The notes under the pieces: generated by a model
What the model was told of the DNA's origin: nothing
Database searches by the model: none
The model's input: only the letters and a program-made list of their open reading frames with translations
In this document: in pieces, positions 1-64,000 of the stretch
Position numbering within the stretch: position 1 is the stretch's first letter
Layout: every line of letters begins with the position of its first letter
Program-made: the position numbers and the translations under genes
Origin: Alphaproteobacteria bacterium
Lineage (GTDB): Bacteria; Pseudomonadota; Alphaproteobacteria; CAAHEQ01; UBA3637
DNA length: 64,000 nucleotides
Assembly (NCBI GenBank): GCA_017466695.1
Contig: JAFTTR010000023.1
Coordinates: forward strand, 49,583 to 113,582
Reading direction: 5' to 3'

Positions 1-183
1 CTTTATAGCGCACAAAATGAAATTGATAGCCAAAATATTTCAAAAGCTATTGATTTAATTACAAAATTACCTCTTACAATGCAACAAAAAATGACCGATT
101 TCTACCGTGAAGCTGCCATTTATAATCGGGCAAAAAACAGTATTGATCAACTCATTTTATCATTTGAAGTTAAAGGAGAATAA
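1..183 (+). CDS. 3' end of upstream CDS (partial), probably COG4223/HemX-like protein
   Basis: Open frame 1 (LYSAQNEIDSQNISKAIDLITKLP...SFEVKGE*) ends at TAA 181-183, 2 bp before the hemY-like gene. Identity is inferred from alphaproteobacterial synteny only. Confidence 0.5.
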   Translation, partial: LYSAQNEIDSQNISKAIDLITKLPLTMQQKMTDFYREAAIYNRAKNSIDQLILSFEVKGE

Positions 184-185
184 CT

Positions 186-1370
186 ATGCTAAAACTTATT
201 CTTTTCATGATTGCAATGTTTGCAACTGGATTTTTAATTGTACAAGAAAATTGGGATGTTACAATTGCAGCTTTTGGCTATGAAGTCACACTCTCGACTG
301 TTTTGTTGATTGTTTTGTTAACTTTATGTGTTTATCTATTTAGATTGATAAAAAAGCCCTTTTTATATCTTTTTGGATTTAAAAATAGAAGAGCGACTTC
401 CAATCTTGTGAAAAAAGAAGCTTATCTTACATTTGTTTTAGAAACGATTTTAGATCAGAACAATGAATCCATTTCTCGTATTGTAAAACAAAAAGGTGGT
501 TTATTACAAAAAAAAGACATTAAGCATTTGTTATTAAACGCATTTTTTAACCCATCAAAAGAAACATTTGAAGAGTTATCAAAACATAAAGAAACAGAAC
601 TTGCCGGTATAAGAGGCCTTTATTTTGAAGCTAAAAAATCTGGAAATTTAAAAGAAGCTGAAATTATCTTATCAAAAGCAGAACGCTCCTATCCAAACGT
701 ATTTTGGGTTATTCAAGAAAGTTATGATATTGCTGTTTTACAAAATGATGCTGATAAAGCCCTCTTTTTACTTGATGAATTATTAAGATTAAAACAAATT
801 TCAAAAGAAGATTATATTCATCAAAAAGCTGCTTTATACTTCATAAAAGGTAAAATTAAGGAAGCCTATCAGTTGAACAAAATCTGTCCTGCTTTTGCTG
901 TTGCATATGCGAAAGAAAATAAAGAGAATGCTCAAAATATTTTAATAACTTCTTGGAACAAAGAACCTTCGTGGGAGGTTTATGAAACCTATATGAATTT
1001 GTTTAAAGACCAACCAGCTGAAAAACAGCTCAAAATGGTTAATAAACTTATTGCTAAAAATAAGGAATTTAGAATTTCACTTTTAGCCCTAGCCGATACA
1101 GCTATTCGAAACGAAAAATGGCGTTTAGCCAAAGAAACATTAACTGCCTACTTGCAATCATACCCTCTAACAAAAAAAGTGGCTTATATGATGGCTCAAG
1201 TTTCCAGACTGGGCTGGCATCATGAACAAGAGGCAAAAGAATGGGAGCAAAAAGCAATCGAAACAGAGGATAAATATGGATGGACTTGCCTAAATTGCTC
1301 TCAAAGCACTTCTGAATGGAGCGCCATTTGCCCTCATTGCAATAAAGTGGGGAAAATCACTTATCGCTAA
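186..1370 (+). CDS. HemY-like membrane TPR protein with C-terminal CxxC..CxxC zinc ribbon
   Basis: Two N-terminal hydrophobic segments, helical repeat body, C-terminal WTCLNC...W...CPHC as in alphaproteobacterial HemY-family proteins. Confidence 0.7.
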   Translation: MLKLILFMIAMFATGFLIVQENWDVTIAAFGYEVTLSTVLLIVLLTLCVYLFRLIKKPFLYLFGFKNRRATSNLVKKEAYLTFVLETILDQNNESISRIVKQKGGLLQKKDIKHLLLNAFFNPSKETFEELSKHKETELAGIRGLYFEAKKSGNLKEAEIILSKAERSYPNVFWVIQESYDIAVLQNDADKALFLLDELLRLKQISKEDYIHQKAALYFIKGKIKEAYQLNKICPAFAVAYAKENKENAQNILITSWNKEPSWEVYETYMNLFKDQPAEKQLKMVNKLIAKNKEFRISLLALADTAIRNEKWRLAKETLTAYLQSYPLTKKVAYMMAQVSRLGWHHEQEAKEWEQKAIETEDKYGWTCLNCSQSTSEWSAICPHCNKVGKITYR

Positions 1371-1382
1371 AAACAAATTATA

Positions 1383-1427
1383 AAAAAAGAACAACCCATC
1401 AATTAAAATTGGAGGGTTGTTATTTTT
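1383..1427. terminator. Bidirectional intrinsic terminator
   Basis: AACAACCC...GGGTTGTT stem flanked by A and T tracts between convergent hemY-like and accC. Confidence 0.65.
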
Positions 1428-1468
1428 ATAGCATCTTTTTTAAACAACATAAAAAATGATACATTGCA

Positions 1469-1496
1469 AAAATCACCAATAAAAATTGGTGATTTT
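1469..1496. terminator. Second hairpin (12-bp stem), probable accC terminator
   Basis: AAAATCACCAAT-aaaa-ATTGGTGATTTT perfect inverted repeat. Confidence 0.5.
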
Positions 1497-1553
1497 GACT
1501 TAATGTATTAGATTAACATCTTGATTTATCAATCTGAATTTACATATTTTTTA

Positions 1554-2912
1554 TTAAAAAGAGTCATTCTCTTTTTGTGACTTGATAAACTCTTCTAACC
1601 AATGGATATTATACTCCCCATCAATAAATTCTGGTTGAGAAATAATCCTTTGATGCAAAGGAATGGTCGTTGAAATACCATCAATTACAAATTCTTCAAG
1701 AGCTCTTCTTAAACGCATCAATGTTCCATTACGTGTACGACCATGAACAATTAATTTTGCAACCATACTATCGTAACAAGCAGGAACTTTATACCCAGTG
1801 TACATACCAGAATCAACACGAACAGAAAGCCCTCCTGGCGTATGCCACAAACCAATCGTCCCAGGAGATGGAATAAATGATATCGGATCTTCTGCATTGA
1901 TACGACATTCAATTGCATGTCCTGAGAACTTGATATCATCTTGTGTATAACCAAGCGTTGCCCCACTTGAAACACGCAACTGATCACGGACAATATCCAC
2001 TCCTGTTACCATTTCACTAATTGGATGCTCTACTTGAACACGTGTATTCATTTCAAGGAAATAAAATTCCCCATTTTCATACAAAAATTCAATTGTACCA
2101 ACATTGGTATATCCCAATTTTTTCATTGCATTTACAGCAATATCACCGATTTTTTTGCGTTCTGCTGCATTTAAAGCTGGGGATGGTGTTTCTTCCAACA
2201 CTTTTTGGTGATTACGTTGTAAGGAACAATCACGTTCACCCAAATGAACAACATTTCCAAAATTATCAGCAATAATTTGAATTTCAATGTGGCGAGGTGT
2301 TTGCAAATATTTTTCAATATAAACAACATCGCTAGCAAATGAACTTCTTGCCTCATTTTTTGCCAATGTAAAAGCTTCGACCATTTCAGTGGCATTATGG
2401 GCAACTTTCATCCCTTTACCACCACCACCGGCTGCAGCTTTAACAATAACAGGATAACCAATTTTTTCACCCCAGGCTAATGCTTCATCTGCTGTTTTAA
2501 CATCTCCATCAGAGCCAGGAACAACCGGCAAGCCAGATTCAATAGCTGCTTTTTTTGCTGTAACTTTATCCCCCATCAGACGGATCATCTTTGGACTTGG
2601 CCCAATAAAGGTCATTCCATGTGCTTCAATCATTTCAGCAAAATCAGCATTTTCAGACAAAAATCCATATCCAGGATGAATAGCATCAGCCCCTGTCATC
2701 ATAGCAGCTGATATAATAGCAGCTTTATTTAAATAAGAATCCTTAGCAGCAGCTGGTCCAATACAAACAGCTTCATCAGCGAGTTTAACATGCATAGCAT
2801 CAGCATCAGCTGTTGAATGGACAGCAACCGTCTTAATACCCATCTCTCGACAAGCTCTATGAATACGCAGTGCAATTTCACCACGGTTTGCAATTAAAAC
2901 TTTTTCAAACAT
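1554..2912 (-). CDS. accC: Acetyl-CoA carboxylase biotin carboxylase subunit
   Basis: KVLIANRGEIA, HPGYGFLSEN, GGGGKG, ERDCSLQR, EMNTRVQVEH motifs. Confidence 0.97.
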   Translation of the reverse strand: MFEKVLIANRGEIALRIHRACREMGIKTVAVHSTADADAMHVKLADEAVCIGPAAAKDSYLNKAAIISAAMMTGADAIHPGYGFLSENADFAEMIEAHGMTFIGPSPKMIRLMGDKVTAKKAAIESGLPVVPGSDGDVKTADEALAWGEKIGYPVIVKAAAGGGGKGMKVAHNATEMVEAFTLAKNEARSSFASDVVYIEKYLQTPRHIEIQIIADNFGNVVHLGERDCSLQRNHQKVLEETPSPALNAAERKKIGDIAVNAMKKLGYTNVGTIEFLYENGEFYFLEMNTRVQVEHPISEMVTGVDIVRDQLRVSSGATLGYTQDDIKFSGHAIECRINAEDPISFIPSPGTIGLWHTPGGLSVRVDSGMYTGYKVPACYDSMVAKLIVHGRTRNGTLMRLRRALEEFVIDGISTTIPLHQRIISQPEFIDGEYNIHWLEEFIKSQKENDSF

Positions 2913-2914
2913 TC

Positions 2915-3367
2915 TTATTCCATACTAAATAAAGGTTGGTTATACTCAACTGGTGAGCCATTTTCAACTAAAACAGCTTTGATAGTCCCTGCTTTCGTGG
3001 CTTTGATAGGGTTGAATGTTTTCATCGCTTCAACCAAACAGATTGTTTGTCCCACAGAAACTTTATCTCCAGGTTTTACAAAAGCAGGAGATTGTGGATC
3101 TTTTGACAAATAGACAATCCCAACCATTGGTGATAAAATATCATTTGAAGCAACAGCAACTGGCTTATTTTCATGAACTGCAGGAACAGAAACTGTTGGA
3201 ACAGCTGGAACTTGTGCTGGAGCAATAGTACAAATATCCGTAGAACTTGCTTTTGGCCCTACAATCCTGATGTGAACGCCATTGGATTCATAATCAATTT
3301 CAGATAAATTGTTTTCATGTAACAAATTTGCTAATTCTTTAATTGCTTCTTTTTGTTCTTTTTCCAT
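2915..3367 (-). CDS. accB: Biotin carboxyl carrier protein
   Basis: EAMK biotinylation motif, SPMVG, Pro/Ala linker, upstream of accC. Confidence 0.96.
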   Translation of the reverse strand: MEKEQKEAIKELANLLHENNLSEIDYESNGVHIRIVGPKASSTDICTIAPAQVPAVPTVSVPAVHENKPVAVASNDILSPMVGIVYLSKDPQSPAFVKPGDKVSVGQTICLVEAMKTFNPIKATKAGTIKAVLVENGSPVEYNQPLFSME

Positions 3368-3484
3368 ATTTTCACCTCATTTTTTAATAAACATGAAATT
3401 CTTTTATAATATTTTACTTAAAAATGCAAGCAAGAAAAAAAGAAACTTTTGTGACGAAAAAAATTTTTAAATATTATTTTTTTT

Positions 3485-5683
3485 GTGGATTTTAAAAAAA
3501 AGTCTTGTTATGATGAAATTATGTTTTGGGACAGAGGGAAAAAATACTACGAAATTCTTTTAAATGCCGAAGATGACGCCCGTCAAATTCGCACATTTCA
3601 TAATACCCTTATTGCCAGTAATTCCAAGGGAAAAGAACTTTTTGGAGAAATGGAAAACCCATTTGCATTTTTAAAAGATGCTGAAAATCCTCAAAGTGTG
3701 CAAAAGCTCATTGATGCTTATTGTACCCAAACCCCTATTGAGATGGAAATCAAAACCCCAAATCACATATTTTCTATTTCTTTAAAAAGAATAAAAAAAG
3801 CTATTTTAATTACAGCGAAAGATAAAACACCTGAATATGCACTCCATTTAAGCTTAACAAAACAAGTGGAATTTATGTCTGATGTGTTAAGCACTTTTGT
3901 AGACCCCATATATTTAACAGATAAACGAGGAACTCTTATTTATGTGAACAAAGCCTTTTGTTTGCTAACAAACACTTCTTTTGATGATGTATTGGGAAAA
4001 AATATGAGTACTTTTATTTTAGATGGAAGCCCTGATTTTATGGGATATTGGCATGGACTTTTATCTTTCAAAACAAAAGATGGATACAAACCTCTTTGTG
4101 CCTATCAACGCCCTTTTGAAGCACATAATAGCCTTTATTTTTCGGGAATTTTAAAAGAAAAAGAAACCATTTCAAGTGAAAAAAGTTTATATCTTTTCAA
4201 TCAATCCCCTCTTCCACTTGCTATTGTCTCCGGAATTGATTATCAACTCATTCAAACAAATAAAGCCTTTCTAAGCACATTTAAACAAAGTGATTCAAGT
4301 CCTCAAAAAACAAATATTTTAGACTTCTTTTCTGAAGGAACAAGAGATGTTTTAGCATCAAAACTTGAAAAGCTCACTTCTGGACTTTCAAAAACAGAAC
4401 GTATTGAAGCCATTAGTTCTCCTGAATTTGGCGCAAAAACATTTAGTATTTTCATCAGTTTTACAACAGCTGAAAAAGACACACTTATTATTTATCTAAT
4501 TGACGCCTCAGAACGCAAAAACCTTGAAATGCAATTTGCTCATGCTCAAAAAATGCAAGCAATTGGTCAACTTGCAGGAGGCGTTGCCCATGATTTTAAC
4601 AACCTCTTAACAGCAATTATTGGTTTTTGTGACTTATTACTCCAACGATATAATCCAAATGACCCCTCTTTCTTAGACATTATGCAAATTAAAGGGAATG
4701 CAAACAAAGCCTCAGGTCTTGTTGGACAATTATTAACCTTTTCACGCAAACAACCCAGCAAGATTCAACTTTTAAATTTCCATGATGCCTTTATCGACTT
4801 ATCTGGCCTTTTACAAAGAAGCATTTCTCCATTCGTGACTTTAAAAACAGAAATGAAACGCAATCTTGGTTTTGTCAAAATGGACCCCAATCAGCTCACT
4901 CAGATTTTCTTGAATTTAGCAGTGAATGCAAAAGATGCGATGAAAACAGGTGGGACACTTAAAATTTCAGCCACGAAAGAAAAACTTAAAAAAGCCAAAC
5001 CTTGTGGTAACGATATGATCCAATCAGGAGATTATATCAAAATTATCGTCTCGGATAATGGCTCTGGAATTTCAGCCGAAAGTCTGCCTCATATTTTCGA
5101 ACCCTTCTTCACAACAAAAGAAGGGGTTACAGGCTCAGGTACAGGGCTTGGCTTATCAACCGTATATGGCATTATTAGGGCAACTGGGGGATATATATCT
5201 GTTGATAGTGAAAAAGGGATTGGAACAACCTTTATCATCTATTTACCCAGAATTGATCAACCAGTCGACACTCATATTGAACATAAATTGGTAAGACCTG
5301 TTTTTACCCCCTCTCCACTGCCCTCTAACATTTTGCTTGTAGATGATGAAGATGGCGTTAGGCTCGTTGTGGCAAGATTGCTTAAAGCAAAAGGATTCAC
5401 CGTAACTGAATGTGCAAATGCAGAACAAGCCTTAGAGGAACTTGTAAAAAAACAAGATTATACACTTCTTATTACAGATATGATTATGCCTGGGATGGAT
5501 GGTGAAACACTCATAAAAAAAGCAAGAGAAGCCTATCCAAAGCTCAAAGCTCTTCTCATGAGTGGCTATTCAGAAGACATGGCTAGACACTCTTCTTTGG
5601 AAAATAAAGACCTTTTCTTTATCGCAAAACCTTTTGAATTAAATCAGTTACTTGAGAAAGTTAACGAAGTACTTGAACAATAA
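3485..5683 (+). CDS. cckA: CckA-type hybrid histidine kinase (PAS-HisKA-HATPase-REC)
   Basis: QKMQAIGQLAGGVAHDFNNLL H-box, NLAVNAKDAM N-box, FEPFFTTK, GTGLGL, receiver LLITDMIMPGMDG, PAS-like segments. Start may be ATG 3521. Confidence 0.85.
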   Translation: MDFKKKSCYDEIMFWDRGKKYYEILLNAEDDARQIRTFHNTLIASNSKGKELFGEMENPFAFLKDAENPQSVQKLIDAYCTQTPIEMEIKTPNHIFSISLKRIKKAILITAKDKTPEYALHLSLTKQVEFMSDVLSTFVDPIYLTDKRGTLIYVNKAFCLLTNTSFDDVLGKNMSTFILDGSPDFMGYWHGLLSFKTKDGYKPLCAYQRPFEAHNSLYFSGILKEKETISSEKSLYLFNQSPLPLAIVSGIDYQLIQTNKAFLSTFKQSDSSPQKTNILDFFSEGTRDVLASKLEKLTSGLSKTERIEAISSPEFGAKTFSIFISFTTAEKDTLIIYLIDASERKNLEMQFAHAQKMQAIGQLAGGVAHDFNNLLTAIIGFCDLLLQRYNPNDPSFLDIMQIKGNANKASGLVGQLLTFSRKQPSKIQLLNFHDAFIDLSGLLQRSISPFVTLKTEMKRNLGFVKMDPNQLTQIFLNLAVNAKDAMKTGGTLKISATKEKLKKAKPCGNDMIQSGDYIKIIVSDNGSGISAESLPHIFEPFFTTKEGVTGSGTGLGLSTVYGIIRATGGYISVDSEKGIGTTFIIYLPRIDQPVDTHIEHKLVRPVFTPSPLPSNILLVDDEDGVRLVVARLLKAKGFTVTECANAEQALEELVKKQDYTLLITDMIMPGMDGETLIKKAREAYPKLKALLMSGYSEDMARHSSLENKDLFFIAKPFELNQLLEKVNEVLEQ

Positions 5684-5697
5684 ATTAAGGGAAAAAT

Positions 5698-6072
5698 ATG
5701 AATACAACTACAATATCATTGAATGATTTTTATACTTTTATGCTCATTGGGGCAGCACTTGGTGTTGTCTATTTATTTTTGTTATGGCAAACAACTTCAA
5801 CACTTGCCCGGGCGAAGAAAAAAAATCTTGTTCTATTTATTTCAGCAGCCTTACGCATCTTTTTACTTATCTTTGTAGCTCTTGTTTTTTCAGGACAAAA
5901 TTTAAGCCATTTTTTAATTATCATGTGTGGCTTTTTGCTCACAAGAATCGTTTTATTAAAAATACTTAAACCAACTTTGAAAAAAAAGATAACCTCTTCT
6001 GAAATCTTATATGCTGACAACAAAAAAACAAAGCAAGTAATGCTCAAGCAACAAAAGAAAAAAAGAAGATAA
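5698..6072 (+). CDS. Small membrane protein resembling N-ATPase AtpR / ATP-synthase-I-like family
   Basis: About 3 TM helices with pattern GAALGVVYLFLLW...SAALRIFLL...GFLLTR; basic C-terminal tail. Confidence 0.5.
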   Translation: MNTTTISLNDFYTFMLIGAALGVVYLFLLWQTTSTLARAKKKNLVLFISAALRIFLLIFVALVFSGQNLSHFLIIMCGFLLTRIVLLKILKPTLKKKITSSEILYADNKKTKQVMLKQQKKKRR

Positions 6073-6076
6073 CTTC

Positions 6077-7162
6077 TTATTGTCTTTTTAATTTGTGAAG
6101 CGTTTCAACAGCATCATAATCGTCATCAAAAAGGATCGCTTTTTGTTTGATTAAGTTATATTCTTGCTCCATATTGTTCAGCTCTTGAGACACTGTGTTT
6201 TTTTGATTAAGTATATTTTTTAATTTTAAAAATCTATCCATCGCATCATCACTTAACACAGGCGTATTTTTTAACACTTCTATTAACCCGTCTAAATCAC
6301 CCATACAATAACAGACAGCATCACATCCAGCTTCTAAAGAACATATTGCTTTTTGTGTTAATGTACCCTTAAGAGCATGCATATCAATCGCATCAGAAAT
6401 TAAAAAACCATTAAATCCCATTTCTTTTCGAATGATATGAGCAATAATCTTTTGTGACTGAGTTACAGGTAAATCATCTATTTCTTTCAACACAATATGC
6501 GCCGTCATCATCATAGGTGTTTTTTTTGCCAATTGAACAAAAGGATAAAAATCTTTTTGTAGCTCGGTTAATGAAAAATCTAAAATCGGTAATTCTAAAT
6601 GAGGATCAAGCTGCGCCCTTCCATGTCCTGGCACATGTTTTACACAAGGAATAATACCATTTTTCAAATACGTATCAACCATAATACCAGCCAACACGGC
6701 CACACGGTTTTCATCCTTAGAAAAACATCTAGATTTTAAAACAGCCCCTGTTTGCTCAAAAAGAACATCACTACAAGGCGCATAATTTAAATTAACCCCC
6801 ACGTCTTTTAATTCTTGTGCGATTAAAAAAGATTGCAAATAAGCAGCTCGTTCTTGCGCTTTTTCCTCTTCAAAAGAGCCAATACTCCTTTGAGACATAT
6901 AGGATCTAAAAAAAGGAGGTTTAAAACGGGCCACCCGTCCTCCTTCTTGATCAACTGCAATTAAAACGTCCTCTCTTTCAATAACAGATTTTATATCTGA
7001 TATCAATTTTTTAACTTGAGTAGGCGTTTCAATATTTCTTGCAAAGAGGGTAATCCCCAACGGATTATAGTGATTTAAAAGTTTTTTTTCTTCCTCTAAC
7101 AGAGTTGGTCCTTGAAGAGAAACCATGGCACTTCTAATTGGTTTTTGCACGAAAATCCTCAT
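6077..7162 (-). CDS. nagZ: Beta-N-acetylhexosaminidase (GH3)
   Basis: DQEGGRVAR, KHVPGHG...D.H, MMMTAH, ISDAIDM motifs. Start set at ATG 7162, overlapping the upstream stop (ATGA). Confidence 0.9.
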   Translation of the reverse strand: MRIFVQKPIRSAMVSLQGPTLLEEEKKLLNHYNPLGITLFARNIETPTQVKKLISDIKSVIEREDVLIAVDQEGGRVARFKPPFFRSYMSQRSIGSFEEEKAQERAAYLQSFLIAQELKDVGVNLNYAPCSDVLFEQTGAVLKSRCFSKDENRVAVLAGIMVDTYLKNGIIPCVKHVPGHGRAQLDPHLELPILDFSLTELQKDFYPFVQLAKKTPMMMTAHIVLKEIDDLPVTQSQKIIAHIIRKEMGFNGFLISDAIDMHALKGTLTQKAICSLEAGCDAVCYCMGDLDGLIEVLKNTPVLSDDAMDRFLKLKNILNQKNTVSQELNNMEQEYNLIKQKAILFDDDYDAVETLHKLKRQ

Positions 7163-8253
7163 CTTTTTTGTAAAATACACATAAAAAATCCATCTGTTCC
7201 AGTGCGATATGGCGAATATCTAAAAGATTTCACAATATGAAATGAAGGAAATTCTTGCACAAAATTTTCAACTTGATTTTCATTTTCATCATACGTCAAA
7301 GAACAGGTGATATACACAAGAAAATGCCCATTTTTAACATATTCTTGCGCAACGGATAAAATTTCTGCTTGTTTAAGTGTAATATTATGAAGTTGTTTTT
7401 CTGTCAACGTCCAACGAAGGTCTGGACTTCTACGCCACGTTCCTGTTCCTGAACAAGGCGCATCAACAACAACGTAATCAAACTTTTTGTGCGCTTCAGG
7501 TAATTTAAAAACCGGTTTAATAATACTCACATTTGCACGCCAGGCTCTTTTTGATAACTCGCTTAATCTTTTATATGAAGCATCATAGGCTTGTATAAAA
7601 CCTCTATTTTGCATCATTTGAGCGAAAATTAAACTTTTTCCCCCTGCTCCGGCGCAAAAATCAAACACATCATCATTTGGTTTTATCCCTGTGGCAAGAG
7701 ATAACAGCTGCGCCCCTTCATCTTGAACTTCAATCAAGCCTTTTTTAAACGTCTTGGAGTCTTTTAAATTTGTATATTCATTTAATATAATCCCCAAAGG
7801 TGAAAGTTCGCACAAACTCACATCTAATCCTTCCTCTTGCAATTGCTTGAAGATTTTATCTCTATTCCCATTAGCTCTCAAAACAATGGGGGCTTGTCCA
7901 AGCATGGCTTCAAGCTCTTCTTTGGGATCAGGAATATGATCTAAAAACCAGTCTTGCACTTCTAAAGCAACAGGCAAAGGCATGTTTGTTGAACAAGGTA
8001 TACCCTTTTCTTTCAGCTGCTGCAACTTAAACAACCAATTTGTTTTTGGATAGGCAAAATTAAGCCTTGCTTTAGCTCGAATAGCACTCCAAATCAAATC
8101 TAACAATAGCTTTCTATCTTGTGCTTCAATATATTTATGTGTTTTTGTATAATTATTCACAATTTCATTAGCAGCACTGGCTGAAGTGTCTATTTTCTCT
8201 AATAAATCAGCAGCTATTTGATAAATTTCTTCTTCCTTCATTTTTAAACCCAT
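7159..8253 (-). CDS. RsmB/NOL1/NOP2 family RNA m5C methyltransferase
   Basis: VQDEGAQL, DFCAGAGGKS, VDAPCSGTG, YITCS motifs. Confidence 0.9.
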   Translation of the reverse strand: MGLKMKEEEIYQIAADLLEKIDTSASAANEIVNNYTKTHKYIEAQDRKLLLDLIWSAIRAKARLNFAYPKTNWLFKLQQLKEKGIPCSTNMPLPVALEVQDWFLDHIPDPKEELEAMLGQAPIVLRANGNRDKIFKQLQEEGLDVSLCELSPLGIILNEYTNLKDSKTFKKGLIEVQDEGAQLLSLATGIKPNDDVFDFCAGAGGKSLIFAQMMQNRGFIQAYDASYKRLSELSKRAWRANVSIIKPVFKLPEAHKKFDYVVVDAPCSGTGTWRRSPDLRWTLTEKQLHNITLKQAEILSVAQEYVKNGHFLVYITCSLTYDENENQVENFVQEFPSFHIVKSFRYSPYRTGTDGFFMCILQKR

Positions 8254-8336
8254 TTCATTTAAACTTTTTTTATTTTAAAGATAATGAGCAAAAATGTAAA
8301 GCAAAATTTAAGAGCATACTTTTCACAACTCAAAAA

Positions 8337-11117
8337 CTAGAAGCTATATTCAAACTTACTTACACCTGAATGGTCTTGATAGTCTTTTCTAAATGTCCCA
8401 CTGTATTCAAGTTTAAGCATTGATTTTTCAGTTAAATCAATAGCAACTCCTGATTTAAGCGTTGTACTAAAACGATCAAGCGCTTCACCAGATACGGTGT
8501 ATGTTGCTCCATTAGCAAGCGTATTAAGAGCACTCACGTCATCAGAAATAACATCATATCCAAATTGGATACCTAATGAGGGTCTAACTGCACCTAATGA
8601 CCATTCACCTTTAACACCTACTAATGCTGTCAAATAATTACTTGTCGAAGACCCAACACTCGTTCCAAGCGTATCCCTATATCCTTCTTGCTTAACAGAC
8701 ATGTAGCGAAGTCCGATCTCAGGTGTAATAATTGCTTTTTTATATGCGATATCATATCCCGTCATAATTTCAGCCCCCCAAGAATCCACATTATAATTTG
8801 CAGACCCGTGAGAAGATAAAATTTGTTTTTCTTCATCATATTGGCCTCTTGAATATGAAACAAGTCCAGAAAGCCACCATTGGTTCGGTTGATATTGGAC
8901 ACTTGCAAAAGCGGTATTTGTTGTTGCTTCGGTCCTACGAGCTTCTTCTTTAGATACAGTATCCGAAAAAGCATACCCCACACCAACTGTTAATTCATCT
9001 GAAACCTTCGATTGGACACCAATAACAGCCCCTTTACTTCTTGCTTTAAAACCTTCTCCCATTGTTGATTTTGTGTGGTCATAAAGTCCTTTGATATAAA
9101 CTTTAGCTCTTGCTTTTTCTTCACCACCAGAACGACCAACTGTTGATGAGGTGGCCATTTCACCTTTAACAATCCCAAAAACAGAACCTATATGCTCAGA
9201 GGCAATAGATTGAACTGCTGACTGTTCACTTGCTCCAATAGCTGATAATGCTTTTTTAACTTTTTCTTGTGCTCCTGAAATTTCAGATAGTAATACATTC
9301 AATACCTCATCTCGAAGGGCATTAAAAGCTTCATTCGAACTGTCATTTACCATAAGAGCTTCAACTGTTTTGGCTTTATTTTCATCAATTTTAAGTGATT
9401 GTGAAAGCTCAGGTGCTGTTTTTTTGTCAATTTTATAGGAGCCATTATTTAAATCTTCAATATTAAATAATACATTCGAAGATACTTTCAAATCACTTGC
9501 TGTGTCAAAAATTTGATACTCTCCCAATTCAACATCTGGTGTCAATTTAAAAGACAATTTTGAGGTTTCACTACCCTCAACCAATCCCTTAACTTTACCA
9601 TAATCAGAATGATTGTTTAAACTAACTTTTAAAGTTCCTTCATTTTCAAGAGTAAGACTCCCTGTTTCAAGAACACTTGTTTGAATATCCAATACACCCT
9701 TATTTTTGACAATGATATCTCCTGTACCAGAAATACCTCCATTTGTTAAAAGTCCTCCTTCTACTTGAATTGTACCCACATTATGAATATCGTTAAGAAC
9801 TCCATTGGATGTATTTCGCATAAAAATGTTATCTCCTTTAAAAATCAACATCCCTTCGTTATGAATGGCACCCCCTTCAGCTATACCTTCTTTAGAAACA
9901 ACTTTATTGTCAAAAAACATACCAGAATTAACAGTTAAGTGTGCATTTGATGCGTTTGAAATAGCTCCCCCTCTTGCACTGTCAACACCTTCGGCTTTGT
10001 TACCGATAAACTGAGCTTCTAAATCCGTTATTGTTCCAATATTAGAAATAGCACCCCCTTTGGCTTCTTTAGCTTCTGCCGTGTTATACAAAAACATCCC
10101 GTGGATAAAGTCAAGAGAAATACCCTCTCCATTATAAATAGCACCCCCTTCAGCAATGCTTTCTTTAGAGATAGCCTTATTATCAATATAATCCCCTTTT
10201 AAACTAAACCCACTCGTGCCATAACCAGATCGATATTTTAAGTTAATACCACCACCTAAAGCAGTTCCTGTTTCTGAAAGGGCATAGTTACCTAAAAAAT
10301 CACCTTCTAAATCAATATCCCAACCATAAAGAAATACAGCGCCACCTCCTGCTTCACCAGAAACAGATTCAGCATAGTTACCAATAAAGTGGCTATGAAC
10401 AGGATTGCTATATCCACCATAGTTTACAAGCGCACCCCCATTGGCTCTTGTACCTCCTTTTGCCCAGTTTGCAACAAAAATAGCCTTAGGTGCTCCTAAA
10501 TTTTCTTGACTGTAAATAGCACCTCCTTGTGCCGTTCCCTCACTGAGTGCTCCATTTGCAATATAATTCCCTTCCATGCTACTTACTTCCCAACCATACA
10601 CATTACCATAGGCCCCCCCTCTGGCTGTAGAAGCTCCATTTTGAATAATATTATTCACAAAATCACCTGTAAGTGTTATCGTTCCACCATACCAATTACT
10701 ATAAGCTCCCCCTAATTGATCCTTAGTAGAAATATCAACCCATGTACCTGAAATATCACCATCTGGACTATGATATCTTGGATTTGATTTTTCTGGATCA
10801 TAATTAGCAACAATCTCTATTTCTTTTCCAAACAGCTGAACAGCATATGTTCTTGAAACTTCATCATTCCCATAACTTTTATTTTTTAAATCAATTTCAT
10901 AATATTTATTTGTTAAGGCATTCCCTCCCTTATCATATTCAGGAAGTAAAACCGCATTTTCATGTTCTGAAGAAACTTCTTTTTTAATATATGGCGACTC
11001 AGCCATTGCCGGCATTGACAAAAAGATGAACCCTAAATTTGCAAGGAGACATTTTTTAAGAACATTTAAATATCTTTTTTTAAGCTCTCTGAGTGTGGTG
11101 CGTGAAAAAGTTGTCAT
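8337..11117 (-). CDS. Autotransporter (type Va) with Pmp-like GGAI repeats, 926 aa
   Basis: Extended signal peptide, repeated GGA(I/Y)xN / F..N motifs, C-terminal beta-barrel ending KFEYSF, AGGAGG RBS. Confidence 0.88.
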   Translation of the reverse strand: MTTFSRTTLRELKKRYLNVLKKCLLANLGFIFLSMPAMAESPYIKKEVSSEHENAVLLPEYDKGGNALTNKYYEIDLKNKSYGNDEVSRTYAVQLFGKEIEIVANYDPEKSNPRYHSPDGDISGTWVDISTKDQLGGAYSNWYGGTITLTGDFVNNIIQNGASTARGGAYGNVYGWEVSSMEGNYIANGALSEGTAQGGAIYSQENLGAPKAIFVANWAKGGTRANGGALVNYGGYSNPVHSHFIGNYAESVSGEAGGGAVFLYGWDIDLEGDFLGNYALSETGTALGGGINLKYRSGYGTSGFSLKGDYIDNKAISKESIAEGGAIYNGEGISLDFIHGMFLYNTAEAKEAKGGAISNIGTITDLEAQFIGNKAEGVDSARGGAISNASNAHLTVNSGMFFDNKVVSKEGIAEGGAIHNEGMLIFKGDNIFMRNTSNGVLNDIHNVGTIQVEGGLLTNGGISGTGDIIVKNKGVLDIQTSVLETGSLTLENEGTLKVSLNNHSDYGKVKGLVEGSETSKLSFKLTPDVELGEYQIFDTASDLKVSSNVLFNIEDLNNGSYKIDKKTAPELSQSLKIDENKAKTVEALMVNDSSNEAFNALRDEVLNVLLSEISGAQEKVKKALSAIGASEQSAVQSIASEHIGSVFGIVKGEMATSSTVGRSGGEEKARAKVYIKGLYDHTKSTMGEGFKARSKGAVIGVQSKVSDELTVGVGYAFSDTVSKEEARRTEATTNTAFASVQYQPNQWWLSGLVSYSRGQYDEEKQILSSHGSANYNVDSWGAEIMTGYDIAYKKAIITPEIGLRYMSVKQEGYRDTLGTSVGSSTSNYLTALVGVKGEWSLGAVRPSLGIQFGYDVISDDVSALNTLANGATYTVSGEALDRFSTTLKSGVAIDLTEKSMLKLEYSGTFRKDYQDHSGVSKFEYSF

Positions 11118-11194
11118 TGGATGCCTCCTTTAAATTCTTAATGTGACTGTTACATTTCTTTGTCCTTTTGTTAATTGTGTCGAGAGGGAAAATT

Positions 11195-11219
11195 AAACGG
11201 TCGTTTTTTTTACACGTTT
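11195..11219. repeat. Left 25-bp inverted repeat (IR-L)
   Basis: AAACGGTCGTTTTTTTTACACGTTT, the exact reverse complement of 11445-11469. Confidence 0.95.
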
Positions 11220-11238
11220 GTCCCCACCCCATACTTTA

Positions 11239-11269
11239 ATTATAACACCATTTTAAAAAATCGTCCCAA
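11239..11269 (-). promoter_or_regulatory. Sigma70-type extended -10 promoter (TGnTATAAT) facing the 926-aa autotransporter
   Basis: Minus strand TGtTATAAT (TATAAT at 11244-11239) with a weak TTGGGA -35; lies between IR-L and IR-R. Confidence 0.65.
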
Positions 11270-11444
11270 ATTTTTTCAAAAAAAAGAAGTGTTTTTTTGA
11301 AATTTTCTTAAAACATATTGAAAAATAAAGACTATTTTATATGACAAAAAGTGGCAAAAATATCAAAATTTTGTATTTTTTTGTTTTTTAAGAGTAAAAA
11401 ATAGGGATAAAATGACTTAATTTCCAGCCCCCAAAAAACTCAAA

Positions 11445-11469
11445 AAACGTGTAAAAAAAACGACCGTTT
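11445..11469. repeat. Right 25-bp inverted repeat (IR-R)
   Basis: AAACGTGTAAAAAAAACGACCGTTT, the exact reverse complement of 11195-11219. Confidence 0.95.
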
Positions 11470-11535
11470 TTTTTACTCAGTTTTAAATAAAATAACTTAT
11501 TGAAAAATATAAAATATATTAACTTTTCAATCTAT

Positions 11536-11588
11536 AAAAAAACCTCCAAAATGAACTTTTAAATAAAATTCGTTCAAAATGGAGGTTT
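11536..11588 (-). terminator. Intrinsic terminator of MFS gene (long loop)
   Basis: AAACCTCCA...TGGAGGTTT stem with inner TGAAC/GTTCA pairing, followed by a T tract on the minus strand. Confidence 0.55.
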
Positions 11589-11607
11589 ATCTAGTTATGA
11601 GCAAAAT

Positions 11608-12828
11608 CTATGCATCTTGACTCTTTAATATTTTGCTTAATGGATATAAAGAAATTAAGAAAATAGATAAATACACAAAAAATGAGTTCTGTAATGAAAT
11701 ATCATCTAATAAGAATTTAAATAAAATAAGCAGACCTCCAGCAATTGAGCGAGAAATCATATTATTCACTGAAGCAACCGTTGACCTTTCTTCTGACCCC
11801 ACATATGTGTGCAATCTTGAGATATTTGCCATAGTAAAAGATAATTGAAAACCAATAACAATACAAATAAACGTTAAAAGAACAAAGCCCAAAACTGGAG
11901 ATTGGAAACGAACAACAGCTGCACAGAATAAAAACGAAATCACAAACAAAACAAATGTAACTTTACCCAACGTTTTCATTGGCAAAACACCAATTGTTTT
12001 TGGAAGCAAGATACCAGCTAATGCTCGACATCCATGATTAATAGCATAGATAACACCAAACAAAACAACAGGTATTCCAGCCGTTTTCATCAAAGGTTGA
12101 AAACTCCACACAAATACCATTGTTGTCCCAGCTAACATACCAGAATAAAACATATAATACTTAATTTTTTCATTCCGAAGTGCATTTTTAGAAATTTCAA
12201 ATAACTCTTTATATTTTGCTTTAAGTCCTTTGATGCGTTTTCGAGCAGAGGGTACTTTTGGTAAAAAGAAAAGTAAACCGATTGCAGATACATTCAAAGC
12301 AATTTCAATTGAAATTAACACAGGGAAACCATATTTTTTATATAAAATCGGCCCTACAAAAGAAGCAATGGCCGTCCCAATTGACATGCAAAAATTCATT
12401 TTACCATAGCGTTGAAGCATACGATTTGTTTTATTTTGACTTTTTAAATAATCATAAATATAACCATCAGCTACGCCGGCATAAGAGGCTTTTGAAAGTG
12501 AATATAAAACCTCCCCTGCCAAAATAATCCAATAAGCATTATTTTTAAATGGTTCAAATCCAGAAACCAAAACGGACCATAAAACCAGTCTTAACAAAAA
12601 CATTGAAAATGAAAAAACCAGCATATTCCTACGAGGGAAAATATCTCCTAAATAACCAGATGGAATTTCAAATAAAAGCGCCGTAATTGAAAATATCCCT
12701 TGGAACAAAAAGAAATCACCAGCTGTCAATCCATTTTCTTGATAGAAAAATAACAAAACTGGTAACATCAAAATTTGCGTTTGTAAAAATGTTGAAAAAT
12801 TAAATACCCTAAGTGGATTGGAAAACAT
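11608..12828 (-). CDS. MFS transporter
   Basis: About 12 TM segments; EIPSGYLGDIFPRR corresponds to MFS motif A. Confidence 0.85.
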   Translation of the reverse strand: MFSNPLRVFNFSTFLQTQILMLPVLLFFYQENGLTAGDFFLFQGIFSITALLFEIPSGYLGDIFPRRNMLVFSFSMFLLRLVLWSVLVSGFEPFKNNAYWIILAGEVLYSLSKASYAGVADGYIYDYLKSQNKTNRMLQRYGKMNFCMSIGTAIASFVGPILYKKYGFPVLISIEIALNVSAIGLLFFLPKVPSARKRIKGLKAKYKELFEISKNALRNEKIKYYMFYSGMLAGTTMVFVWSFQPLMKTAGIPVVLFGVIYAINHGCRALAGILLPKTIGVLPMKTLGKVTFVLFVISFLFCAAVVRFQSPVLGFVLLTFICIVIGFQLSFTMANISRLHTYVGSEERSTVASVNNMISRSIAGGLLILFKFLLDDISLQNSFFVYLSIFLISLYPLSKILKSQDA

Positions 12829-12925
12829 TAATCTTCTCCCTTAATTTATATTGTCCCCATAAAAAATAGCATTTTTTATACTCACTTAAAAAGTATAATA
12901 GAAGAAATCCATTTTAAAAGTCAAT

Positions 12926-12957
12926 AAAAAAAGCCCCCTTAAATAGGGCTTTTTTTT
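12926..12957 (-). terminator. Intrinsic terminator
   Basis: A-tract-AAGCCC...GGGCTT-T-tract downstream of the DUF465 gene. Confidence 0.7.
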
Positions 12958-12966
12958 ATTTTATAA

Positions 12967-13140
12967 TTATTTGCTTTCAATTGCTTCAATTTCTTGTTTT
13001 ACAGCCAATTTTTGCTTTTTATATTCTTGAATTTTCAAGCTATCTGGTAAAGGACGAGCTTCTTCTTCAGCTAATTTTGCATCTAATTCTGCATGTTTAT
13101 CTTTTAAAGCTTTTAAATGTTTTTCGATTTTATCCATCAT
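12967..13140 (-). CDS. DUF465/YdcH-family small coiled-coil protein
   Basis: L..KHAELD..L.EE..RP.PD...I...KKQKLAVK.EI pattern; GGAG RBS before ATG 13140. Confidence 0.8.
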   Translation of the reverse strand: MMDKIEKHLKALKDKHAELDAKLAEEEARPLPDSLKIQEYKKQKLAVKQEIEAIESK

Positions 13141-13215
13141 AAACTCCTTTGTTACATATCTTAGTATAATGCTTTTTTTTATGAAAAGCAAGTATCATGA
13201 AAAATATTTTTATGC

Positions 13216-14304
13216 TTACTCGCCGATATAAACACCTAATGCACGTGCTGTTTTAACAAGTGATCCTTCTGGATCCACAGGTGTATTTGCAATTTTTAAC
13301 ACAGTATTTAAATCCATATCTGTTACTTCACCATCTTGATAAGCAACCACACGATTGTTTTCACCCTTTTCAATCAATTCAACAGCACGAACAGCAAAAC
13401 GAGCAGCTAACAAACGATCACCTGGAACAGGAACTCCTGCTCTTTGAATATGACCCAAAACATTAGCTCGAACATTGAAACCATCTGCTTGCAAATGTTC
13501 AACAAAATATTGAGAAACACCTTGGAACGTTTTACCATTAGCTGCAAAAATGTGCTTCCCTTCAGGTGTTTTCACCCCTTCAGCAATCACAACTAAACCA
13601 AAACGCTTACCTGCTTTTTGAATTTCTTTTAATTTGTTGACAACGCCCTCATATGTGTATTTAACTTCTGGAATTAAAATAACGTCAGCAAAACCAGCCA
13701 CACCAGCTTCCAAAGCTAAGTGCCCTGCCCCACGCCCCATCACTTCAGCAATCATAATACGATTGTGTGATGTCGCTGTTGTTGTTAAATTATCCAAAGC
13801 ATTTGTTACAACGCCAATAGCTGTTGAAAAACCAATTGCCATATCTGTACCAGGAGCGTCATTGTCAATTGTTTTTGGAATACCAATCATTGAAATTCCA
13901 GCTACTTTACAGTATTTGCTGACAATAGCCATAGAGCCATCACCCCCAACAACAACTAAAGCAGAAATACCTAATTCTTTAACACCCTCTTTAAAACGTT
14001 CATTCAACTCTTCATCCGTTAATTCTTCAGTTGAGCCATCTGCCTTTTTTTGGATATGTGGGTTCCCAGTGTTATTTGTTCCAAGCATTGTGCCACCCAA
14101 AGCAGCATATGGAAAATCAAAATCAGCGACTTTTAAATCTCTATAACGCATTGGACGAGAGAACAACCCATCAGTTGCATCAAAAATGCCCACAACTTCC
14201 CATCCTTTTTGATTGGCAGCGAAAACAACATCTCGAATAACACTGTTCAATCCAGAACAGTCGCCACCACTTGTTAAAATACCAATTTTTTTAATATCTG
14301 TCAT
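13216..14304 (-). CDS. pfkA: ATP-dependent 6-phosphofructokinase
   Basis: TSGGDC.GLN, GGDGS (Gly rather than Asp, so ATP type), PKTIDND, EVMGR.AG, VLGHIQR. Confidence 0.9.
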   Translation of the reverse strand: MTDIKKIGILTSGGDCSGLNSVIRDVVFAANQKGWEVVGIFDATDGLFSRPMRYRDLKVADFDFPYAALGGTMLGTNNTGNPHIQKKADGSTEELTDEELNERFKEGVKELGISALVVVGGDGSMAIVSKYCKVAGISMIGIPKTIDNDAPGTDMAIGFSTAIGVVTNALDNLTTTATSHNRIMIAEVMGRGAGHLALEAGVAGFADVILIPEVKYTYEGVVNKLKEIQKAGKRFGLVVIAEGVKTPEGKHIFAANGKTFQGVSQYFVEHLQADGFNVRANVLGHIQRAGVPVPGDRLLAARFAVRAVELIEKGENNRVVAYQDGEVTDMDLNTVLKIANTPVDPEGSLVKTARALGVYIGE

Positions 14305-14325
14305 AAAATACCTCTCTTTAATAAT

Positions 14326-15060
14326 CTATAATGAAAAGTTCTTGCCTAAATATGTTCTACGGACATTTTCATCTGCAATAATTTCTTCAGGTGTTCCTTG
14401 TTTTAAAACAACCCCATCATGCAAAATATAGGCTCTATCAATGATACTTAATGTTTCCCGTACGTTATGATCCGTAATTAAAACACCAAGACCTCTGTTC
14501 TTGAGTTGACCAACCAACTCTTTAATCTCCCCAACAGCAATAGGATCAATCCCAGCCAGTGGTTCATCTAATAAAATATAAGATGGCTTTGAAGCCAAAG
14601 CACGTGCAATTTCTAAACGTCTTCTTTCCCCTCCAGACAGAGCTCTTGAAGGTGAAAATCTTAAATGTTCAATTGAAAACTCTTTTAAAAGAGAATCAAG
14701 CTCTTGTTCTCTTTTTTCTTCATTTTTTTCAACAACTTCTAAAACAGCACGAATGTTATCTTCAACATTCAACCCTCTAAAAATAGAAGCTTCTTGTGGT
14801 AAATAACCAATCCCCAATCTCGCACGGCGATACACTGGGAATGACGTAATATCAATTCCATTAAGTGTAATTTTCCCAGAGTTTGGAGCAATTAAACCTG
14901 TTACACAATAAAATGACGTTGTTTTCCCTGCTCCATTTGGGCCCAAAAGCCCAACAGCCTCCCCTTGTTGAACAGACAAAGACACGTCTTTTAAAACAGT
15001 CCTTTTTTTATAATTCTTACTCAAATTTGAAATCACAAGTCCGCGTTGCGGTACAATCAT
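14326..15060 (-). CDS. lptB: LPS export ABC ATPase
   Basis: GPNGAGKTT, YLPQEASIF, LSGGERRR, LLDEP.AG.DP, ITDHNVRETL. Confidence 0.95.
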   Translation of the reverse strand: MIVPQRGLVISNLSKNYKKRTVLKDVSLSVQQGEAVGLLGPNGAGKTTSFYCVTGLIAPNSGKITLNGIDITSFPVYRRARLGIGYLPQEASIFRGLNVEDNIRAVLEVVEKNEEKREQELDSLLKEFSIEHLRFSPSRALSGGERRRLEIARALASKPSYILLDEPLAGIDPIAVGEIKELVGQLKNRGLGVLITDHNVRETLSIIDRAYILHDGVVLKQGTPEEIIADENVRRTYLGKNFSL

Positions 15061-16430
15061 TTATCCTCACTTTCATTTTCAAAATCAGCTGGAATTAAAC
15101 TACCTGTTATCCGATTTTGTGTTTCAGCATCATAAGATTTTAATGAACTGATACCCGTCTTTAAATTCATATTTGCCCATTTACCATTTAACACACTATT
15201 TCCTTGATGTAAAGAAACATTATCATAAATATCAATCATTTCAGTTTTAGGGTTATATACACCATAGTTTCCTTGAATGCGCTGGACTCCATTTGAAGCT
15301 TTTACATGCCCAAGTGCAACGATTTTTTCAATCTCTTGGTCATTTGAGGCTGTTTCTTTATAAAAAACATACATCTTGTCAGCTAAAATCAATTGATTTC
15401 CTTCTTTTACCAATGCATCTTTGTTTAAATAAACAAGCTGATTTAAGTTTTTGGGAATTTCAACAAATTGATATTTTTTTAACGATTGAATAACATCTAA
15501 TATATCTTGAGCTTCTTTAAATAAAATAATTTCTTCTGCTTGAACCGTCTTTTTTTGCTCAAATGCTTGCGCTTTTTTATAGGCTCTTACTTTAACAAGA
15601 ACTGTTTTATTATAAGAATCCTTTTTGTGCGTTAAAGTAATTTCTTCAGCTCGAATATGGTCATTTTTTTGATAAATATGGGCATTTTGAACAGCTGTAA
15701 TCGTATTTAAAGCCTGATCAACAATAAGCCCATTTTCACTTGTGATTAAAATATTATTTTTATTCTTTTTAAAATAAGCGTCTTGATCTTTAAAATCCAA
15801 TCCGGCAATTGCTTCTATTTTCTTTTCTTTATCAAACAAAAGTGTTTTTGTCTTCCCTTTAAAATCAATTTTTTCCCCTTTGTTTGTTACAAAAAAGCCT
15901 TTTGCTTGAAGCATTCCTGCAACCCCTTTGATAAAAACATTATTATCACTTGAAATCGTGTTCTTATCATAATCATAGACAACCTTTGTTGAAAGTGCTT
16001 CATACCCTGTATCTGTTGAAGTATTAATTTCATCTTCAAAATAAAGATATTTTTCATTTTGAAAAGCAAGCGCATAAGGGCTAATAGAGGTTAATTTCAT
16101 CCCATCAGATGTTTGATAAGTCGCTTTTGGATTATTTAATTTTAAAATCTTTTTGGCTGAATCAATTTCTTGAACCGTTTCAGCAACTACATTTAAAGGA
16201 TTGTTGCGCTTGTCTTTTGAGAAAAATTGAACATCTTCCATATCAACGCCCCCCCCTTGTTTTACATTCAAGGATGGAACAGCAACTGAAAACTTCTCTT
16301 TTTCTTCCACAAAAGCAGGCCAAACTAACATCGTTGACGCCAATAAAAATGCAAAAATAGGCAAACACCGTTTAAACATAAACACACGGCGAGAATGAAT
16401 TTTGATTTTTAATAGGCGAAGTGTAAACAT
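15057..16430 (-). CDS. Fused LptC-LptA LPS bridge protein
   Basis: N-terminal HSRRV...LP + TM + LptC-like beta-jellyroll; C-terminal LptA/OstA-like repeats (IRAEEI, LADKM, IQGNYGVY, LHQGNSVLNG); single ORF between kdsD and lptB. Confidence 0.78.
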   Translation of the reverse strand: MFTLRLLKIKIHSRRVFMFKRCLPIFAFLLASTMLVWPAFVEEKEKFSVAVPSLNVKQGGGVDMEDVQFFSKDKRNNPLNVVAETVQEIDSAKKILKLNNPKATYQTSDGMKLTSISPYALAFQNEKYLYFEDEINTSTDTGYEALSTKVVYDYDKNTISSDNNVFIKGVAGMLQAKGFFVTNKGEKIDFKGKTKTLLFDKEKKIEAIAGLDFKDQDAYFKKNKNNILITSENGLIVDQALNTITAVQNAHIYQKNDHIRAEEITLTHKKDSYNKTVLVKVRAYKKAQAFEQKKTVQAEEIILFKEAQDILDVIQSLKKYQFVEIPKNLNQLVYLNKDALVKEGNQLILADKMYVFYKETASNDQEIEKIVALGHVKASNGVQRIQGNYGVYNPKTEMIDIYDNVSLHQGNSVLNGKWANMNLKTGISSLKSYDAETQNRITGSLIPADFENESEDK

Positions 16431-16442
16431 GAAAGTCCCCTT

Positions 16443-17414
16443 TTAAGCAACACCAACTTGTAACAACAAATGCATGGTTAAAAGCCCCATTGGTTTCATA
16501 TCCCCATCAATAACAAAAAGATTTGTAATTTTCTTTTCATTCATCAAACGAAGAACTTCAACACAAAGCATATCTCCTACAACCGTTTTAGGATTTTTTG
16601 TCATAATGTCAAAAGCTGTTTTATTAATCAAATCATTCCCCATATGGCGACGCAAGTCCCCATCTGTAATCATCCCAATTAACTCACCAGCCTCATTTAA
16701 AACCCCTAAGCAACCCCAACTTTTTGCCGTCATAACAACGAGAGCTTCTGACATGGGCGTATTGGCCATAACTAAAGGCATTTCTTCCCCTTTAACCATA
16801 ACATCACGCCCTCTTAATAAAACATTCCCAAGTTTTCCACCAGGGTGTCTGTCATGAAACTCTTCAACTGAAAAACCTTTTTGTTCAATTAAGGCGACAG
16901 CTAAGGCATCCCCAACGGCCAAAGTTGTTGTTGTAGATGTTGTAGGAGCTAACCCGAGAGGACAAGCCTCTGGTGCTGTTTTTTTATCTGGAATTAAAAG
17001 TGTTAAATCAGCAGCTCTTGCCATTGAACTTTCCATCACACTTGTAATTGCAATCATAGGAATACCAAAACGTCTGGAATATGAAATAATATCAGCCATT
17101 TCTTTACTCTCACCCGAGTTTGAAATGGCCAACAATAAATCATCTTTTGTCAACATCCCTAAATCGCCATGGCTTGCTTCCCCTGGATGAACAAAAAAAG
17201 CAGGCGTTCCTGTTGAGGCAAGAGTTGCTGCAATTTTTTGACCAATGTGACCACTTTTCCCCATACCAGAAACAATGATACGACCCTTAATTTGCATCAT
17301 CTTTTCAACAGCTTGCACAAATGCATCTGAAAAATTTTTCTTCAAAACTTCAAGACCATAAATTTCTCTATCTATAACTTGACAAGCACTTTTTATTAAC
17401 GCTTCTTTATTCAT
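16443..17414 (-). CDS. kdsD: Arabinose-5-phosphate isomerase (SIS + CBS)
   Basis: GMGKSGHIG, HPGEASHGDLG, APTTSTT, HPGGKLG, tandem CBS domains. Confidence 0.93.
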   Translation of the reverse strand: MNKEALIKSACQVIDREIYGLEVLKKNFSDAFVQAVEKMMQIKGRIIVSGMGKSGHIGQKIAATLASTGTPAFFVHPGEASHGDLGMLTKDDLLLAISNSGESKEMADIISYSRRFGIPMIAITSVMESSMARAADLTLLIPDKKTAPEACPLGLAPTTSTTTTLAVGDALAVALIEQKGFSVEEFHDRHPGGKLGNVLLRGRDVMVKGEEMPLVMANTPMSEALVVMTAKSWGCLGVLNEAGELIGMITDGDLRRHMGNDLINKTAFDIMTKNPKTVVGDMLCVEVLRLMNEKKITNLFVIDGDMKPMGLLTMHLLLQVGVA

Positions 17415-17423
17415 TTTCCCTCC

Positions 17424-18035
17424 TTAATGAGCAAAAATATCTGGATTATCAAAAGAAGCCAAATCTAATTTGGCACGTGTTGACATAAAAGAAAAACAAT
17501 CCAAAGCTAACTCATAACGCCCTTCTCTTTTGAGTAAAAAATCTAATTTTTCTTTCAACTGATGAAGATAAAGCACATCATTAGCTGCATATTGTTGTTG
17601 TGCTTGAGAGAGTTCATCAACGCCCCAATCGGATGTTTGTTGTTCTTTTTCAAGCACAACACCTAATAAGTCAGAGCAAAGTGATTTTAAACTATGTGAA
17701 GAGGTTGATGTTCTTGCCAACTTTGAGGCAATTTTAGTACAATAAATAGGCGCCACGTCAACACCCAAATCATTTAAAATTTTCGCCACATCAAATCTTG
17801 CGAAATGAAAAATCTTTAAAATCTTTTTATCTGTTAACACTTTTTTCAAATTGGGGCAATCAACTCCCTTTATAATTTGAACCAAATATGCATTCCCAGA
17901 TCCATCAGAAAGCTGAACCAAACAAAGGCGATCTCTTAAAAGATTCAACCCCATTGTTTCCGTATCAATTGCCACTTCTTTTTTAAAAGAGACAAAATCA
18001 GGTAAATCACCTTTAAAAACTGATATTTGCGCCAT
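17424..18035 (-). CDS. rnd: Ribonuclease D (short alphaproteobacterial form)
   Basis: AIDTETMGL...RDRLCLVQL, FHFARFD, CTKIASKLART, QTSDW, YAANDV; start at MAQIS. Confidence 0.9.
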   Translation of the reverse strand: MAQISVFKGDLPDFVSFKKEVAIDTETMGLNLLRDRLCLVQLSDGSGNAYLVQIIKGVDCPNLKKVLTDKKILKIFHFARFDVAKILNDLGVDVAPIYCTKIASKLARTSTSSHSLKSLCSDLLGVVLEKEQQTSDWGVDELSQAQQQYAANDVLYLHQLKEKLDFLLKREGRYELALDCFSFMSTRAKLDLASFDNPDIFAH

Positions 18036-18176
18036 TTGACACCTCATAATTATGATAAATATTTATTCTTTATATACTATCAAAAAACGAAAATCAACAA
18101 AAATTTTCACTTCATTTTTCTCTTGCATTTTTTATTCAAATATGTAACCATGAACGAAATTATTCGGGAGACTAAG

Positions 18177-18740
18177 ATGATGAAGAACTTTCTTTTTGTT
18201 CTTTTTATTTTTTTTCATGCATTTTTAGCAAATGCAGAAGAAATTTCATCCCCTCAAACAAAAAAAATGCATATCATCACTTCTGCTTTCGAGCCAGATT
18301 TGTGCCTCAATGGATATGCAGGCTCTTGGACTGGCGCTTGCATTTGTTTTCAAAAAGGGGCCTATCCTAATAGATATTGCGACCCCAACTTCAAGAAAAT
18401 CGACATTCATCAAAAGGTAACAATTAAAGATAAAACATTTGTTCTTTCAGGTGGAATTGTCAACTGGGATGAAGCAAATAAATTTTGCTCACAATTAAAA
18501 AAAGGCTACAAATTAGCAACACGTGAAGATTTTAACTGCAAAAAAACAGGTATTGGCTGTTTAGATAATAAAATTTTCATTCCTATTAAAGAAACATATG
18601 GGCATAGAGGCTTTTTTTGGCTAGAAGAAAGTGAGAATACTGAGAAAGCCTATTATGCAGACCTAAATGATGGAACCGTTTACAACACGGCAAAATCAAA
18701 TTCATCAACTATGCAAGCATTGTGCGTTAAAGAGGATTAA
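18177..18740 (+). CDS. Secreted Cys-rich protein with DUF1566/C-type-lectin-like C-terminal fold
   Basis: GGGAG RBS, signal peptide (MMKNFLF...ANA), 8 Cys, WDEANKFC...GYKLAT...FFWL pattern. The ORF-track start 18027 is too far upstream. Confidence 0.55.
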   Translation: MMKNFLFVLFIFFHAFLANAEEISSPQTKKMHIITSAFEPDLCLNGYAGSWTGACICFQKGAYPNRYCDPNFKKIDIHQKVTIKDKTFVLSGGIVNWDEANKFCSQLKKGYKLATREDFNCKKTGIGCLDNKIFIPIKETYGHRGFFWLEESENTEKAYYADLNDGTVYNTAKSNSSTMQALCVKED

Positions 18741-18742
18741 AA

Positions 18743-20281
18743 ATGAAATTAAAATTTTCACTTTTACTTTGTTTTATCAGCTGTTCAAGTTTTGCACTTG
18801 AAATTGATCAAAATAGAGAAATTGAAATTAATAATATGTATGAAGAACTGGAATATACATTTGATGAGCCTTTTATTCTTCAAAACCCATATAAAAGAAA
18901 TGCTCTTTCAGCTTTGGTAAAATTTCCAACTAAACAAGAAGCACAAATTGAACTTCAAGTTCTTTCAAAAGAGGGAAAGCCTGAGATAACACATACATTT
19001 TCTGAATATAAAAAAGAACATGAAATTCCAGTTTTAGGGCTTTATCCTAATTCAAACAACAAAGTTTTGCTCACAGCTAAATATAAAGATGGCACAAGTC
19101 AAACAACAACCCTTTCAATCCCCACAAAAAAGGCTGATAAGAGAGCCTTGTTTACCATCACGAACAAAAAAGATGAAAAAATAAAATATCATTATTTACA
19201 TGGGGGAATTGTTTTTGATGAAAAAGGGACTATTCGTCTTGATTTTAAACCAGAATATGAAATGCTTTATTTTCTAAACGGCTCTTTTGTTGGGGAAGAT
19301 AGAAATAAAGGTCTCATACAATATAATATATTAGGGAAAAAGGAAAAGGTTTATACCTATCCAGCTCATTTCACCTCTTTCACCCACGGGTTAACACAAA
19401 AACCAAACAAAAACTTCCTTGTTATTGGATCATTTGACAACCAACAAGCAACCGTAGGCAATCAACAAACGCAAACACAACGAGAATTTGTAATTGAGCT
19501 TGATTATCAAACAGGTAAAATGGTCAACAAAATTGATTTGGCTCAACTTTTAAATCCAGATCGATCTGTTATTATTAAATCAGATACTCAAAATTATGGA
19601 TTAAACAATTGGTGTCACATCAATTCCGTTGACTATAACAGCGAAGATGAAAGCATTGTTGTTTCGTGTCGACACGTTGGACTTGTCAAAATAAATGAAA
19701 AAACAAAAGAACTTGATTTTGTTATCGCGCCACATAAAGGATTTGAAAAATCAGGTCGAGATGGTTCAGGCCCAGATCTTTCAAACAAACTCCTCACTGC
19801 CTTAGATAAAATGGGAGATGCCTTACCTGACAGCGTTCAACAAGGAACCCAAAGTTACCCGGATTTTAAATGGCCAACCAAAACACATGATGCCAAAACG
19901 CTTGGGGATGGAATTTACAGTATCTTTGACAATTCTGGCCCCTTATATGACAAAACAATGGTCACCTCCCCTCATTCAAATGCGCAAGTTTTTAAAATAG
20001 ATGAAAAGAATAAAACCATTCAAAGCCTTTGGTTTGAGCCCCTTGCCTATCACTCAGAATCTGGTTCAAGTGTTTTATATAACCCTAATGAAAATGAAGT
20101 AACCGTTTATTTAAGCATTGTTAAAGACCCTTATCAACAAGGGATTGCAACTGGAAAACTCATTCGGTATGATTTAACCACACATGAAAAACTTTTCGAA
20201 GCAACTCTTTATCGAGGGGGAGAAACATACTTTTATGGGCTGATGCCATTTTCATTTTATCAAAATGAGGGTTTAAAATAA
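18743..20281 (+). CDS. Aryl-sulfate sulfotransferase (ASST) with N-terminal Ig-like domain
   Basis: Signal peptide; NPY...LSALV.F and HEIPVLGLYPN N-domain; FTHG, WCHINS, SCRH, THDA matching the ASST catalytic His/Asn/Arg set. Confidence 0.85.
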   Translation: MKLKFSLLLCFISCSSFALEIDQNREIEINNMYEELEYTFDEPFILQNPYKRNALSALVKFPTKQEAQIELQVLSKEGKPEITHTFSEYKKEHEIPVLGLYPNSNNKVLLTAKYKDGTSQTTTLSIPTKKADKRALFTITNKKDEKIKYHYLHGGIVFDEKGTIRLDFKPEYEMLYFLNGSFVGEDRNKGLIQYNILGKKEKVYTYPAHFTSFTHGLTQKPNKNFLVIGSFDNQQATVGNQQTQTQREFVIELDYQTGKMVNKIDLAQLLNPDRSVIIKSDTQNYGLNNWCHINSVDYNSEDESIVVSCRHVGLVKINEKTKELDFVIAPHKGFEKSGRDGSGPDLSNKLLTALDKMGDALPDSVQQGTQSYPDFKWPTKTHDAKTLGDGIYSIFDNSGPLYDKTMVTSPHSNAQVFKIDEKNKTIQSLWFEPLAYHSESGSSVLYNPNENEVTVYLSIVKDPYQQGIATGKLIRYDLTTHEKLFEATLYRGGETYFYGLMPFSFYQNEGLK

Positions 20282-21021
20282 TGAGTGAAATTATTCTTTT
20301 TAGCGTGCTTGGTTTTTTTGCAAGTATTATTGATGGGTGTATTGGCATGGCCTATGGAACAATTTTAGCCTCCATATTTACTTTAAATGGCGTTCCATTA
20401 TTGGTTTCAAGTGCCAGCATTCATTTTTCTGAAATTTTCACAACGCTTGCCTCTGGCCTCTCGCATTTATCATTTAAAAATGTTGATTTTAAATTATTAA
20501 AAAAAATCATATTCCCCGGCGTTCTTGGAGCCCTCATTGGGGCAGCAATGCTCACCTATGTGAATGATCAAATTTTAAAACCAATTGTTGCCTCTTATTT
20601 AATTGGACTTGGAATATATATTCTTTTAAAACAACACATTAAAAAGAGAACAAAATCATTTAAACGATTTAAACTTCTGGGCATGGTTGGTGGATTTTGT
20701 GATGCTGCAGCTGGAGGAGGCTGGGGTCCAATTGTAACTGGAACACTTATTTCAAGAGGACACATCCCTCACAAAACAATTGGCACAGTGAATCTGACTG
20801 AATTTTTCGTTACCCTTTCTCAATCAGCTATCTTTTTTTCGGCCATTGGATTGACTTCTTTCAATATTGTTGTAGGTCTCATATTAGGAAGTGTCATTGC
20901 AGCCCCATTTGCAGCTTATATTGTTAAAAGAATTAATCCAATGGTATTGATTAAATTAGTTGGATGTATTATCATCATCACCAATATTATTACACTAATT
21001 ACACTTTTTTATGAGTTATAA
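20281..21021 (+). CDS. TauE/SafE family sulfite/sulfonate exporter
   Basis: DGCIGMAYG, HFSEIFTT..SG.SH, GGGGWGP-like GGGWGP, TIGTVNLTEFFV; about 8 TM segments. Confidence 0.85.
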   Translation: MSEIILFSVLGFFASIIDGCIGMAYGTILASIFTLNGVPLLVSSASIHFSEIFTTLASGLSHLSFKNVDFKLLKKIIFPGVLGALIGAAMLTYVNDQILKPIVASYLIGLGIYILLKQHIKKRTKSFKRFKLLGMVGGFCDAAAGGGWGPIVTGTLISRGHIPHKTIGTVNLTEFFVTLSQSAIFFSAIGLTSFNIVVGLILGSVIAAPFAAYIVKRINPMVLIKLVGCIIIITNIITLITLFYEL

Positions 21022-21879
21022 ATGAATCACTTAAAAATATTAGAAGCAGAAGCTATTGATTTAATTAGAGATGTTGTTTTTTCAAACGACATTGAAAGGC
21101 AAATTGTTTTTTATTCGATTGGAAAAGATTCTTCTTGCCTATTGCATTTGTTTAAAAAGGCTTTTCATCCTTTTCCCATTCCGGTTAAATTTATGCATAT
21201 TGATACAGGCTGGAAATTTAAGGAAATGTATGAATTTCGCAACAAGATTCAAAAAGAAATTGAGTTGATTGTGTATAAAAATCCAAAAAATTTAAACCCA
21301 TTTACAGATGGCCCTTTATACACAGATGTTATGAAAACAGAAGCGCTTAAACAAGCTATTAATTTATATGATATTAAAATTGCCTTTGGAGGATCTAGAA
21401 GAGATGAAGAAAAATCAAGGGCAAAAGAGAGAATGGTTTCTGTTAGAAATGAATATCACAAATGGGATCCACGCAACCAAAATCCTGAAATTTCACCCCT
21501 TTATAATACATTTTTTACACCCAAAACATCTTTGAGGGTATTTCCTCTTTCAAACTGGACCGAACTTGACATTTGGGAATATATCAAGCAAGAAGAAATT
21601 GATATTGTCCCCTTGTATTTTGCAAAGAAAAGACGGGTTCAAACGCTTCCTTCTGGTATGATGATTGCAACAGAAAATGAAACTGGAGAACTTAAAAAGG
21701 TAAGATTTAGAACGCTTGGTTGTTATCCCCTCACCGGAGCTGTTCTATCTGATGCAACAACGATTGATGCAATTATTGCCGAACTAAAGCAAACCCAATA
21801 TACAGAGCGTATCACAAGAATTATCGACTACGATACAGAAGGCTCTATGGAAAAGAAGAAAAAGGATGGTTATTTTTAA
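21022..21879 (+). CDS. cysD: Sulfate adenylyltransferase subunit 2
   Basis: YSIGKDS PP-loop, HIDTGWKF, GGSRRDEEKSRAKER, WDPRNQ.PE, RVFPLSNWTE, RFRTLGCYP. Confidence 0.93.
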   Translation: MNHLKILEAEAIDLIRDVVFSNDIERQIVFYSIGKDSSCLLHLFKKAFHPFPIPVKFMHIDTGWKFKEMYEFRNKIQKEIELIVYKNPKNLNPFTDGPLYTDVMKTEALKQAINLYDIKIAFGGSRRDEEKSRAKERMVSVRNEYHKWDPRNQNPEISPLYNTFFTPKTSLRVFPLSNWTELDIWEYIKQEEIDIVPLYFAKKRRVQTLPSGMMIATENETGELKKVRFRTLGCYPLTGAVLSDATTIDAIIAELKQTQYTERITRIIDYDTEGSMEKKKKDGYF

Positions 21880-23249
21880 TGAAAAGTGTGTTTAAATTTA
21901 TTTGTTGTGGAAATGTAGATGACGGGAAATCCACACTGATTGGCCGATTACTTCTTGATACCAATAATGTCAAAAAAGACCAATTGGAAGATGCATTAAA
22001 AGCGTCTAAAAAAAATGGGTCTGATAAAATTGAACTTGCCATGTTATTAGATGGTTTATTATCAGAACGTGAACAACAAATTACAATTGATATTGCTCAC
22101 CGTTTTTTTGATTATAGGGATATTCGCTTTCATATTCTTGATTGCCCTGGGCATGAGCAATATACAAAAAATATGGCTATTGCTGCAGCAGAAGTAAACA
22201 CAGCCATTGTGGTAATTGATTCTACAAAAGGAATTAAACCTCAAACACTCAAACATATTGAAATTTGCAATTTATTTAATATCCAAAACATTTTAGTTTG
22301 TCTAACAAAAACTGACTTATTGAAAAATGACAAGGGAAAAAATGATTTAAAAGAAATCAAATCTCTTGAAGAGGACGTGAAAAATCTGCTCAACAATTAT
22401 ACGTTTAATTATGAAATTGTTCCTGTCAGTGCTGTCACAGGTTTTAATACGGATTATGTATTAAAGTTTTTGTATAACTTCGCCATTTATCAGATTGAAA
22501 AACAAGAAAAAAATCAAAAACAGATACTACATATTTTAAATTCAAAACTTTTTAAAAATACAAGATATTATTACGCCAAATCTGTGTTTAAAAATACTAT
22601 TTTAGAAAATGAAAAACTCACAGTATATCCACAAAATACGCCTATTACAATCACAAAACAATTCGATAATGGATGTTTTAATATTTTAGAAAATGTTGAT
22701 ATATCTAAAGGAGATTGTATCACAAACACCCCTGTTCTAATTTCAAATAAAATTTCTTGCAAAAGTATCTTTTTTGATAAAAAGACCCCTTCCATGTTAT
22801 TTAAACATGGCTCTTCTATCAAAAGAGTAATTCAATTAACGCCTTCTTCTTTAGAATTAGATGGTGAAATTGTTTTTAACAATATTGAAGATGTCAAGCA
22901 AAATGGATTTGGCATTTTCATTGATGAAGTGACGAAAAAAACGCTCGGTTGTGCCGTTTTTAAAAATAATCAAAAAGAAATTTTGCCTAAAAACACAACC
23001 GTTAACTATATCATTTATGGTGGAACCCATTTAAAACGTATCGAAAAAGCGTTGGAAATTAAAAACCAATTTCAACCTGCTCCATTTATTTTAGATGAAT
23101 CTGATGTAAGCTATTTAAAATCACCTGAATTGATAATGCTAGCCGAATACATCAACGGACAGGGATCATCAACGATCTGTTTAACCGAAACAGCTCCGAA
23201 AAAAAGGCCAAACAATTGTATTTTAATTAATCTTAATCAGGAGAAATAA
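21879..23249 (+). CDS. cysN: Sulfate adenylyltransferase subunit 1 (divergent, with degenerate APS-kinase tail)
   Basis: CGNVDDGKSTLIGRLL, EREQQITID, DCPGHEQY, G4 variant TKTD, FIDEVTKKTLG; eroded domains II/III. Confidence 0.85.
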   Translation: MKSVFKFICCGNVDDGKSTLIGRLLLDTNNVKKDQLEDALKASKKNGSDKIELAMLLDGLLSEREQQITIDIAHRFFDYRDIRFHILDCPGHEQYTKNMAIAAAEVNTAIVVIDSTKGIKPQTLKHIEICNLFNIQNILVCLTKTDLLKNDKGKNDLKEIKSLEEDVKNLLNNYTFNYEIVPVSAVTGFNTDYVLKFLYNFAIYQIEKQEKNQKQILHILNSKLFKNTRYYYAKSVFKNTILENEKLTVYPQNTPITITKQFDNGCFNILENVDISKGDCITNTPVLISNKISCKSIFFDKKTPSMLFKHGSSIKRVIQLTPSSLELDGEIVFNNIEDVKQNGFGIFIDEVTKKTLGCAVFKNNQKEILPKNTTVNYIIYGGTHLKRIEKALEIKNQFQPAPFILDESDVSYLKSPELIMLAEYINGQGSSTICLTETAPKKRPNNCILINLNQEK

Positions 23250-23250
23250 G

Positions 23251-23697
23251 ATGAAATTTTCAATCCTTTCATGTATCACTCTTCTCTTTTTTTCAGTACC
23301 CACATTAGCTGAATGGCAAATCAAGCAAGAGAATTTAAAAACTTTTGAAAAATTTGCAAAAACAGATGAAGTACAACTCTATACAGGAGACAATATTTTA
23401 CACGACTTTGAAAATCTGCCAACAGAAGCTCACAAATTTGTTTTGGTTAAAATAACTGTTAGTAATCAAGACACAAGCATATCACCTTTAAATTCTTTAG
23501 CGTTCAAACTCAAAATTAATGATAAAACCTATTCAAGAATTGATAATGACAAATTTTTGCTCAATTATAACATCAAACCATTTACAAGATTAAAAATCAA
23601 AAAAGGAACGCATGAAGGGCATTTATTATTTGAAATACCAACAGCTGAACTTTCAAATAACGTGACTCTTTTTTATAACGATAAACCGATTCAATAG
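23251..23697 (+). CDS. Secreted DUF4352-like beta-sandwich protein
   Basis: Signal peptide; FVLVKITVSN...F.L...GHLLFEIP pattern. Confidence 0.5.
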   Translation: MKFSILSCITLLFFSVPTLAEWQIKQENLKTFEKFAKTDEVQLYTGDNILHDFENLPTEAHKFVLVKITVSNQDTSISPLNSLAFKLKINDKTYSRIDNDKFLLNYNIKPFTRLKIKKGTHEGHLLFEIPTAELSNNVTLFYNDKPIQ

Positions 23698-23706
23698 GAT
23701 AATTTT

Positions 23707-25122
23707 ATGCTAACTTTAAAAAAATCTTTTTTCATCAGTGGAGCTATTCTTTTAGCACTTATCACACTTAAACATCAAAAAGACAATATTTTTCAATATA
23801 TTAAACATACAAATAGAGGGGATATTCCGCAAGTTCTTTTTAACAATGAAGAACTTATTCCACCTTTTACACGTGACACAAACTCTTACCATGTCATCTC
23901 TGCAAGCACATTAAAACCCAATATTCTTCAAATTGGAGATATTAAAAAAGAAATTAAAATTGAAAATTTTGAAACAAACCCATCCATTCCATTAGATGTA
24001 AATGGGCAAAAAATCAACATTCATTTATATCCCAAAGAATATCCAAAATATTCAATGAAACAGTTTTCTAAATCAACAACAAACAACGCTATTACGATCA
24101 CAAGCTTTGACCCCAATTGTACCAAACCATCTTTCAATTTTATTGTTTCTGAAAAAGGCAAAATTCTTTTTTATCGCCGGACCCGACTGGAACTTTGTGC
24201 TTCAGATTTCAAACAAACAACTCTTCCAAATGGGGAGAAAGTATATTCTTATATGCAACAAGAAAAACCCGTTCCCCCATTTCACTACTTGAGTGGTTCA
24301 CTGGTTGTAATGAATAGTCAATTTGACGTAATTGATAAATTAACCATTCAAGAAACAGACAAGCACCCTGCTCTTATGGTTGAAAATCATGATTCACTGA
24401 TATTAGATAAAAATCACTTTGTTCTTTCTGCTTATCATGAAACTGAAATTTTTCATCCTGAAACAGAAGAGCCCACCTTTGTTGCCCAAACTGTGCTTCA
24501 AGAAATTAAAGATGGAAAAGTCATTTTTGATTGGGTCAGTTCCGATTATCCCCATTTATATACTTATTTTAAATCCCCTGATAATTCCAGAACATATAAT
24601 GATTACATGCACTTTAATTCGATTATTGTTGATCCAAAAGATAATAATTTGATTATTTCTTGCGCCGGTATTTCAAGCATCCTCAAAATTAACAGAAAAA
24701 CCGGGGATATTATGTGGACATTGGGTGGCCCTGGGGATGACTTTAAACTGGATGAACAACATCATTTTTATGGCCAGCATAGCCTTTCTTTTGATAAAGA
24801 AGGAAACCTTATGCTTTTTGATAATCAATCCCATTATTTTGCACAAAGAATTGAGAAGAGCCCTAAACTACCTCATAGCCGAATTTTAAAATTTAAACTT
24901 GATGAAAAAAACAAAAAAATCTTGAACGCTGTTTCTATTCCTCTTGATTTTCAAACAGACACCATGGGATCCGTTTATCAAACAGCTGAAGATACCTATA
25001 TCCTTGCCATGGGTGGGCATAACAAAGTGCAGAAAATAAAAGTCGTTGAAGAAAAAGCAACAAAATTGTGGGAGCTTTCTTTAGATTATCCAACTTATCG
25101 AGCTTATGAAGTTAAAGATTAA
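23707..25122 (+). CDS. Second arylsulfotransferase-family beta-propeller protein
   Basis: N-terminal anchor; ENHD, DYMHFNSI, ILKINRKTGDIMWTLGG, FYGQH, LFDN, MGSV motifs. Confidence 0.8.
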   Translation: MLTLKKSFFISGAILLALITLKHQKDNIFQYIKHTNRGDIPQVLFNNEELIPPFTRDTNSYHVISASTLKPNILQIGDIKKEIKIENFETNPSIPLDVNGQKINIHLYPKEYPKYSMKQFSKSTTNNAITITSFDPNCTKPSFNFIVSEKGKILFYRRTRLELCASDFKQTTLPNGEKVYSYMQQEKPVPPFHYLSGSLVVMNSQFDVIDKLTIQETDKHPALMVENHDSLILDKNHFVLSAYHETEIFHPETEEPTFVAQTVLQEIKDGKVIFDWVSSDYPHLYTYFKSPDNSRTYNDYMHFNSIIVDPKDNNLIISCAGISSILKINRKTGDIMWTLGGPGDDFKLDEQHHFYGQHSLSFDKEGNLMLFDNQSHYFAQRIEKSPKLPHSRILKFKLDEKNKKILNAVSIPLDFQTDTMGSVYQTAEDTYILAMGGHNKVQKIKVVEEKATKLWELSLDYPTYRAYEVKD

Positions 25123-25126
25123 GAGG

Positions 25127-25612
25127 TTATAAATTCATCTCATATTCGTGAACCATTTCCTCGAACCACTCAATATATTGACGTGTGCCTGTCAATTTCA
25201 ACCCTTGTTTTTGATAAAATTGATTAGAAATGGGATAATTTTCCAATGTGAATAGATTGATATGTTGAACGCCTTGTGATTTTAAATAATCTTTAACATA
25301 CAAAAACAACAATTGGCCACACCCCTTCCTTTGCTCAAAAGGATCGACATAAAAAACCTTTATTTCGGCATTCGTCTTATCAAAATCAGCAAGTCCAATA
25401 AAACCTCTTATTTGCCCCTCCTCCTCGGCAACAAAGACAAGCCCTTTTTCAACAGATATTTTCATCTTTTCAATTCTTTTTTCGCTCACATCAAAATGAG
25501 AACTATCTAAAATGCTATCCTTAATATAACCCCTATATGAAATCTTCCACGTTGTAACGTGAATTTGAACAATTTTTTCAACATCATCAAGAGTTGCCGA
25601 CCGAACAAACAT
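25127..25612 (-). CDS. GNAT N-acetyltransferase
   Basis: VRSATLDD...IVQIH..TW..SY, FYVDP.EQRKGCGQLL, N.FYQKQG. Confidence 0.85.
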   Translation of the reverse strand: MFVRSATLDDVEKIVQIHVTTWKISYRGYIKDSILDSSHFDVSEKRIEKMKISVEKGLVFVAEEEGQIRGFIGLADFDKTNAEIKVFYVDPFEQRKGCGQLLFLYVKDYLKSQGVQHINLFTLENYPISNQFYQKQGLKLTGTRQYIEWFEEMVHEYEMNL

Positions 25613-25617
25613 ATGTT

Positions 25618-25860
25618 TTATCTTTCTTTTAAACAAGAGCTATTTTTCTCAACAGATTTTTGCATAAAAAATTTCCTATTCGAAATAATTTGAACCGGAG
25701 CTATTTCAGCCTGATTAGGCATTTTTCCCGTATCTGGATAAGCAACAAAATCCGAAGTAACACAATGAGGCACATTCACACAATATAACGCCGTATCTGG
25801 CACCAAATGCGATGGGATTCCAAGATTTTGAAAATGCATTTTAACCTCCTTTTCATCCAT
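25618..25860 (-). CDS. Hypothetical small protein
   Basis: Open frame filling the gap upstream of the GNAT gene; no motif recognised. Confidence 0.35.
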   Translation of the reverse strand: MDEKEVKMHFQNLGIPSHLVPDTALYCVNVPHCVTSDFVAYPDTGKMPNQAEIAPVQIISNRKFFMQKSVEKNSSCLKER

Positions 25861-26008
25861 ATTAAAAAATTTTTTCTTCTTTTTCAAGCATTTTTATCAA
25901 ATATTTTTTAATTCATAATTTAAAATGATAAATATTTATTGAAAAAACTTTACAAAACAATAATTTTATGATATTATTGTCTAAATTAAAAAAAATATAG
26001 GAGTTCAT

Positions 26009-26983
26009 ATGCAAGAAGTAGAAATCTCAGGTCGTGAAATTTATCGCTCATTTAATGAAGTTATAAAAATTGATGATGGCTATTGTTTTGGCGTGTTAGG
26101 GGGCAAAAATTTTATGGTTGCCAGAACCACTAATGCCAACAATATGACATTCATTCGCTGGTGTTCGGGTAAAATGCCTTATGGGGGCAATAAAAACGTT
26201 ATGGGACCTAAAGCTGACAAATTATTAAAGATGATTTTAGAACGTATTCCCAATATACCTGAAAATGAAGAAATTATTTCTCAAATGAAAATCATGGTTG
26301 AAAAAAATAAAAAAGCAACTTCTTATTACGGTGTTTCAAAAGATGATGCCAAAGCCATGACGTCATTTGAACAAATAGAACAACAAATGAAAAAAGAGCG
26401 TGAATTTAAAAAATTCATGGATAATAAAGCTGTCTATGAACAAAAAAATGCTGCGAAAAAGGACGAAAAAGAAGCTAAAAAAGCTCAAAAATTAGCAGAA
26501 AAACAACGCCTAAAAGAACAAAGAATACTTGAAGAAAAAAAACGCATTCAAAAAGCGCGTGCATTAAAAATTATGAAAGAGGAAGAAAGGGTCTATCCTC
26601 AAATGGTTTTTAACCAACCTGAGAATGAAACTCCTACTATTTTTGTTGATGGAAATACAGCCATTATTTTAGGTCATATTAACAAAAACTTCTTTCGAAT
26701 TAAACTTTCTGACAAAAATCCATCTTTTTTTATCATTCAAAATGATGAAAAGGTCAGAAAAATGAGCATTGCTGAATTGCAACAAATTTTGGTTGCTATT
26801 AACGAAAATCCAAATCACAATGAGGAACATGACGCTATTTTGGAACGAGTTGCTTCAGATTATGATAAATTCAGACAACTCAAATTCCCTGAAAATAAAA
26901 ATGTTCAGAAAGAAAAAATCGCAATCAGCAAAAATATTTTAATTCAAAAGGGATTATTAACAGCTCAAAACGTTATATCTTAA
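26009..26983 (+). CDS. Hypothetical protein with central K/E-rich coiled coil
   Basis: AGGAG RBS, 324-aa ORF, no signal peptide, no recognised family. Confidence 0.7.
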   Translation: MQEVEISGREIYRSFNEVIKIDDGYCFGVLGGKNFMVARTTNANNMTFIRWCSGKMPYGGNKNVMGPKADKLLKMILERIPNIPENEEIISQMKIMVEKNKKATSYYGVSKDDAKAMTSFEQIEQQMKKEREFKKFMDNKAVYEQKNAAKKDEKEAKKAQKLAEKQRLKEQRILEEKKRIQKARALKIMKEEERVYPQMVFNQPENETPTIFVDGNTAIILGHINKNFFRIKLSDKNPSFFIIQNDEKVRKMSIAELQQILVAINENPNHNEEHDAILERVASDYDKFRQLKFPENKNVQKEKIAISKNILIQKGLLTAQNVIS

Positions 26984-27035
26984 AAAGGGCATCTATTAAG
27001 AATTAACGTTTTGAACGAATACCCCCTCCTCTATA

Positions 27036-29348
27036 TTACCCATTTTGATTTAGGTAATTAGATGACAAATATCTCATGGGATGATGCTGTGCATCTAATC
27101 TTACTTTGTTTTGCCATAACCCATATCCACCATTTCGAATAATATCTTCTTCTTTTAAAGGATATGGGAAATCACACTCTTTTAAATAAACAGTTTTACC
27201 CTTAGGTAAAATTAATTTTTTAACATCTTTTAAAGAGGTGTTATGTAAAGAAACTTCATCACAATTTGAAAAATCAAGCACATCCGTCTCTTTTAATAAA
27301 ACATTTGTCAAATGAACTCGTTTCACCCTATTATCCATTTTAAAATCATGGATTGAAACACAATTAAAAGGGGCAAACATAAAAGATGTTATACCCCTAA
27401 TATCAAGAAAAAGCTCTTCTGGGAAGGTTGAAAAAATCAAATCCACCCTCTCTGCTTTTTTAGGGAGTGTTATTTCTTTAACATTTTCCAAATAACTCTC
27501 TGAAATTTGAACACTCCCCGTTACATGAGATAAATCTAAATGATCTATATTAAATTTTGTAACCCCACTTTCAAAATTACGAACTTGAGGTGGCAGTTTA
27601 AATACAGGCGCTGTAATTTGCATCCGACATAATGAAACATCTGAACAATCTAACGACAACCCTTCTAATGATTTCAAGTGGTTACTCAAATGCATTTGTA
27701 ATGAAAAGTATCTATTCTTTATACCTTTAAAATCATGAATATTAGGCGATAAAAGCCTCAATTCATCAGCATGAAATGGCAACAAATTCTGATGTTTTTT
27801 AGAAAAATAATAACATTCAAAAATACCATATATATCCATATTTTTAAAAGAAACTGAAGAAGCAACCCCATCTGAAGAAACGGAAAGTTTAGGTCTTGAA
27901 TCAAAAAATGCATCTAAAGCATTTAATTTGGCTGTAAGTGAGAGATATTTTCGGTTCCAATTTCCAACACAAATACGCCCATCAACTCCTTTAGAATATA
28001 TGAGATTTTGATGTTTTAAAATATCATATTCATCCATATTAAAATAGTAAGTAGAAGCTTCAGCATCTTTATAACATCCATCAACAAGAGAAAAGGCTCC
28101 TCTCAACTTCGGCTGATATTGAGATAAAAATTCATCCAATTGTTCACGCACGGCTGGTATTTTCAGCCCATACATATACCCAGATTTAAAATAAACATTC
28201 CCATTTTCATTAACAAAAGGCTTAATACTTATTCGAGCCAACTTTTTGGCTGGATTTTTTGAATTAATCCCAAAAGCTACAAAAACACCATTCCCAATTT
28301 CTTCTGGTAAATAATGCGAATTAATCCCTTTTGGTGTTAAACAAGAAGCCCACTCATCCTTCGAATACTCTGCGTAAGCACTCATTTTGGCAATATCAGA
28401 TGGGTATTTTGAAAGAACAAGCATATCAATTATGTCATTTTTTTGCTCATTCCCTTTGTGAACAGCTTGCATCAGATGAAAATCCTGATATTGTTTTGAA
28501 TAAAATTCTCTTAAATTAAATAATCGGTTTTTTAAATCATCACTTGAAGCAAGAGCTCCTTTTGACATCACTTCATAAAATAAAACAGGCGTCATGAATG
28601 CTCTTGGCATTGAAAAACGAGACCGACTTTTAAATTTCGAATACGTATTTAAATAATCTTGATACGAATGAATTCCATTTAAATAAGAAACAAAATCTTC
28701 AGCAGCGTTGGAAGAAGAAACACGAGTTAATATTTGAGAGAGAAAATCTGACTGTTTTTTCAAAAAACGCCCTGCTTTTGTACCAATAACATGCATATGG
28801 CATTTTTGATCTTTTGCAGACTGAACCAAAAATGAAAAGCCTTTTTCAACAACTTTAACAGACTCATCATTCGGAATTGAAAGATTTATCTTATCAATCA
28901 AATTTTTCAAAAACAAAAAACCAGAAGAAACTGGGTTGATTTTCAAATAAACCCTCTCTTTATCTTGAAAAAAAGAGGGATAAGAAGGTCTGTACCCTTC
29001 CCTTAATTTTTGTCCTTTTAAAACGATTTTTTGAATATCATTATCATAATAGCGCACCTGAGCCCTAAAATCTCGCACAAGCTGATTTAATAATTCTAAA
29101 TCATTTAAATTCTGTTTAATTTTATCGTAAGGAATTAAATCTTCAGCAGCATAATTTTCAGCCAATAAAAAAAGACGAAAAATAGTGAAAAAAGCCTTTT
29201 TATCCCCTTTATTTTCAAAAAGGAATCTTTGGACCTTTTTCTTCACCCTTTTTATTCGAAAATCTAAAAAGTCTTTTTCCTCTTCAGCTGATAATAATTT
29301 TAACATATATTCTCCTTTAAACACGAAGAAGAATTGTACCATACCCAC
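27036..29348 (-). CDS. Hypothetical 770-aa protein with phage-like central domain and LRR-like C-terminus
   Basis: SKYPSDIAKMS...W.SC...VFVAFG...LARISIKPF...YG core; LKSLEGL and L.L....LP-type repeats. Likely start is MLKLL after an AGGAG RBS. Confidence 0.65.
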   Translation of the reverse strand: MGMVQFFFVFKGEYMLKLLSAEEEKDFLDFRIKRVKKKVQRFLFENKGDKKAFFTIFRLFLLAENYAAEDLIPYDKIKQNLNDLELLNQLVRDFRAQVRYYDNDIQKIVLKGQKLREGYRPSYPSFFQDKERVYLKINPVSSGFLFLKNLIDKINLSIPNDESVKVVEKGFSFLVQSAKDQKCHMHVIGTKAGRFLKKQSDFLSQILTRVSSSNAAEDFVSYLNGIHSYQDYLNTYSKFKSRSRFSMPRAFMTPVLFYEVMSKGALASSDDLKNRLFNLREFYSKQYQDFHLMQAVHKGNEQKNDIIDMLVLSKYPSDIAKMSAYAEYSKDEWASCLTPKGINSHYLPEEIGNGVFVAFGINSKNPAKKLARISIKPFVNENGNVYFKSGYMYGLKIPAVREQLDEFLSQYQPKLRGAFSLVDGCYKDAEASTYYFNMDEYDILKHQNLIYSKGVDGRICVGNWNRKYLSLTAKLNALDAFFDSRPKLSVSSDGVASSVSFKNMDIYGIFECYYFSKKHQNLLPFHADELRLLSPNIHDFKGIKNRYFSLQMHLSNHLKSLEGLSLDCSDVSLCRMQITAPVFKLPPQVRNFESGVTKFNIDHLDLSHVTGSVQISESYLENVKEITLPKKAERVDLIFSTFPEELFLDIRGITSFMFAPFNCVSIHDFKMDNRVKRVHLTNVLLKETDVLDFSNCDEVSLHNTSLKDVKKLILPKGKTVYLKECDFPYPLKEEDIIRNGGYGLWQNKVRLDAQHHPMRYLSSNYLNQNG

Positions 29349-29480
29349 CTTAATTTGTCAATATTTTTAAATATTTAAAATATTACACAAAAATATATAT
29401 TTTTTTAAAATATAATATTTTTAAAACTTAAATCATCACATTAAAAAATTACTCTCTTTTTTTCAAAATAAATTATTCAA

Positions 29481-29515
29481 AAAAAAAGAATGCGCTATCA
29501 ATTGATAGCGCACCC
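29481..29515 (-). terminator. rpsA intrinsic terminator
   Basis: Perfect 22-bp palindrome TGCGCTATCAATTGATAGCGCA (29491-29512) followed by a T tract on the minus strand. Confidence 0.75.
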
Positions 29516-29540
29516 TTTGATGACTTAGAAAAAATGCTAA

Positions 29541-31268
29541 TTATTCAGCAACTTCTTCTTTTGCTTCTTCTTTAGCAGCTTTTTTCTTTGTTGTTTTTTT
29601 AGCTTTTGCTAATGCATCACCTAAAATATCACCCAAAGAAGCACCAGCGTTTGTAGAACCAAATTCTTCCATAGCTGCTTTTTCTTCTGCAACTTCACGA
29701 GCTTTAATTGATAATGTCAATTTGCGTGTTTTTGCATCGAATGATGTGACTTTAGCATCAACTTTTTCACCAATAGCGAAACGTTCTGTTTTTTGTTCAG
29801 CACGGTCTTTAGCGAGGTCTGTGCGTTTGATGAAACCTTTAACGCCATTAACTTCAACTTCAATTCCGCCTTCTTCAATATTAGAAACGATACCTGTTAC
29901 GATTTCGCCTTTTTTAATTTTGTCAGAAGCATCTGCAAATGGATCTTCTGTCAATTGTTTAACACCCAAAGAAATACGTTCTTTTTCAACATCGATGTCT
30001 AAAACTTTAGCTTTAACAACCATGCCTTTTTTGTAATCTTTGATTGCTTCTTCACTTGATTTTTCCCATGAAAGGTCTGAAGTGTGAATCATACCATCAA
30101 TATCATCATTTAAAGCAATGAAGATACCAAATTCAATCATATTTTTGATTTCACCTTCGATAACATCACCAACTGCGTGTGTATCAGCAAATGCTTTCCA
30201 TGGATTTTCTTGAATTTGTTTCATACCAAGTGAGATACGGCGTTTTGATTCATCAACATCTAAAACAATACCTTCAACTTCTTGGCTCAATGAAACGATT
30301 TTGCTTGGGTGAACGTTCTTCTTCGTCCAGCTCATTTCTGAAACGTGGATTAAACCTTCAACACCGTTAGCTAATTCAACAAATGCACCGTAATCTGTGA
30401 TGTTGCTGATTTTACCTTTGAATGTTGCTCCAACAGGGAATTTTTCATTCACACCAACCCATGGATCGCTTTCTAATTGTTTCATACCAAGTGAAATACG
30501 ACCTGTGTCTGTGTTAAATTTAATAATTTGAACTTTAACTGGTTGACCAACTGTCAAAACTTCTGCTGGATTTGTAATACGTTTCCATGAAATATCTGTA
30601 ACGTGTAATAAACCATCAACACCGCCCAAATCAACGAATGCACCGTAATCTGTGATGTTTTTAACAGTACCTTCAACAATTTGACCTTCAGAAAGGTTTT
30701 TAATAATTTCAGAACGTTGTTCAGCTCTTGTTTCTTCCAAAACAGCCCGACGAGAAACAACAATGTTTCCACGAACTCTATCCATTTTCAAAAGAGCAAA
30801 TGGTTGAGCAACACCCATTAATGGTGTGATATCTCTGATTGGACGAACATCAATTTGTGAACCAGGTAAGAATGCTGTTGCCCCATTTAAGTCAACAGTG
30901 AAACCACCTTTTACACGACCAAAAATTGTACCAATAACGTGTTCACCGTTAGCAAGTGATTTTTCCAAATCACCCCAAACTTCTTCACGGCGTGCTTTTT
31001 CACGTGATAAAACAACATTACCATCTTTGTCTTCATAACGATCAACAAAAACATCAACGCTGTCATTCAAGTTAAGTGTCTGTACACCAAATTCTGAAAC
31101 AGGAATACGACCTTCTGATTTTAAACCAACGTCAACTGTGACGTAGTCATCATCAAAACCAACGATTTTGCCAGAGATTACTTTACCTTGTAAAGAACCT
31201 TTACCCATAAATTCGTCTAACAAAGCGCCAAAATCTTCTGCTGGCATTTGGTTTTCAATTGTACTCAT
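29541..31268 (-). CDS. rpsA: 30S ribosomal protein S1
   Basis: Six S1 domains (DVGLKSEG, FLPGSQID, YGAFVDLGG.DGLLH, RISLGMKQ). Confidence 0.97.
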   Translation of the reverse strand: MSTIENQMPAEDFGALLDEFMGKGSLQGKVISGKIVGFDDDYVTVDVGLKSEGRIPVSEFGVQTLNLNDSVDVFVDRYEDKDGNVVLSREKARREEVWGDLEKSLANGEHVIGTIFGRVKGGFTVDLNGATAFLPGSQIDVRPIRDITPLMGVAQPFALLKMDRVRGNIVVSRRAVLEETRAEQRSEIIKNLSEGQIVEGTVKNITDYGAFVDLGGVDGLLHVTDISWKRITNPAEVLTVGQPVKVQIIKFNTDTGRISLGMKQLESDPWVGVNEKFPVGATFKGKISNITDYGAFVELANGVEGLIHVSEMSWTKKNVHPSKIVSLSQEVEGIVLDVDESKRRISLGMKQIQENPWKAFADTHAVGDVIEGEIKNMIEFGIFIALNDDIDGMIHTSDLSWEKSSEEAIKDYKKGMVVKAKVLDIDVEKERISLGVKQLTEDPFADASDKIKKGEIVTGIVSNIEEGGIEVEVNGVKGFIKRTDLAKDRAEQKTERFAIGEKVDAKVTSFDAKTRKLTLSIKAREVAEEKAAMEEFGSTNAGASLGDILGDALAKAKKTTKKKAAKEEAKEEVAE

Positions 31269-31321
31269 TAATTAATCCTTAAAAATATAGTTGGCCACCA
31301 AAGCCTTTTGCTTTGGGGACT

Positions 31322-31984
31322 TTAGTCAATCCGCCCTTTGATATACTGAACGACTTGGGCGTATACATCGTCAGCAGTCATATCAGAAGTATCAATAACC
31401 AATGCGTCATCAGCAGGCTTTAATGGAGCTGTTGCTCTTTCACTATCTCGCTTGTCACGCATGACAATATCTGATAAAACGTCTTCAAATATAACACATA
31501 ATCCTTTTAATTGCAACTCTTTAAATCGTCTTTTTGCACGAATTTCATTATTTGCTGTTAAAAATATCTTAACAGGGGCTTCTGGGCAGATAACTGTCCC
31601 AATATCTCGCCCATCTAAAATGGCTCCTTTTGCTGGTGTTTTGTCTTTTTTAATTGGATTTAAAGCGAATCGTCTTTGAAAATCAAAAAGTGCCTTTCTA
31701 ACACCTGGTAACCTTGAAACCAAAGAGGCTGCTTTCCCACAAACTTCATTTCGAATTTTCGAATCGTCTTGAAGTGTCAACATTTCATCAATATTAAGGC
31801 TTTGAGCAACTCGAACAGCCTCAATTTCATCTTCAGGATTCAACCCCTGCTCCAACATTTGAAAACCAACACCTCGATATAAAGCACCAGTGTCTAGATA
31901 GGCATAATCCAATGTTTCAGCCAATTTTAACGCTAATGTTCCCTTTCCTGCTGAAGAAGAACCATCAATTGCAATAATATTCAT
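31322..31984 (-). CDS. cmk: Cytidylate kinase
   Basis: IAIDGSSSAGKGT, LDTGALYR, DGRDIGTV, RDKRDSER; start MNIIAID. Confidence 0.93.
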   Translation of the reverse strand: MNIIAIDGSSSAGKGTLALKLAETLDYAYLDTGALYRGVGFQMLEQGLNPEDEIEAVRVAQSLNIDEMLTLQDDSKIRNEVCGKAASLVSRLPGVRKALFDFQRRFALNPIKKDKTPAKGAILDGRDIGTVICPEAPVKIFLTANNEIRAKRRFKELQLKGLCVIFEDVLSDIVMRDKRDSERATAPLKPADDALVIDTSDMTADDVYAQVVQYIKGRID

Positions 31985-32082
31985 TGTAAAAATTTTCCTC
32001 TTTTTTAATTTTTTTATTGACAAATTGAACATAACATGTAAAAGGCACAAATAACAAGTTTTTTTTATCATGGAGGATTAAA

Positions 32083-32448
32083 ATGGCAAAACCAGAATGG
32101 GGATTGAAACGTAAATGTTTAAAATGTGGCACTTTTTTTTATGATATGAATAAAAAAAGTTTTTCTTGCCCAAAATGTAAAGAAGAGTACACTCTTGACT
32201 CTTATGCAGAAAATAAAACAAAACAATTGCTCAAACTTGCTAAAAAAGCAGCACCAAAAATTGAAGATGATACATTGGATGAAGAAGCTTTGTTACAAAT
32301 GACAGAAGATATTCCTTTGTCAGATGAGGATATTGGACCTGATGATTTGGAAATCTTAGATGACGAACCTGATTTAGAAGAATCAGATAGACCGGAATTG
32401 ACAGGTATTGTAGATCAATATGATGACGAAGAACAATCCGATAAATAA
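32083..32448 (+). CDS. TIGR02300 (FYDLN_acid) family protein
   Basis: MAKPEWGLKRKC..CG..FYDMN...CPKC plus acidic tail. Confidence 0.9.
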   Translation: MAKPEWGLKRKCLKCGTFFYDMNKKSFSCPKCKEEYTLDSYAENKTKQLLKLAKKAAPKIEDDTLDEEALLQMTEDIPLSDEDIGPDDLEILDDEPDLEESDRPELTGIVDQYDDEEQSDK

Positions 32449-33025
32449 CGAACAAAATCTTTTTTTTCAATCCCTGAAAGGGCAGCTTCTCGTTGCCATG
32501 CCAGGGATTGATGACTTAAGGTTCAATAAAACAGTTATTTATATTTATGAACACACGCAAGAGATGGGTGCCCACGGGATTGTAATTAACAAACCTGCTG
32601 TTAAAATGTCTTTTAACGATATTTTAAATCAATTAAAAATTGAACCGGTCAGTCTAGAGGCATCAACACCTCAAATTTTGCTTGGGGGCCCAGACCAAAT
32701 CACGCACGGCTTTATTATTCACTCTGGTGATTATTTTACACCAGAAACCTGCTATATTCAAAGCAACGTTGCCATTACATCCACTCAAGATATTTTAGAA
32801 GATATTGCAAATGGGAAAGGGCCTGAAAACAAATTAATTGCTCTTGGATGTGCCTCTTGGATTAGAGGCCAACTTGAAGATGAAATTATGAGCAATGTTT
32901 GGCTAACGGTCCCTGCGACATGGAACTTATTATTTGAAATCCCATTTGAACAGAAGTGGGAAAAGGCTATTGAAACACTGGGTGTAAACCATTTTTATTT
33001 AACAAATATATCGGGAAAAGCTTAA
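32420..33025 (+). CDS. YqgE/AlgH family protein
   Basis: GQLLVAMP...D.RF..TVI, GGP, GCASW..GQLE.E...N.W. Confidence 0.9.
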   Translation: MMTKNNPINNEQNLFFQSLKGQLLVAMPGIDDLRFNKTVIYIYEHTQEMGAHGIVINKPAVKMSFNDILNQLKIEPVSLEASTPQILLGGPDQITHGFIIHSGDYFTPETCYIQSNVAITSTQDILEDIANGKGPENKLIALGCASWIRGQLEDEIMSNVWLTVPATWNLLFEIPFEQKWEKAIETLGVNHFYLTNISGKA

Positions 33026-33026
33026 A

Positions 33027-34190
33027 ATGAAGAAATATATCTTACTTTCGACCCTCCCAATTCTTATTTTTGGCGTAGCTGTTTATTCATACCTGTCAAA
33101 TAAAGACCCTCTTGTTTCCGTTGTTATGCCTACCTATAACAGAGTAGCTCTTCTCCCTCAATCTATTGAATCTATACTCAATCAAACATATACAAATTTT
33201 GAGTTCATTATTGTAGATGATGGATCAACTGATGGGTCGAATGCCCTTCTACAAACATATGCGCAAAGCGATCCCAGAATTAAAATTCTAACAAACACAA
33301 AGAATAGAGGTATTTCTTATTCTAGAAACAGAGGGACAGATGCAGCAAAAGGGAAATACATTGCCATTATGGATTCTGATGATTATTCTGAGCCCGAAAG
33401 ATTGAAAAAGTCTGTCGATTATCTTGAAAAAAATGATGATGTAATTGCTCTTAATGCCCTTTATCATGAAACAGGAAAACCAGACTCTTGGCAAAACAAT
33501 TGGGTTCCTCCTCTTCGGTTTGATATTATTTTTCATTTAAAGAACTATTTTTCAAATATCGCTGTTTTTAGAACAGACTTTGTCAGAAAACATAATATTC
33601 GCTATAATGAAAGCATAATGAGCTCTGAAGATTATGATTTTTGGGCCCAAATCTTTATGAAGGGCGGCAAATTCAGAATGCTTAATGAACGACTCGTTCG
33701 CATTCGCAGACACAAAACAAACTCAAAAGAATACTATGATACAATTAAAAAACAAGCTCGCACTATATCCGACAGATTATTAAGACATTTTGGTGTTCAA
33801 AATCCAGAGAAACTCACAAATGACTGTGAACGGATGGAAGAAATGATAAAAGTGAATAATCGTACAAAAAAAATAGATGCGTACACATTTAATCTTTTTT
33901 ATTCTAGATCTTGCAAAAGATATGCCGAACCTGAAAACGGTCTTTATATCAAACATGATGACTTTGTTGATTATTTAAAAGCAACAGACGAAAAAAATAT
34001 ATATGAACGCTTTCGAAATCAAGAAAAATACAAAGTCTTAGAGATAAAGAAAAACGTTAATGGAGATCCTAACATCTTCATTATTGAAAACCCTTCAAAA
34101 GAAATTGAGATTTATCACAAACAAAATGATGGTTCTTTGACACTTGTTTATAAAGAAGAAAAAACATTTTTTAAAAAGCTCTTTGATTAA
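33027..34190 (+). CDS. GT2 family glycosyltransferase with N-terminal signal anchor
   Basis: VSVVMPTYN, IIVDDGSTD, N.GIS.SRN.G, IMDSDD (DxD), EDYDFW. Confidence 0.88.
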   Translation: MKKYILLSTLPILIFGVAVYSYLSNKDPLVSVVMPTYNRVALLPQSIESILNQTYTNFEFIIVDDGSTDGSNALLQTYAQSDPRIKILTNTKNRGISYSRNRGTDAAKGKYIAIMDSDDYSEPERLKKSVDYLEKNDDVIALNALYHETGKPDSWQNNWVPPLRFDIIFHLKNYFSNIAVFRTDFVRKHNIRYNESIMSSEDYDFWAQIFMKGGKFRMLNERLVRIRRHKTNSKEYYDTIKKQARTISDRLLRHFGVQNPEKLTNDCERMEEMIKVNNRTKKIDAYTFNLFYSRSCKRYAEPENGLYIKHDDFVDYLKATDEKNIYERFRNQEKYKVLEIKKNVNGDPNIFIIENPSKEIEIYHKQNDGSLTLVYKEEKTFFKKLFD

Positions 34191-34326
34191 AAAAAGTGAT
34201 CTTTTGAGGACAACCCTATTTTTTTCAAGGAAAGTTCACTGAAAGGTCAATTTTTTATTCACTTAAAAACAAAAAAACCAAAGCAAATAGCCGTAAAAAA
34301 CATCAAAAGAGTGTCTTAATCAGACT

Positions 34327-37300
34327 TTAGAACTTATATTTTGCACTGGCTTTCCCTGTGTGGTTTGTATAATCCCCTTTAAAGTTACCTTCATATTCAA
34401 AGGCAATTTCTGCTTTTCTATTCACATCAAACCCAACTCTAGCCCCAATTTCAATACCAAATCTATCCATACTCTCACCATCAACTTGATAAAGGGCTCC
34501 ATTAGGAAGTGTAATCTTGTTTTCGAACTCTGGTTCAATTAAGTCATAAGTTGAAGCAATTCTTAACTCAGGATACCATGAAATAACTGGTGATAAACGA
34601 TATCCAATAGAATAGGATACACCCAGAACTCCCGTTAAAATTTGCGTATCAGAACTGGCCACTCTTTGACCTGCTTCATCTTCATATTCATGTTGTTTTA
34701 AATATGTATATCTTAAACCCATTTCTGGAGAAATAACACCAGTTGCCCAATTTTTAGAAACGAAAGGCCCCATTTTTTTACCAACCATGACTTGAGCACT
34801 CAACATATCAACATCATAGTCAGCTTTAATACGGTGTTGGAATACCTTTTTATTTTCTTCATAAGAAGAACGCCCATACAGTGCCTGCCAATTCACATAC
34901 ACACGACTTGGATTATATTCACCATACGCCATAATGACATGAGAAGTGATATCTGTATCTCTTTGAACAGCACTTCCATCAGCTTTCATATGAGCATAAG
35001 CAAGCCCTATTTTGCTATTATCAGCAATAGGCGTATCAAACCCAAAGGCTAAGCCTGTTGTATCCATATCAAATCCTTTTGCCCCTGAAATCTCAGAAGT
35101 ACCATAAATTGTTTGTACCCACATACGAGATTCTTTTTTAGGGAATTTGTAGAAACGATATCCTCTATGAGTATATCCTGTTTGTTCAGAAGCAGTACTT
35201 AATTGTTTAGAAACAATTGTAGATAAGCGATTGATAATCTCAAATGAATGGGATTGAATAAGCGCAGATGTGTCTGGAGCTAATCCTTCAAGAGCTGCAA
35301 TATACTCTTTAGAATTTGGTCCTAAAATTTGAGCCATATCATTCAACGTATCTTGAATTTCTTTTGGTTTACCCTCTTCTTCAATAGGCTCCCCTAAAAC
35401 AAACTCATCATGAATACAGTGAATCCCTTTACAAACACCTGGTTTTTTTGAAGGAGCTGGAGGTGGAGTTGGCTCAACAGGCGCTTTACCAGACCCAGGA
35501 CAGTCACTTCCTTTGGTGCAAAGTTGATATTCCCCATTTCCAATATAATAAATGTCATACATTGAGTTTTCTAAAACTCTTGCAAATCCACTCTCAGCTG
35601 GGGCATTGAGTGTTTCAGCATCCAAAAGTGTGAAATTTTTATATCCTGTTGTAAAGTGTTCCCCTGTTGCAACCACAATGGCAAGTTCTGTTCCTTTATC
35701 TGAAACATGAATTGTGTTACCAGATACCTTACCATATTCAGTGCCAGATAAGGCATTAATATGTGTGATTAATTTTGAATTATCATTAAAGGAAACTGTA
35801 TCCCCATGCAAAGTTGATTTTCCAATATCTAAAAAGCCGCCTTCTTGAACAACCACTTTGGCAAAAGAAAGATCTTGAGCATTAGATCCAATTGTTAAAT
35901 TATTCGCAATCAAATCGTTTGAAGTAGAGAACTTCCCTGCTACATCCAATGTGGCATTATTCATGTTCAGCGTCCCTACACCTGTTAAATTTGTCAAAGA
36001 TAACTGTCCATCACTCATCGTAACTGTACTATTATTTTCAACTTGTTCAAGTGTGTTTACCCCAGAAAGCGTTACTATTGCCGTATCACCAGAATTGGTT
36101 AATTTTGCAAGATCAAGACCTCTTGCTGTTAACACGCCTTTATTATTTAATGCATTAGCTTTTACATTTATCGCTTCAAGGGAACCTGTGTTTTCAATGT
36201 TTTGATCCACTGTTACTTGGGTCAAAGCCATTTGAGAAGCATTTTTAACAACCGTACCAGCTGTTGAGTCTTGAATGATAACATTTTCTAAGAGAACATC
36301 TCCTTTTTGGTTGTCAACAACAGTATTTGCTCCATCAATCGTGATATTTTTAACCTCTAATGAAGTATTTTGATTATCCAGTTTAAATAAGTCTTTTCCA
36401 TTTGCCTGAATGGTGCTTTCTGTGGCAACGGTTGAGGCACCTAAAATCTTTTTGTCCCCTCCTGATAATGTATCAATCGTTTCATCAGAAGAAACCTCAT
36501 AATTTGCCCCACCTTGAGCGCTTGCATCCATTTGCAAAGTGGCATTCCCCTCATATTTAGCCAAATATTCTAAAGGTGTATCTTTAATTTTATTCGCTTC
36601 AATTGAAACTGTTTGGTCTTCCGTCTTCATTTCGTAAACATAAGGAGAAGTGTTTGAAAGAAGCGCTGAGGAAGTCTCTTTAAAGGTTGCCTTACCACCT
36701 AATACAGCCGTTTCATATTTAATAGCTGGATCAAATTCCCCTGTTTGATCAAGAATAAGATTATTAATAAATGCATTCAAAAGCTCTTGTCCAGACACAT
36801 TAAATTCAACAGAACCAAAGGCATAATCTGTCTTTGTTGTAAGTTTATCCGTTGTTAAAGAGATAGAGCCATCTTCTTCTTGATTAAAAATCATATCAAT
36901 CAACAAGTTTGCTTCACTTCCTGTGAGATTTGTAAAGGTTGTTTCATCTTGTTGATTATTTTGCATATCAATTGTATTCGAATTATCAACCACATAGGCA
37001 CCAACATATGAAGAGGCCCCCAATTTAATATTCGCATCTTTAAAAGTTACTTTACCCCCATTTTGAGCAATATCTTTGTTAAGAGCATAAGTTGTCTTTG
37101 TCCCATTAGCAACACTTGCTGTGGTGAACAAAGTATTTGTCGCCCCATCTTCAACATAAGCGTCAATATAGCCTTGTTTGATATCATCCGTATAGGTACC
37201 AAACACAGCCTCAGAATTTGCATTTAAAGACACATTATCAAGGTTAGATGTACCCCCCGTGCTATAGTGTTTCCAAACAACTTTGTTACTTGAATCCGTT

Positions 37301-40300
37301 CCAGCAAACGATACCTTGAGATTAGAGGCATTCCCATGTGTTTCAAGTGTTCCCCCAGTAATCGTGTTCGTCTTGGCAAAGTTCATCTTACGCGTATCAG
37401 CAATTGTGAGCCCTGCGCTTTGCGTGAATGTAGCACTACCCACATAACCATTCACCATACCATCTCCGAGGATAAGTGTTCCTGCCCCTGTTTTGTTGAT
37501 TTTACCATCTTGTTGATAAATACCACCATCAAGTGTACCAACTGTTCCTGTACCACCTGCGAAAGTAATCGTTCCAGCATTATAAATATCAGCGCCTTTG
37601 GCATTTGCACTATCTGTTGCTGAAACAGTGTTACCACTAAAGAGGAAACCATCATTAAATGTGATAGAACTATCATTATAAATCGCCCCACCGTTAGCAT
37701 AGCTACCTATTGCTTTATTTGATGTAAAGATAACCTTATCATTAAACGAAATTGTCGCTGAAGGACCATTATAAATCGCCCCACCTAAAACACTAGAAGC
37801 CGTTGCAGAGTTTTCTGTAAAAATGGCTATATTATTGAATTTCATTCCTCCGTCATTGAAAATTGCCCCACCTGAAGCAGATGAACTTCCAGTAGAAACC
37901 GTGTTCTTTTCAAAAACAACCTCACCCACAAAATCAGTATCTGTTTGTTGGCTCGCATAAATTGCACCTCCTCGAGCTTCAACATTTTTACTTATCACAG
38001 AGTTATTTATAAATGATGTATTTCCTTTAAATGCTATATTTGAAGTATAATCATTATAAACAGCGCCTCCCCCCTGGTCGTAGCCACCTACTCCATTTAC
38101 TAAGTTTCCTGTAAATGACGTTACACCATCAACTGTAAGCGTGCCATTGTTATAAATTGCACCTCCTTTATAAGCATTATATTCACCAGAGGTAACTTCA
38201 TTATCCTTAAACAGGGCTCCATTTGAGGCATTTAATGTTAATGTTCCTTCATTTCTAACAGCGCTTGATGTGGCGCCTTGTACAACAACGTTATCAAGGT
38301 TAACGGTTGCTGTTGTATCTGAGGCTACTGTAATGACACTGCTAGCGCCATCGATGGTTACGTTCTTAAGAGTTGCCTCCCCTGCGTTTGAAGAGGTATA
38401 TTCCAACACCTTATAACCATTGGCTTGAATGATACTTTCTGAAGCATTACTTGTTGCCCCAATGATTTGTTTTTTATTTGTCCCAACTGGACCCATTGAA
38501 CTTGCAACTGGATTTGATGGGTTTTGATCCACGCTTGTGATTTGATAGGTATAAATGCCATCATTCAAATCCCCAGCCGTGGCCATATTAAACAAAGCGC
38601 TATAGTTCGAGCGTACCATTTTCCCAAGGTTAGTGTATTCAACAACGGAGACTGGAGTCCCTGTAATCGTGATATATTGCTCCCCTGCGATAACATTTGC
38701 AATCAACCCATCTAAGATACCATCCAATTCGAATGATTTTGTGTTGGCGAATGTGGCGCCCCCCTTCAATGCTTGATATGTTTCAACATTCTCAATACTT
38801 GTGATTAAACTTGTGTCAAGCGCTGTTAAATCAAACACAATCTGGGCAACTGTTGTGTCAATAATATCCCCAAAGTCCATTGATAAATCAATGTTTGTTG
38901 CTTGTAAGTTATTGAATGTTAAATGGTCTTTTGTCCCATTAATCAAGTTCATTGAACTTGTATCTGACAAAGCATAGTTCCCAGCATACGTAAGTGTTCC
39001 ACTGCCAAAGCTGACATCAGCATCTTTAAAGGTAACCACTGCTGCCTTTGAGGTGCTGGCAATGTCTGAGCTCAGTTTATAATGAGCCTTATCAATCGTG
39101 TTAGAGGTCAAAAGTTTGCCTGTTACATCATAGGCAGTGTATTTAATCGAGCCATCTGTGTTATAAACAACATTCCCATCTGAATCCAGTTCTGGAACAA
39201 CCTTAGTTGAAGCAAGTGCAACTTCTTCAGCTTTTGCTGAATCCGTATAGGCGCCAAAGACAACCTCTGCCCCTTTCACTGTAAGGCTCGTTGGCAAGCT
39301 GGCTTCTTGACTTGAGCTGTTCGTGGTTAAATAGGTGAGTTGAGCGCCATTTGAAACTGTGGCTGTTAAGTCACTTAAAGTACCTCCATGAACTCTGAGT
39401 TCCCCACCTGTGATGGTTTGCGTTTCCCCAAGTTTGAAGTTGCTTGTGTTGGCAATCGTAAGCCCTGCGCTTTGCGTAAAGGATGAAATTCTACCATAGT
39501 TATTCACCATACCATCCCCTAAAATGAGTGTCCCTGCCCCTGTTTTGTTGATTGTAGCAGAAGATTGATAAATACCCCCATCTAAAGAGCCAACTGTTCC
39601 TGTACCACCTGCGAAAATAATCGTTCCATCATTATAAATATCAGCGCCTTTAGCATTTGTAGTATTTGTGGCTGAAACAGTGTTGCCACTGAAGAGGAAC
39701 CCATCATTAAATGTGATAGAACTACAATTATAAATCGCCCCACCTTGAGCACTGTTTGTTGCTAAAATTTTATTATTTGTGAATGTTGCTTCTTCCTCAA
39801 ATGAAATATCTCCAAGACTATTAAAAATCGCTCCACCCCAAATATAACTGGACGCACCTGTTGCTGTTGCATTTATTGAGTTATTTGTAAAAGTAGTGGT
39901 CCCATCAAACTCAATGCTCCCACTATTATAAATCGCCCCACCACCCGTAGAATACTCTCCTGTGGCAGTTAGTGAATTGTTTGCAAATGAAGTTGCACCC
40001 TTAAATGTAATTGTCCCATCATAATAATTATAAATCACTCCACCACTAGCAAAATCACCGGTTGCAGTATTACCTGTAAATATAGCAGCCTTATTAAACG
40101 TAAGAGTAGATTCACCATAAAGAGCCTCCCTAGAATTAGAAATCACGCCACCTAAAACATTAGAACCCGTTGCAGAGTTATTTGTAAATATGGCATCATC
40201 AACAAATTCAATGGTTCCATTTTTATTATAAATCGTCCCACCTTCAACAGCAACAACTGAACCTGTACCTGTTACCGAGTTGCTTAAAAACTCAGCAGTC

Positions 40301-42846
40301 GAACCAAACTCAATTACACCTCTTTCATTATAAATTGCCCCACCAGCTACAGTTGATGCATCACCCTCAATCAAGTTCCGTTGAAAGGAAACAGCTTCAG
40401 TGAACTTGATTAAAGAAGATAAATCTAAACTAGTAGTATTATAAATCGCACCACCTAAAACGTTAGAACCCATTACTGAGTTATTTGCAAATGATGTTTC
40501 TCCATTAAATATAATTGAACTATCAGAGACGCTATAAATCGCCCCACCATGAAGAGAAGAGTCACCTGACAAAGCGCTATTTTTAAAATTCATTGCGCCA
40601 TTAAAGATGAGTGAGCTACTACCTGTAGTATCTAACCTTGAATTGTCAAAGGTGTAATTGGTTGCATAGGTGCCAGTTGCAACGGTTACGTCAGCGTCTT
40701 TAAAAATAACTTCCGAAGCACCAGTGATATCAGCTGTTAAGTTATAGCTTGCTCTATCAATGGTACTAGCTGTTAAAAGGTTTGCGCTTGCATCATACCC
40801 AGAAAAAAACGTATTATCGCTTATTAAATCAAGCTCTGCTTGTTTTTCAGCCGATGTATAAGCCCCCAAAGTTAAAACAACATCCGTGAGTGATACTGTG
40901 CTTGGCAAGGCAATATCTAGCACTGAGCTGTTCGTGGTTAAATAGGTGAGCTGGGCACCATCTGAAACACTGGCTGTTAAGTTAGATAAACTATCCCCAT
41001 GAAGTTTTAAATGTGTCCCCTCGCCTGAAATGGTTTGTGTTTCCCCAAGGTTGAAGTTGCTTGTATTGGCAATGGTGAGCCCTGCTGTTTGCGTAAAGGA
41101 TGGGGTGAACGTTTCATTTTCATCAGAGGTATATGTTTCCCAGCTATTAACAGCATTATCCCCTAAAATAAGCGTCCCTGCACCTGTTTTGTTAATTGTA
41201 CCTCCTAACTGATGAATGCCACCATCTAAAGTACCAATTGTTCCTTCGCCAGCAGCAAAAATAATACTACTCTTTTCACCATTATAAATATCAGCCCCTT
41301 TGGCACTTGCGCTATCTGATGATGTTACCTTATTTTCAGTGAAGAGGAAGTTTTTGTTAAACGTTGTTGTACCATAGTTGTAAAGCGCACCCCCTAAAGC
41401 CAAACTGGTTGAAGTTGACTTTGCTTGATTTTTTTTAAATGTAACATTGTCGTTAAATGTCACTGTACCCTTATTATTCGTGCGAATAGCGCCCCCTCTG
41501 GTATTAGTAGCACCAGTTGCTATGTTGCCTTCAAACGTTGTAACACCTGAAAATGTAATCGAATCTTTGTTATAAATAGCGCCTCCTTGCGCAACACCTG
41601 AGGAAGATGTGGCCGTGTTATTTTTAAACTCCGTCACACCTGAAAATGTTACACTCGCTCCATCAGAATCATTGTAAATCGCCCCACCATAAGCATTCCC
41701 ATCTGTCCCCGTGGCTTTGACTGAGTTCCCTGAAAATGAAGCTCCTTTTTCAAACGTAACTGTGGTCGCAGTAGCCGTACTTGATAGATAATTGTAAATC
41801 GCCCCACCAGAAGCACTTTTAGATTCGGCTGAGGTGGAAGCTGAATTCCCACTAAACGTAGCCATATCTTTAAATGTCAGCGTTGAGGTACCAAGATAAC
41901 CCGTATAAATCGCCCCACCAACTGCAGAAGTACTTGTTGCAGTAGTTTTGTTGTTTGAGAATGTGGCAGTTTTTTGAAATTCCAGCGAACCATTCGTATT
42001 ACCAATCGCCCCACCTAGACGGGAAGCTGTATTCCCAGTGAATGTGGCCGTATTTTTAAATATAAATGATGAATCATAAGCATCAATTGCCCCACCATCA
42101 CTAGCAGAGTTATTTGTAAAGGAAGCTGTATTATTAAATGTATTGGTTGATTCATCAGCCCAAATCGCCCCACCATCACCTCCAGCAGAGTTACTTGTAA
42201 AAGTAGCTGCTTTATTAAATATAAGAGTTGGATTAGTTGCAATCCCATTATAAATTGCACCTCCATCACCAGCAGCCGAGTTATTTGAAAATGTAGCTGT
42301 ACCACCAAATGTTATCTTCCCCTCGTTATCAATTGCCCCAGCCCAAGGAATAATACCACCATCAATCACACTATTAGATTTGAATGTTGTATCCCCAGCA
42401 AAGAAAATTGTTCCACTATTATAAATCGCCGCAGCATGACTCCGATCATCTGAGTTTGAGGGAAAGGATGCTGTAATTTTATTATTACTAAAAGAAAGAT
42501 GTCCGGCACCTAAAAATGAAATTGTCCCAGCATTCCTTAAACGACCACCGATAAACCCTGTACCAGTAAGGTTCACGGATTTTAAGGCGATAAGGCCTGT
42601 GCTTGCGTTTTCTTCACTTTCAGCATAAGTGACGGAAATGTTCGTTCCACTCGCAACAATCGTTGTTGTTGATGAAGAAGCTAAATCTGATTTTAACGTT
42701 GCTGCATTCGTTGCCGTTCCTGAAACAGCAGGAACAGAAAAAGCCCCCAAACTAAAAGCCAACACATTCAAGAGGAAACATTTTTTCAACAAATTAAAAT
42801 ATCTTTTTTTTGATTTTCCAAGTATTAAACAGGTATAATTTTTCAT
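34327..42846 (-). CDS. Giant modular autotransporter (~2840 aa) with Pmp-like GGAIYN repeats
   Basis: Dozens of GGAIYN / F..N repeats, three INKTGAGTLILG modules, beta-barrel ending AKYKF; start ATG 42846 after a GAAGGGGG RBS. Confidence 0.9.
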   Translation of the reverse strand: MKNYTCLILGKSKKRYFNLLKKCFLLNVLAFSLGAFSVPAVSGTATNAATLKSDLASSSTTTIVASGTNISVTYAESEENASTGLIALKSVNLTGTGFIGGRLRNAGTISFLGAGHLSFSNNKITASFPSNSDDRSHAAAIYNSGTIFFAGDTTFKSNSVIDGGIIPWAGAIDNEGKITFGGTATFSNNSAAGDGGAIYNGIATNPTLIFNKAATFTSNSAGGDGGAIWADESTNTFNNTASFTNNSASDGGAIDAYDSSFIFKNTATFTGNTASRLGGAIGNTNGSLEFQKTATFSNNKTTATSTSAVGGAIYTGYLGTSTLTFKDMATFSGNSASTSAESKSASGGAIYNYLSSTATATTVTFEKGASFSGNSVKATGTDGNAYGGAIYNDSDGASVTFSGVTEFKNNTATSSSGVAQGGAIYNKDSITFSGVTTFEGNIATGATNTRGGAIRTNNKGTVTFNDNVTFKKNQAKSTSTSLALGGALYNYGTTTFNKNFLFTENKVTSSDSASAKGADIYNGEKSSIIFAAGEGTIGTLDGGIHQLGGTINKTGAGTLILGDNAVNSWETYTSDENETFTPSFTQTAGLTIANTSNFNLGETQTISGEGTHLKLHGDSLSNLTASVSDGAQLTYLTTNSSVLDIALPSTVSLTDVVLTLGAYTSAEKQAELDLISDNTFFSGYDASANLLTASTIDRASYNLTADITGASEVIFKDADVTVATGTYATNYTFDNSRLDTTGSSSLIFNGAMNFKNSALSGDSSLHGGAIYSVSDSSIIFNGETSFANNSVMGSNVLGGAIYNTTSLDLSSLIKFTEAVSFQRNLIEGDASTVAGGAIYNERGVIEFGSTAEFLSNSVTGTGSVVAVEGGTIYNKNGTIEFVDDAIFTNNSATGSNVLGGVISNSREALYGESTLTFNKAAIFTGNTATGDFASGGVIYNYYDGTITFKGATSFANNSLTATGEYSTGGGAIYNSGSIEFDGTTTFTNNSINATATGASSYIWGGAIFNSLGDISFEEEATFTNNKILATNSAQGGAIYNCSSITFNDGFLFSGNTVSATNTTNAKGADIYNDGTIIFAGGTGTVGSLDGGIYQSSATINKTGAGTLILGDGMVNNYGRISSFTQSAGLTIANTSNFKLGETQTITGGELRVHGGTLSDLTATVSNGAQLTYLTTNSSSQEASLPTSLTVKGAEVVFGAYTDSAKAEEVALASTKVVPELDSDGNVVYNTDGSIKYTAYDVTGKLLTSNTIDKAHYKLSSDIASTSKAAVVTFKDADVSFGSGTLTYAGNYALSDTSSMNLINGTKDHLTFNNLQATNIDLSMDFGDIIDTTVAQIVFDLTALDTSLITSIENVETYQALKGGATFANTKSFELDGILDGLIANVIAGEQYITITGTPVSVVEYTNLGKMVRSNYSALFNMATAGDLNDGIYTYQITSVDQNPSNPVASSMGPVGTNKKQIIGATSNASESIIQANGYKVLEYTSSNAGEATLKNVTIDGASSVITVASDTTATVNLDNVVVQGATSSAVRNEGTLTLNASNGALFKDNEVTSGEYNAYKGGAIYNNGTLTVDGVTSFTGNLVNGVGGYDQGGGAVYNDYTSNIAFKGNTSFINNSVISKNVEARGGAIYASQQTDTDFVGEVVFEKNTVSTGSSSASGGAIFNDGGMKFNNIAIFTENSATASSVLGGAIYNGPSATISFNDKVIFTSNKAIGSYANGGAIYNDSSITFNDGFLFSGNTVSATDSANAKGADIYNAGTITFAGGTGTVGTLDGGIYQQDGKINKTGAGTLILGDGMVNGYVGSATFTQSAGLTIADTRKMNFAKTNTITGGTLETHGNASNLKVSFAGTDSSNKVVWKHYSTGGTSNLDNVSLNANSEAVFGTYTDDIKQGYIDAYVEDGATNTLFTTASVANGTKTTYALNKDIAQNGGKVTFKDANIKLGASSYVGAYVVDNSNTIDMQNNQQDETTFTNLTGSEANLLIDMIFNQEEDGSISLTTDKLTTKTDYAFGSVEFNVSGQELLNAFINNLILDQTGEFDPAIKYETAVLGGKATFKETSSALLSNTSPYVYEMKTEDQTVSIEANKIKDTPLEYLAKYEGNATLQMDASAQGGANYEVSSDETIDTLSGGDKKILGASTVATESTIQANGKDLFKLDNQNTSLEVKNITIDGANTVVDNQKGDVLLENVIIQDSTAGTVVKNASQMALTQVTVDQNIENTGSLEAINVKANALNNKGVLTARGLDLAKLTNSGDTAIVTLSGVNTLEQVENNSTVTMSDGQLSLTNLTGVGTLNMNNATLDVAGKFSTSNDLIANNLTIGSNAQDLSFAKVVVQEGGFLDIGKSTLHGDTVSFNDNSKLITHINALSGTEYGKVSGNTIHVSDKGTELAIVVATGEHFTTGYKNFTLLDAETLNAPAESGFARVLENSMYDIYYIGNGEYQLCTKGSDCPGSGKAPVEPTPPPAPSKKPGVCKGIHCIHDEFVLGEPIEEEGKPKEIQDTLNDMAQILGPNSKEYIAALEGLAPDTSALIQSHSFEIINRLSTIVSKQLSTASEQTGYTHRGYRFYKFPKKESRMWVQTIYGTSEISGAKGFDMDTTGLAFGFDTPIADNSKIGLAYAHMKADGSAVQRDTDITSHVIMAYGEYNPSRVYVNWQALYGRSSYEENKKVFQHRIKADYDVDMLSAQVMVGKKMGPFVSKNWATGVISPEMGLRYTYLKQHEYEDEAGQRVASSDTQILTGVLGVSYSIGYRLSPVISWYPELRIASTYDLIEPEFENKITLPNGALYQVDGESMDRFGIEIGARVGFDVNRKAEIAFEYEGNFKGDYTNHTGKASAKYKF
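37340..37690 (-). repeat. Passenger module copy 3
   Basis: High nucleotide similarity to ~39390-39740 (SSITFNDGFLFSGNTVSAT...KGADIYN...INKTGAGTLILGDGMVN...FTQSAGLTIA). Boundaries approximate. Confidence 0.8.
39310..39740 (-). repeat. Passenger module copy 2
   Basis: Similar to copies 1 and 3; includes an exact 27-bp match 39313-39339 = 40924-40950. Confidence 0.8.
40920..41310 (-). repeat. Passenger module copy 1
   Basis: KGADIYNG...INKTGAGTLILGD...FTQTAGLTIANTSNF.LGETQTI...GAQLTYLTTNSS. Confidence 0.75.
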
Positions 42847-42957
42847 CAAATGTCCCCCTTCATAAAATGACATGATACCCTGTCAAAATCCATCAACACA
42901 TAGAAAAACAAAAAAATATCTCCTTCATTTTCTCATTTTTCTTTCGTTCATATACTA

Positions 42958-42987
42958 ATTATAGCACTTTTTTTGTATTTGTACCAA
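42958..42987 (-). promoter_or_regulatory. Extended -10 promoter of the giant autotransporter
   Basis: Minus strand TTGGTA-N18-TATAAT with TGc extension; homologous to the 11239-11269 promoter. Confidence 0.65.
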
Positions 42988-43146
42988 AAATTTTTCAAAA
43001 AAAGAGCTTATTTTTTTAATATTTTCTTACATTATATTGATTTTAAAAGAAAATTTAAAATATTAAACAAGTCAAAAAAAAAGCAAATCACCCCTTTTTT
43101 TGGGTTTAAACATTAAAAAAAAGCGTTATTTTAATAAGGAGTATGA

Positions 43147-43186
43147 AAAAATAAAGCCCCTATTCACTGACAGGGGCTTTATTTTT
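43147..43186. terminator. Intrinsic terminator (15-bp perfect stem)
   Basis: AAAAATAAAGCCCCT-10 nt-AGGGGCTTTATTTTT; insulates the autotransporter promoter from the upstream gene. Confidence 0.8.
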
Positions 43187-43212
43187 AATCAACCAAACAT
43201 GATATAAAATAT

Positions 43213-43869
43213 TTACTTTGCCATCAAAAGGGAACCCGTCTTTTGAATAATCGTATAATCTTTAAAAAGATTTCTATCTAAAATGTCCTCTGCCTTTTCT
43301 TCCAACAATTGACAAACAGCTGTATTTTCCGTCTGTGATGGGTCTAACTGATATTCTTTTTGAAAAATAAGATTCATTTTATCAAAATCAGCTGAAATTG
43401 TCTTATTCAACACACGAGAGAACTTATATCTAATTTTTGAAAACACAGAGCCGAGCTCTTCCCCTCTTGAACCTTTTAAATACCCACGTAAAAAGTCTGC
43501 CTCCTTTTGAAACTTACTCATAAATTTAGCTGGATAATTGCTTAAAGGAACCCCTAACTTGGTGCAGTATTCATCATATCCAATATAATGGCGATACATA
43601 ATCATAGAAAGTGTTATAGATTGTTGGTCATGGTGTAATTCTTGCTTCGAAACAGGGAAAACGCTCACTTCAACTCGATGTTTTAACAAAAGAATACTTG
43701 GAACAACAACCAACAAAACAGCCAATGCTAAAATAAAATAACTTAATCTTTTTCGTCTGAGCTTATCTTCACTTTCAGATAAAAAACAATTCCCCCTATC
43801 AAAAACTTTACATACTTTTTTGCGTTTATTTTGCGTGCGTCTATATGTTTTTTTTAACACTTTAAGCAT
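43213..43869 (-). CDS. Hypothetical single-pass membrane protein
   Basis: Basic N-terminus, one TM segment (YFILALAVLLVVVPSILLL), GGAG RBS. Confidence 0.65.
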   Translation of the reverse strand: MLKVLKKTYRRTQNKRKKVCKVFDRGNCFLSESEDKLRRKRLSYFILALAVLLVVVPSILLLKHRVEVSVFPVSKQELHHDQQSITLSMIMYRHYIGYDEYCTKLGVPLSNYPAKFMSKFQKEADFLRGYLKGSRGEELGSVFSKIRYKFSRVLNKTISADFDKMNLIFQKEYQLDPSQTENTAVCQLLEEKAEDILDRNLFKDYTIIQKTGSLLMAK

Positions 43870-43966
43870 TCAAAAGTCTCCTTTTTTAGGTTATTTTATA
43901 CCCCATCACTTTTTTTTGTTTTATTTATTCTAATTGTTTTTAAAAAAAGACGCAACTTTTTTTGTA

Positions 43967-43997
43967 AAAAAGAAGAGGGATTTTTTTATCCCCCTTC
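43967..43997 (-). terminator. Terminator of the ECF/Spy operon
   Basis: GAAGGGGGAT-aaaaa-ATCCCTCTTC plus T tract on the minus strand. Confidence 0.65.
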
Positions 43998-44004
43998 ATT
44001 CATT

Positions 44005-44448
44005 TTAATCTTCTACCTTATTTTTCATACCCTTATGCATCCGTTTTTTATGATGCTTCATTTTAGATTTTCTTTCTGTCTTTATCTGTTCAAGGGTCTT
44101 TTTTTGATCTTCAGTTAAAATAGATTCAAATTCTTTTTTGTTATTTTCACGAATGGTATCTGCTTTTTGACGCAAATCCTTCATCTGTTTTTTAATATCT
44201 TCCATTTCTGCCTTGCTTTTTTGATGAATAGCAGAAGCTTTTTCTTGTTGTTCCTCTGTTAACCCTAATTTTTTAACAAAGTTTTCTTTCATTTCTTTTC
44301 GCATTTCTTTTTTATGCGCTTGAATATCTTGAACTTTTTGAGCAATCTCAGTTAGAGAAACTTGGTTTTGAACCCCCTCCCCAGTTGCCAACGCAGCACC
44401 AGATATCATCACAGTCCCCATTAACATTAATAAAATTTGTTTTTTCAT
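44005..44448 (-). CDS. Spy/CpxP-family periplasmic chaperone
   Basis: Signal peptide, two LTxxQ motifs (LGLTEEQ, ILTEDQ), Met/Lys/His-rich ends. Confidence 0.8.
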   Translation of the reverse strand: MKKQILLMLMGTVMISGAALATGEGVQNQVSLTEIAQKVQDIQAHKKEMRKEMKENFVKKLGLTEEQQEKASAIHQKSKAEMEDIKKQMKDLRQKADTIRENNKKEFESILTEDQKKTLEQIKTERKSKMKHHKKRMHKGMKNKVED

Positions 44449-44449
44449 A

Positions 44450-44944
44450 TTATTCTCCTTTCAAATATGCTAATTTTTCACTTAATATTTCTCTTGCACT
44501 AAACAATCTTGACTTTACCGTCCCTAATGAAATACCTAATTTCTTAGAAATTTCTTCATAACTTAACTCTTCAAACTCGTACAAATTAACAACTTCACGC
44601 ATCTTTGAGGGTAAACTATCAACTGCTTTTAATATGGCTTTTTGCCTTTCTTTTTGAAGTTGCAATTCTAAAGCTGAAACAGATTTGTTATCTTGGAGAG
44701 CGCTTTCTTCAACATCAGCCTTTTGATTCATAGACTTGAAATAGGCACTTTTAAAGTAGTCTTTCGCCACATTTTGTGCAATTGTCTTCAACCAAGCAAC
44801 AAGTTTACCTTCTTCATGATACTTTTCCTTATTCTCAAGTGCTTTTAAATAAACCTCCTGCTCAATGTCCTCATTATAAGAGCCGGTCACTTTTTTGATA
44901 ATACCACGAATATAAGGATGTATATTGCGATATGTATAGCTCAT
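44450..44944 (-). CDS. ECF sigma-70 factor
   Basis: EDIEQEVYLKA, AWLKTIAQN..KDYF (region 2); LSYEEISKKLGISLGTVKSRLFSAR (region 4). Confidence 0.92.
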   Translation of the reverse strand: MSYTYRNIHPYIRGIIKKVTGSYNEDIEQEVYLKALENKEKYHEEGKLVAWLKTIAQNVAKDYFKSAYFKSMNQKADVEESALQDNKSVSALELQLQKERQKAILKAVDSLPSKMREVVNLYEFEELSYEEISKKLGISLGTVKSRLFSAREILSEKLAYLKGE

Positions 44945-45210
44945 GAGCGCTCCATCAATTCATATTCGTCCATAGGCAAAAGCGTTTCTGCCTCAGTTAA
45001 AAGATAAAAATCTTGATTATACACTTCATCATCATAAAGATAGGTATAAAAATCTTGATTTGCTATCGTCCTTGTTGGCATTTGCATCATAAACACACCT
45101 AATAATAAACAAGAAGCAACCCCCACAGAGATATTCTTTATCATCCGTCTTTGTCGTTTTCGTTTAAAATAAAGTGGCTTTGCCTCTTTGATTAAGTTTG
45201 AAATATCCAT
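44941..45210 (-). CDS. Putative small anti-sigma factor (single TM)
   Basis: 89 aa with one TM segment; stop overlaps the sigma start (ATGA); GGAGG RBS. Confidence 0.55.
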   Translation of the reverse strand: MDISNLIKEAKPLYFKRKRQRRMIKNISVGVASCLLLGVFMMQMPTRTIANQDFYTYLYDDEVYNQDFYLLTEAETLLPMDEYELMERS

Positions 45211-45319
45211 TGTTTAGTACCTCCACACATACTTAAACGATATAGCATAAAAAAAGTTCATTTTAAATTCATTTTTTTTAATGATTGACCAAAAATAAAA
45301 AAAAGATTAGGATACTTGC

Positions 45320-46654
45320 ATGAAAAAAACAAGTACTTTACATATTGATTTGCCCATTCTCTCCTTAAGTAGAGAACAACATGAATTATTCCATCAAATT
45401 GAAGAAACAAAAAATCACTATCTTATACAAGGCCAAGCTGGAACGGGTAAATCAACTTTTATTAAATACTTATTTGAACATTCAAGTAAACGCATTCGGA
45501 TTCTTTGCCCAACGGCCATCGCTGCTTTAAATATTGCTGGCGTAACAATACACTCCTTGTTTCGTCTACCGTTAAGTGATTATATAGTCAAAGAACAAGT
45601 CGAAATTAAAAAGAAAACAATTAACATTCTTAAAAAAACAGACATTATTGTCATTGATGAAATTTCAATGGTGCGCCCAGACATTATTGACACCATGGAT
45701 TATATTTTAAAACAAGCCAGAGGAGATTTTTCCCCTTTTGGAGGTGTTCAAATGGTTTTTGTGGGTGATTTATGTCAACTCCCTCCAGTGATTAAACAAA
45801 CCACCTCGCACATCTTTAAACAACGTTATGGCATAGCAGAGCCTTATTTCTTTGATGCAAAAAGTTTTAAAATGGCTAGCTTTTGTTTTAAAGAGTTTAA
45901 AAAAGTCTATCGCCAAAGTGATGATGTGCTTTTAAAACAACTTTCAAACATTAGAGAAAAGAAAAACCTAAACGAAGCCTTACACCTTTTTAACAAAGCT
46001 AAATTTGAAAATGAAGATGATTTAAAAACAGCGATTACAATCACCCCTTATAGGCTGATTGCTGATAAAATTAACCAAATGCGTTTAGCTCATATACCCT
46101 CTGATGAAAAAACATACGAAGCAAAAGCAAAGGGCGCATTTGAAAAAGCACTCGATACGCCAGCGCCCAAGTCATTAACATTAAAAGTGGGCGCCCTTGT
46201 GATTTTTAATAAAAACAACCCTCCCTCTTTTATCAATGGTTCTATGGGAGAAGTAATCGACCTTCAAAGGGAATATTTAAAAGTCAGACTTCTTCAAAAC
46301 AACAAAATCATAACGGTTGGAAAAGAAATATGGCAAAGTTTTAGCTATGAGTATGATGCGAAAACAGATACAGTTCTTGAAAAAGAGACCGGCTCATTTG
46401 AGCAATTCCCTATCCAGCTTGGGTATGCCTTAACCATTCACAAAGCTCAAGGAAAAACATTGGATAAAGTTATTATTGACACAAATAAAGGCGCCTTTGC
46501 CCATGGACAAATGTATGTTGCCTTGAGTAGAACGAGAAAATTAAAAGATATTCATCTAACAAAAGACATTAAACCTCAAGATATTATTTTAGATACAAGA
46601 GTACTTGACTTTTTAGAACAAATGCATAAAATAACGACACAATTAGAAGGATAA
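45320..46654 (+). CDS. PIF1/RecD-like SF1B DNA helicase
   Basis: GQAGTGKS, CPTAIAA.NI.G.TIHS, IDEISMV, VGDLCQLPPV, YALTIHKAQG.T, GQMYVALSR. Confidence 0.9.
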   Translation: MKKTSTLHIDLPILSLSREQHELFHQIEETKNHYLIQGQAGTGKSTFIKYLFEHSSKRIRILCPTAIAALNIAGVTIHSLFRLPLSDYIVKEQVEIKKKTINILKKTDIIVIDEISMVRPDIIDTMDYILKQARGDFSPFGGVQMVFVGDLCQLPPVIKQTTSHIFKQRYGIAEPYFFDAKSFKMASFCFKEFKKVYRQSDDVLLKQLSNIREKKNLNEALHLFNKAKFENEDDLKTAITITPYRLIADKINQMRLAHIPSDEKTYEAKAKGAFEKALDTPAPKSLTLKVGALVIFNKNNPPSFINGSMGEVIDLQREYLKVRLLQNNKIITVGKEIWQSFSYEYDAKTDTVLEKETGSFEQFPIQLGYALTIHKAQGKTLDKVIIDTNKGAFAHGQMYVALSRTRKLKDIHLTKDIKPQDIILDTRVLDFLEQMHKITTQLEG

Positions 46655-46657
46655 CTT

Positions 46658-47533
46658 ATGCACACTCATCATTCATTTATTGAAGCCTTGTTCCATGCAT
46701 TGGGAGAAAGTGTTCACCTGCTCCCTTATTTGTTCATTACATATCTTATCTTAGAGTATCTTGAAAAAAGAACAGAGAACATCTCTCTTTTCTTTTCAAA
46801 AACAAATTCTTATTTTGCGCCTGTGTTGGCTGCCTTTTCAGGCATTCTTCCCCAATGTGGTTTAGGCGTCGCCGGAGCCAACTTTTATGCGGCAAGGGTT
46901 ATTTCAAGGGGGACTCTTGTTGCCCTCTTTTTAGCCACATCTGATGAAATGCTCCCTGTCTTATTATCGAATGGCGTTCCCATAAAAGTTATTTCAAACA
47001 TTATTCTTTATAAAACAGCAATTGCTCTTTTAGCTGGCCTTTTGCTTGATCGGTTTTTAAAAAGAAGAAACAAAGGGCAAAACCCTTCTTTTCAAATGAA
47101 AATGCTTTGTCATCAAGCAGCTTGTGGCTGTCATCAAAAAAAATTGTGGCTATCAGCTCTTAACCATACAACCCATATATTTGTATTCATTTTAGGGGTT
47201 AATATTATTTTACATACCCTCTTTTTGTTTGTTCACCCCAACGAACTTAAAGAAACATTATTTAATCACGCTGTATACGGCCCATTCTTTAGCACGATAT
47301 TTGGTTTGATTCCAAATTGCGCAACATCTGTTATCTCAGCCCAATTATTTGCTGACGGCACTTTGCCAGATGGCGCCTTTTTAAGTGCCGTCCTTGCCAA
47401 CGCTGGCATTGGGTTGATTGTTCTCTTCCACGTGAACAGACCTTTGAAACAAAATTTAAAAACACTTCTTTTTATATCTCTTGTTTCATTTTTAAGTGGG
47501 TTTGTTTTCAACATACTTCGCTTGTCTTTCTGA
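46658..47533 (+). CDS. Putative heavy-metal/manganese transporter (ArsP_2-like)
   Basis: LPQCG, GTLVALFLATSDEMLP, GLIPNCATS; His/Cys-containing loop CHQAACGCH. Confidence 0.75.
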   Translation: MHTHHSFIEALFHALGESVHLLPYLFITYLILEYLEKRTENISLFFSKTNSYFAPVLAAFSGILPQCGLGVAGANFYAARVISRGTLVALFLATSDEMLPVLLSNGVPIKVISNIILYKTAIALLAGLLLDRFLKRRNKGQNPSFQMKMLCHQAACGCHQKKLWLSALNHTTHIFVFILGVNIILHTLFLFVHPNELKETLFNHAVYGPFFSTIFGLIPNCATSVISAQLFADGTLPDGAFLSAVLANAGIGLIVLFHVNRPLKQNLKTLLFISLVSFLSGFVFNILRLSF

Positions 47534-47666
47534 TTTGGTAATACGGAGTTCTCTTTCTTATATTTTATAAAAAAGAACAAATGTTCTTCTCTTACACCCC
47601 TCAGACAAAACACAAGAACAAATGTTCTTTTATATTGAAAAAACAAGATTATTTTAACAAATTAAC

Positions 47667-47700
47667 AAAAAGCCCCAAATCATGTTGGGGCCTTCTTTTA
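47667..47700. terminator. Terminator between convergent genes
   Basis: AAAAGCCCCAA-atcatg-TTGGGGCC-TTCTTTT. Confidence 0.65.
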
Positions 47701-47721
47701 TTTTTAAGCAAAAACAAAGTG

Positions 47722-49914
47722 TTACGCTCTTGGTTTTTCAGGCATATGCATATTCACTGCCAGTTTAGGTTCATCATCATGTGTAATATTATCAGCACCA
47801 GAAGCCTCTATCCTTGCAGCAGCATCTGGCTTTTTCCCCCCAGATTCGGCTTGCGTTCCTGCTGACGCAGTATCTCGTGCTTCATTCTGCGTAGCCTCTG
47901 TATCATCTTTTGATGTTGAACCCTTACCTTTAGAAGATGTTGCCTTTTCTTTCTTAGAAGAAGAACGTTTACCTTTCTTTGGAGAAGATTTTTTCGAAGG
48001 AGAAGAAGCCTCTTGTTCTTCTCTACCAGCTTCTTCTACAGCGCCTTCAGTCCCAGCACCAGCAGATACTTGCTTGTCCTTTTCTTCCATTGCTTTGGCT
48101 TCATCACGAGCTTGAGCCTCGGCTTCTCTTTTCGTTGCCTCTTCTTGTTCAGCTTGTTTTTCACCTTCAGCTGCAGCTCGCCTTTCAGCTTGGCGTGCAG
48201 CTTCTACTCTTTTGTTTTCATCTTCCTCTGTCTCATCAGAAGTTACAGCTGGAGTTGCATCCCCAGCTGGGGCTTCAACTTCAGTTGCTGGTGGCGTTCC
48301 CTCAGCTGCATGAGGCACATCTAATGGCACAACAGTCCACCCTTCTGGAACTGGGGTATTTGGAATAAAGGCAACACTATCTTCAGCCCTTGCATTTGCA
48401 AGCGCTGGGTTAAGCTTATCAGCATGAACTGAGTGATTGTGCCCTAATTGACGTCTAATATCTGCATGCGTTGCCGCATCAAAAGCAAGCCCTTCCCTTG
48501 CGAGCGCATCCCAAATCGGATCAAAATCCTTCCCTGGGTCAGTTTTACGTCCTGGCGCAATCTCGTCATGCCCCAAAACTCTATCTGGTGGAATACCATA
48601 TTGTTGTGATAATTGAGAAACAACAGCAAGAATTGTCGCTGCTTGTTCAGGGGTATATCCCTCATCCACAGCGCGTACCACTTCAATACCTATAGAACAT
48701 TCGTTTAAATTTCTTTGTCCCTGCCAACGAGAAGGCCCTGCATGGTTGGCTCTCATTTCTGGAGGAACCAACATATAAGCTTTTCCATCCCGTCCAATGA
48801 CAATATGTGCACTCACTTTATTCTCATTATGACACAGATATTTCAAGGTTGCACTTTCAGAAGCTCCCTCCCTATCTTCCGTTGAGTGAATAACAATCAT
48901 ATTCGGTTTTTGACCACCTGCACGAGGCCCTTGATGAACAGAAGAATACGTCCGATCATATTGAACATTCCCATGGAGCTCGTGTCTTTGTGTTGGAATA
49001 CGAGCCTCAAGTGGTCGAACACCTCCTCCAACTGGAGAAAAATAATTATCACTCAAGCGCTTGCGTGGGCGTGTAGACCTATCCGTTCTAAGGATATCCC
49101 CCGTTCCTCTTGTATACCCTCCAGGTGTATAAGAAGAATTGCCTCTTTGATAACTCACAGGTTGATGCCCAAAACTTGCCGTCCAATTAGCCACTTTGCT
49201 ATATCCAATACCATCTACACCAGAAGCAACTTCAGGAAAACTCATAGCAAAAGCTTCAGCTTGCTGTGGTGTTATCTCTACTCCATAAGCAGCACAACAT
49301 GAATAGTATAATAATGCCAATTCATCTTTTGTTAAGGCTAAATCAGTTCCATTTAAGTGTTTGTACTTTTCAATCAACTGTTGGGCAATCATTTTTGCCA
49401 CATCGTCAGGATTTGCATTGGGGACTTTTTTCAAAGTATCTTCAACCAACATACCCATCTCAACAGCACGCATACGAACAGCTGCGCGCTCTTTATTTTG
49501 GTTTTTACCCACAATTTCATAAACAGCTTGCATATCCCCCGCATTAAAAGCGTCAACAATCTTTGTCCAATTCCCTTGATAAGCTGTATCTAAAATCAAA
49601 GCTTGATAACAGGGCAAAAGTTTATCATAATCTTTAAATTGCGTCCGACACTTTTCATACAACTTATATTGCATTTCAGTTTTAGCAAGCACAATTGCTT
49701 GCTCATGTGTGACTTCACTTGCATGATAATTTAAATGGTTGTAACCAGCCTCATTCACCGTACCATAACCAATGGTACTAATCCTATTACTATCGTTATA
49801 TTCATACAAATAAGGGCCTCTTTTGTGCCCAGCTTCACCACGTTGAATGAGATAAAAAGAAAAATCAACAATCTTTTGATCTAATTTTTTTTGTTCTTCA
49901 TCCAGCTCTTGCAT
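47722..49914 (-). CDS. Two-domain peptidoglycan hydrolase: GH24 lysozyme-like + Amidase_2 + charged low-complexity tail
   Basis: E...NDSNRISTIGYG (D-x5-T); IVIHST, SAH, RANHAG, SIGIE, GHDEI..GRKTDPG; no signal peptide. Confidence 0.8.
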   Translation of the reverse strand: MQELDEEQKKLDQKIVDFSFYLIQRGEAGHKRGPYLYEYNDSNRISTIGYGTVNEAGYNHLNYHASEVTHEQAIVLAKTEMQYKLYEKCRTQFKDYDKLLPCYQALILDTAYQGNWTKIVDAFNAGDMQAVYEIVGKNQNKERAAVRMRAVEMGMLVEDTLKKVPNANPDDVAKMIAQQLIEKYKHLNGTDLALTKDELALLYYSCCAAYGVEITPQQAEAFAMSFPEVASGVDGIGYSKVANWTASFGHQPVSYQRGNSSYTPGGYTRGTGDILRTDRSTRPRKRLSDNYFSPVGGGVRPLEARIPTQRHELHGNVQYDRTYSSVHQGPRAGGQKPNMIVIHSTEDREGASESATLKYLCHNENKVSAHIVIGRDGKAYMLVPPEMRANHAGPSRWQGQRNLNECSIGIEVVRAVDEGYTPEQAATILAVVSQLSQQYGIPPDRVLGHDEIAPGRKTDPGKDFDPIWDALAREGLAFDAATHADIRRQLGHNHSVHADKLNPALANARAEDSVAFIPNTPVPEGWTVVPLDVPHAAEGTPPATEVEAPAGDATPAVTSDETEEDENKRVEAARQAERRAAAEGEKQAEQEEATKREAEAQARDEAKAMEEKDKQVSAGAGTEGAVEEAGREEQEASSPSKKSSPKKGKRSSSKKEKATSSKGKGSTSKDDTEATQNEARDTASAGTQAESGGKKPDAAARIEASGADNITHDDEPKLAVNMHMPEKPRA

Positions 49915-49997
49915 GTTAGACTCCTTTTTAACATATTATAATATATTTTACCCCCAAAAACTCATTTTTTCAATATTTTTTTCATTACCCATTCATT

Positions 49998-50603
49998 TTA
50001 AACGAAAAATAGGCCATAAAAAGCGCCTAATATGGCAACAAGAAAAAGCAAAAATGTAATCGGTATTTTCGTATATTTCACAACAAAAAACGATAATAAA
50101 CAAACTAATAATTCCAAAAAATTCACATAAAAACCTTCAAAATTTGATACTTTAAATGTTAAAAAATTAAAAATTTCTTTCCAAGGAACAGGCTTTGAAA
50201 AAACAGACATTTGCATAAAAATCAATGTTGCATAACAGACCATTGCAAGAGCTGCCATACGCATTGAAGTTAATAATCCATCCACAAAAAATGTGCCTTG
50301 CCCTTTTTGTAAAAAACGAACAGCCAAATACCCTAAAAAAAGACCTGGTAAAACAAGCCCAATTGAGGCAAATATACCCCCTGCAATACCATTTGTTAAA
50401 TAACCAATATACGTTGCTGAATTAATACTCACTGGTCCTGGTGTGATTTGTGATAATGAAATTAAATTACCATATACTTCCAAAGTTAAAAGTTTTTTTT
50501 CCTCAACAAATGTGTGTAACAGCATCGGGATAATCATATATCCCCCACCAAAACAAAGAAGTCCAAATTTTGCAAATGTTACCATTAAAGCGAAAACACC
50601 CAT
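49998..50603 (-). CDS. Short-chain chromate ion transporter (CHR) subunit
   Basis: FGGGY, SQITPGP..IN.AT.IG motif. Confidence 0.85.
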   Translation of the reverse strand: MGVFALMVTFAKFGLLCFGGGYMIIPMLLHTFVEEKKLLTLEVYGNLISLSQITPGPVSINSATYIGYLTNGIAGGIFASIGLVLPGLFLGYLAVRFLQKGQGTFFVDGLLTSMRMAALAMVCYATLIFMQMSVFSKPVPWKEIFNFLTFKVSNFEGFYVNFLELLVCLLSFFVVKYTKIPITFLLFLVAILGAFYGLFFV

Positions 50604-51190
50604 TATTTATCCTTTCTGATTAATGAAGGGTAAACCCCTTGTTTTGAAAAGTACAAATAAATATATCCAACCGGTAAACTACTCAAAAGAACAATAACAG
50701 GATTTATCCCAGCAACAAGTGCAACAAAAAGGCAAAAAACAATGAGATATACCATTTTTGACAATAAAACATTTTTTGCCAAACGCCAAGCCGTTAACAA
50801 AAACACCCCTGTTATACAAGAACGTACAGCTGCAAAGGCAGACATTAAAACTGGATTTTTTGAATCAAGATGATTGAAGAAAATCGCAATAAATAAAATA
50901 ATGGCAATTGATGGCATAATCACAGCGATCACTGAAACCAAAGCACCCCAAAAACCAGCTATTTTTGTTCCAACAAAAACAGCACTATTCACTGCAATCA
51001 AGCCTGGGACCGTTTGTGTCAAAACAATCATATCTAATAAATCATTTTGAGTTAATATTTTATTTTTACGTACAAACTTTTCCTCAACAACTGGCAACAT
51101 AGCCAATCCACCCCCGACAACAAACAGGGCAATTTGAAAAAACGTTGAAAATAAAAGCACTAATTTTTTTGTATAAGAAAGTTTTGTCAT
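50603..51190 (-). CDS. Short-chain chromate ion transporter (CHR) subunit
   Basis: VGGGLAM, TQTVPGLIAVN.A..VG...G..G; overlaps its partner by 1 bp. Confidence 0.85.
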   Translation of the reverse strand: MTKLSYTKKLVLLFSTFFQIALFVVGGGLAMLPVVEEKFVRKNKILTQNDLLDMIVLTQTVPGLIAVNSAVFVGTKIAGFWGALVSVIAVIMPSIAIILFIAIFFNHLDSKNPVLMSAFAAVRSCITGVFLLTAWRLAKNVLLSKMVYLIVFCLFVALVAGINPVIVLLSSLPVGYIYLYFSKQGVYPSLIRKDK

Positions 51191-51318
51191 AAAAGCACTA
51201 TGCTTAAATTTAATAAAAAAGTCAAGAAAAGAACTATATTATATTTTTTTACTTTACAAATTGTAAAATAATATGAAATAATGGATGCATAGGTTTTATT
51301 TAACTTTGGGGATTAAAA

Positions 51319-51681
51319 ATGAAAAAAATTATATTAACAATTGTTTCTAGTGTTTTTATTTTATTAACAACAGCTTGCTCCGATGAAGTTTTAACTTCAT
51401 CCAAACAAAATGTACTCATTTTTTCACGTTCACAATGCGTTAGAACACCTAAAGCCATTGAATTTTTAAAAGAATTACAACAAAAAGACAGCAATATCCG
51501 ATATGAATTGAAAGATTTAAGTGTGGGTGAAAACAGAATTATGCTAAAAAAACTTGCACATCAATATGAACTTTCAAAAATGTCTGTCCCTACACCTATT
51601 ATTTTTACGCCTAAAGGATATATCTTAGGATGGGATGAGAAAACTGGTGAAACCTTAAAAAGACAACTAAATATTAGATAA
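51319..51681 (+). CDS. Glutaredoxin/thioredoxin-fold lipoprotein
   Basis: Lipobox LTTAC, IFSRSQCVRT, cis-Pro motif SVPTP...GYILG. Confidence 0.65.
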   Translation: MKKIILTIVSSVFILLTTACSDEVLTSSKQNVLIFSRSQCVRTPKAIEFLKELQQKDSNIRYELKDLSVGENRIMLKKLAHQYELSKMSVPTPIIFTPKGYILGWDEKTGETLKRQLNIR

Positions 51682-51796
51682 CAATCTCTTTTTTCATTTT
51701 TCAAAAAAAAGTGATATTTTTTATTGATTTTCCTTTTTATTTATGAAATAATGAACTAAATTAATTTTAATAAGGTGAGACATAAGGCGAGGTATT

Positions 51797-52120
51797 ATGC
51801 AAAAAACAGTTATTGAACAAGAATCAAAGTATGATATTTTAAGAAATTCTGCTGGGGAATTGTTATTTATTATCCGTGCACGTTTAACAAATGAAGAAAA
51901 ACCAACCATCATTTATGACGGTGGAGAACATGCCATTTTATACAGAAACAGCAATAATACAATTGTTTTAGACTATATCAACCCTAATGTTCGTCAGAAT
52001 TTAACAAAATCTACAAAGGTATTGGTTGTAGAAGCACAAGGCTCTTCCATTGTTAGAGAATACTTTTCTTCAGTTAAATCAGTTGAAAAAGTTCCATTAC
52101 CAGAAATTCAAACCATTTAA
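51797..52120 (+). CDS. Hypothetical protein
   Basis: GAGG RBS, 107-aa globular-looking ORF followed by a strong terminator. Confidence 0.7.
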   Translation: MQKTVIEQESKYDILRNSAGELLFIIRARLTNEEKPTIIYDGGEHAILYRNSNNTIVLDYINPNVRQNLTKSTKVLVVEAQGSSIVREYFSSVKSVEKVPLPEIQTI

Positions 52121-52131
52121 AATATATCCAC

Positions 52132-52165
52132 AAAAAAAGCTTCCCTTTAAAGGGAAGCTTTTTTT
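52132..52165. terminator. Bidirectional terminator (perfect palindrome)
   Basis: AAAAAAAGCTTCCCTTTAAAGGGAAGCTTTTTTT between convergent genes. Confidence 0.85.
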
Positions 52166-52219
52166 ATAACAAGATACCCACAAACAAAAGAAACAGGTTC
52201 CTTTTTTATATTCTTTTAT

Positions 52220-52510
52220 TCACACAGTTGGTTTTTGAATAAAAACACCTTCTATTATTTCAGGCTGAACAGCATTCGATATTTGCACTGGCTCTAAATG
52301 CGTTACATTTGCCCACAAAGGACCTTTCTGGCATTCTAAAAGAAAGACATCAATTGCCTCATCCTTTCCAACGGCTTTTACTTCAACAGAACCATCTGAT
52401 CGATTTCTAACCCAACCAGATAATCTAAGTACAATAGCTTGACGTGTGCACCAGGCACGATATCCTACACCTTGCACACGCCCATGGACATAAAAATGAA
52501 CTTCTTTCAT
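52220..52510 (-). CDS. acyP: Acylphosphatase
   Basis: GRVQGVGYR, GWVRNRSDGSVE, GP..A.V. Confidence 0.92.
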   Translation of the reverse strand: MKEVHFYVHGRVQGVGYRAWCTRQAIVLRLSGWVRNRSDGSVEVKAVGKDEAIDVFLLECQKGPLWANVTHLEPVQISNAVQPEIIEGVFIQKPTV

Positions 52511-54793
52511 TTAATTTTTCTTTAAAATATTTGTTAATGATTTTTCAAGCTGTATTTTCACTTGGTCTTTCAATGAATTTTTCACATCTTTAAGTGAGGG
52601 TTTAGATGTGGTTGTCGTTTTTTCTTCGGTCGCTTCTTTTTTTTCAACAACTGGCTGCACCACTTCCAACCCTAAAGCTTTTTGACACAACCCTCCAACA
52701 GGTATAACCTCTTCTTTAGGGGTGTCAACACCAGCAACTTTTTGCGCCAACTTCGTTAATTTTTTAGAAACCACATCTTTTGCCACACCCTTTACATCTT
52801 CTTTCATCTCAATTTTAGAAAATGGTCCTTGTAATTTCACATATTGCGCAAAAGAAAGTTTTTTATTCAACTTATTATTCATCTGATTAATAGATGGTAT
52901 CAAAGAAAGAGAGAGATATTTTTTCTTCAAATCAATATTTCCACTCACTGTTAAATTGATAAGCGAGGTTTCTAAAGCAATATTTTTATCTGAATTAATA
53001 ACCCCATCTTTAATATCCAATTTTAAAGCTGCACAAGAAAGTCTAGAATAATATTCATCTCCTGAATATGAAAAAGCACTATTTTTTGTAACAGCCCCAA
53101 TAGCAGCAGGCAATGAATTAAACCATTTATTAACAATCACGCCACTTGGAATTTGTAACTCAACAACCCCATTTAAATTGCCCAATAGTGAATCTGGCGA
53201 AGTCCCTTTAGACTGCAATTCAACAACCATATTTGCTGGTGAATCTTTCAAATAAGGCTTCACAAAATCAAGTTCACTAATCATTAAACCAACACCTTTG
53301 ACATAAAGATTTATTTCAGGTGCTTCGGTTTGAGATTGTAACTTTAAGTTGCCCATTATATCCCCAGAAAGCAAGTCAAGAGAAAATGGATTTGCAACCA
53401 ATGTTCCCTCATTTAATAAAAGATGAATATTTGCTTTATGATAACCTTTATCGATTAACTTTAAATTTTCAAACTTTATTTTGACATCAGTATTAAGCAT
53501 TTTTAAGAAAGAAAAATCAATTTCTTCTTGTTTTTTTTGTGAAGTAGTTTGTTTTGTTTGGATTGTAGGCAAAGACAATTCATCTTGAACAACGATATCT
53601 TCAAAATTAAAATATTCAGAATAAACAGATCCTTTAACAAAAGGAATTTGTTTGGACAAGTCAACGCTTCCAGCTAATTGAAGATCCGTTTTATTGATAA
53701 ATACAGATACCTTATTCAATAAAATTGTTTTATTATCATACAAAGAATTAAAATCAACTGAAATGGGTTGTAAGCCATATTTATTGGCTAACTCAGTGCT
53801 TTTTACCTCTAAATCACCCTTCAAAGAAACCTTTGGTGTTGTTGTGATATTTTGAATATCAGCTGTCAAATTGAGGTGTCCTAAATCAGAAAATTTAGCT
53901 TTCAATTCTTTGACATTCAAATTTTCAAGTTCGCCTGTTATATAAGAAGAAAACGTTCCAGTTTTCTTTGAAATTTCAGGTAGTTTTGCCCCCATTGAAA
54001 CAGATTTTAAAAACTGGTCAAAGTCAGAAACAGAACCCTCAACTCTTAAATCAATCTCTTTTAAATCTGTTAAATTCCCAATATTTCCAGCGACTTTAAT
54101 ATCTCCACCTTTTAAATTAATATTAAACGCAAAATTGTCCAAGCGCCCTTCTAATAACGAAGGAATTAACGTATCAGAAGCCAATGTAATTTGTAAAGGC
54201 GTATTCTTATAAACAAGATGTGCAAAGAAATTTTTCATCTGTGTCAAAGTTGCGTTTCGAATAGAAACTTTTTCTTCCATATCCCCACTAACGTAAGTTA
54301 CATCCATATTTTTCAGCGAAATGTAATGTAAATAATATCTCAACAAATTCGTCTGTGAAGACGTTTCTTCTGAAGATGTTTGTTGGGCTGTATTTTCTTC
54401 TGGCTCTGAAGAAGCAAACGTCCAGTTATTTTTACCATCCTTTTCAATTAATAAAATAGAGCCTCCATGGATAAAAATATCATCTAGTTGAACTTGACCC
54501 TTAAACAATGGCAATAATGCAAAGGAAAGATCCATTTCATCAACTTTAGCAAATGTTGCTTTTTCATTAAATTCCTTTGCATTATAAACTTGAACACCTT
54601 TGACAGATAAACTAGGTGTTAAAGACATTTTAAGATCGATACTTTCAACTTTTACTCTTCTATCTAATAAATAAGCCAACTCCCTTTCAATGGGTTCTTT
54701 AAAATGATTTAAATCAACAAAAAGTAAAAATAAATATAAAACAGAAACCAAAGCAAAAGCTAAAACGACTAAAAAGCGTATCAATCTAAACAT
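52511..54793 (-). CDS. AsmA family protein
   Basis: N-terminal anchor, L.LLPLF.G, NWTF, AsmA-like beta-taco pattern, C-terminal CAALKLDIKDG. Confidence 0.8.
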   Translation of the reverse strand: MFRLIRFLVVLAFALVSVLYLFLLFVDLNHFKEPIERELAYLLDRRVKVESIDLKMSLTPSLSVKGVQVYNAKEFNEKATFAKVDEMDLSFALLPLFKGQVQLDDIFIHGGSILLIEKDGKNNWTFASSEPEENTAQQTSSEETSSQTNLLRYYLHYISLKNMDVTYVSGDMEEKVSIRNATLTQMKNFFAHLVYKNTPLQITLASDTLIPSLLEGRLDNFAFNINLKGGDIKVAGNIGNLTDLKEIDLRVEGSVSDFDQFLKSVSMGAKLPEISKKTGTFSSYITGELENLNVKELKAKFSDLGHLNLTADIQNITTTPKVSLKGDLEVKSTELANKYGLQPISVDFNSLYDNKTILLNKVSVFINKTDLQLAGSVDLSKQIPFVKGSVYSEYFNFEDIVVQDELSLPTIQTKQTTSQKKQEEIDFSFLKMLNTDVKIKFENLKLIDKGYHKANIHLLLNEGTLVANPFSLDLLSGDIMGNLKLQSQTEAPEINLYVKGVGLMISELDFVKPYLKDSPANMVVELQSKGTSPDSLLGNLNGVVELQIPSGVIVNKWFNSLPAAIGAVTKNSAFSYSGDEYYSRLSCAALKLDIKDGVINSDKNIALETSLINLTVSGNIDLKKKYLSLSLIPSINQMNNKLNKKLSFAQYVKLQGPFSKIEMKEDVKGVAKDVVSKKLTKLAQKVAGVDTPKEEVIPVGGLCQKALGLEVVQPVVEKKEATEEKTTTTSKPSLKDVKNSLKDQVKIQLEKSLTNILKKN

Positions 54794-54796
54794 TTT

Positions 54797-55795
54797 TTAT
54801 TCATCCTTTTTAAAATAATCAAATGGATTAACTGACTGACTTTCATCAAACCCTAAAAAGTCAAAAGTTTCTTTCATATGTTTGGGTAAATCGGCAATAA
54901 CTGTTAACATTCCTTTTTTAGGATTAGGATGGGCGATTTTCAACCCTCTTGCATGTAAATGCATTTTATCGCCATAAGTTAAACCTAAAGAAATAGCTCT
55001 TTCAGACCCATATTTAACATCCCCCACAATTGGGGTGTTTAAAGCCATGCAATGCACACGTAACTGGTGTGTTCTTCCAGTTAAAGGAGCCATTTCAAGC
55101 CAAGACGCCTTGTGTGCCAACGCATCAATCACTCGATACAACGTCTGAGCCCGTTGGCCTGAATCAAAATCAATTTTCATCTGCTCTTTGCCTTGAGTAT
55201 TCCCACTCTTAGCAAGAGGCGCATCAATTTTCCCAGACAAAAGTTTAGGCTTCCCAACTACAACAGCCCAATAAACTTTTTGAGCCTTTCTATCTTTAAA
55301 AGCTTTAGCCAAATGAGCTGTTGCATTTGCTGTTCGCCCTAAAATTAAAACACCGGATGTATCTTTATCCAAGCGATGCACAAGATGTGGTTTTTCATTT
55401 TTATCAAACCTAAGGGCATCCAACAACCCATCAATGTGTCGAGATGTTTTTGTTCCCCCTTGAACAGCTAAACCAGAAGGCTTATTCAAAACAATAACAT
55501 CCTCATCTTTGTAAATAACCAAAGACTTCATAAACTCAATATCAGCCTTTGACAAATTACGTGGCTCTGATCTATTAGGCTCAGCATTTTCTTCAATAGG
55601 AGGAATACGAATTTCGTCCCCTATGCTCAAACGATAGTCTGTACTTGTTTTTTGACCATTTACCTTGATATTTTTAGCTCGAACCAACTTTTGAATTTGG
55701 CCATTTTTAAGCTGTGGATAATGCCTTGAAAACCAACGGTCCAAACGGATACCATCATCTTCTTTTTGAACTTTTATAAACTGAACTTTAGACAC
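54797..55795 (-). CDS. RluA-family pseudouridine synthase (RluC-like, S4 domain)
   Basis: RLDRW S4 domain, NKPSGL.VQGG, HRLDKDTSG, TGRTHQLRVH, GD.KYG, LHA. Confidence 0.92.
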   Translation of the reverse strand: MSKVQFIKVQKEDDGIRLDRWFSRHYPQLKNGQIQKLVRAKNIKVNGQKTSTDYRLSIGDEIRIPPIEENAEPNRSEPRNLSKADIEFMKSLVIYKDEDVIVLNKPSGLAVQGGTKTSRHIDGLLDALRFDKNEKPHLVHRLDKDTSGVLILGRTANATAHLAKAFKDRKAQKVYWAVVVGKPKLLSGKIDAPLAKSGNTQGKEQMKIDFDSGQRAQTLYRVIDALAHKASWLEMAPLTGRTHQLRVHCMALNTPIVGDVKYGSERAISLGLTYGDKMHLHARGLKIAHPNPKKGMLTVIADLPKHMKETFDFLGFDESQSVNPFDYFKKDE

Positions 55796-55845
55796 CTTTA
55801 TCTCCTTATAAAAAAAGGTATATCTGATTTCCCATAGGAATGCAA

Positions 55846-57159
55846 TTAAATTTTACTTTTTTTTTGTTTTTTTATTCTTAGCTCATTCCAATAAGAAATA
55901 CGCTTTTTGATTTCTCTTTCAAAACCACGTTCAACAGGCCTATAAAACAAGGGACGTTTCATCCCTTCTGGAAAATAATTTTGACCTGAAAAACTATCTT
56001 CTAAATCAGGGTCATACTGATATCCCTCATTATAACCCAACGAAGCCATTAATTTAGTCGGCGCATTTAAAATATGCTTTGGAGGCATAAATGTCCCCGT
56101 TTCAAGAGCCAACTGCTTAGCTTCATTCCATGCTTTATAAACACCAACAGATTTGGGCGCTGTTGCCAAATAAACAGCCAACGAAGCAACAGCCAAATCC
56201 CCTTCAGGAGACCCCAGTCGTTCATATGCATCCCAAGCACAATGCGCTTGAACCAACGCTAATGGATCGGCAAGACCTATATCTTCGCTTGCAATTCTTG
56301 TTAACCTGCGCAACAAATATTTGACATCCTCCCCTGCTGTTATCATCCGAGCACACCAATAAATAGCCGCATCCGGATCAGATCCTCTAATCGATTTATG
56401 CAGTGCAGAAATTAAATTATAGTGATTTTCTGCATTTTTGTCATAATTTGGAAAACGTTTTTGCAACAAAAGTTCCAAAGCTTCTTTATCTAAAATTTCA
56501 TTTTCAGAAGCATAGGAGTAAACAGCATCCACCAAACTAAAAAAATACCGCCCATCGCCATCTGCGACTGTTTTAATATAATTTCTACCAACTTCATCCA
56601 ATGGTATCGGTTTTTCAAAAGCCTTTTCAGCTTTAAGCAAAAGCTCTTCAAGTGCCTCATCTGTAAGCCGATTTAAAACAAAAACCTTACATCTCGAAAG
56701 CAAAGCTCCATTTAACTCAAATGAAGGATTTTCAGTTGTTGCACCCACCAAAACAACTGTTCCATCTTCAACATAGGGTAAAAAAGCATCTTGTTGCGCC
56801 CGATTAAAACGGTGAATTTCATCAACAAATAACAGTGTTCCCTTCCCCATTTTACGTCTTTGAGTTGCTATTTCAAAAACCTTCCTTAAATCTGCAACTC
56901 CAGAAAAAACAGCAGATAAAGACTCAAAATGTAACTTAACCTCATCAGCTAAAATTCGAGCAATCGTTGTTTTTCCCGTTCCAGGCGGCCCCCACAAAAT
57001 AAATGACGAAACCTTCCCAGAATTTAACATTCGTCTCAATGGACCTTTTTCAGAAAGTAAATGCGCTTGTCCCACAACATCATCCAATGATGCCGGTCTT
57101 AACCTATCTGCTAAGGGCTTTTGAATTCCACCCACTGAAAACAATGTATCTGCTTGCAT
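55846..57159 (-). CDS. rarA: Replication-associated recombination protein A
   Basis: PLADRLRP, GPPGTGKTT, DEIHRFNRAQQD, GATTENPSF, ISALHKSIRGSD, EDIGLADP. Confidence 0.93.
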   Translation of the reverse strand: MQADTLFSVGGIQKPLADRLRPASLDDVVGQAHLLSEKGPLRRMLNSGKVSSFILWGPPGTGKTTIARILADEVKLHFESLSAVFSGVADLRKVFEIATQRRKMGKGTLLFVDEIHRFNRAQQDAFLPYVEDGTVVLVGATTENPSFELNGALLSRCKVFVLNRLTDEALEELLLKAEKAFEKPIPLDEVGRNYIKTVADGDGRYFFSLVDAVYSYASENEILDKEALELLLQKRFPNYDKNAENHYNLISALHKSIRGSDPDAAIYWCARMITAGEDVKYLLRRLTRIASEDIGLADPLALVQAHCAWDAYERLGSPEGDLAVASLAVYLATAPKSVGVYKAWNEAKQLALETGTFMPPKHILNAPTKLMASLGYNEGYQYDPDLEDSFSGQNYFPEGMKRPLFYRPVERGFEREIKKRISYWNELRIKKQKKSKI

Positions 57160-57340
57160 TTAAAACACCTAATTAAAAATATGGGTAAGAATAGCATTTA
57201 TTTGGAAAAAAAACAATGAAAATGTCCCTTTTATATATTTTTTTAATCTTGTAATTTTAAAAAAAATATTATAATATGGAAAATAATAAAACCAGAAGTT
57301 GTATTTATATACTTTTTATCAAACAATTCAAGGAGCATTC

Positions 57341-58129
57341 ATGTTAGAAATAGATAATGATTCTGAAAAAATTTCAACTGATGAAATTAAACAACTCGTT
57401 GAACGTGTTTATACGCTAAATGTCAACCCTTTTGACGCCTTTGTTGGATTTATGATTAAAAAACGGCGTAAACATTTAAACTTAAGCCAACAGCAAGTTG
57501 GTTTCATGTTAGGTGTTACATTCCAACAAATTCAAAAGTATGAAAAAGGGTTCAATCGTATCAGTGCTGAAAGATTATGGGATATTGCTCATTTATTTCA
57601 AACTGAATATGATTATTTTTTCCAAAATATTAACGAATTTTTAAAAGAATTTGATAATCCAAAACTTTTACCTGCTTGTTATAACATTTCTCAAAACCCC
57701 ATCTCATTTGAAGAAGATGATATTCTTAAAATAATGAGTAAATTAGACGCTTTCCATAACAAGACAGAACCTAAAGCGATGCCAGATATTAAAGACATTG
57801 CAAATCAAATTAACGAATTAACAGATTCTGCACATATTGTAGCTTATCTTAAAAACTTTTCAGTTGCTGATTTCAACGCTCAATATGAACGTATTTGTAA
57901 AAAATTACCAAAATCTGAACAAAAGAAATATCAACAAGCCATGCAGTTAAAAAAAGAAACGCCCTATCAACTCACTGAAGAAGAAGCGTTTGAAAAGCTT
58001 TTAAAAGCCCAAGCAAATGTATGTGCTTCAAATGAAAATGAAATTGAAACCATTGTTCAAGAAACAAAAAAGCGTGGATCCAAAGAACCACAATTTAAAA
58101 CCATTCGTTTTATCAAAAAAGAAGGCTAA
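57341..58129 (+). CDS. XRE-family HTH protein with long C-terminal extension
   Basis: VG..IKKRR..LNLSQ..VG..LGVTFQQIQKYEKG.NRISA; AGGAG RBS before ATG 57341. Confidence 0.8.
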   Translation: MLEIDNDSEKISTDEIKQLVERVYTLNVNPFDAFVGFMIKKRRKHLNLSQQQVGFMLGVTFQQIQKYEKGFNRISAERLWDIAHLFQTEYDYFFQNINEFLKEFDNPKLLPACYNISQNPISFEEDDILKIMSKLDAFHNKTEPKAMPDIKDIANQINELTDSAHIVAYLKNFSVADFNAQYERICKKLPKSEQKKYQQAMQLKKETPYQLTEEEAFEKLLKAQANVCASNENEIETIVQETKKRGSKEPQFKTIRFIKKEG

Positions 58130-58213
58130 TTTTTAACTTAATGTTTTACATTAAAATCAAAAAATAACCCTTTGTTAAATATGAATTTTAATTATTAAAT
58201 TATATAAAACAAA

Positions 58214-58257
58214 ATGCGATATGAGTAAGACAAACCACACTTCTTCTCATATCGCAT
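58214..58257. terminator. Hairpin between convergent genes
   Basis: ATGCGATATGAG...CTCATATCGCAT 12-bp perfect stem. Confidence 0.55.
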
Positions 58258-58280
58258 ATTTAAATGGAAAACTTTAATTT

Positions 58281-58583
58281 TTATTCAAAAATATAAAGGC
58301 TGTCAAAACGAGCTGCATACATAACTTCTTTAACCTTACCTTGAGCGCCTTTAATTGAAAGACGAACAGCTTTTGATGAAGCTTCATCGTGCGCAATCAC
58401 AAACATACCCAATGCAGCAGAGTCAATAAAATCACAATCCGTCAAATCAAAAACAATTTTTTCAACATTACCATTCTTAATTAAAGAAATAACTTCAAAA
58501 AATGTATCGTGATCTCTGAATGTAAATGAACCTGTAAAAACGATTTCTTTTCCACCTTCAATATCAATAGATTTATAATTCAT
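58281..58583 (-). CDS. STAS-domain anti-sigma-factor antagonist
   Basis: FDLTDCDFIDSAALG phospho-Ser motif; AGGAGG RBS. Confidence 0.85.
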   Translation of the reverse strand: MNYKSIDIEGGKEIVFTGSFTFRDHDTFFEVISLIKNGNVEKIVFDLTDCDFIDSAALGMFVIAHDEASSKAVRLSIKGAQGKVKEVMYAARFDSLYIFE

Positions 58584-58647
58584 GGCATTACCTCCTTCTT
58601 TTTCTTATTCTGACTTATTTTTTTTCATTCGTCAACATTATTTTAAT

Positions 58648-59373
58648 CTATTTAAGTTTCTTTTTTTGAAAAACAAGATAAATAGGCTTTCTTCCTGCTG
58701 CAATTCCTTTTTTTTCATATCTTGTTGGAACCCAATCTTGTGGGGGCAGAGAAATATCTTCATTCACTTGTTCGAATAAAGAAAGCTCCTCCACTTGCTC
58801 GAGCGTCCATTCAGCATATGCCTGAACATCTGTTGCAACATAAAAACACCCCTCATCATCCAATAGACGATAAAGATGTTGTTGATTTATCTTATTTGTA
58901 AAGCGTCTTTCAGCATGACGTGCTTTTGGCCATGGATCTGGATAAAGCAAAAAGATTTTTTTAAAAATACCATCCTCAAAAAACGGAAATACCTCTCTAA
59001 CATCATCATCCCAAATTCGCACATTATCACTGCGTTCTGGCGCCAAATTTGTATGAGTTGTCTTCCCCTCATGAGAACCATTTAAATGAGCTAATAAAGA
59101 AGCCACACCATTTATAAATGGTTCAGCTGCAAAAAAACCAACATCTTGGTATTTTAAAGAAAGCTCAGCCACATGCTCGCCTCCACCAAAACCAATTTCG
59201 AGCCAATACTCTTTCATTGGATTTGAAAAAAACGTCTTAAAATCAACCTTTTCTTTTTGTGAAAAATCAGGTCTTAACTTCGGCAACAGCTCGTCAATGA
59301 GCTGTTGCTTAGAAGTTTTAATTGTTTTTCCTTTCCGTCTTCCAAAAAAGCGTAATTCTTTTTCGCCTAACAT
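58648..59373 (-). CDS. trmB: tRNA (guanine-N7) methyltransferase
   Basis: FFGRRKG, LEIGFGGGEH, EPF.NG, YPDPWPKARH..RR, ATD, TRYEKK. Confidence 0.92.
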   Translation of the reverse strand: MLGEKELRFFGRRKGKTIKTSKQQLIDELLPKLRPDFSQKEKVDFKTFFSNPMKEYWLEIGFGGGEHVAELSLKYQDVGFFAAEPFINGVASLLAHLNGSHEGKTTHTNLAPERSDNVRIWDDDVREVFPFFEDGIFKKIFLLYPDPWPKARHAERRFTNKINQQHLYRLLDDEGCFYVATDVQAYAEWTLEQVEELSLFEQVNEDISLPPQDWVPTRYEKKGIAAGRKPIYLVFQKKKLK

Positions 59374-59374
59374 A

Positions 59375-61846
59375 TTATTTCTCCGATGATTTAACATGCC
59401 AGATATCTTTGGCATATTCACGTACTGTCCTATCAATAGAGAATTTACCAGAATTTGCGATATTCATCAATGCTTTTTTTGACCACTTGAGTGGATTTAT
59501 GTAATCTGCAAAAATTTGCTCATGTGCTGTGCAATAACTATCAAAGTCTGCCAACAACATATAGTAGTCTTTAAACATAATATTTTGGAAAATTGGAATG
59601 AAAAGATTTTTATCTTCCCCTTGTGTAAACAAGCCAGATGTTAGCGCATCCATAACACGCTTGATAGCCATATTTTCATTATAATAATCCCATGGTTTAT
59701 AATTATCTCCCATATGTTTTTGCCCAACTTCTTCAGCTGTCAAACCAAAGAGATAGAAATTCTCTTTTCCAACTTCTGAAAGAATTTCAACATTAGCACC
59801 ATCCAATGTACCAAGTGTTAAAGCTCCATTCATCATAAATTTCATGTTGCTTGTACCCGAAGCTTCAAAACCAGCTGTTGAAATTTGTTCACTGATATCA
59901 GCACCAGGGAAAACAACTTCAGCAATTGAAACTTTGTAATCTGGGATAAAGACAACTTTTAATTGATCTTTGACACGAGGATCGTTATTCACAACTTTTG
60001 CAACATTATTAATCAATTTAATAACCAATTTTGCAAACTCGTACCCAGGAGCTGCCTTTCCACCAAAGATATAGGTTTTTGGAACTGGCAATGTTAAACC
60101 ATCTTCCACAATACGCAAATATTGATGAATAATATGCAACACATTCAAATGTTGACGTTTATATTCATGAATACGTTTAACTTGGCAGTCAAAAATAGAC
60201 TTTGGAGAAACCTTAACCCCTGTTATGCTATCAATTAAATCTGCAAGTTTTACTTTATTATCATATTTAATTCTATTCAATGAATCCAAAAAAACTTCAT
60301 CTTTTTCAAATTTTTCCAATTTTTTAAGCTCAGACAAATTGGTAATCCATTTATCACCAATACGTTCTGTAATCGCTTGAGACAAGCCACGATTTGAATT
60401 GAGCAACCATCTGCGTGGTGTAACACCATTTGTTTTGTTATTAAAGCGTTCTGGCCACATTTCGTAAAATTCAGGCACTAAATTTGAAACCAACAATTTT
60501 GTATGAATATCAGCAACACCATTAATTGAGTGTGAACACACAATTGCTAAATGAGCCATTCTAATTTGTTTTTGTGGACCTTCTTCAATAATAGATAAAC
60601 GACTTAAACGTCCCACATCTCCTGGATACCTTGTCATCACTTCTTTCATCAAATAATCATTGATTTCATAAATTAAAATCAAATGACGTGGCAAGTGTTT
60701 TTCAAACATAGAAACAGGCCATTTTTCCAAGGCTTCTGGCAACAATGTATGATTTGTATATGCCATTGTTTTAAGAGTAATATCAAAAGCACGTTCCCAA
60801 TCCAAACGATAAACATCAATCAACACACGCATCAATTCAACAATCGCCAATGTTGGATGCGTATCATTTAATTGAATAGCAACTTTTTCAGGCAACAAAT
60901 CAAAATCTGTGTGATTTTCGAGGAAACGTCTCATAATATCATTAATAACGCATGAGGTGAAGAAATATTGTTGCATCAAGCGCAGATATCTTCCCTGCTC
61001 CACAGCATCAGATGGATATAGCACTTTTGAAATTGTTTCAATTTGAATATTTTGTTCAACAGCTTCAACATAGCCCCCACGATTGAATGTTTCTAAATCC
61101 AATGTGTTGGTTGATTTAGCTGCAAACAAACGTAAATAGTTGACCGTTTTTCCACCATAGCCCACAATTGGCATATCATAAGGCACACCTAACAACTGAC
61201 TGGTTCCGACCCAGTGTGGTTCTCTAACACCATTCCGTTCTTCATAAACAACACGGCCACCAATTTGAACCAAGCAAGATCTATCAGCTCTTTCAATTTG
61301 CCATGGAGAAGATCTATCTAACCAAGAATCAGCTCTTTCCTTTTGCCATCCATTTTCAAAATATTGTTTAAACAATCCAAATTGATAGTTAATTCCATAT
61401 CCATAGCCAGGAATACCCAGCGTTGCAATTGCATCTAAAATACAAGCAGCCAAACGACCCAAACCACCATTTCCCAAAGCTGGGTCATATTCTGCATCTA
61501 AAACATCTCTCAACTTAATTGGATTGTCTAATTTAATTTCATCAATTAAATCCATAATTTCAAAGTTAAAAAGATTGTTTGGTAACAAACGGCCCAACAA
61601 ATATTCTAATGACAAATAATAAACACGTTTTGGATCTTCTTTTTCATGACGAGCAGCTGTTTCAAACATACCATCAATACACAAATCACGTACAGCCATT
61701 GCAAGTGCTGTAAACAAATGATCTTTATCTGCCTCACATACACGTTTTGAAAGTGAATATTTAATATGCCATTCAATCAGTTGTTGAAGCTCTTTTGCCG
61801 TTGGTTTTTTGAACTTTGCAACACTAGGTTTTGTCATGCCTACCAT
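59375..61846 (-). CDS. glgP: Glycogen/maltodextrin phosphorylase
   Basis: LGNGGLGRLAAC, QLNDTHP, KTNGVTPRRW, VKRIHEYKRQ, EASGTSNMK (PLP Lys), TLDGANVE. Confidence 0.95.
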   Translation of the reverse strand: MVGMTKPSVAKFKKPTAKELQQLIEWHIKYSLSKRVCEADKDHLFTALAMAVRDLCIDGMFETAARHEKEDPKRVYYLSLEYLLGRLLPNNLFNFEIMDLIDEIKLDNPIKLRDVLDAEYDPALGNGGLGRLAACILDAIATLGIPGYGYGINYQFGLFKQYFENGWQKERADSWLDRSSPWQIERADRSCLVQIGGRVVYEERNGVREPHWVGTSQLLGVPYDMPIVGYGGKTVNYLRLFAAKSTNTLDLETFNRGGYVEAVEQNIQIETISKVLYPSDAVEQGRYLRLMQQYFFTSCVINDIMRRFLENHTDFDLLPEKVAIQLNDTHPTLAIVELMRVLIDVYRLDWERAFDITLKTMAYTNHTLLPEALEKWPVSMFEKHLPRHLILIYEINDYLMKEVMTRYPGDVGRLSRLSIIEEGPQKQIRMAHLAIVCSHSINGVADIHTKLLVSNLVPEFYEMWPERFNNKTNGVTPRRWLLNSNRGLSQAITERIGDKWITNLSELKKLEKFEKDEVFLDSLNRIKYDNKVKLADLIDSITGVKVSPKSIFDCQVKRIHEYKRQHLNVLHIIHQYLRIVEDGLTLPVPKTYIFGGKAAPGYEFAKLVIKLINNVAKVVNNDPRVKDQLKVVFIPDYKVSIAEVVFPGADISEQISTAGFEASGTSNMKFMMNGALTLGTLDGANVEILSEVGKENFYLFGLTAEEVGQKHMGDNYKPWDYYNENMAIKRVMDALTSGLFTQGEDKNLFIPIFQNIMFKDYYMLLADFDSYCTAHEQIFADYINPLKWSKKALMNIANSGKFSIDRTVREYAKDIWHVKSSEK

Positions 61847-61976
61847 TTAACGTCCTTTCTTTGAATTATAAAAAAACACACCTTTTAATTTTGAAAAAGT
61901 TATTTTTTATTATAAAGAGAAAAAGATTAACAGATACTTAACAAAAACGACTTTTTGTATTTTTTAAAGAATATTT

Positions 61977-63053
61977 TCACTTTTGAACTGTTTTTTCAGA
62001 TTCATTTGTTTCACTTAAGCGCATAGAATTGATTGTAACTGATTTATTTTCAATATCTTTTTTCTTTTGACGAGCTCCCTTTTGAACCATACGCCAATGA
62101 CCGACATTTTTCTTATGCGCTTCATATGTTGATGAAAAACTATGTCCACCAGTCCCATTTGCCACAAAATAAATATAATTTGTTTTAGGAGGATTTAACA
62201 CAGCTTCAATTGCCTTTTTCCCTGGATTTGAAATCGCACCAATAGGCAACGCTGGGACAACATAGGTATTATAAGGGCTTTTAATTTTTAAATCTTGATA
62301 GGTTAAGCCTCTTTTTAAATCATATCTTCCCTCAGTTACAGCATATAAAGCTGTTGGATCTGACTGCAATTTCATCCCTTTATTCAATCGATTGATAAAA
62401 GCAGACGCCACCAATGGCAATTCTTTATCCTTTGGAAAACCAGCTTCTTTTTCAACAATTGAAGCTAAAATAACAGCCTCTTTTGCATCTTTAAATGGCA
62501 AATCTTTTAACCTTTTTTCCCACAAAGAAGAAAGAACTCGATCCATCGCCCGTTGCATACGCAAAATCATCCCTTCTTTTGTATCTCCCCAAGAATAATG
62601 ATAGGTATCAGGCAACAGCGTCCCATTACGAGGGACTTGAGGGGTATCTCCTTTTAAGCCTTTTGCTTGATCAACAAGCTCAACAACTTGATGCGAGGTT
62701 AACCCCTCTGGCACAACCAACTTACGAATGTAGGTTTCTCCACTCACCAAGATGGTCATAACCATTTTAGGGCTTGCATGCGCTGGGAAAGAATACTCCC
62801 CAGCTTTGATATCTTTTGTGTGGCCACTAACCCTCACCCCAAGCAAAAAAATAGCAGGAGAGGATATAACCCCTTCCACTTTCAAAAGATTGGCTACCTG
62901 TTTCAACCCCATTCCCTTTGGAATAACAACCTCTTTTCTTGTTTGCAAAATTCCTTCAGAAATAAAGTCATTATAAGTTGTAAAAACACTTCCACCAATA
63001 AAAGAGGCGCCTATAAAAAGCAAAATAAAATAAACAAAAACTCTGTTTCTCAT
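61977..63053 (-). CDS. mltG: Endolytic murein transglycosylase
   Basis: N-terminal TM, IKAGEY, PEG, ILASIVEKE, LQSDPT, SPYNTY, LPIGAISNPG, YFVA.G.GGH.F. Confidence 0.93.
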   Translation of the reverse strand: MRNRVFVYFILLFIGASFIGGSVFTTYNDFISEGILQTRKEVVIPKGMGLKQVANLLKVEGVISSPAIFLLGVRVSGHTKDIKAGEYSFPAHASPKMVMTILVSGETYIRKLVVPEGLTSHQVVELVDQAKGLKGDTPQVPRNGTLLPDTYHYSWGDTKEGMILRMQRAMDRVLSSLWEKRLKDLPFKDAKEAVILASIVEKEAGFPKDKELPLVASAFINRLNKGMKLQSDPTALYAVTEGRYDLKRGLTYQDLKIKSPYNTYVVPALPIGAISNPGKKAIEAVLNPPKTNYIYFVANGTGGHSFSSTYEAHKKNVGHWRMVQKGARQKKKDIENKSVTINSMRLSETNESEKTVQK

Positions 63054-63083
63054 ATACCTTCTCTTTATAAGCGCCTAAAAATA

Positions 63084-64000
63084 TTAAATCTTTTTAAAGA
63101 TTAATGATCCATTTGTACCACCAAAGCCAAATGAGTTAGAAAGAGCAACTTTCACCTCTTTTTCTTTAGCAGTATTTGCAACTAAATCAAATCCTTTTGT
63201 TTCATCTTCTGGGTCAACAAGGTTGATTGTTGGTGGCAAAATACCTGTGTTCATAGCCATAACGGAATAAATAGCTTCAACAGCACCAGCAGCCCCTAAT
63301 AAGTGACCCACACATGATTTTGTTGAACTCATGGAAACATTCGTTCCACCAAAGATACTGTTAACAGCTCTAAATTCAACCATATCACCCAATGGAGTTG
63401 AAGTACCATGCGCATTGATATAATCAACATCTTCAGGGTTCATACCAGCTGATTTCAATGCACCAAGCATAGCACGATATCCCCCATTACCACCAGGAGC
63501 TGTGATATGATAAGCATCCCCTGTCATCGCATAACCAACAACTTCAGCATAAATTTTGGCGCCACGTTTTTTAGCGTGTTCATATTCTTCTAAAACAACA
63601 ACACCAGAACCTTCACCCATGACAAAACCATCACGACCTTTATCCCATGGACGAGAGGCTAACTCAGGTGTTTCATTATAATGTGTCGATAAGGCTTTTG
63701 CTTGAGCAAAACCTGCAATACCAACTTTACAAATAGCAGCTTCAGCACCCCCTGCAACCATGACATCAGCTTCATTATTTTTAATAATACGCATAGCGTC
63801 ACCAATGGCATGTGTTCCTGTTGCACAAGCTGTTACAACAGCATGATTTGGCCCTTTAAACCCATATTTAATTGAAACATGACCTGAAATAAGGTTAATC
63901 AATGCTGAAGGAATAAAGAATGGAGAAATACGGCGAGGACCTTGTTCATTTACCAAAATTGAACCAGCTTCAATAGCTTGCAAACCACCGATACCTGAAC
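63084..64000 (-). CDS. fabF: 3-oxoacyl-ACP synthase II (partial, 5' end beyond window)
   Basis: [44 protein letters not shown]. Confidence 0.95.

What the first reader, a model, noticed from the sequence alone, without database searches (positions are those of the whole stretch)
11195..11469. Candidate invertible promoter (DNA switch) controlling an autotransporter
Seen in sequence: two perfect 25-bp inverted repeats (11195-11219 and 11445-11469) enclose a 225-bp segment. It contains an extended -10 promoter (TGtTATAAT) now pointing at the 926-aa autotransporter, and an intrinsic terminator (11536-11588) blocks read-through from the upstream MFS gene. Each repeat has inverted arms (AAACG.../...CGTTT) around an asymmetric T8 spacer, which resembles a site-specific (tyrosine-type) recombinase site. 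Established: fim switches and Bacteroides invertible promoters phase-vary surface structures this way, often through a trans-acting invertase. Inference: this is an ON-state phase-variation switch. I am not aware of one described for an alphaproteobacterial autotransporter. No recombinase is encoded in the window.
Basis: partly seen in the sequence, partly recalled or inferred. Interest (0 to 1): 0.9.

Follow-up and report, generated by a model that had tools for sequence, protein, structure and literature searches.

The report
Flippable promoter before a surface-protein gene
A 260-bp promoter segment in front of an adhesin-like autotransporter gene of an uncultured gut alphaproteobacterium lies in either orientation (or is deleted) in different samples, so it is a real on/off DNA switch of a well-known kind, found here in a bacterial group where none has been studied.

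Summary
Perfect 25-bp inverted repeats (11195-11219, 11445-11469) flank a 225-bp segment, with none expected by chance.

The main reading, an invertible promoter now ON, is supported by natural variation:
- The same locus is flipped in contigs of other gut metagenomes (X4, X21, X8).
- Both junction types occur in one MAG contig (L001).
- Autotransporter genes 45-66% identical in related bacteria sit in other neighbourhoods but carry a homologous switch. It is ON in L047 and L048 and OFF in L045, L049 and L050.
- A third allele (X5, X8) lacks the segment and keeps a single site.

In every locus the dyad centre is CG-GT-CG or CG-AC-CG, with 12-bp half-sites around an asymmetric 2-bp core. That is the architecture of hix/gix sites of serine invertases. 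The T8 run is part of a half-site, not a spacer.

A conserved extended -10 (TGnTATAAT) points at the autotransporter. The element is not a MITE: the 25-mer occurs at one locus in 185,579 species genomes.

No recombinase lies in the window or in 18 kb beyond it, so the invertase acts in trans and remains unidentified.

It is a known kind of switch: ipuS/UpaE in E. coli, Mpi in Bacteroides.

The parts
11188..11213 (.). Left (autotransporter-proximal) recombination site, GAAAATTAAACG|GT|CGTTTTTTTTAC: 12-bp half-sites around the core GT at 11200-11201
   Evidence: Both half-sites match the degenerate half-site consensus GNAAAWNWAASG 12/12. Homologous sites in L045, L049 and L050 have the same centre.
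11451..11476 (.). Right (MFS-proximal) recombination site, GTAAAAAAAACG|AC|CGTTTTTTTTAC: a perfect 12+2+12 palindrome with the core AC at 11463-11464, inverted relative to the left core
   Evidence: One of only two 12/12 palindromes of this form in the 64-kb window. Scores 12/12 + 12/12 against the consensus.
11195..11219 (+).
11445..11469 (-).
11202..11462 (.). Invertible segment between the two cores (261 bp), here in the ON orientation
   Evidence: Found in reverse orientation relative to the flanks in X4, X8 record 10, X21 and the tip of L001. Absent in X5 and X8 record 8.
11239..11247 (-). Extended -10 promoter element TGTTATAAT, reading towards the autotransporter
   Evidence: Read from the sequence. 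TGnTATAAT is invariant in all homologous switches and upstream of the second autotransporter gene. The TSS has not been mapped.
11118..11201 (-). Predicted 5' leader of the autotransporter mRNA outside the segment, with the RBS AGGAGG (plus strand CCTCCT, 11124-11129)
   Evidence: Sequence. The leader is conserved in L001, L045-L050.
8337..11117 (-). 926-aa Pmp-like autotransporter (GGA[IVL] repeats, C-terminal beta-barrel), the controlled gene
   Evidence: PF03797 at E 1.7e-32. 95% identical in L001. Orthologues or paralogues at 45-66% identity each have a switch.
11535..11593 (.). Hairpin terminator after the MFS gene. U7 follows on the minus strand; on the plus strand the U tail is weaker. 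It also faces the promoter when the segment is OFF.
   Evidence: Folds at -22.2 kcal/mol (z -3.8) on the minus strand and -16.7 kcal/mol (z -4.3) on the plus strand.
11608..12828 (-). MFS transporter gene, the upstream neighbour; not part of the switch
   Evidence: PF07690. In an 87%-identical relative (L005) no autotransporter or switch follows it.
11465..11476 (+). Direct 12-mer CGTTTTTTTTAC, also present at 11202-11213. These are the end points of the deletion that gives the 'empty' allele.
   Evidence: In X5 and X8 contigs the A flank joins the B flank through one site...AAACGGTC(A/G)-T7/8-ACTCAG.... Direct repeat family D3.
42956..43123 (-). Paralogous, non-invertible copy of the promoter module, upstream of the 2848-aa PMP-repeat protein (34327-42873, minus strand)
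   Evidence: 67% identity over 169 nt, E 2.7e-8. The alignment shares the TGnTATAAT element and the T8GAAAAA block, and there are no flanking repeats.

Best explanation
This is a site-specific invertible promoter (an inverton) that phase-varies a Pmp-like autotransporter. A 261-bp segment (11202-11462) carries an extended -10 promoter. It is bounded by two 26-bp recombination sites in inverted orientation, each made of two 12-bp half-sites (consensus GNAAAWNWAASG) around an asymmetric 2-bp core: GT at 11200-11201 and AC at 11463-11464. A recombinase encoded elsewhere in the genome binds both sites, cuts at the cores and rotates the segment.

In the window's orientation the promoter reads through the left site and an ~115-nt leader into the autotransporter gene (ON). 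When flipped, it reads towards the hairpin terminator behind the MFS gene, and the autotransporter loses its promoter (OFF). A third, irreversible state arises by deletion between the direct 12-mers CGTTTTTTTTAC (11202-11213 and 11465-11476). That leaves one site and no promoter.

Shown: the repeats, both orientations and the deletion in natural populations, conservation of the switch with the gene across species, and conservation of the promoter element. Inferred: the crossover at the 2-bp core, a serine (Hin/Mpi-like) rather than a tyrosine recombinase (about 60:40), the TSS, and reversibility within a clone.
For: 1. Perfect 25-bp repeats, with 0 expected by chance.
2. Flipped orientation at the same locus. 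In X4 a contig covers 11445-11838, and the 30 nt before 11445 are the exact reverse complement of 11220-11249. An X21 contig spans A flank-repeat-right end of the segment. X8 record 10 shows an 'opposite strands' joint at 11219/11350.
3. L001 is a MAG of a 95%-identical strain. It carries A flank-site-segment-site-A flank(reverse), and its first 50 nt are an exact reverse complement of 326-375. Both A-side junction types therefore existed in one sample.
4. Homologous switches lie upstream of autotransporters 45-66% identical, in different gene neighbourhoods. The promoter faces the gene in L047 and L048 and faces away in L045, L049 and L050. Three of six contigs break at or inside the switch.
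5. Every switch has exactly one GT-core and one AC-core site, 263-277 bp apart. Nothing comparable turned up in the 53 sequences searched. In L049 each site is an 11/12 palindrome about the core.
6. In L001 the G/A difference at base 9 of the repeat travels with the segment end. This places the crossover outside it, as a core at bases 6-7 predicts.
7. TGnTATAAT is invariant in all copies and upstream of a second autotransporter gene.
8. The terminator folds.
9. Trans-acting serine invertases on ~200-bp promoter segments are established (Mpi, PMC10403206), as are 26-bp hix sites (PMC3798978).
Against: - No recombinase gene was found in the 64-kb window or in 18 kb further along the source contig. 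The rest of the genome could not be searched.
- All orientation evidence comes from assembled contigs, not raw reads. Switching within one clone, and its rate, are not shown.
- The L001 fold-back and its G/A difference could also come from two co-resident strains.
- No transcript data exist, so the promoter and TSS rest on sequence conservation.
- Weak promoter-like matches on the other strand of the segment could give residual expression in the OFF state.
- Site symmetry alone cannot exclude a tyrosine recombinase that uses CGGTCG as its overlap region.
Confidence: 0.85

Rival explanations
1. The same invertible promoter, but run by a tyrosine recombinase (Fim/IpuA/RecV type). Either it works as the first reader proposed (arms AAACGGTCG and ACACGTTT around a T8 overlap), or CGGTCG serves as a 6-bp overlap region.
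For: - The 25-bp perfect repeat is exactly arm+T8+arm.
- The only characterised autotransporter switch, ipuS, uses tyrosine recombinases (PMC6083910).
- A second T8-containing copy in direct orientation (11461-11476) would let such an enzyme excise the segment, giving the empty allele.
Against: - Homologous switches in L045, L049 and L050 have no T8 run at all, yet keep CGGTCG/CGACCG at the centre of a 12+2+12 dyad.
- In L045 the repeat ends right after GGTCGTT, so a crossover 3' of it is impossible there.
- The G/A difference in L001 lies directly beside T8 on the flank side but moves with the segment.
- These points argue against the T8-spacer version. The CGGTCG-overlap version remains open.
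Confidence: 0.3
2. The inversions are rare accidents of general (RecA-dependent) recombination between the inverted repeats. They became fixed as differences between strains, so this is not a programmed phase-variation switch.
For: Only consensus contigs were available. Most samples show one orientation. Within-sample mixture is shown only indirectly, by the L001 contig tip and by contigs that break at the repeat.
Against: - Both orientations recur independently in at least two species-level lineages and at three or more loci.
- The repeats are only 19-38 bp, poor substrates for RecA (established knowledge).
- The repeats evolve as dyad-symmetric protein-binding sites with a conserved centre while their outer sequence changes. 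That is expected for recombinase sites, not for passive repeats.
Confidence: 0.07
3. The element is a MITE or fold-back transposon remnant with terminal inverted repeats that happened to land upstream of the gene. The 'empty' allele would then be the uninserted site.
For: A 275-bp non-coding element with terminal inverted repeats. Strains without it exist.
Against: - There is no target-site duplication: the flanks are ...AAATT and TTTTT....
- No other copy occurs in the window. There is one locus in 185,579 species genomes and none in JGI metagenome contigs.
- The element holds the gene's conserved promoter and accompanies the gene in other neighbourhoods.
- It inverts in place.
- The more divergent relatives have it, so the empty allele is derived.
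Confidence: 0.03
4. The reversed copies are assembly artefacts caused by the inverted repeats.
For: Inverted repeats are known to confuse assemblers. The L001 contig end is itself a fold-back that cannot be a true chromosome structure.
Against: The repeats (25-38 bp) are much shorter than the 141-mers behind the k141 contigs L001, L045, L049 and L050. The 25-bp perfect repeat of the window's own locus is also shorter than the 31-letter words behind the Logan contigs. Every junction in a contig therefore had to be spanned by real reads. The reversed junctions appear in independent studies and assemblers.
Confidence: 0.02

Closest known systems
Bacteroides fragilis Mpi system (serine recombinase inverting 7-13 capsular-polysaccharide promoters in trans)
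   Same: - A short (~200-280 bp) promoter-only segment between inverted repeats.
- No recombinase gene next to the switch.
- The target is a surface structure of a gut commensal.
- Several loci may share one site type: L049 and L050 come from one assembly and have near-identical sites.
- Mpi is a serine recombinase acting at many loci (PMC10403206).
- From memory only, not verified here: the Bacteroides repeats were described as hin-like, with a motif close to AAACGGTCGT (Patrick et al. 2003; only the title was confirmed, through PMC3090145).
   Different: - A different phylum (uncultured gut Alphaproteobacteria).
- The target is an autotransporter, not a polysaccharide operon.
- The promoter is a sigma-70 extended -10, not the Bacteroides TAnnTTTG type.
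Hin/hix, Gin/gix, Cin, Pin DNA invertases
   Same: 26-bp sites built from two 12-bp inverted half-sites with A/T tracts next to a 2-bp asymmetric core. The core is inverted between the two sites. hix sites are 26 bp (PMC3798978); the 12+2+12 layout is established knowledge.
   Different: - In those systems the invertase gene and its Fis enhancer lie inside or beside a 1-3 kb segment.
- Here the segment is 261 bp, has no ORF, and no recombinase lies within about 82 kb.
- No enhancer is identified.
ipuS switch of uropathogenic E. coli CFT073 (controls ipuR-upaE)
   Same: An invertible promoter element that turns an autotransporter adhesin ON and OFF (PMC6083910).
   Different: - ipuS is flipped by tyrosine recombinases (IpuA, FimE and others) encoded next to it.
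- It has no sequence or site similarity to this switch.
- It is gammaproteobacterial.
Inverton near two autotransporter-domain genes in Akkermansia muciniphila (PhaseFinder-type survey of a defined gut community)
   Same: A gut commensal with a short intergenic inverton beside autotransporter genes. Its orientation shifts during colonisation (PMC11892184).
   Different: A different phylum, 17-bp repeats, mechanism uncharacterised. No sequence relation was tested.

Membership tests
Invertible promoter (inverton) phase-variation switch | Short intergenic segment bounded by inverted repeats | tested here: met
   25-bp perfect repeats 225 bp apart, with 0 expected by chance.
Invertible promoter (inverton) phase-variation switch | Both orientations exist in natural DNA | tested here: met
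   Same locus: ON in the window, X1, X2 and X22; OFF in X4, X21 and X8. Related loci: ON in L047 and L048; OFF in L045, L049 and L050.
Invertible promoter (inverton) phase-variation switch | A promoter inside the segment drives the adjacent gene in one orientation only | tested here: inconclusive
   A conserved TGnTATAAT faces the gene. No RNA data are available, so the TSS is not mapped.
Invertible promoter (inverton) phase-variation switch | Reversible switching within a clonal population | not testable with these tools
   Only assembled contigs were served. The L001 fold-back tip shows both junction types in one sample but cannot separate strains from switching.
Invertible promoter (inverton) phase-variation switch | A dedicated site-specific recombinase | not testable with these tools
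Serine DNA invertase system (Hin/Gin/Mpi type) | Recombination sites of two ~12-bp inverted half-sites around a 2-bp asymmetric crossover dinucleotide, in inverted orientation | tested here: met
   Window: 12/12 palindrome at 11451-11476 (core AC) and 9/12 at 11188-11213 (core GT). L049: 11/12 for both sites. The same centre is found in all four switch families.
Serine DNA invertase system (Hin/Gin/Mpi type) | A small serine recombinase (PF00239 with a C-terminal HTH) catalyses the inversion | not testable with these tools
   The genome could not be searched.
Serine DNA invertase system (Hin/Gin/Mpi type) | Invertase gene and recombinational enhancer inside or next to the segment (Hin/Gin subclass) | tested here: not met
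   There is no ORF in the 261-bp segment and no recombinase in the window. If a serine enzyme is involved, it is therefore of the Mpi-like trans-acting kind.
Tyrosine-recombinase switches (fimS, hyxS, ipuS, cwpV) | Recombinase gene(s) adjacent to the switch; short repeats with a 6-8 bp overlap region | tested here: not met
   There is no adjacent recombinase. The proposed T8 overlap is absent from the homologous switches. A CGGTCG overlap cannot be excluded.
MITE / non-autonomous transposon | Many copies at unrelated loci, with target-site duplications | tested here: not met
   Two arms only in the window; one locus in 185,579 species genomes; none in JGI metagenome contigs; no target duplication.

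The most novel reading that the evidence does not exclude
A clade of uncultured gut Alphaproteobacteria has independently evolved an Mpi-like arrangement. One orphan, trans-acting (probably serine) invertase would recognise a clade-specific 12+2+12 site and flip the promoters of several Pmp-like autotransporter genes, giving combinatorial surface variation. The perfectly palindromic outer site would supply a built-in route to permanent silencing, by deletion between direct half-sites. That deletion is already seen in wild strains, once together with an out-of-frame deletion in the gene itself.
Probability: 0.35. Interest if true: 0.65.

Novelty: new member of a known kind. Interest (0 to 1): 0.55.

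Why it matters
These low-GC Alphaproteobacteria are common but uncultured inhabitants of human and animal guts, and almost nothing is known about how they deal with the host or with phages. The switch shows that they phase-vary a major surface adhesin-like protein by DNA inversion. The same device accompanies the gene family across species.

It also provides a concrete site consensus (GNAAAWNWAASG-GT/AC-CSTTWNWTTTNC). With it, further switches and the missing invertase can be sought in MAGs. The three natural alleles (ON, OFF, deleted) can be scored in metagenomes.

For the field of phase variation it adds a lineage and a site family, not a new principle.

Tried and rejected
A genome-wide search for further copies of the site and for recombinases was therefore impossible.
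- Read laying refuses 11355-11394, so the switch had to be laid in two halves. Only Logan contigs were served, never raw reads, so no ON:OFF ratio could be measured.
- The long X1/X2 contig was laid but silently missing.
- JGI metagenome contigs hold no copy of the 25-mer. The MFS-based scan found only one close relative (L005, 87%), which lacks the autotransporter and the switch. The other 38 loci were distant MFS homologues of no use here.
- Rfam found nothing in the window. The RNA-run search found only one run, at 3% of words.
- I walked 18 kb along the source contig for an invertase and found none. One look-up was lost to a wrong start codon.
- Notes of earlier readers on this genome mention no recombinase.
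- The remembered Bacteroides repeat motif could not be verified: the text search gave 0 hits, and Coyne 2003 and Johnson 2015 are not held.
- Rejected readings: MITE, assembly artefact, and a T8-spacer tyrosine site (see the rival explanations).
- The TTGAAA block 30 nt upstream of TATAAT is too far away to be its -35. It is conserved, including at the non-invertible paralogue, so it is promoter-associated rather than a recombination enhancer.

Full report
**1. Observation**

The window has about 34% G+C. Exact-word matches place it in gut metagenomes of several studies. Its closest named relative is a MAG labelled Alphaproteobacteria bacterium.

The repeats are as described. 11195-11219 (AAACGGTCGTTTTTTTTACACGTTT) and 11445-11469 are exact reverse complements with 225 bp between them. 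Even with three mismatches allowed they are the only two copies in 64 kb, and none is expected in shuffles. They form the longest inverted repeat with arms within 1.5 kb anywhere in the window.

The flanking genes, both on the minus strand, are:
- a 926-aa protein with a C-terminal autotransporter beta-domain (PF03797, E 1.7e-32);
- an MFS transporter.

TGTTATAAT lies at 11247-11239 on the minus strand, facing the autotransporter. An AGGAGG ribosome-binding site sits 6 nt before its ATG. The hairpin at 11535-11593 folds well (-22.2 kcal/mol, z -3.8) and is followed by U7 on the MFS strand. The simple scan missed it because its loop is 15 nt.

**2. Does the segment invert?**

I therefore examined the two junctions separately.

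Window-like (ON) orientation:
- X1 and X2, probably the source study;
- the ENA contig L002/L003;
- an X22 contig that runs unbroken across 11187-11337.

Reversed (OFF) orientation:
- X4 comes from another study, and its strain is about 96% identical. One contig matches 11445-11838, and the 30 nt before 11445 read GGTGTTATAATTAAAGTATGGGGTGGGGAC. That is the exact reverse complement of 11220-11249, so the segment is reversed against the MFS flank.
- In X21 a contig spans autotransporter flank, repeat and the right end of the segment. This is the reversed junction on the other side.
- In X8 a 434-nt contig of a more divergent strain has an 'opposite strands' joint at 11219/11350, again the reversed arrangement.

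Both junctions in one assembly:
- The MAG contig L001 has an autotransporter 95% identical to the window's. It begins with 50 nt that are the exact reverse complement of its own positions 326-375.
- It therefore reads flank-site-segment-site-flank(reverse).
- Such a fold-back is possible only if reads with both kinds of autotransporter-side junction were present in that sample.

**3. A third allele**

In X5 one 1432-nt contig matches 10895-11192 and 11468-11990, with only about ten bases between. The junction reads ...GGGAAAAAAACGGTCA-T7/8-ACTCAG.... X8 record 8 shows the same structure.

These strains therefore have one site and no promoter segment. The end points are the direct 12-mers CGTTTTTTTTAC at 11202-11213 and 11465-11476 (family D3). 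Deletion between short direct repeats at the base of an inverted repeat is a well-known slippage event (established knowledge).

More divergent relatives all carry the segment (see section 4), so the empty allele is derived. In X8 the same contig also lacks 155 nt (10936 to 11092) inside the 5' end of the gene. That length is not a multiple of three, which hints at gene decay after promoter loss.

**4. Relatives**

The autotransporter has full-length homologues at 45-66% identity. Their contigs show other gene neighbourhoods: MarC ... gene ... META/NUDIX/HAD in one, and HflX/RNHCP ... gene ... MetK in another. A homologous switch nevertheless sits directly upstream in each.
- L045: the TGGTATAAT element faces away from the gene.
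- L047 and L048: it faces the gene.
- L049 and L050: it faces away.
- L046 starts exactly at the repeat, and L047 and L048 end inside the switch. Contigs behave this way at a mixed-orientation site.

The switch therefore travels with the gene family, and both states recur in other species. An MFS gene 87% identical (L005) is not followed by an autotransporter or a switch. The autotransporter with its switch, not the MFS gene, is the unit.

**5. Anatomy of the sites**

The relatives show otherwise. In L049 the sites are:
- GGAAATCTAACG|GT|CGTTAGATTTGC
- GCAAATCTAACG|AC|CGTTAGATTTCC

Each is an 11/12 palindrome about a central dinucleotide, and there is no T run.

Read the same way, the window's right site 11451-11476 is GTAAAAAAAACG|AC|CGTTTTTTTTAC, a perfect 12+2+12 palindrome. 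Only two of that form exist in the window. Its left site 11188-11213 is GAAAATTAAACG|GT|CGTTTTTTTTAC.

A degenerate half-site, GNAAAWNWAASG, finds exactly one GT-core and one AC-core site in every switch locus, 263-277 bp apart. In the 53 sequences held it finds nothing else apart from one weak, unpaired match at 3996, which recurs on the overlapping copy L051.

Two further observations place the crossover at or near the core:
- The repeats of the different species share only ...(A/G)(C/G)GGTCGTT. In L045 the repeat ends immediately after it.
- In L001 the two copies differ at base 9 (G or A, window 11203). That base goes with the segment end, not with the flank, so the exchange lies to its outer side. 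This holds only if one strain is involved.

Two 12-bp inverted half-sites, A/T tracts next to the centre and a 2-bp asymmetric core that is inverted between the partners: this is the architecture of the hix and gix sites of serine invertases. The 26-bp length of hix is documented (PMC3798978); the 12+2+12 layout is established knowledge.

It is not proof. A tyrosine enzyme using CGGTCG as its overlap region remains possible. I put serine against tyrosine at about 60:40. The T8-spacer model is unlikely.

**6. Promoter**

An alignment of all switches shows TGnTATAAT and the following A..TAT as the only invariant block. A T8GAAAAA block and A-rich stretches upstream are also conserved.

I confirmed it. 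11237-11404 matches 42956-43123, upstream of the 2848-aa PMP-repeat protein, at 67% identity (E 2.7e-8). That copy has no flanking repeats.

The conserved interior is therefore promoter equipment, not a recombination enhancer. One of the two paralogous promoters in this genome has been made invertible.

The TTGAAA block lies 30 nt from TATAAT, too far to serve as its -35. The extended -10 may act alone. Alternatively, the TTGAAA-18-TAAAAT pair found by the scan may be used in this species. No RNA data exist.

**7. The invertase**

Pfam finds no resolvase or integrase domain in any of the 50 non-overlapping ORFs of 90 aa or more listed (for three ORFs through precomputed Pfam hits on the identical contig). 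None appears among the called genes of the next 18 kb of the 220-kb source contig. The flanks of L045 and L049 also carry none.

The enzyme therefore acts in trans, as Mpi does in Bacteroides (PMC10403206). L049 and L050 are two different autotransporter loci with nearly identical sites from one assembly. This suggests, but does not show, that one enzyme serves several switches.

**8. Rivals**

- MITE. There is no target duplication and no other copy in the window. The 25-mer occurs at one locus in 185,579 species genomes and at none in JGI metagenome contigs. The element holds the gene's own conserved promoter.
- Assembly artefact. The repeats (25-38 bp) are much shorter than the 141-mers behind the k141 contigs L001, L045, L049 and L050. 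The window locus's 25-bp perfect repeat is also shorter than the 31-letter words behind the Logan contigs. Each junction therefore needs spanning reads. The reversed junctions come from independent studies.
- Passive RecA inversions. The repeats are too short. The inversion recurs in several lineages. The repeats evolve like protein-binding dyads.

**9. Comparison and novelty**

In function this is an ordinary inverton. Invertible promoters in front of autotransporters are known in E. coli (ipuS-upaE, tyrosine recombinases, PMC6083910). One has been seen beside autotransporter genes in Akkermansia (PMC11892184). Surveys list invertons in Alphaproteobacteria without characterising any (PMC11602134). 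A text search for 'inverton' together with 'Alphaproteobacteria' found only that work.

What is new:
- the lineage, uncultured low-GC gut Alphaproteobacteria;
- a defined hix-like site family that accompanies a Pmp-like autotransporter family across species;
- the absence of a nearby recombinase;
- a natural deletion allele explained by the palindromic outer site.

I rate it a new member of a known kind, of moderate interest.

**10. Limits**

No raw reads, no transcript data and no whole-genome search were available. Reversibility within a clone, the TSS and the identity and class of the recombinase remain inferences.

Noticed in passing
window 42956-43123 (upstream of ORF 34327-42873, minus strand): A second, much larger PMP-repeat protein (2848 aa, PF02415) has a paralogous copy of the promoter module: the same TGnTATAAT element, the T8GAAAAA block and A-rich upstream stretches. 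It has no flanking inverted repeats, so it would be a fixed rather than an invertible version.
   Followed up: partly
window 11268-11313: This A/T-rich stretch inside the segment (TTTTTTCAAAAAAAAGAAGTGTTTTTTTGAAATTTTC...) matches many unrelated short contigs in many gut metagenomes with 4-5 mismatches, one of them at depth 36. It is either low complexity or a widespread promoter-upstream motif of gut bacteria.
   Followed up: no
window 10936-11092 (run X8, record 8): The strain that has lost the promoter segment also lacks 155 nt inside the 5' end of the autotransporter gene. That is out of frame, as if the gene were decaying after being silenced.
   Followed up: no
L049 3622-3924 and L050 115-417 (both from assembly ERZ27316435): Two different autotransporter loci in one assembly carry switches with nearly identical 38-bp repeats, both in the OFF orientation. 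One invertase may control both.
   Followed up: partly
run X4, 241-nt contig laid on L001 42-78: A further switch-like junction with different flanks (...CCTTTTGTTAATGTCTTAAAAGT | repeat | TTCCCTCTCCATAATTTAATTATACCACC...). It is another paralogue or species carrying the same kind of switch in that sample.
   Followed up: no
L045 1811-2700: In this relative the genes upstream of the switch (MarC, a 410-aa protein, a formate/nitrite transporter) are divergent from the autotransporter. In the OFF orientation the promoter would read into them, so the switch might toggle between two targets there. In the window it reads only towards a terminator.
   Followed up: no
window 52132-52165: A perfect 20-nt palindrome, AAAAAAAGCTTCCCTTTAAA/TTTAAAGGGAAGCTTTTTTT, lies between ORFs 51797-52120(+) and 52220-52510(-). 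It looks like a bidirectional terminator.
   Followed up: no

Follow-up and report, generated by a model that had tools for sequence, protein, structure and literature searches.

A conserved operon of gut Alphaproteobacteria joins putatively exported arylsulfotransferase-type enzymes to a TauE-family permease and a CysDN pair with a decayed APS kinase

Analysis of a 64-kb stretch of DNA (the window) identified a seven-gene operon in which two aryl-sulfate sulfotransferase (ASST)-type enzymes, both predicted to leave the cytoplasm, are encoded together with a TauE-family permease and a divergent CysD/CysN pair (Table 1). Comparison with related loci indicates that the operon is a conserved, lineage-specific, and horizontally mobile module of uncultured gut Alphaproteobacteria. 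Its genes may direct sulfur inward, from the harvest of sulfate esters through the import of sulfate to its activation to APS, a reading that we favor tentatively and place somewhat below an even chance. The operon offers a new genomic clue to the natural role of ASST-type enzymes.

The seven open reading frames (ORFs) are tightly packed on the plus strand (18177-25122), and the measured junctions (+2, -1, 0, -1, +1, and +9 nt in gene order) bear out both the coordinates and the spacing of -1 to +9 given in a first-pass annotation of this DNA. Operon genes are translationally coupled through 1-nt overlaps. The domains named by that annotation were confirmed by Pfam profile matches, with the first gene (g1) left without a family. 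Hydropathy analysis found a single N-terminal hydrophobic segment in each of g1, ASST1, the DUF4352 protein, and ASST2 (in ASST1 it lies within the N terminus MKLKFSLLLCFISCSSFA, as judged from hydropathy and not by a dedicated predictor), at least six hydrophobic segments in TauE, and none in CysD or CysN. Export signals are predicted for the first four proteins and a multi-pass membrane topology for TauE; CysD and CysN are predicted to be soluble. Elsewhere in the window lies a split ChrA (CHR family) permease pair, which is absent from the account given by the first-pass annotation.

Table 1. Coordinates, strand, and profile matches of the operon genes and of a permease pair in the window
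Feature	Coordinates	Strand	Matches and assignment
g1	18177-18740	+	Putative exported Cys-rich orphan; EGF-like module and predicted C-type-lectin-like domain
ASST1	18743-20281	+	Arylsulfotrans PF05935, 172.3 bits (gathering cut-off 24.2); Arylsulfotran_N PF17425, 69.2 bits
TauE	20281-21021	+	PF01925, 128.5 bits (cut-off 32.6); TSUP/TauE-family permease
CysD	21022-21879	+	PAPS_reduct PF01507, 162 bits; sulfate adenylyltransferase small subunit
CysN, whole ORF	21879-23249	+	GTP_EFTU, 140 bits
CysN, GTPase part	21879-22989	+	Divergent; domains II/III shortened
CysC (APS kinase) remnant, CysN C terminus	22990-23249	+	Decayed and truncated, from alignments
DUF4352 protein	23251-23697	+	PF11611, 30.4 bits (cut-off 25.9)
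ASST2	23707-25122	+	Arylsulfotran_2 PF14269, 88.6 bits (gathering cut-off 27); Arylsulfotrans PF05935, 72.8 bits
Split ChrA (CHR family) permease pair	49998-51190	-	PF02417, 115 and 133 bits

ASST1 is predicted to be an exported beta-propeller of the aryl-sulfate sulfotransferase type, preceded by an Ig-like N-terminal domain; both domains score above the gathering threshold. In a phmmer alignment with Escherichia coli AssT (3ELQ), the residues His252, His356, and Arg374 and the sulfo-accepting His436 are all identical in ASST1, and the four are also kept in its clade relatives; ASST1 thus appears to retain the full catalytic (ping-pong) set of the E. coli enzyme. E. coli AssT is not known to use PAPS as a donor. 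The ASST1 clade is distinct: its ~80 clusters score 368 bits or more, and other ASSTs no more than 154 bits. ASST2 is probably a membrane-anchored or exported beta-propeller of the Arylsulfotran_2 type, and its closest solved structure is 9KF4, named 'Sulfotransferase' (E = 8e-16). Its NHD, MHFNS, and GQHS motifs align with His252, His356, and His436, respectively. By alignment, the equivalent of Arg374 (SSRH motif; SGRN in 9KF4) is missing in ASST2 and ASST2-like proteins, in which this position reads SCAG, SSAS, or SMAS. ASST2-like genes are convergent with cysN in several related loci (L008, L010/L087, and L088), and the L088 copy carries a lipobox.

The g1 protein has no match in Pfam or NCBIfam, contains an EGF-like module (C-x-NGYAG-x-W-x-GAC-x-C...RYC), and belongs to a small family of only 37 clusters. 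Its gene always lies directly upstream of ASST1, an arrangement conserved in L001-L007, L013, and L090. Its AlphaFold model (pLDDT 80.7, built from only 9 sequences) matched snake C-type lectin-like proteins (snaclecs), LOX-1, and the C-terminal domain of Legionella Lcl (8Q4E) in Foldseek, with a probability of 1.00, E values of 7e-5 to 4e-4, and moderate TM-scores (0.37-0.6; target-normalized, 0.5-0.67), and the modeling suggests a C-type-lectin-like fold. The DUF4352 protein, with its signal-like N terminus, is a putative exported accessory confined to the close relatives of the window (L001-L003).

CysD matched the NCBIfam model NF003587 over residues 1-285 (354 bits versus a subfamily cut-off of 195), scored 362 bits against equivalog models, below their cut-offs of 397-413, carries the PP-loop motif SIGKDS, and is 63-99% identical across L001-L014. 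The GTPase domain of CysN is clearly CysN-like, with G1 (GNVDDGKST), G3 (DCPGH), and G4 (TKTD versus NKxD) motifs. NCBIfam CysN models match only its residues 2-190 (190-197 bits), the whole protein falls below all CysN cut-offs, and its role as the CysD partner is supported by the conserved pairing of the two genes. Phylogenetic analysis placed it in a divergent clade of 92 clusters, well separated from canonical CysN, for which the ancestral form was a CysN-CysC fusion. No match to APS kinase (PF01583) was found in CysN, and both the P-loop GLSGSGKST and a complete domain of ~170 aa are absent. In the alignment, the P-loop GLSG(S/A)GKTT of kinase-bearing relatives (P0054, P0070, and P0087) is replaced by GGTHLKRIE, and the CysC remnant ends after ~85 residues with the second half of the domain gone, in agreement with the earlier remark that the window holds no intact cysC. 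Erosion of CysC is graded across kinase-less relatives (414-502 aa), and the loss of the kinase in ASST-linked lineages is derived and progressive. The window lineage has lost the kinase, and this CysDN pair therefore cannot make PAPS.

TauE is tied to cysDN and not to ASST. An orthologue (50% identity) adjoins CysNC-CysD in L092, a locus that lacks ASST, and among 142 canonical cysN loci, 9 have TauE next to cysN. Relatives carry a split ChrA oxyanion permease in addition to TauE or in its place; it lies immediately ahead of the g1-ASST1-cysDN or cysDN-ASST2 module in seven distinct loci (L004-L008, L088, and L090, with L086 and L007 being one contig). The ChrA pair of the window is unlinked to the operon and shares 36-48% identity with the operon-linked halves of L086 and L088. 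TauE-family proteins encoded beside cysDN have been shown by experiment to import sulfate: they restore sulfate uptake in complementation tests, and their fitness profiles track that of sulfate adenylyltransferase (PMC11535334). In addition, CysZ of Corynebacterium glutamicum is a characterized TSUP-family sulfate transporter, as cited in PMC5840216. By analogy, TauE is most likely a sulfate importer feeding CysDN, and such a role is more likely than the export of activated sulfate. The first-pass annotation had left both directions open; export of an activated donor is not borne out by the importing homologues, the ASST-free locus, or the ChrA stand-in, and the other option, uptake of sulfate freed from aryl sulfates, is the better fit.

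An ASST gene adjoins cysDN in every examined locus with a kinase-less CysN of this clade (100%), an adjacency that holds down to 45% CysN identity, and all of these loci come from gut Alphaproteobacteria where the taxon is named. The background frequency is 1.4% (2 of 142 ordinary cysN loci), and no ASST lies beside cysDN in any relative whose CysN-CysC fusion is intact. In a further 12 kinase-less CysN clusters the longest contig also carries an ASST1-clade protein, as is the case for none of the kinase-bearing clusters. Two layouts recur: g1-ASST1 precedes cysDN in the same orientation, or an ASST2-like gene lies downstream of cysDN in convergent orientation. The co-localization that drew attention to this DNA is thus real and conserved in the neighborhood comparison. 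Two kinase-bearing relatives carry a Sulfotransfer_2-like gene in the slot convergent with cysNC, intact in one (L081) and decayed in the other (L082), and ASST2-like genes fill that same slot beside cysN in L008, L087, and L088. This looks like the replacement of a sulfotransferase and favors an outward flow of sulfuryl groups.

Reductive sulfur genes were sought among the non-overlapping ORFs of at least 90 aa in the 64-kb window, none of which encodes an APS kinase, APS/PAPS reductase, or sulfite reductase domain. The absence of cysH and cysI/J from the window, also noted earlier, extends to related loci: cysH, cysI, cysJ, and cysK were found neither in the window nor in ~15 neighborhoods, and APS therefore has no visible consumer there. 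Intact cysC is likewise missing from the window and the ASST-linked neighborhoods, and no further conserved gene family occurs in the +/-10 kb flanks of operon loci. The host looks reduced and salvage-dependent, which makes a full reductive pathway less certain.

We hypothesize that the operon works as an inward module. Exported ASST1 with the lectin-like g1 protein, and ASST2 with the DUF4352 protein, would act at the cell envelope, removing sulfuryl groups from sulfate esters of host or dietary origin and releasing sulfate. Characterized homologues and gene context suggest that TauE (in relatives the split ChrA, alone or with TauE) would take up this sulfate, and by homology the divergent CysD/CysN pair would convert it to APS. 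Synthesis would end at APS because the ancestrally fused APS kinase is inactivated and eroding, as is evident from the alignments. No consumer of APS is encoded in the operon, and the role could fall to an unlinked APS reductase, an arrangement seen in many Alphaproteobacteria, or to an unlinked kinase or sulfotransferase. Inward flow is favored because TauE follows cysDN, ChrA takes the same upstream position, and TauE homologues import sulfate. It is further favored because free sulfate in animal guts is only micromolar (PMC5840216), an ASST-type 'aryl sulfatase II' acts as a plain arylsulfatase without an acceptor (PMC13426309), the ASST1 catalytic set is intact, ASST-cysDN adjacency is universal in the kinase-less loci examined, and kinase loss is derived and progressive. 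Against it stand the transferase nature of ASSTs, with net sulfate release by ASST1 and ASST2 putative, the lack of a visible APS consumer, the exchange in the sulfotransferase slot, and the cysD-cysNC loci of Gastranaerophilales, which have no ASST alongside although they share this sulfate-poor habitat.

The opposite direction, in which the ASST-fold enzymes receive sulfuryl groups from CysDN-activated sulfate, as APS or on an aryl carrier passed through TauE or the CHR pair, is unlikely taken as a whole. If true, it would represent the first bacterial extracytoplasmic pathway sulfating envelope, host, or dietary molecules and would provide a physiological donor for ASSTs, whose natural role has so far been unknown. 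In its direct form, APS made by CysDN would be passed out by TauE or the CHR pair and used by the ASSTs as donor for envelope, host, or dietary acceptors, a periplasmic sulfation fed by cytoplasmic activation. Such an operon would be self-contained, in line with the absence of other conserved families in its +/-10 kb flanks and of reductive cys genes nearby; kinase loss coincides exactly with ASST linkage, and ASST2-like genes stand where kinase-bearing relatives have a convergent gene for a PAPS-type sulfotransferase. However, periplasmic nucleotide-dependent sulfation is not known to occur, the substrates known for TSUP and CHR proteins are small anions and not nucleotides, TauE stands beside cysDN even where ASST is missing (L092), and two loci (L087 and L013) have no permease nearby. 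A review, moreover, gives only aromatic and N-hydroxyimide sulfates as donors of these enzymes (PMC13426309), and we strongly doubt the direct use of APS. A relay resembling Cpz8/Cpz4 would instead have an unlinked cytoplasmic enzyme use activated sulfate to sulfate a small phenolic carrier. The resulting aryl sulfate would leave through the TSUP-type permease, and the ASSTs would transfer its sulfuryl group to the final acceptor outside the cytoplasm. Caprazamycin biosynthesis is a cited precedent (PMC4257720 and PMC13426309). Of the substrates named for TSUP members, toluene sulfonate (from the name of the family) and the sulfite and organosulfonates handled by exporters (PMC5840216) resemble aryl sulfates more than nucleotides. 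No donors other than aryl sulfates are established for ASSTs, and ASST1 keeps its ping-pong residues. The relay is nevertheless quite improbable, as the kinase required for PAPS is lost from CysN and the window and related neighborhoods contain neither a PAPS-dependent sulfotransferase nor a phenol-forming enzyme or APS kinase.

It is also conceivable, if improbable, that the ASST genes and the permease-cysDN unit have no direct metabolic coupling and travel together on a mobile island, merely co-expressed, each with its own sulfur-related or host-interaction function. In L086 and L088 the module is bordered by resolvase or recombinase genes, the flanking genes vary among lineages, and similar genomes have solitary ASST1-clade paralogues of ~600 aa at other sites (L169 and L170). 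The pairing, however, outlasts both the reshuffling of gene order and the replacement of ASST1 by ASST2-type enzymes, the genes are translationally coupled, and the association far exceeds its background.

Several characterized systems resemble parts of the operon. The g1 model shares its fold with the C-terminal domain of Legionella pneumophila Lcl (8Q4E), which recognizes sulfated glycosaminoglycans (PMC11162425), and with animal C-type-lectin-like domains, whereas no sequence similarity to them is detectable, g1 adds the EGF-like Cys-rich module, and its ligand binding is putative. NodPQ and RaxPQ (CysD plus CysN-CysC, supplying PAPS to a specific sulfotransferase) correspond to the CysD and CysN-CysC fusions of the wider CysDN clade, at least one member of which lies beside a Sulfotransfer_2-like gene (L081); in the window lineage, by contrast, the kinase is lost and the neighboring transferase is of the PAPS-independent type. 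The only established pathway joining activated sulfate (PAPS) to an ASST-type enzyme is Cpz8/Cpz6/Cpz4 of caprazamycin biosynthesis in Streptomyces, and ASST2 is of the same broad Arylsulfotran_2 type. The earlier expectation that the two chemistries are not normally coupled overlooks this two-step sulfation by Cpz8 and Cpz4, cited in PMC4257720. The window contains no PAPS-dependent sulfotransferase, type III PKS/phenolic-carrier synthase, or functional APS kinase (the sulfotransferase and synthase are missing in related loci too), its ASSTs are predicted to be exported, and its host is a gut Gram-negative and not an antibiotic producer. A TauE-family permease, probably a sulfate importer, adjoins cysD-cysN in the window as it does in C. 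glutamicum fpr2-cysIXHDNYZ, Acidovorax Ac3H11_578, and Pseudomonas fluorescens TK06_RS10770 (PMC11535334 and PMC5840216); the window differs in lacking cysH/cysI, in the dead kinase remnant of CysN, and in the insertion of putatively exported ASST-type enzymes. The periplasmic, PAPS-independent system assT-dsbL-dsbI of E. coli CFT073 (3ELQ) shares with ASST1 the PF17425 plus PF05935 architecture, predicted export, and the catalytic residues, at a similarity of only ~87 bits. The positions of the AssT Cys418-Cys424 disulfide are absent from ASST1, and partner genes dsbL and dsbI are missing, with no thioredoxin-like or DsbB-like domain in the operon or its flanks. The partners of ASST1 are an orphan lectin-like protein, a permease, and cysDN.

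An aryl-sulfate sulfotransferase-type (ASST) gene adjoins cysDN at every examined locus whose CysN is kinase-less, that is, whose fused APS kinase (CysC) domain has decayed or gone. The objection that the co-localization is not conserved therefore fails, and the association seen by the first-pass annotation in the window recurs in other genomes and survives changes in gene order. The comparison covered genome loci L001 to L014, metagenome loci L089 to L092, and contigs fetched for individual homologues; a metagenome scan with the CysN profile returned canonical CysN almost exclusively, the only clade members being those of L089 to L092. The layout [ChrA pair] [TauE] g1-ASST1-[TauE]-CysD-CysN occurs at L001 to L007, L013, L086, L089, and L090, and the layout [ChrA]-CysD-CysN with a convergent ASST2-like gene at L008, L010/L087, and L088. 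CysD-DUF2061-CysNC, with an intact CysN-CysC fusion, is found at L009, L011/L081, L012, L014/L082, L084, L171, and L172, none of which has an ASST; L011/L081 has CysD-CysNC without the DUF2061 gene, and two of the intact-fusion loci are labelled Gastranaerophilales or Gastranaerophilaceae, the former label being that of L081.

The association spans a radiation of gut Alphaproteobacteria that amounts to 64 or more protein clusters (90% identity). In a rough independent count, 12 further kinase-less CysN clusters, and none of the kinase-bearing ones, appear to share their longest contig with an ASST1-clade protein, and several clusters of g1 (the exported Cys-rich protein of the first operon gene) correspond to the contigs of those pairs. 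Of 142 canonical cysN loci (1.8 Mb), only 2, both from Saccharopolyspora, have an ASST-like gene at a distance of up to 10 kb. These two canonical cysN-cysC loci (L070 and L077) may be parts of Cpz4-like natural-product clusters. The DUF2061 membrane-protein gene (72 to 79 aa) sits between cysD and cysNC at L009, L012, L014, L084, L091, L171, and L172, a position it has in most kinase-bearing relatives and in no ASST-linked locus. All-against-all clustering found no other recurrent gene family in the locus flanks.

The CysN clade comprises 92 clusters that score 230 to 1007 bits in the database search, versus at most 182 bits for canonical CysN. In members of ∼515 to 538 aa the C-terminal APS kinase is intact, showing the P-loop GLSG(S/A)GKTT and a PF01583 match; this does not hold for the window CysN and its relatives of 403 to 502 aa. 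Alignments identify the last ∼85 residues of the window CysN as a remnant of this kinase, with the P-loop destroyed and the second half missing. The erosion is graded, as forms of ∼500 aa keep the length without the motifs and forms of 414 aa have no such domain at all. Kinase-bearing forms are basal in the maximum likelihood tree, which indicates that kinase loss is derived; the motif (regex) label missed four full-length forms with PF01583. Such graded decay offers a clean natural case of domain loss following a change of pathway partner.

All seven ORFs were recovered on the forward strand where the first-pass annotation had placed them, with junctions of +2, −1, 0, −1, +1, and +9 nt. Its domain calls were mostly borne out by Pfam, g1 being left without a family. 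The window CysN matches the NCBIfam CysN models over the GTPase domain only (residues 2 to 190) and under all cut-offs. A hydropathy scan found a single N-terminal hydrophobic segment in each of g1, ASST1, the DUF4352 protein, and ASST2, at least six segments in TauE, and none in CysD and CysN. Domain scans of a non-overlapping set of window ORFs of at least 90 aa detected no APS kinase, APS/PAPS reductase, or sulfite reductase. A search with Rfam gave no riboswitch or any other RNA within the operon or upstream of it, and promoter and terminator scans of the operon performed no better than on shuffled sequence. The nearest genome records are gut metagenome-assembled genomes labelled Alphaproteobacteria, the CysN of L001 being 96% identical to that of the window, and the sequencing runs that contain the stretch come from gut and faecal metagenomes, sheep gut among them; no RNA-seq run contains the operon. 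The G+C content of the window is 29 to 42%, and the operon has the same composition as its flanks.

Operon genes and other features in the window and in comparison loci
Feature	Locus	Position	Strand	Details
Seven-gene operon	window	18177-25122	+	order as in the next seven lines
g1	window		+	no Pfam match for the family
ASST1	window		+	Arylsulfotrans, Arylsulfotran_N
TauE	window		+	TauE
CysD	window		+	PAPS_reduct; NCBIfam name at subfamily level
CysN	window		+	GTP_EFTU
DUF4352 gene	window		+	DUF4352
ASST2	window		+	Arylsulfotran_2, Arylsulfotrans
Autotransporter	window	8337-11117	-	926 aa
LptC/LptA-like ORF	window	15057-16430	-	457 aa; LptC (residues 89-196), LptA/LptD_N (residues 341-426)
Orphan	window	26009-26983	+	324 aa; no Pfam match
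Orphan	window	27036-29348	-	770 aa; no Pfam match
Chlamydia PMP-type repeat protein	window	34327-42873	-	2848 aa
Split ChrA (CHR family) pair	window	49998-51190	-	∼25 kb from operon
ASST2 in two pieces	L002	11835-13251		overlapping reading frames
ASST2-like fragment	L004	11400-11684		short
P0241, Sulfotransfer_2-like	L081	11583-12530	-	intact; convergent with cysD-cysNC
Sulfotransfer_2-like, decayed	L082	11560-11979	-	same slot; internal stop, N-terminal half missing
ASST1-clade paralogue	L169	297-2114		∼600 aa
ASST1-clade paralogue	L170	10001-11782		∼600 aa

On three counts, the TauE gene goes with cysDN rather than with the ASST genes. The metagenome locus L092 has CysNC-CysD-TauE without an ASST, and its TauE is 50% identical to that of the window; TauE lies within 10 kb of cysN in 9 of the 142 canonical loci; and a split ChrA pair, a second type of oxyanion permease, takes the same upstream position in relatives, without TauE in L006, L008, and L088. 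A member of the TauE family can substitute for cysA in an E. coli mutant, and the fitness profile of a TauE-family homologue tracks sulfate adenylyltransferase (PMC11535334). The TSUP-family member CysZ of C. glutamicum is cited as a characterized transporter of sulfate (PMC5840216). The earlier proposal that TauE exports an activated donor is not supported, because TauE follows cysDN without an ASST and its homologues are sulfate transporters; gene context and characterized homologues together make sulfate import for CysDN the ordinary expectation. ChrA pairs homologous to that of the window stand directly upstream of the cysDN-ASST module in relatives. A ChrA-g1 protein of 321 aa (P0278) was considered as a true fusion, a Rosetta-stone link, and rejected. 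It keeps the g1 signal peptide mid-protein, ends early, and is known from a single Logan sequence (contig of 47661 bp), and it is probably a read-through or assembly error.

Aryl-sulfate sulfotransferases have been known for decades, since their discovery in gut bacteria, and serve as biocatalysts. Aligned with E. coli AssT (3ELQ), ASST1 keeps His252, His356, Arg374, and the sulfo-accepting His436, and it falls in a separate clade of ∼80 clusters. ASST2 keeps the three AssT histidines but not the Arg374 position; its best solved relative is PDB 9KF4, named "Sulfotransferase," for which we found no paper. The ASST2-like protein of L088 has a lipobox, which indicates that this type is exported too. 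The split of ASST2 in L002, an 81%-identical relative, is a frameshift or sequencing error; with the fragment in L004, it makes the second ASST look dispensable. The longer ASST1-clade paralogues are solitary genes that lie apart from cysDN, beside glycosyltransferase or unrelated genes, and have an N-terminal extension of ∼90 aa; one is apparently on the same contig as a shorter (509-aa) ASST1-clade protein.

The g1 protein, whose family numbers only 37 clusters, is an orphan accessory of ASST1. In an alignment of nine sequences, an EGF-like Cys pattern is invariant and a second conserved domain comes after it, and the AlphaFold model (pLDDT, 80.7) matches C-type-lectin-like domains, including the C-terminal domain of Legionella Lcl, which binds sulfated glycosaminoglycans (PMC11162425). 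The idea that g1 is a tyrosine-sulfation substrate, based on the invariant YYADLNDGTVY, was set aside, as the model places this stretch in predicted core beta-strands. The PMP-type protein, the autotransporter, an 847-aa ankyrin-repeat protein in L087, and the EGF/lectin-like g1 suggest close interaction with eukaryotic cells. Elsewhere in the window, the LptC/LptA-like ORF may be an LptC-LptA fusion, and the 324-aa and 770-aa orphans are conserved and fast-evolving in L001 to L003 (42 to 96% and 62 to 75% identity, respectively).

The reading that we favor, at somewhat short of even chances, runs inward: the ASSTs would harvest the sulfate of esters supplied by the host or its diet and the permease would import it for CysDN. 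Free sulfate is scarce in guts (PMC5840216), and this scarcity and the transporter evidence are the grounds for the preference. Without an acceptor, an ASST-type enzyme acts as a plain arylsulfatase, and the natural donors, acceptors, and physiological role of ASSTs are still unknown according to a 2026 review (PMC13426309). The inward reading requires net sulfate release by the ASSTs and an unlinked APS consumer, neither of which was seen.

Outward readings, in which a sulfation route crosses the envelope and the ASSTs form its outer arm, are together rather unlikely. They draw on the slot convergent with cysNC, which holds a Sulfotransfer_2-like gene in the kinase-bearing loci L081 and L082 (P0241 scores 21.7 bits against the Pfam cut-off of 22 and has the motifs PKNASTS and DDPIKR) and an ASST2-like gene in L008, L087, and L088. 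It looks like one sulfotransferase has been replaced by another, and the shared slot suggests that sulfation, not assimilation, is the purpose of this CysDN clade. Such a route requires new donor chemistry and nucleotide export, or else an unlinked kinase, sulfotransferase, and carrier, none of which was seen. That ASST and cysDN merely co-travel on a mobile island we regard as improbable; resolvase and recombinase genes flank the modules in L086 and L088 and speak for it.

Whether by harvest or by sulfation, the system is relevant to the remodeling of sulfated phenolics, steroids, and glycans by gut microbes, and its tight conserved link to sulfate transport and activation yields a testable hypothesis for the role of ASSTs. 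We came upon no paper that connects ASST with cysDN or describes the conserved union of exported ASSTs and their lectin-like orphan partner with a kinase-less CysDN and a sulfate-type permease; on sulfur in RF32-type gut Alphaproteobacteria, too, the literature offered nothing of use. Every part of the operon is from a known family, and known precedents are the TauE-cysDN unit and the Cpz8/Cpz4 relay.

Follow-up and report, generated by a model that had tools for sequence, protein, structure and literature searches.

The gene considered here raises the question of how a protein that combines two peptidoglycan hydrolase-type domains and carries no export signal could act on peptidoglycan, and on whose. 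It lies in the window, a stretch of 64,000 nucleotides. Uncultured, small-genome gut Alphaproteobacteria of the kind that hosts this gene, probably of order Rs-D84 or a close relative of it, are frequent in the guts of livestock and humans. The initial annotation, made from the letters of the DNA, had described a tandem lysozyme-amidase enzyme leaving the cell by a non-Sec route, either as an antibacterial effector or a domesticated endolysin, or as a protein that dampens host sensing of peptidoglycan fragments; taken as a whole, this interpretation is partly supported. The question has some weight because small-genome gut Alphaproteobacteria are suspected to live off other cells (PMC12306168).

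The features of the gene and its product are given in Table 1. Upstream of the start codon only seven in-frame codons precede a stop (open frame, 737 aa); this limit on extension, together with the AAGGAG sequence before the ATG, excludes a signal peptide concealed upstream. The protein has neither a Sec nor a Tat signal, in agreement with the earlier observation, and no member of the family has a signal peptide. The putative σ70-like promoter is located in the 84-bp gap that follows the upstream chromate-transporter gene. A search of sequencing runs found the gene in DNA runs only, with no RNA run containing it. The fusion is genuine: an assembly artefact is ruled out by the identical protein on nine contigs and by three independent runs in which all sampled words are present, and the lysozyme-amidase-tail architecture is seen again in about 25 protein clusters.

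Table 1. Features of the lysozyme-amidase gene and its product (positions in the window; residue numbers refer to the 730-aa protein).
Feature	Position	Strand	Basis or remark
Whole gene, monocistronic	47722..49914	-	730 aa + stop; ORF call, identical protein on 9 contigs
Shine-Dalgarno AAGGAG	49921..49926	-	6 nt 5' of ATG
Predicted sigma-70-like promoter, TTGAAA-17-TAAAAT	49945..49973	-	Consensus match only
Intrinsic terminator, 12-bp stem + T-run	47667..47696	-	26 nt past stop codon
Residues 1-238, divergent GH24/T4-lysozyme-fold domain	49201..49914	-	AF2, Foldseek, profile search, hhalign
Residues 239-311, disordered Gly/Arg/Ser/Tyr-rich linker	48982..49200	-	pLDDT below 50
Residues 312-520, AmpD-like Amidase_2 zinc amidase + flanking strands/helices	48355..48981	-	Pfam, NCBIfam, structure matches, conserved residues
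Residues 521-561, disordered acidic/Pro-rich segment	48232..48354	-	Hypervariable among strains
Residues 562-610, single long Glu/Ala/Lys/Arg-rich helix	48085..48231	-	Single alpha-helix or coiled-coil type in model
Residues 611-730, disordered tail	47725..48084	-	Composition and length kept, sequence hypervariable
Residues 637-657, polybasic Lys/Ser patch SSPSKKSSPKKGKRSSSKKEK	47944..48006	-	Net +6 per 25 aa
Residues 705-711, SGADNIT motif	47782..47802	-	Sole conserved tail motif

The gene is richer in GC than its flanks, as the initial annotation had remarked (0.44-0.49 vs. 0.30-0.37), but this is no sign of foreign origin. Its GC3 (0.22-0.29) matches the genome value of 0.247, which places the excess at codon positions 1 and 2 and rules out horizontal transfer as a reading of the GC excess; the extra GC derives from amino-acid composition. 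The flanking genes encode chromate transporters, an ArsP-type permease, a PIF1 helicase, AsmA, and an ECF sigma factor. No holin, spanin, or phage structural genes are found among these neighbours, and the contexts in other species are likewise non-phage.

The N-terminal domain has the two-lobed T4-lysozyme fold and is homologous to the PF00959 family despite a sub-threshold Pfam score (Phage_lysozyme, 12.6 bits, E=0.17; gathering score, 22.3 bits). The AF2 model is confident (pLDDT 88, pTM 0.88), and every Foldseek match to it is a T4 or P22 lysozyme or an endolysin, with probability 1.0 and TM scores, normalised to the target, of 0.57-0.62. When 1.84 billion proteins were searched, a family profile recovered true PF00959 proteins (E=2e-5 to 9e-4), and hhalign aligned the family with these proteins at 99.4% probability (E=2e-21). 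The domain also carries about 75 additional C-terminal helical residues. Its invariant stretches are QRGEaGH (E27, H30), D41, T47-IGYG, and LLPCYQA-ILD-YQG.

The catalytic pattern read earlier as T4-lysozyme-like stands in one half and departs from the canonical spacing in the other. A GH24 active site has a Glu directly before a Gly, nine residues ahead of the Asp, followed by D-x5-T. The D41-x5-T47-IGYG portion is canonical, D41 being kept in 23 of the 27 relatives (Cys in three others) and T47 in 26 of the 27; the Glu is off the canonical spacing. In the hhalign alignment the column of the catalytic Glu is occupied by R32, and the invariant E27 lies five residues upstream of that position, at the end of helix 1. 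The E-to-D spacing within the family ranges from 14 to 21, and the lower value of 14 is seen in a PF00959 protein (P0043) as well. The lysozyme active site thus appears rearranged; with Glu27 displaced and Arg32 at the catalytic position, the predicted muramidase activity of the domain is plausible, if unproven.

The amidase domain was called correctly as intact and AmpD-type. Amidase_2 (PF01510) covers residues 334-462 over the full model (E=2e-29, 102.8 bits vs. a threshold of 26), and alignment to AmpDh2 places all three zinc ligands (H343, H449, and D459) and both catalytic residues (E411 and K457); these five residues are kept in 24/24 amidase-bearing relatives. The closest structural matches are AmpD, AmpDh2, and AmiD. 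PHROG lysis families also match the domain (E=7e-26). By sequence, the amidase looks home-grown, nearest to the Amidase_2 proteins of its own lineage (44-50% identity) rather than to phage ones, which speaks against the domesticated endolysin of the initial annotation. Against the NCBIfam AmpD equivalog (NF008758) the fusion gives a partial match of 107.4 bits, under the 143-bit cut-off. A separate stand-alone AmpD of 175 aa is kept in this genome and across the genus; hence the housekeeping recycling enzyme is a protein distinct from the fusion, and its replacement by the fusion is ruled out.

Of the 21 genomes of one genus, 19 encode the family, whereas all 59 genomes from the 15 sister genera lack it. 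In four to five species the same chromosomal site holds orthologs of 355-366 aa without amidase and without tail; the C-terminal repeats of an amidase-less paralog have no Pfam or PHROG match. Across the approximately 20 loci compared, the gene has no conserved holin, spanin, or phage neighbour, bearing out the earlier view of the neighbourhood, and no neighbour family is kept beyond plain synteny; no immunity gene is conserved either. In several species a gene for a LuxR-type regulator lies immediately upstream, a sign that expression may be under tight control. An immunity role for this regulator and for a small acidic protein, encoded upstream in some species, is ruled out, both being cytoplasmic and not immunity-like. 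A GH3/NagZ-like gene is found about 1 kb upstream in one species group, and at one locus (L005) a small membrane ORF of 83 aa lies directly upstream, as a singleton.

An unlikely account of the protein that bears on these contexts is a domesticated endolysin-like lysin freed without dedicated secretion, through lysis of the producer, vesicles, or an unlinked holin-like pore in the type 10 style. It would then serve as a lysin of bacteriocin type or as a gate that lets other proteins out, and the Lys/Ser patch would aid in crossing or binding anionic envelopes. The endolysin-like architecture (two catalytic domains and no signal peptide), the PHROG and structural matches to lysis proteins and endolysins, and the control that the LuxR-type regulator implies are all in keeping with such a lysin, as is the small membrane ORF at L005; against it, that ORF does not recur, the roughly 20 loci are devoid of conserved holin, spanin, or phage genes, and the amidase is nearest to proteins of the lineage itself.

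The linker and low-complexity tail described by the initial annotation are confirmed, with residues 240-311 and 521-730 disordered except for the helix at 562-610. The tail is the most divergent part of the locus between strains (about 50% nucleotide identity vs. a background of 70-88%), and dN/dS values of 0.12-0.24 in the lysozyme-fold and amidase domains indicate purifying selection on both; such divergence of the tail is expected of an exposed or interacting part. A Lys/Ser block resembling the polybasic patch is found across the family, and conservation of sequence is limited to an [ND]-I-T motif, some 20 residues before the end, and a basic residue at the very C-terminus. The SGADNIT-type motif lies 16-22 residues from the C-terminus across the family, and 22 residues from it in the window protein. 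The tail has no Pfam match even at E values up to 10, and the last 45 residues, used as a database query, recovered the window protein alone.

It is improbable that the protein stays in the cytoplasm as an elaborated AmpD that degrades imported gut muropeptides. AmpD proteins ordinarily reside in the cytoplasm and have no signal peptide, AmpD is the best structural match of the amidase and matches it in part in NCBIfam, a GH3/NagZ-like gene occurs nearby in one species group, and the lineage is metabolically dependent according to the literature (PMC12306168). The genus nevertheless keeps its stand-alone AmpD, the fusion falls short of the AmpD equivalog cut-off (107 vs. 143 bits), and this reading hardly accounts for a hypervariable, disordered tail of 210 residues whose terminal motif is conserved. 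Lysozyme requires at least a tetrasaccharide and known importers carry disaccharide-level muropeptides, so that a muramidase in the cytoplasm would find little substrate.

Of the non-Sec routes by which the protein might leave the cell, the genome (98.6% complete) offers a type IV secretion system (T4SS). A complete-looking chromosomal VirB/D4 T4SS is present, with virB3-virB4, two copies of virB8, virB9, virB10, virB11, and two VirD4 genes; these genes are scattered, VirB9 has a SPOR domain, and VirB10 is a giant of 2213 aa with beta-flower repeats. No VirB1-type gene is seen in the virB8-virB11 cluster, and acidic tails, which were sought on the VirD4 proteins of this genome, are absent. The genome has no T6SS (no VipB), no flagellar or T3SS export gate (no FlhA), and no T1SS of the HlyBD type, which is counted absent because TolC is encoded with a MacAB-type pump; as none of these systems was found, they were rejected as export routes. 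The T4SS, including the giant VirB10, extends across the order (75 of 80 genomes), and the two VirD4 paralogs are widespread too. Because the system is order-wide and the family and its NIT motif are confined to one genus, co-distribution lends no support to a connection with either the T4SS or the second VirD4.

The protein could instead serve the T4SS rather than be carried by it, as a VirB1- or AtlA-like helper that opens the producer's own peptidoglycan for assembly of the unusually large apparatus; this is quite improbable. AtlA is a precedent for such a helper that has no predicted signal peptide and is needed for T4SS function (PMC6365954), and the virB8-virB11 cluster shows no VirB1-type gene. 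However, the T4SS with its giant VirB10 is found in nearly every genome of the order and the family in only 19/80, all of one genus; the family gene never adjoins T4SS genes in the approximately 20 loci, and several species bear a form without the amidase.

The conserved element of the tail recurs in other proteins of the genome. A strict pattern (G.[NEDQK]N[IV]T) matched the window protein only, and relaxing it to NIT exposed a positional enrichment: eight proteins of this genome have NIT 19-22 residues from the C-terminus, five of them at exactly 22, where 1.7 would be expected. All eight lack a signal peptide and end in polar, disordered tails; they include an ankyrin protein of 1753 aa and a Peptidase_M91/NleD-like protease. 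An ortholog of the M91-like protease has ASGKNIT at -21, so that the [ND]IT motif is kept within the otherwise hypervariable tails of two unrelated families, the lysozyme-amidase and the protease. Two proteins of different species share the 11-residue stretch ALASVSTNIT at -22, with no detectable similarity in the remaining sequence, and on contig C31 the amidase-less paralog adjoins a row of genes for giant ankyrin and [ND]IT-tail proteins. The motif is absent from all of about 320 flanking housekeeping ORFs. A genome of another genus shows no enrichment; in a second species of the same genus the motif is clear in two proteins only, and a PSSM built from the family tails did not cleanly recover other candidates, being dominated by the Lys-rich background and unspecific. 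That the motif is common to other signal-less, effector-like proteins counts in favour of the non-Sec export proposed by the initial annotation. A fixed-distance motif common to ankyrin and protease proteins is left unexplained by a lysin released without dedicated secretion.

A T4SS-exported peptidoglycan hydrolase is therefore the reading that is favoured here, tentatively. The protein would be made in the cytoplasm and, independently of Sec, would come to attack peptidoglycan at two bonds: the lysozyme-fold domain would cut, or at minimum bind, the glycan strand; the AmpD-like zinc amidase would remove the peptide from MurNAc; and the flexible linker would tether the two. The disordered tail of about 210 residues may be a C-terminal translocation signal, making the protein a candidate substrate of the chromosomal VirB/D4 T4SS that degrades peptidoglycan outside the producer. 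Possible targets are the cell wall of another bacterium, be it partner or competitor, and peptidoglycan fragments within a eukaryotic partner. Antibacterial effectors usually have an adjacent immunity gene, and the lack of a conserved one here counts against this reading, as do the orthologs devoid of amidase and tail and the Arg at the catalytic position of the lysozyme domain.

A bolder version, which is rather unlikely, would place the protein in an effector set, not recognised before, of a gut genus that depends on partners, with a new C-terminal T4SS signal: a small hydrophobic residue, about six residues, [ND]-I-T, and about 19 residues that end close to an Arg. Ankyrin proteins, the NleD-like protease, and orphan giants would then carry this signal as well, and the lysozyme-amidase, injected by the lineage's unusual T4SS, would break through the wall of a partner bacterium or destroy peptidoglycan fragments that would betray the producer to a eukaryotic host. 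As an unusual natural lysozyme-amidase fusion that is genus-wide, signal-less, predicted to attack two peptidoglycan bonds, and equipped with a tail motif common to eukaryote-like proteins, the window protein offers a handle on what the conserved T4SS of the lineage may export and on the kind of partner that may be targeted.

Among known systems, the X-Tfe effectors of the Xanthomonas and Stenotrophomonas X-T4SS (e.g., XAC2609) are signal-less proteins with lysozyme- or amidase-like peptidoglycan-hydrolase domains, exported by a chromosomal VirB/D4-type T4SS through a recognition region at the C-terminus to which VirD4 binds (PMC8740702; PMC10933484). The window protein is likewise signal-less, with peptidoglycan-hydrolase domains and a chromosomal VirB/D4 T4SS in its genome. 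It differs in that no XVIPCD domain is detected in its tail, provided that the Pfam set includes an XVIPCD model, and in that its gene has no adjacent X-Tfi-type immunity lipoprotein; its catalytic domains are GH24 and Amidase_2, and it belongs to another lineage, whose T4SS is encoded at scattered sites and includes a giant VirB10. The lytic transglycosylase AtlA, of phage-lysozyme type, has no predicted signal peptide and is required for the function of the genetic-island T4SS of Neisseria gonorrhoeae (PMC6365954). It shares with the window protein a phage-lysozyme-family fold and the lack of a signal peptide, but AtlA is a single-domain enzyme of the lambda-R type encoded inside the T4SS island, whereas the window protein is unlinked to T4SS genes, occurs in a single genus, and carries an amidase and a tail in addition.

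The same folds are found in two-domain phage endolysins (GH24 in T4 E and P22 gp19; Amidase_2 in PlyL and XlyA), which are also signal-less and use modular linkers. Unlike these, the window protein has neither a holin or phage context nor a cell-wall-binding domain, its Glu is displaced by five residues in a lysozyme domain that is about 75 residues longer, and its amidase has its closest counterparts in chromosomal AmpD-like genes of its own lineage. AmpD, AmpDh2, and AmiD are the best sequence and structure matches of that amidase, which keeps their zinc ligands and catalytic Glu and Lys; unlike AmpD itself, it scores under the equivalog cut-off and is fused to a lysozyme fold and a long tail.

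The lysozyme-amidase is encoded by a single open reading frame, preceded by a sigma-70-like promoter in the 84-bp gap after the upstream chromate-transporter gene and by a canonical AAGGAG 6 nt ahead of the ATG, and followed by a strong intrinsic terminator 26 nt past the stop codon. Only seven in-frame codons separate the previous stop from the ATG (open frame of 737 aa), and the same hydrophilic N-terminus is the starting point of all relatives; together with the AAGGAG, these features indicate that the lack of a signal peptide, claimed in the initial annotation, is real. An assembly artefact as the origin of the fusion is ruled out, since nine contigs and three independent runs contain the identical protein and the architecture is seen again in about 25 protein clusters. 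The gene is more GC-rich than its flanks, as first noticed (0.44-0.49 versus 0.30-0.37); its GC3 of 0.22-0.29 equals that of the genome (0.247), so the surplus falls on the first two codon positions, is accounted for by an Ala/Gly/Glu/Arg-rich composition, and provides no evidence of foreign origin.

Features of the lysozyme-amidase and of other loci in the same genome (C20, C24, and C31 are other contigs; domain boundaries come from an AlphaFold2 run on the family alignment)
Feature	Location	Strand	Remarks
Lysozyme-amidase, single ORF, 730 aa	window 47722-49914	minus	
N-domain	residues 5-237		confident, AlphaFold2
Linker	residues 240-311		disordered, AlphaFold2
Amidase domain	residues 312-520		confident, AlphaFold2
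Stretch after amidase	residues 521-560		disordered, AlphaFold2
One long charged helix	residues 562-610		AlphaFold2
Tail	residues 611-730		disordered, AlphaFold2
2848-aa protein	window about 34300-42870	minus	faint Chlamydia-PMP-type repeats, autotransporter/adhesin-like
120-aa protein	window 51319-51681	plus	lipoprotein signal
107-aa protein	window 51797-52120	plus	no family match
Second gene copy (paralog)	C31:27013-28929		amidase-less
Row of giant genes	C31:2402-22598		disordered tails
HELLH metalloprotease, 371 aa	C24:20907-22022		signal-less; Peptidase_M91 (NleD-like 'effector protein') and DUF6782 matches
T4SS genes	C20:106975-118216 and C20:4071-6818		outside the window

The amidase, first described as an intact AmpD-type Amidase_2 domain, is unambiguous: PF01510 scores 102.8 bits, and the zinc ligands H343, H449, and D459 are kept with E411 and K457 in 24/24 amidase-bearing relatives. 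By sequence and structure the best matches are AmpD, AmpDh2, and AmiD, and the domain scores under the AmpD equivalog cut-off. Its identity to the AmpD of the lineage itself and to a second Amidase_2 protein is 44-50%; the lineage is therefore its probable source, which speaks against the suggested domesticated endolysin. Cytoplasmic muropeptide catabolism is an improbable role, as a separate AmpD is retained, a cytoplasmic lysozyme would have no plausible substrate, and a tail is present.

Pfam by itself gives no lysozyme call for the N-domain (E=0.17). Four independent lines, drawn from modelling and profile comparison, identify it as a divergent GH24/T4-lysozyme-family domain, in keeping with the T4-lysozyme-like pattern first proposed: the only PDB and BFVD matches to the model (pLDDT 88) are T4 and P22 lysozymes and endolysins; endolysins rank first when the family profile is compared with PDB sequences; in a search of 1.84 billion representative proteins, the profile recovers only 13 family clusters and, after a gap, six bona fide PF00959 members with E-values of 2e-5 to 9e-4; and hhalign pairs the N-domain profile with these six at 99.4% probability (E=2e-21). 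The D41-x5-T47-IGYG part of the proposed catalytic pattern is canonical but the position of the Glu is not. Arg32 occupies the catalytic-Glu column in the profile alignment, where distant relatives have Asn, Ser, or Phe, and the invariant Glu27, part of an invariant QRGEaGH, lies five residues upstream, at the C-terminus of helix 1; its distance to Asp41 ranges from 14 to 21 residues across the family. Either a loop insertion may have shifted the catalytic Glu, or canonical catalysis may have been lost, leaving a glycan-binding module. About 75 additional helical residues in the domain are highly conserved.

All relatives come from uncultured gut Alphaproteobacteria (sheep, yak, rabbit, and other guts). 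The window's genome is 1.6 Mb, 34% GC, and 98.6% complete, and its order comprises just one family, whose 16 genera have genomes of 0.7-2.0 Mb; this agrees with how order Rs-D84 is described, as metabolically dependent on partners (PMC12306168). The N-domain family is present in 19/21 genomes of the window's genus, the other two being assemblies in 300 or more contigs, and in 0/59 genomes of the other 15 genera. In the paralog, two unknown-domain repeats take the place of the amidase, and same-site orthologs in four or five species are only 355-366 aa, with neither amidase nor tail; the lysozyme-fold domain is thus the constant part. The combination of this domain with two copies of the unknown domain, about 110 aa each, recurs in the related proteins P0028, P0031, P0032, and P0037; the ~110-aa domain carries the motifs NNPxR..., Y-x-TL-x-x-GY, and LDL-x-DP-x-x-L and has zero Pfam or PHROG matches.

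Both enzyme domains are under purifying selection (dN/dS 0.12-0.24), with much looser constraint on the tail (0.4-1.0), which diverges more than any other part of the locus. Between the window (about 48315-51015) and L001, a homologous locus in another species, a ~2.7-kb tract reaching from the second chromate-transporter gene as far as the amidase end is about 98% identical in nucleotides, apart from short dips to 77-92%, against a background of 70-88% between the two species; in the tail, identity falls to about 50%. The pattern is suggestive of a recent exchange of the enzyme part between species by recombination, alongside a hypervariable tail.

The window's synteny is common to nine loci, and the remaining loci lie among unrelated housekeeping genes. 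Two small conserved genes, for the 120-aa and 107-aa proteins, lie between the AsmA/acylphosphatase and chromate-transporter genes and are likewise syntenic in nine loci. The gene for the 2848-aa protein lies a few kb downstream of the lysozyme-amidase gene, and in another species a 1687-aa autotransporter is encoded next to the lysozyme-amidase homologue. Directly upstream, several species of the genus encode a LuxR/GerE-type regulator together with a small acidic protein: at loci L005 and L007-L010 an 81-85-aa helix-turn-helix regulator lies about 250-900 nt upstream, usually with a 90-134-aa acidic protein that has a repetitive Asp/Glu/His tail. This module is missing at the window's locus. 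The lysozyme-amidase loci yielded neither a holin or phage gene nor a conserved small neighbour that might be an immunity protein, which extends the initial annotation's view of the locus as free of holin and phage genes; release by lysis, in vesicles, or through an unlinked holin is an unlikely explanation. The missing immunity gene, sought in orthologous loci, argues against a classical antibacterial effector.

Of the two secretion systems proposed for a genome search, the T4SS is present and the T6SS, judged by its sheath, is absent. The window's genome encodes virB3-virB4, a cluster of virB8 (two copies), virB9 with a SPOR domain, a 2213-aa virB10 with beta-flower repeats, and virB11, and two VirD4 coupling proteins. 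FlhA/SctV and an HlyBD-type T1SS are also absent; TolC pairs with a MacAB-type pump, and RND pumps accompany the two remaining membrane-fusion proteins. The T4SS is therefore the sole machinery found that handles signal-less proteins. The same genes occur across the order, where a chromosomal, scattered VirB/D4 T4SS is found in 75/80 genomes and all 16 genera, with a giant VirB10 of about 2,100-2,600 aa bearing beta-flower repeats (PF21785/PF21784), a VirB9 with a C-terminal SPOR domain of the peptidoglycan-binding kind, and duplicated VirB8. Both VirD4 paralogs are order-wide, two being present in most genera, and co-distribution is thus neutral for T4SS export. An AtlA/VirB1-like role in T4SS assembly is improbable for a protein family restricted to one genus.

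The sole conserved tail feature in the family alignment is G-x-[END]-[NDK]-I-T, 16-22 residues from the C-terminus, often with an Arg among the last five residues. In the window's genome NIT lies 19-22 residues from the C-terminus of eight proteins, five at exactly 22, against an expectation of 1.7; none of the eight has a signal peptide, and their tails are polar and disordered, several terminating in ...SRG(R)A or ...GRG. Among the eight are a 1753-aa ankyrin protein, the Peptidase_M91/NleD-like HELLH metalloprotease (NIT at position -22), and orphans. Four of the eight are encoded in the row of giant genes on contig C31, beside the lysozyme paralog. An ortholog of the metalloprotease in another species retains ASGKNIT at -21 in an otherwise dissimilar tail, and an 11-residue stretch, ALASVSTNIT, stands at -22 in two proteins of two species without detectable similarity elsewhere. 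Two controls gave the expected result: the motif is found in none of about 320 flanking housekeeping ORFs, and no enrichment is seen in a genome of another genus. In a second species of the window's genus it is clear in two cases only, a PSSM trained on family tails is not specific, and the shortness of the motif is a weakness; as a candidate shared C-terminal export signal it is a real lead, with the chances roughly even.

Contig C31 carries five consecutive same-strand giant genes (1318, 1354, 1753, 1551, and 703 aa), two of them for ankyrin-repeat proteins, with [ND]-I-T 20-26 residues from the C-terminus in 4/5 and the amidase-less paralog about 4.4 kb downstream. The arrangement resembles an effector island.

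A T4SS-exported peptidoglycan hydrolase is, tentatively, the most likely reading of the lysozyme-amidase. The ankyrin and NleD-like companions point to a eukaryotic partner; there, inactivation of muramyl-peptide signals could be the task of the amidase, and the tail's Lys/Ser patch could serve as a localisation element. Attack on a bacterial wall fits equally well with the enzyme chemistry and with a lineage that presumably depends on other cells.

Among known systems, phage endolysins are built from the same folds, but the lysozyme-amidase stands outside any phage context. Like AtlA, it is related to phage lysozymes, lacks a signal peptide, and occurs in an organism with a T4SS; unlike AtlA, it is unlinked to T4SS genes. 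Although it has neither the XVIPCD domain nor the adjacent immunity gene that define X-Tfe effectors, it appears closest in working to these peptidoglycan-hydrolase effectors of the Xanthomonadales T4SS.
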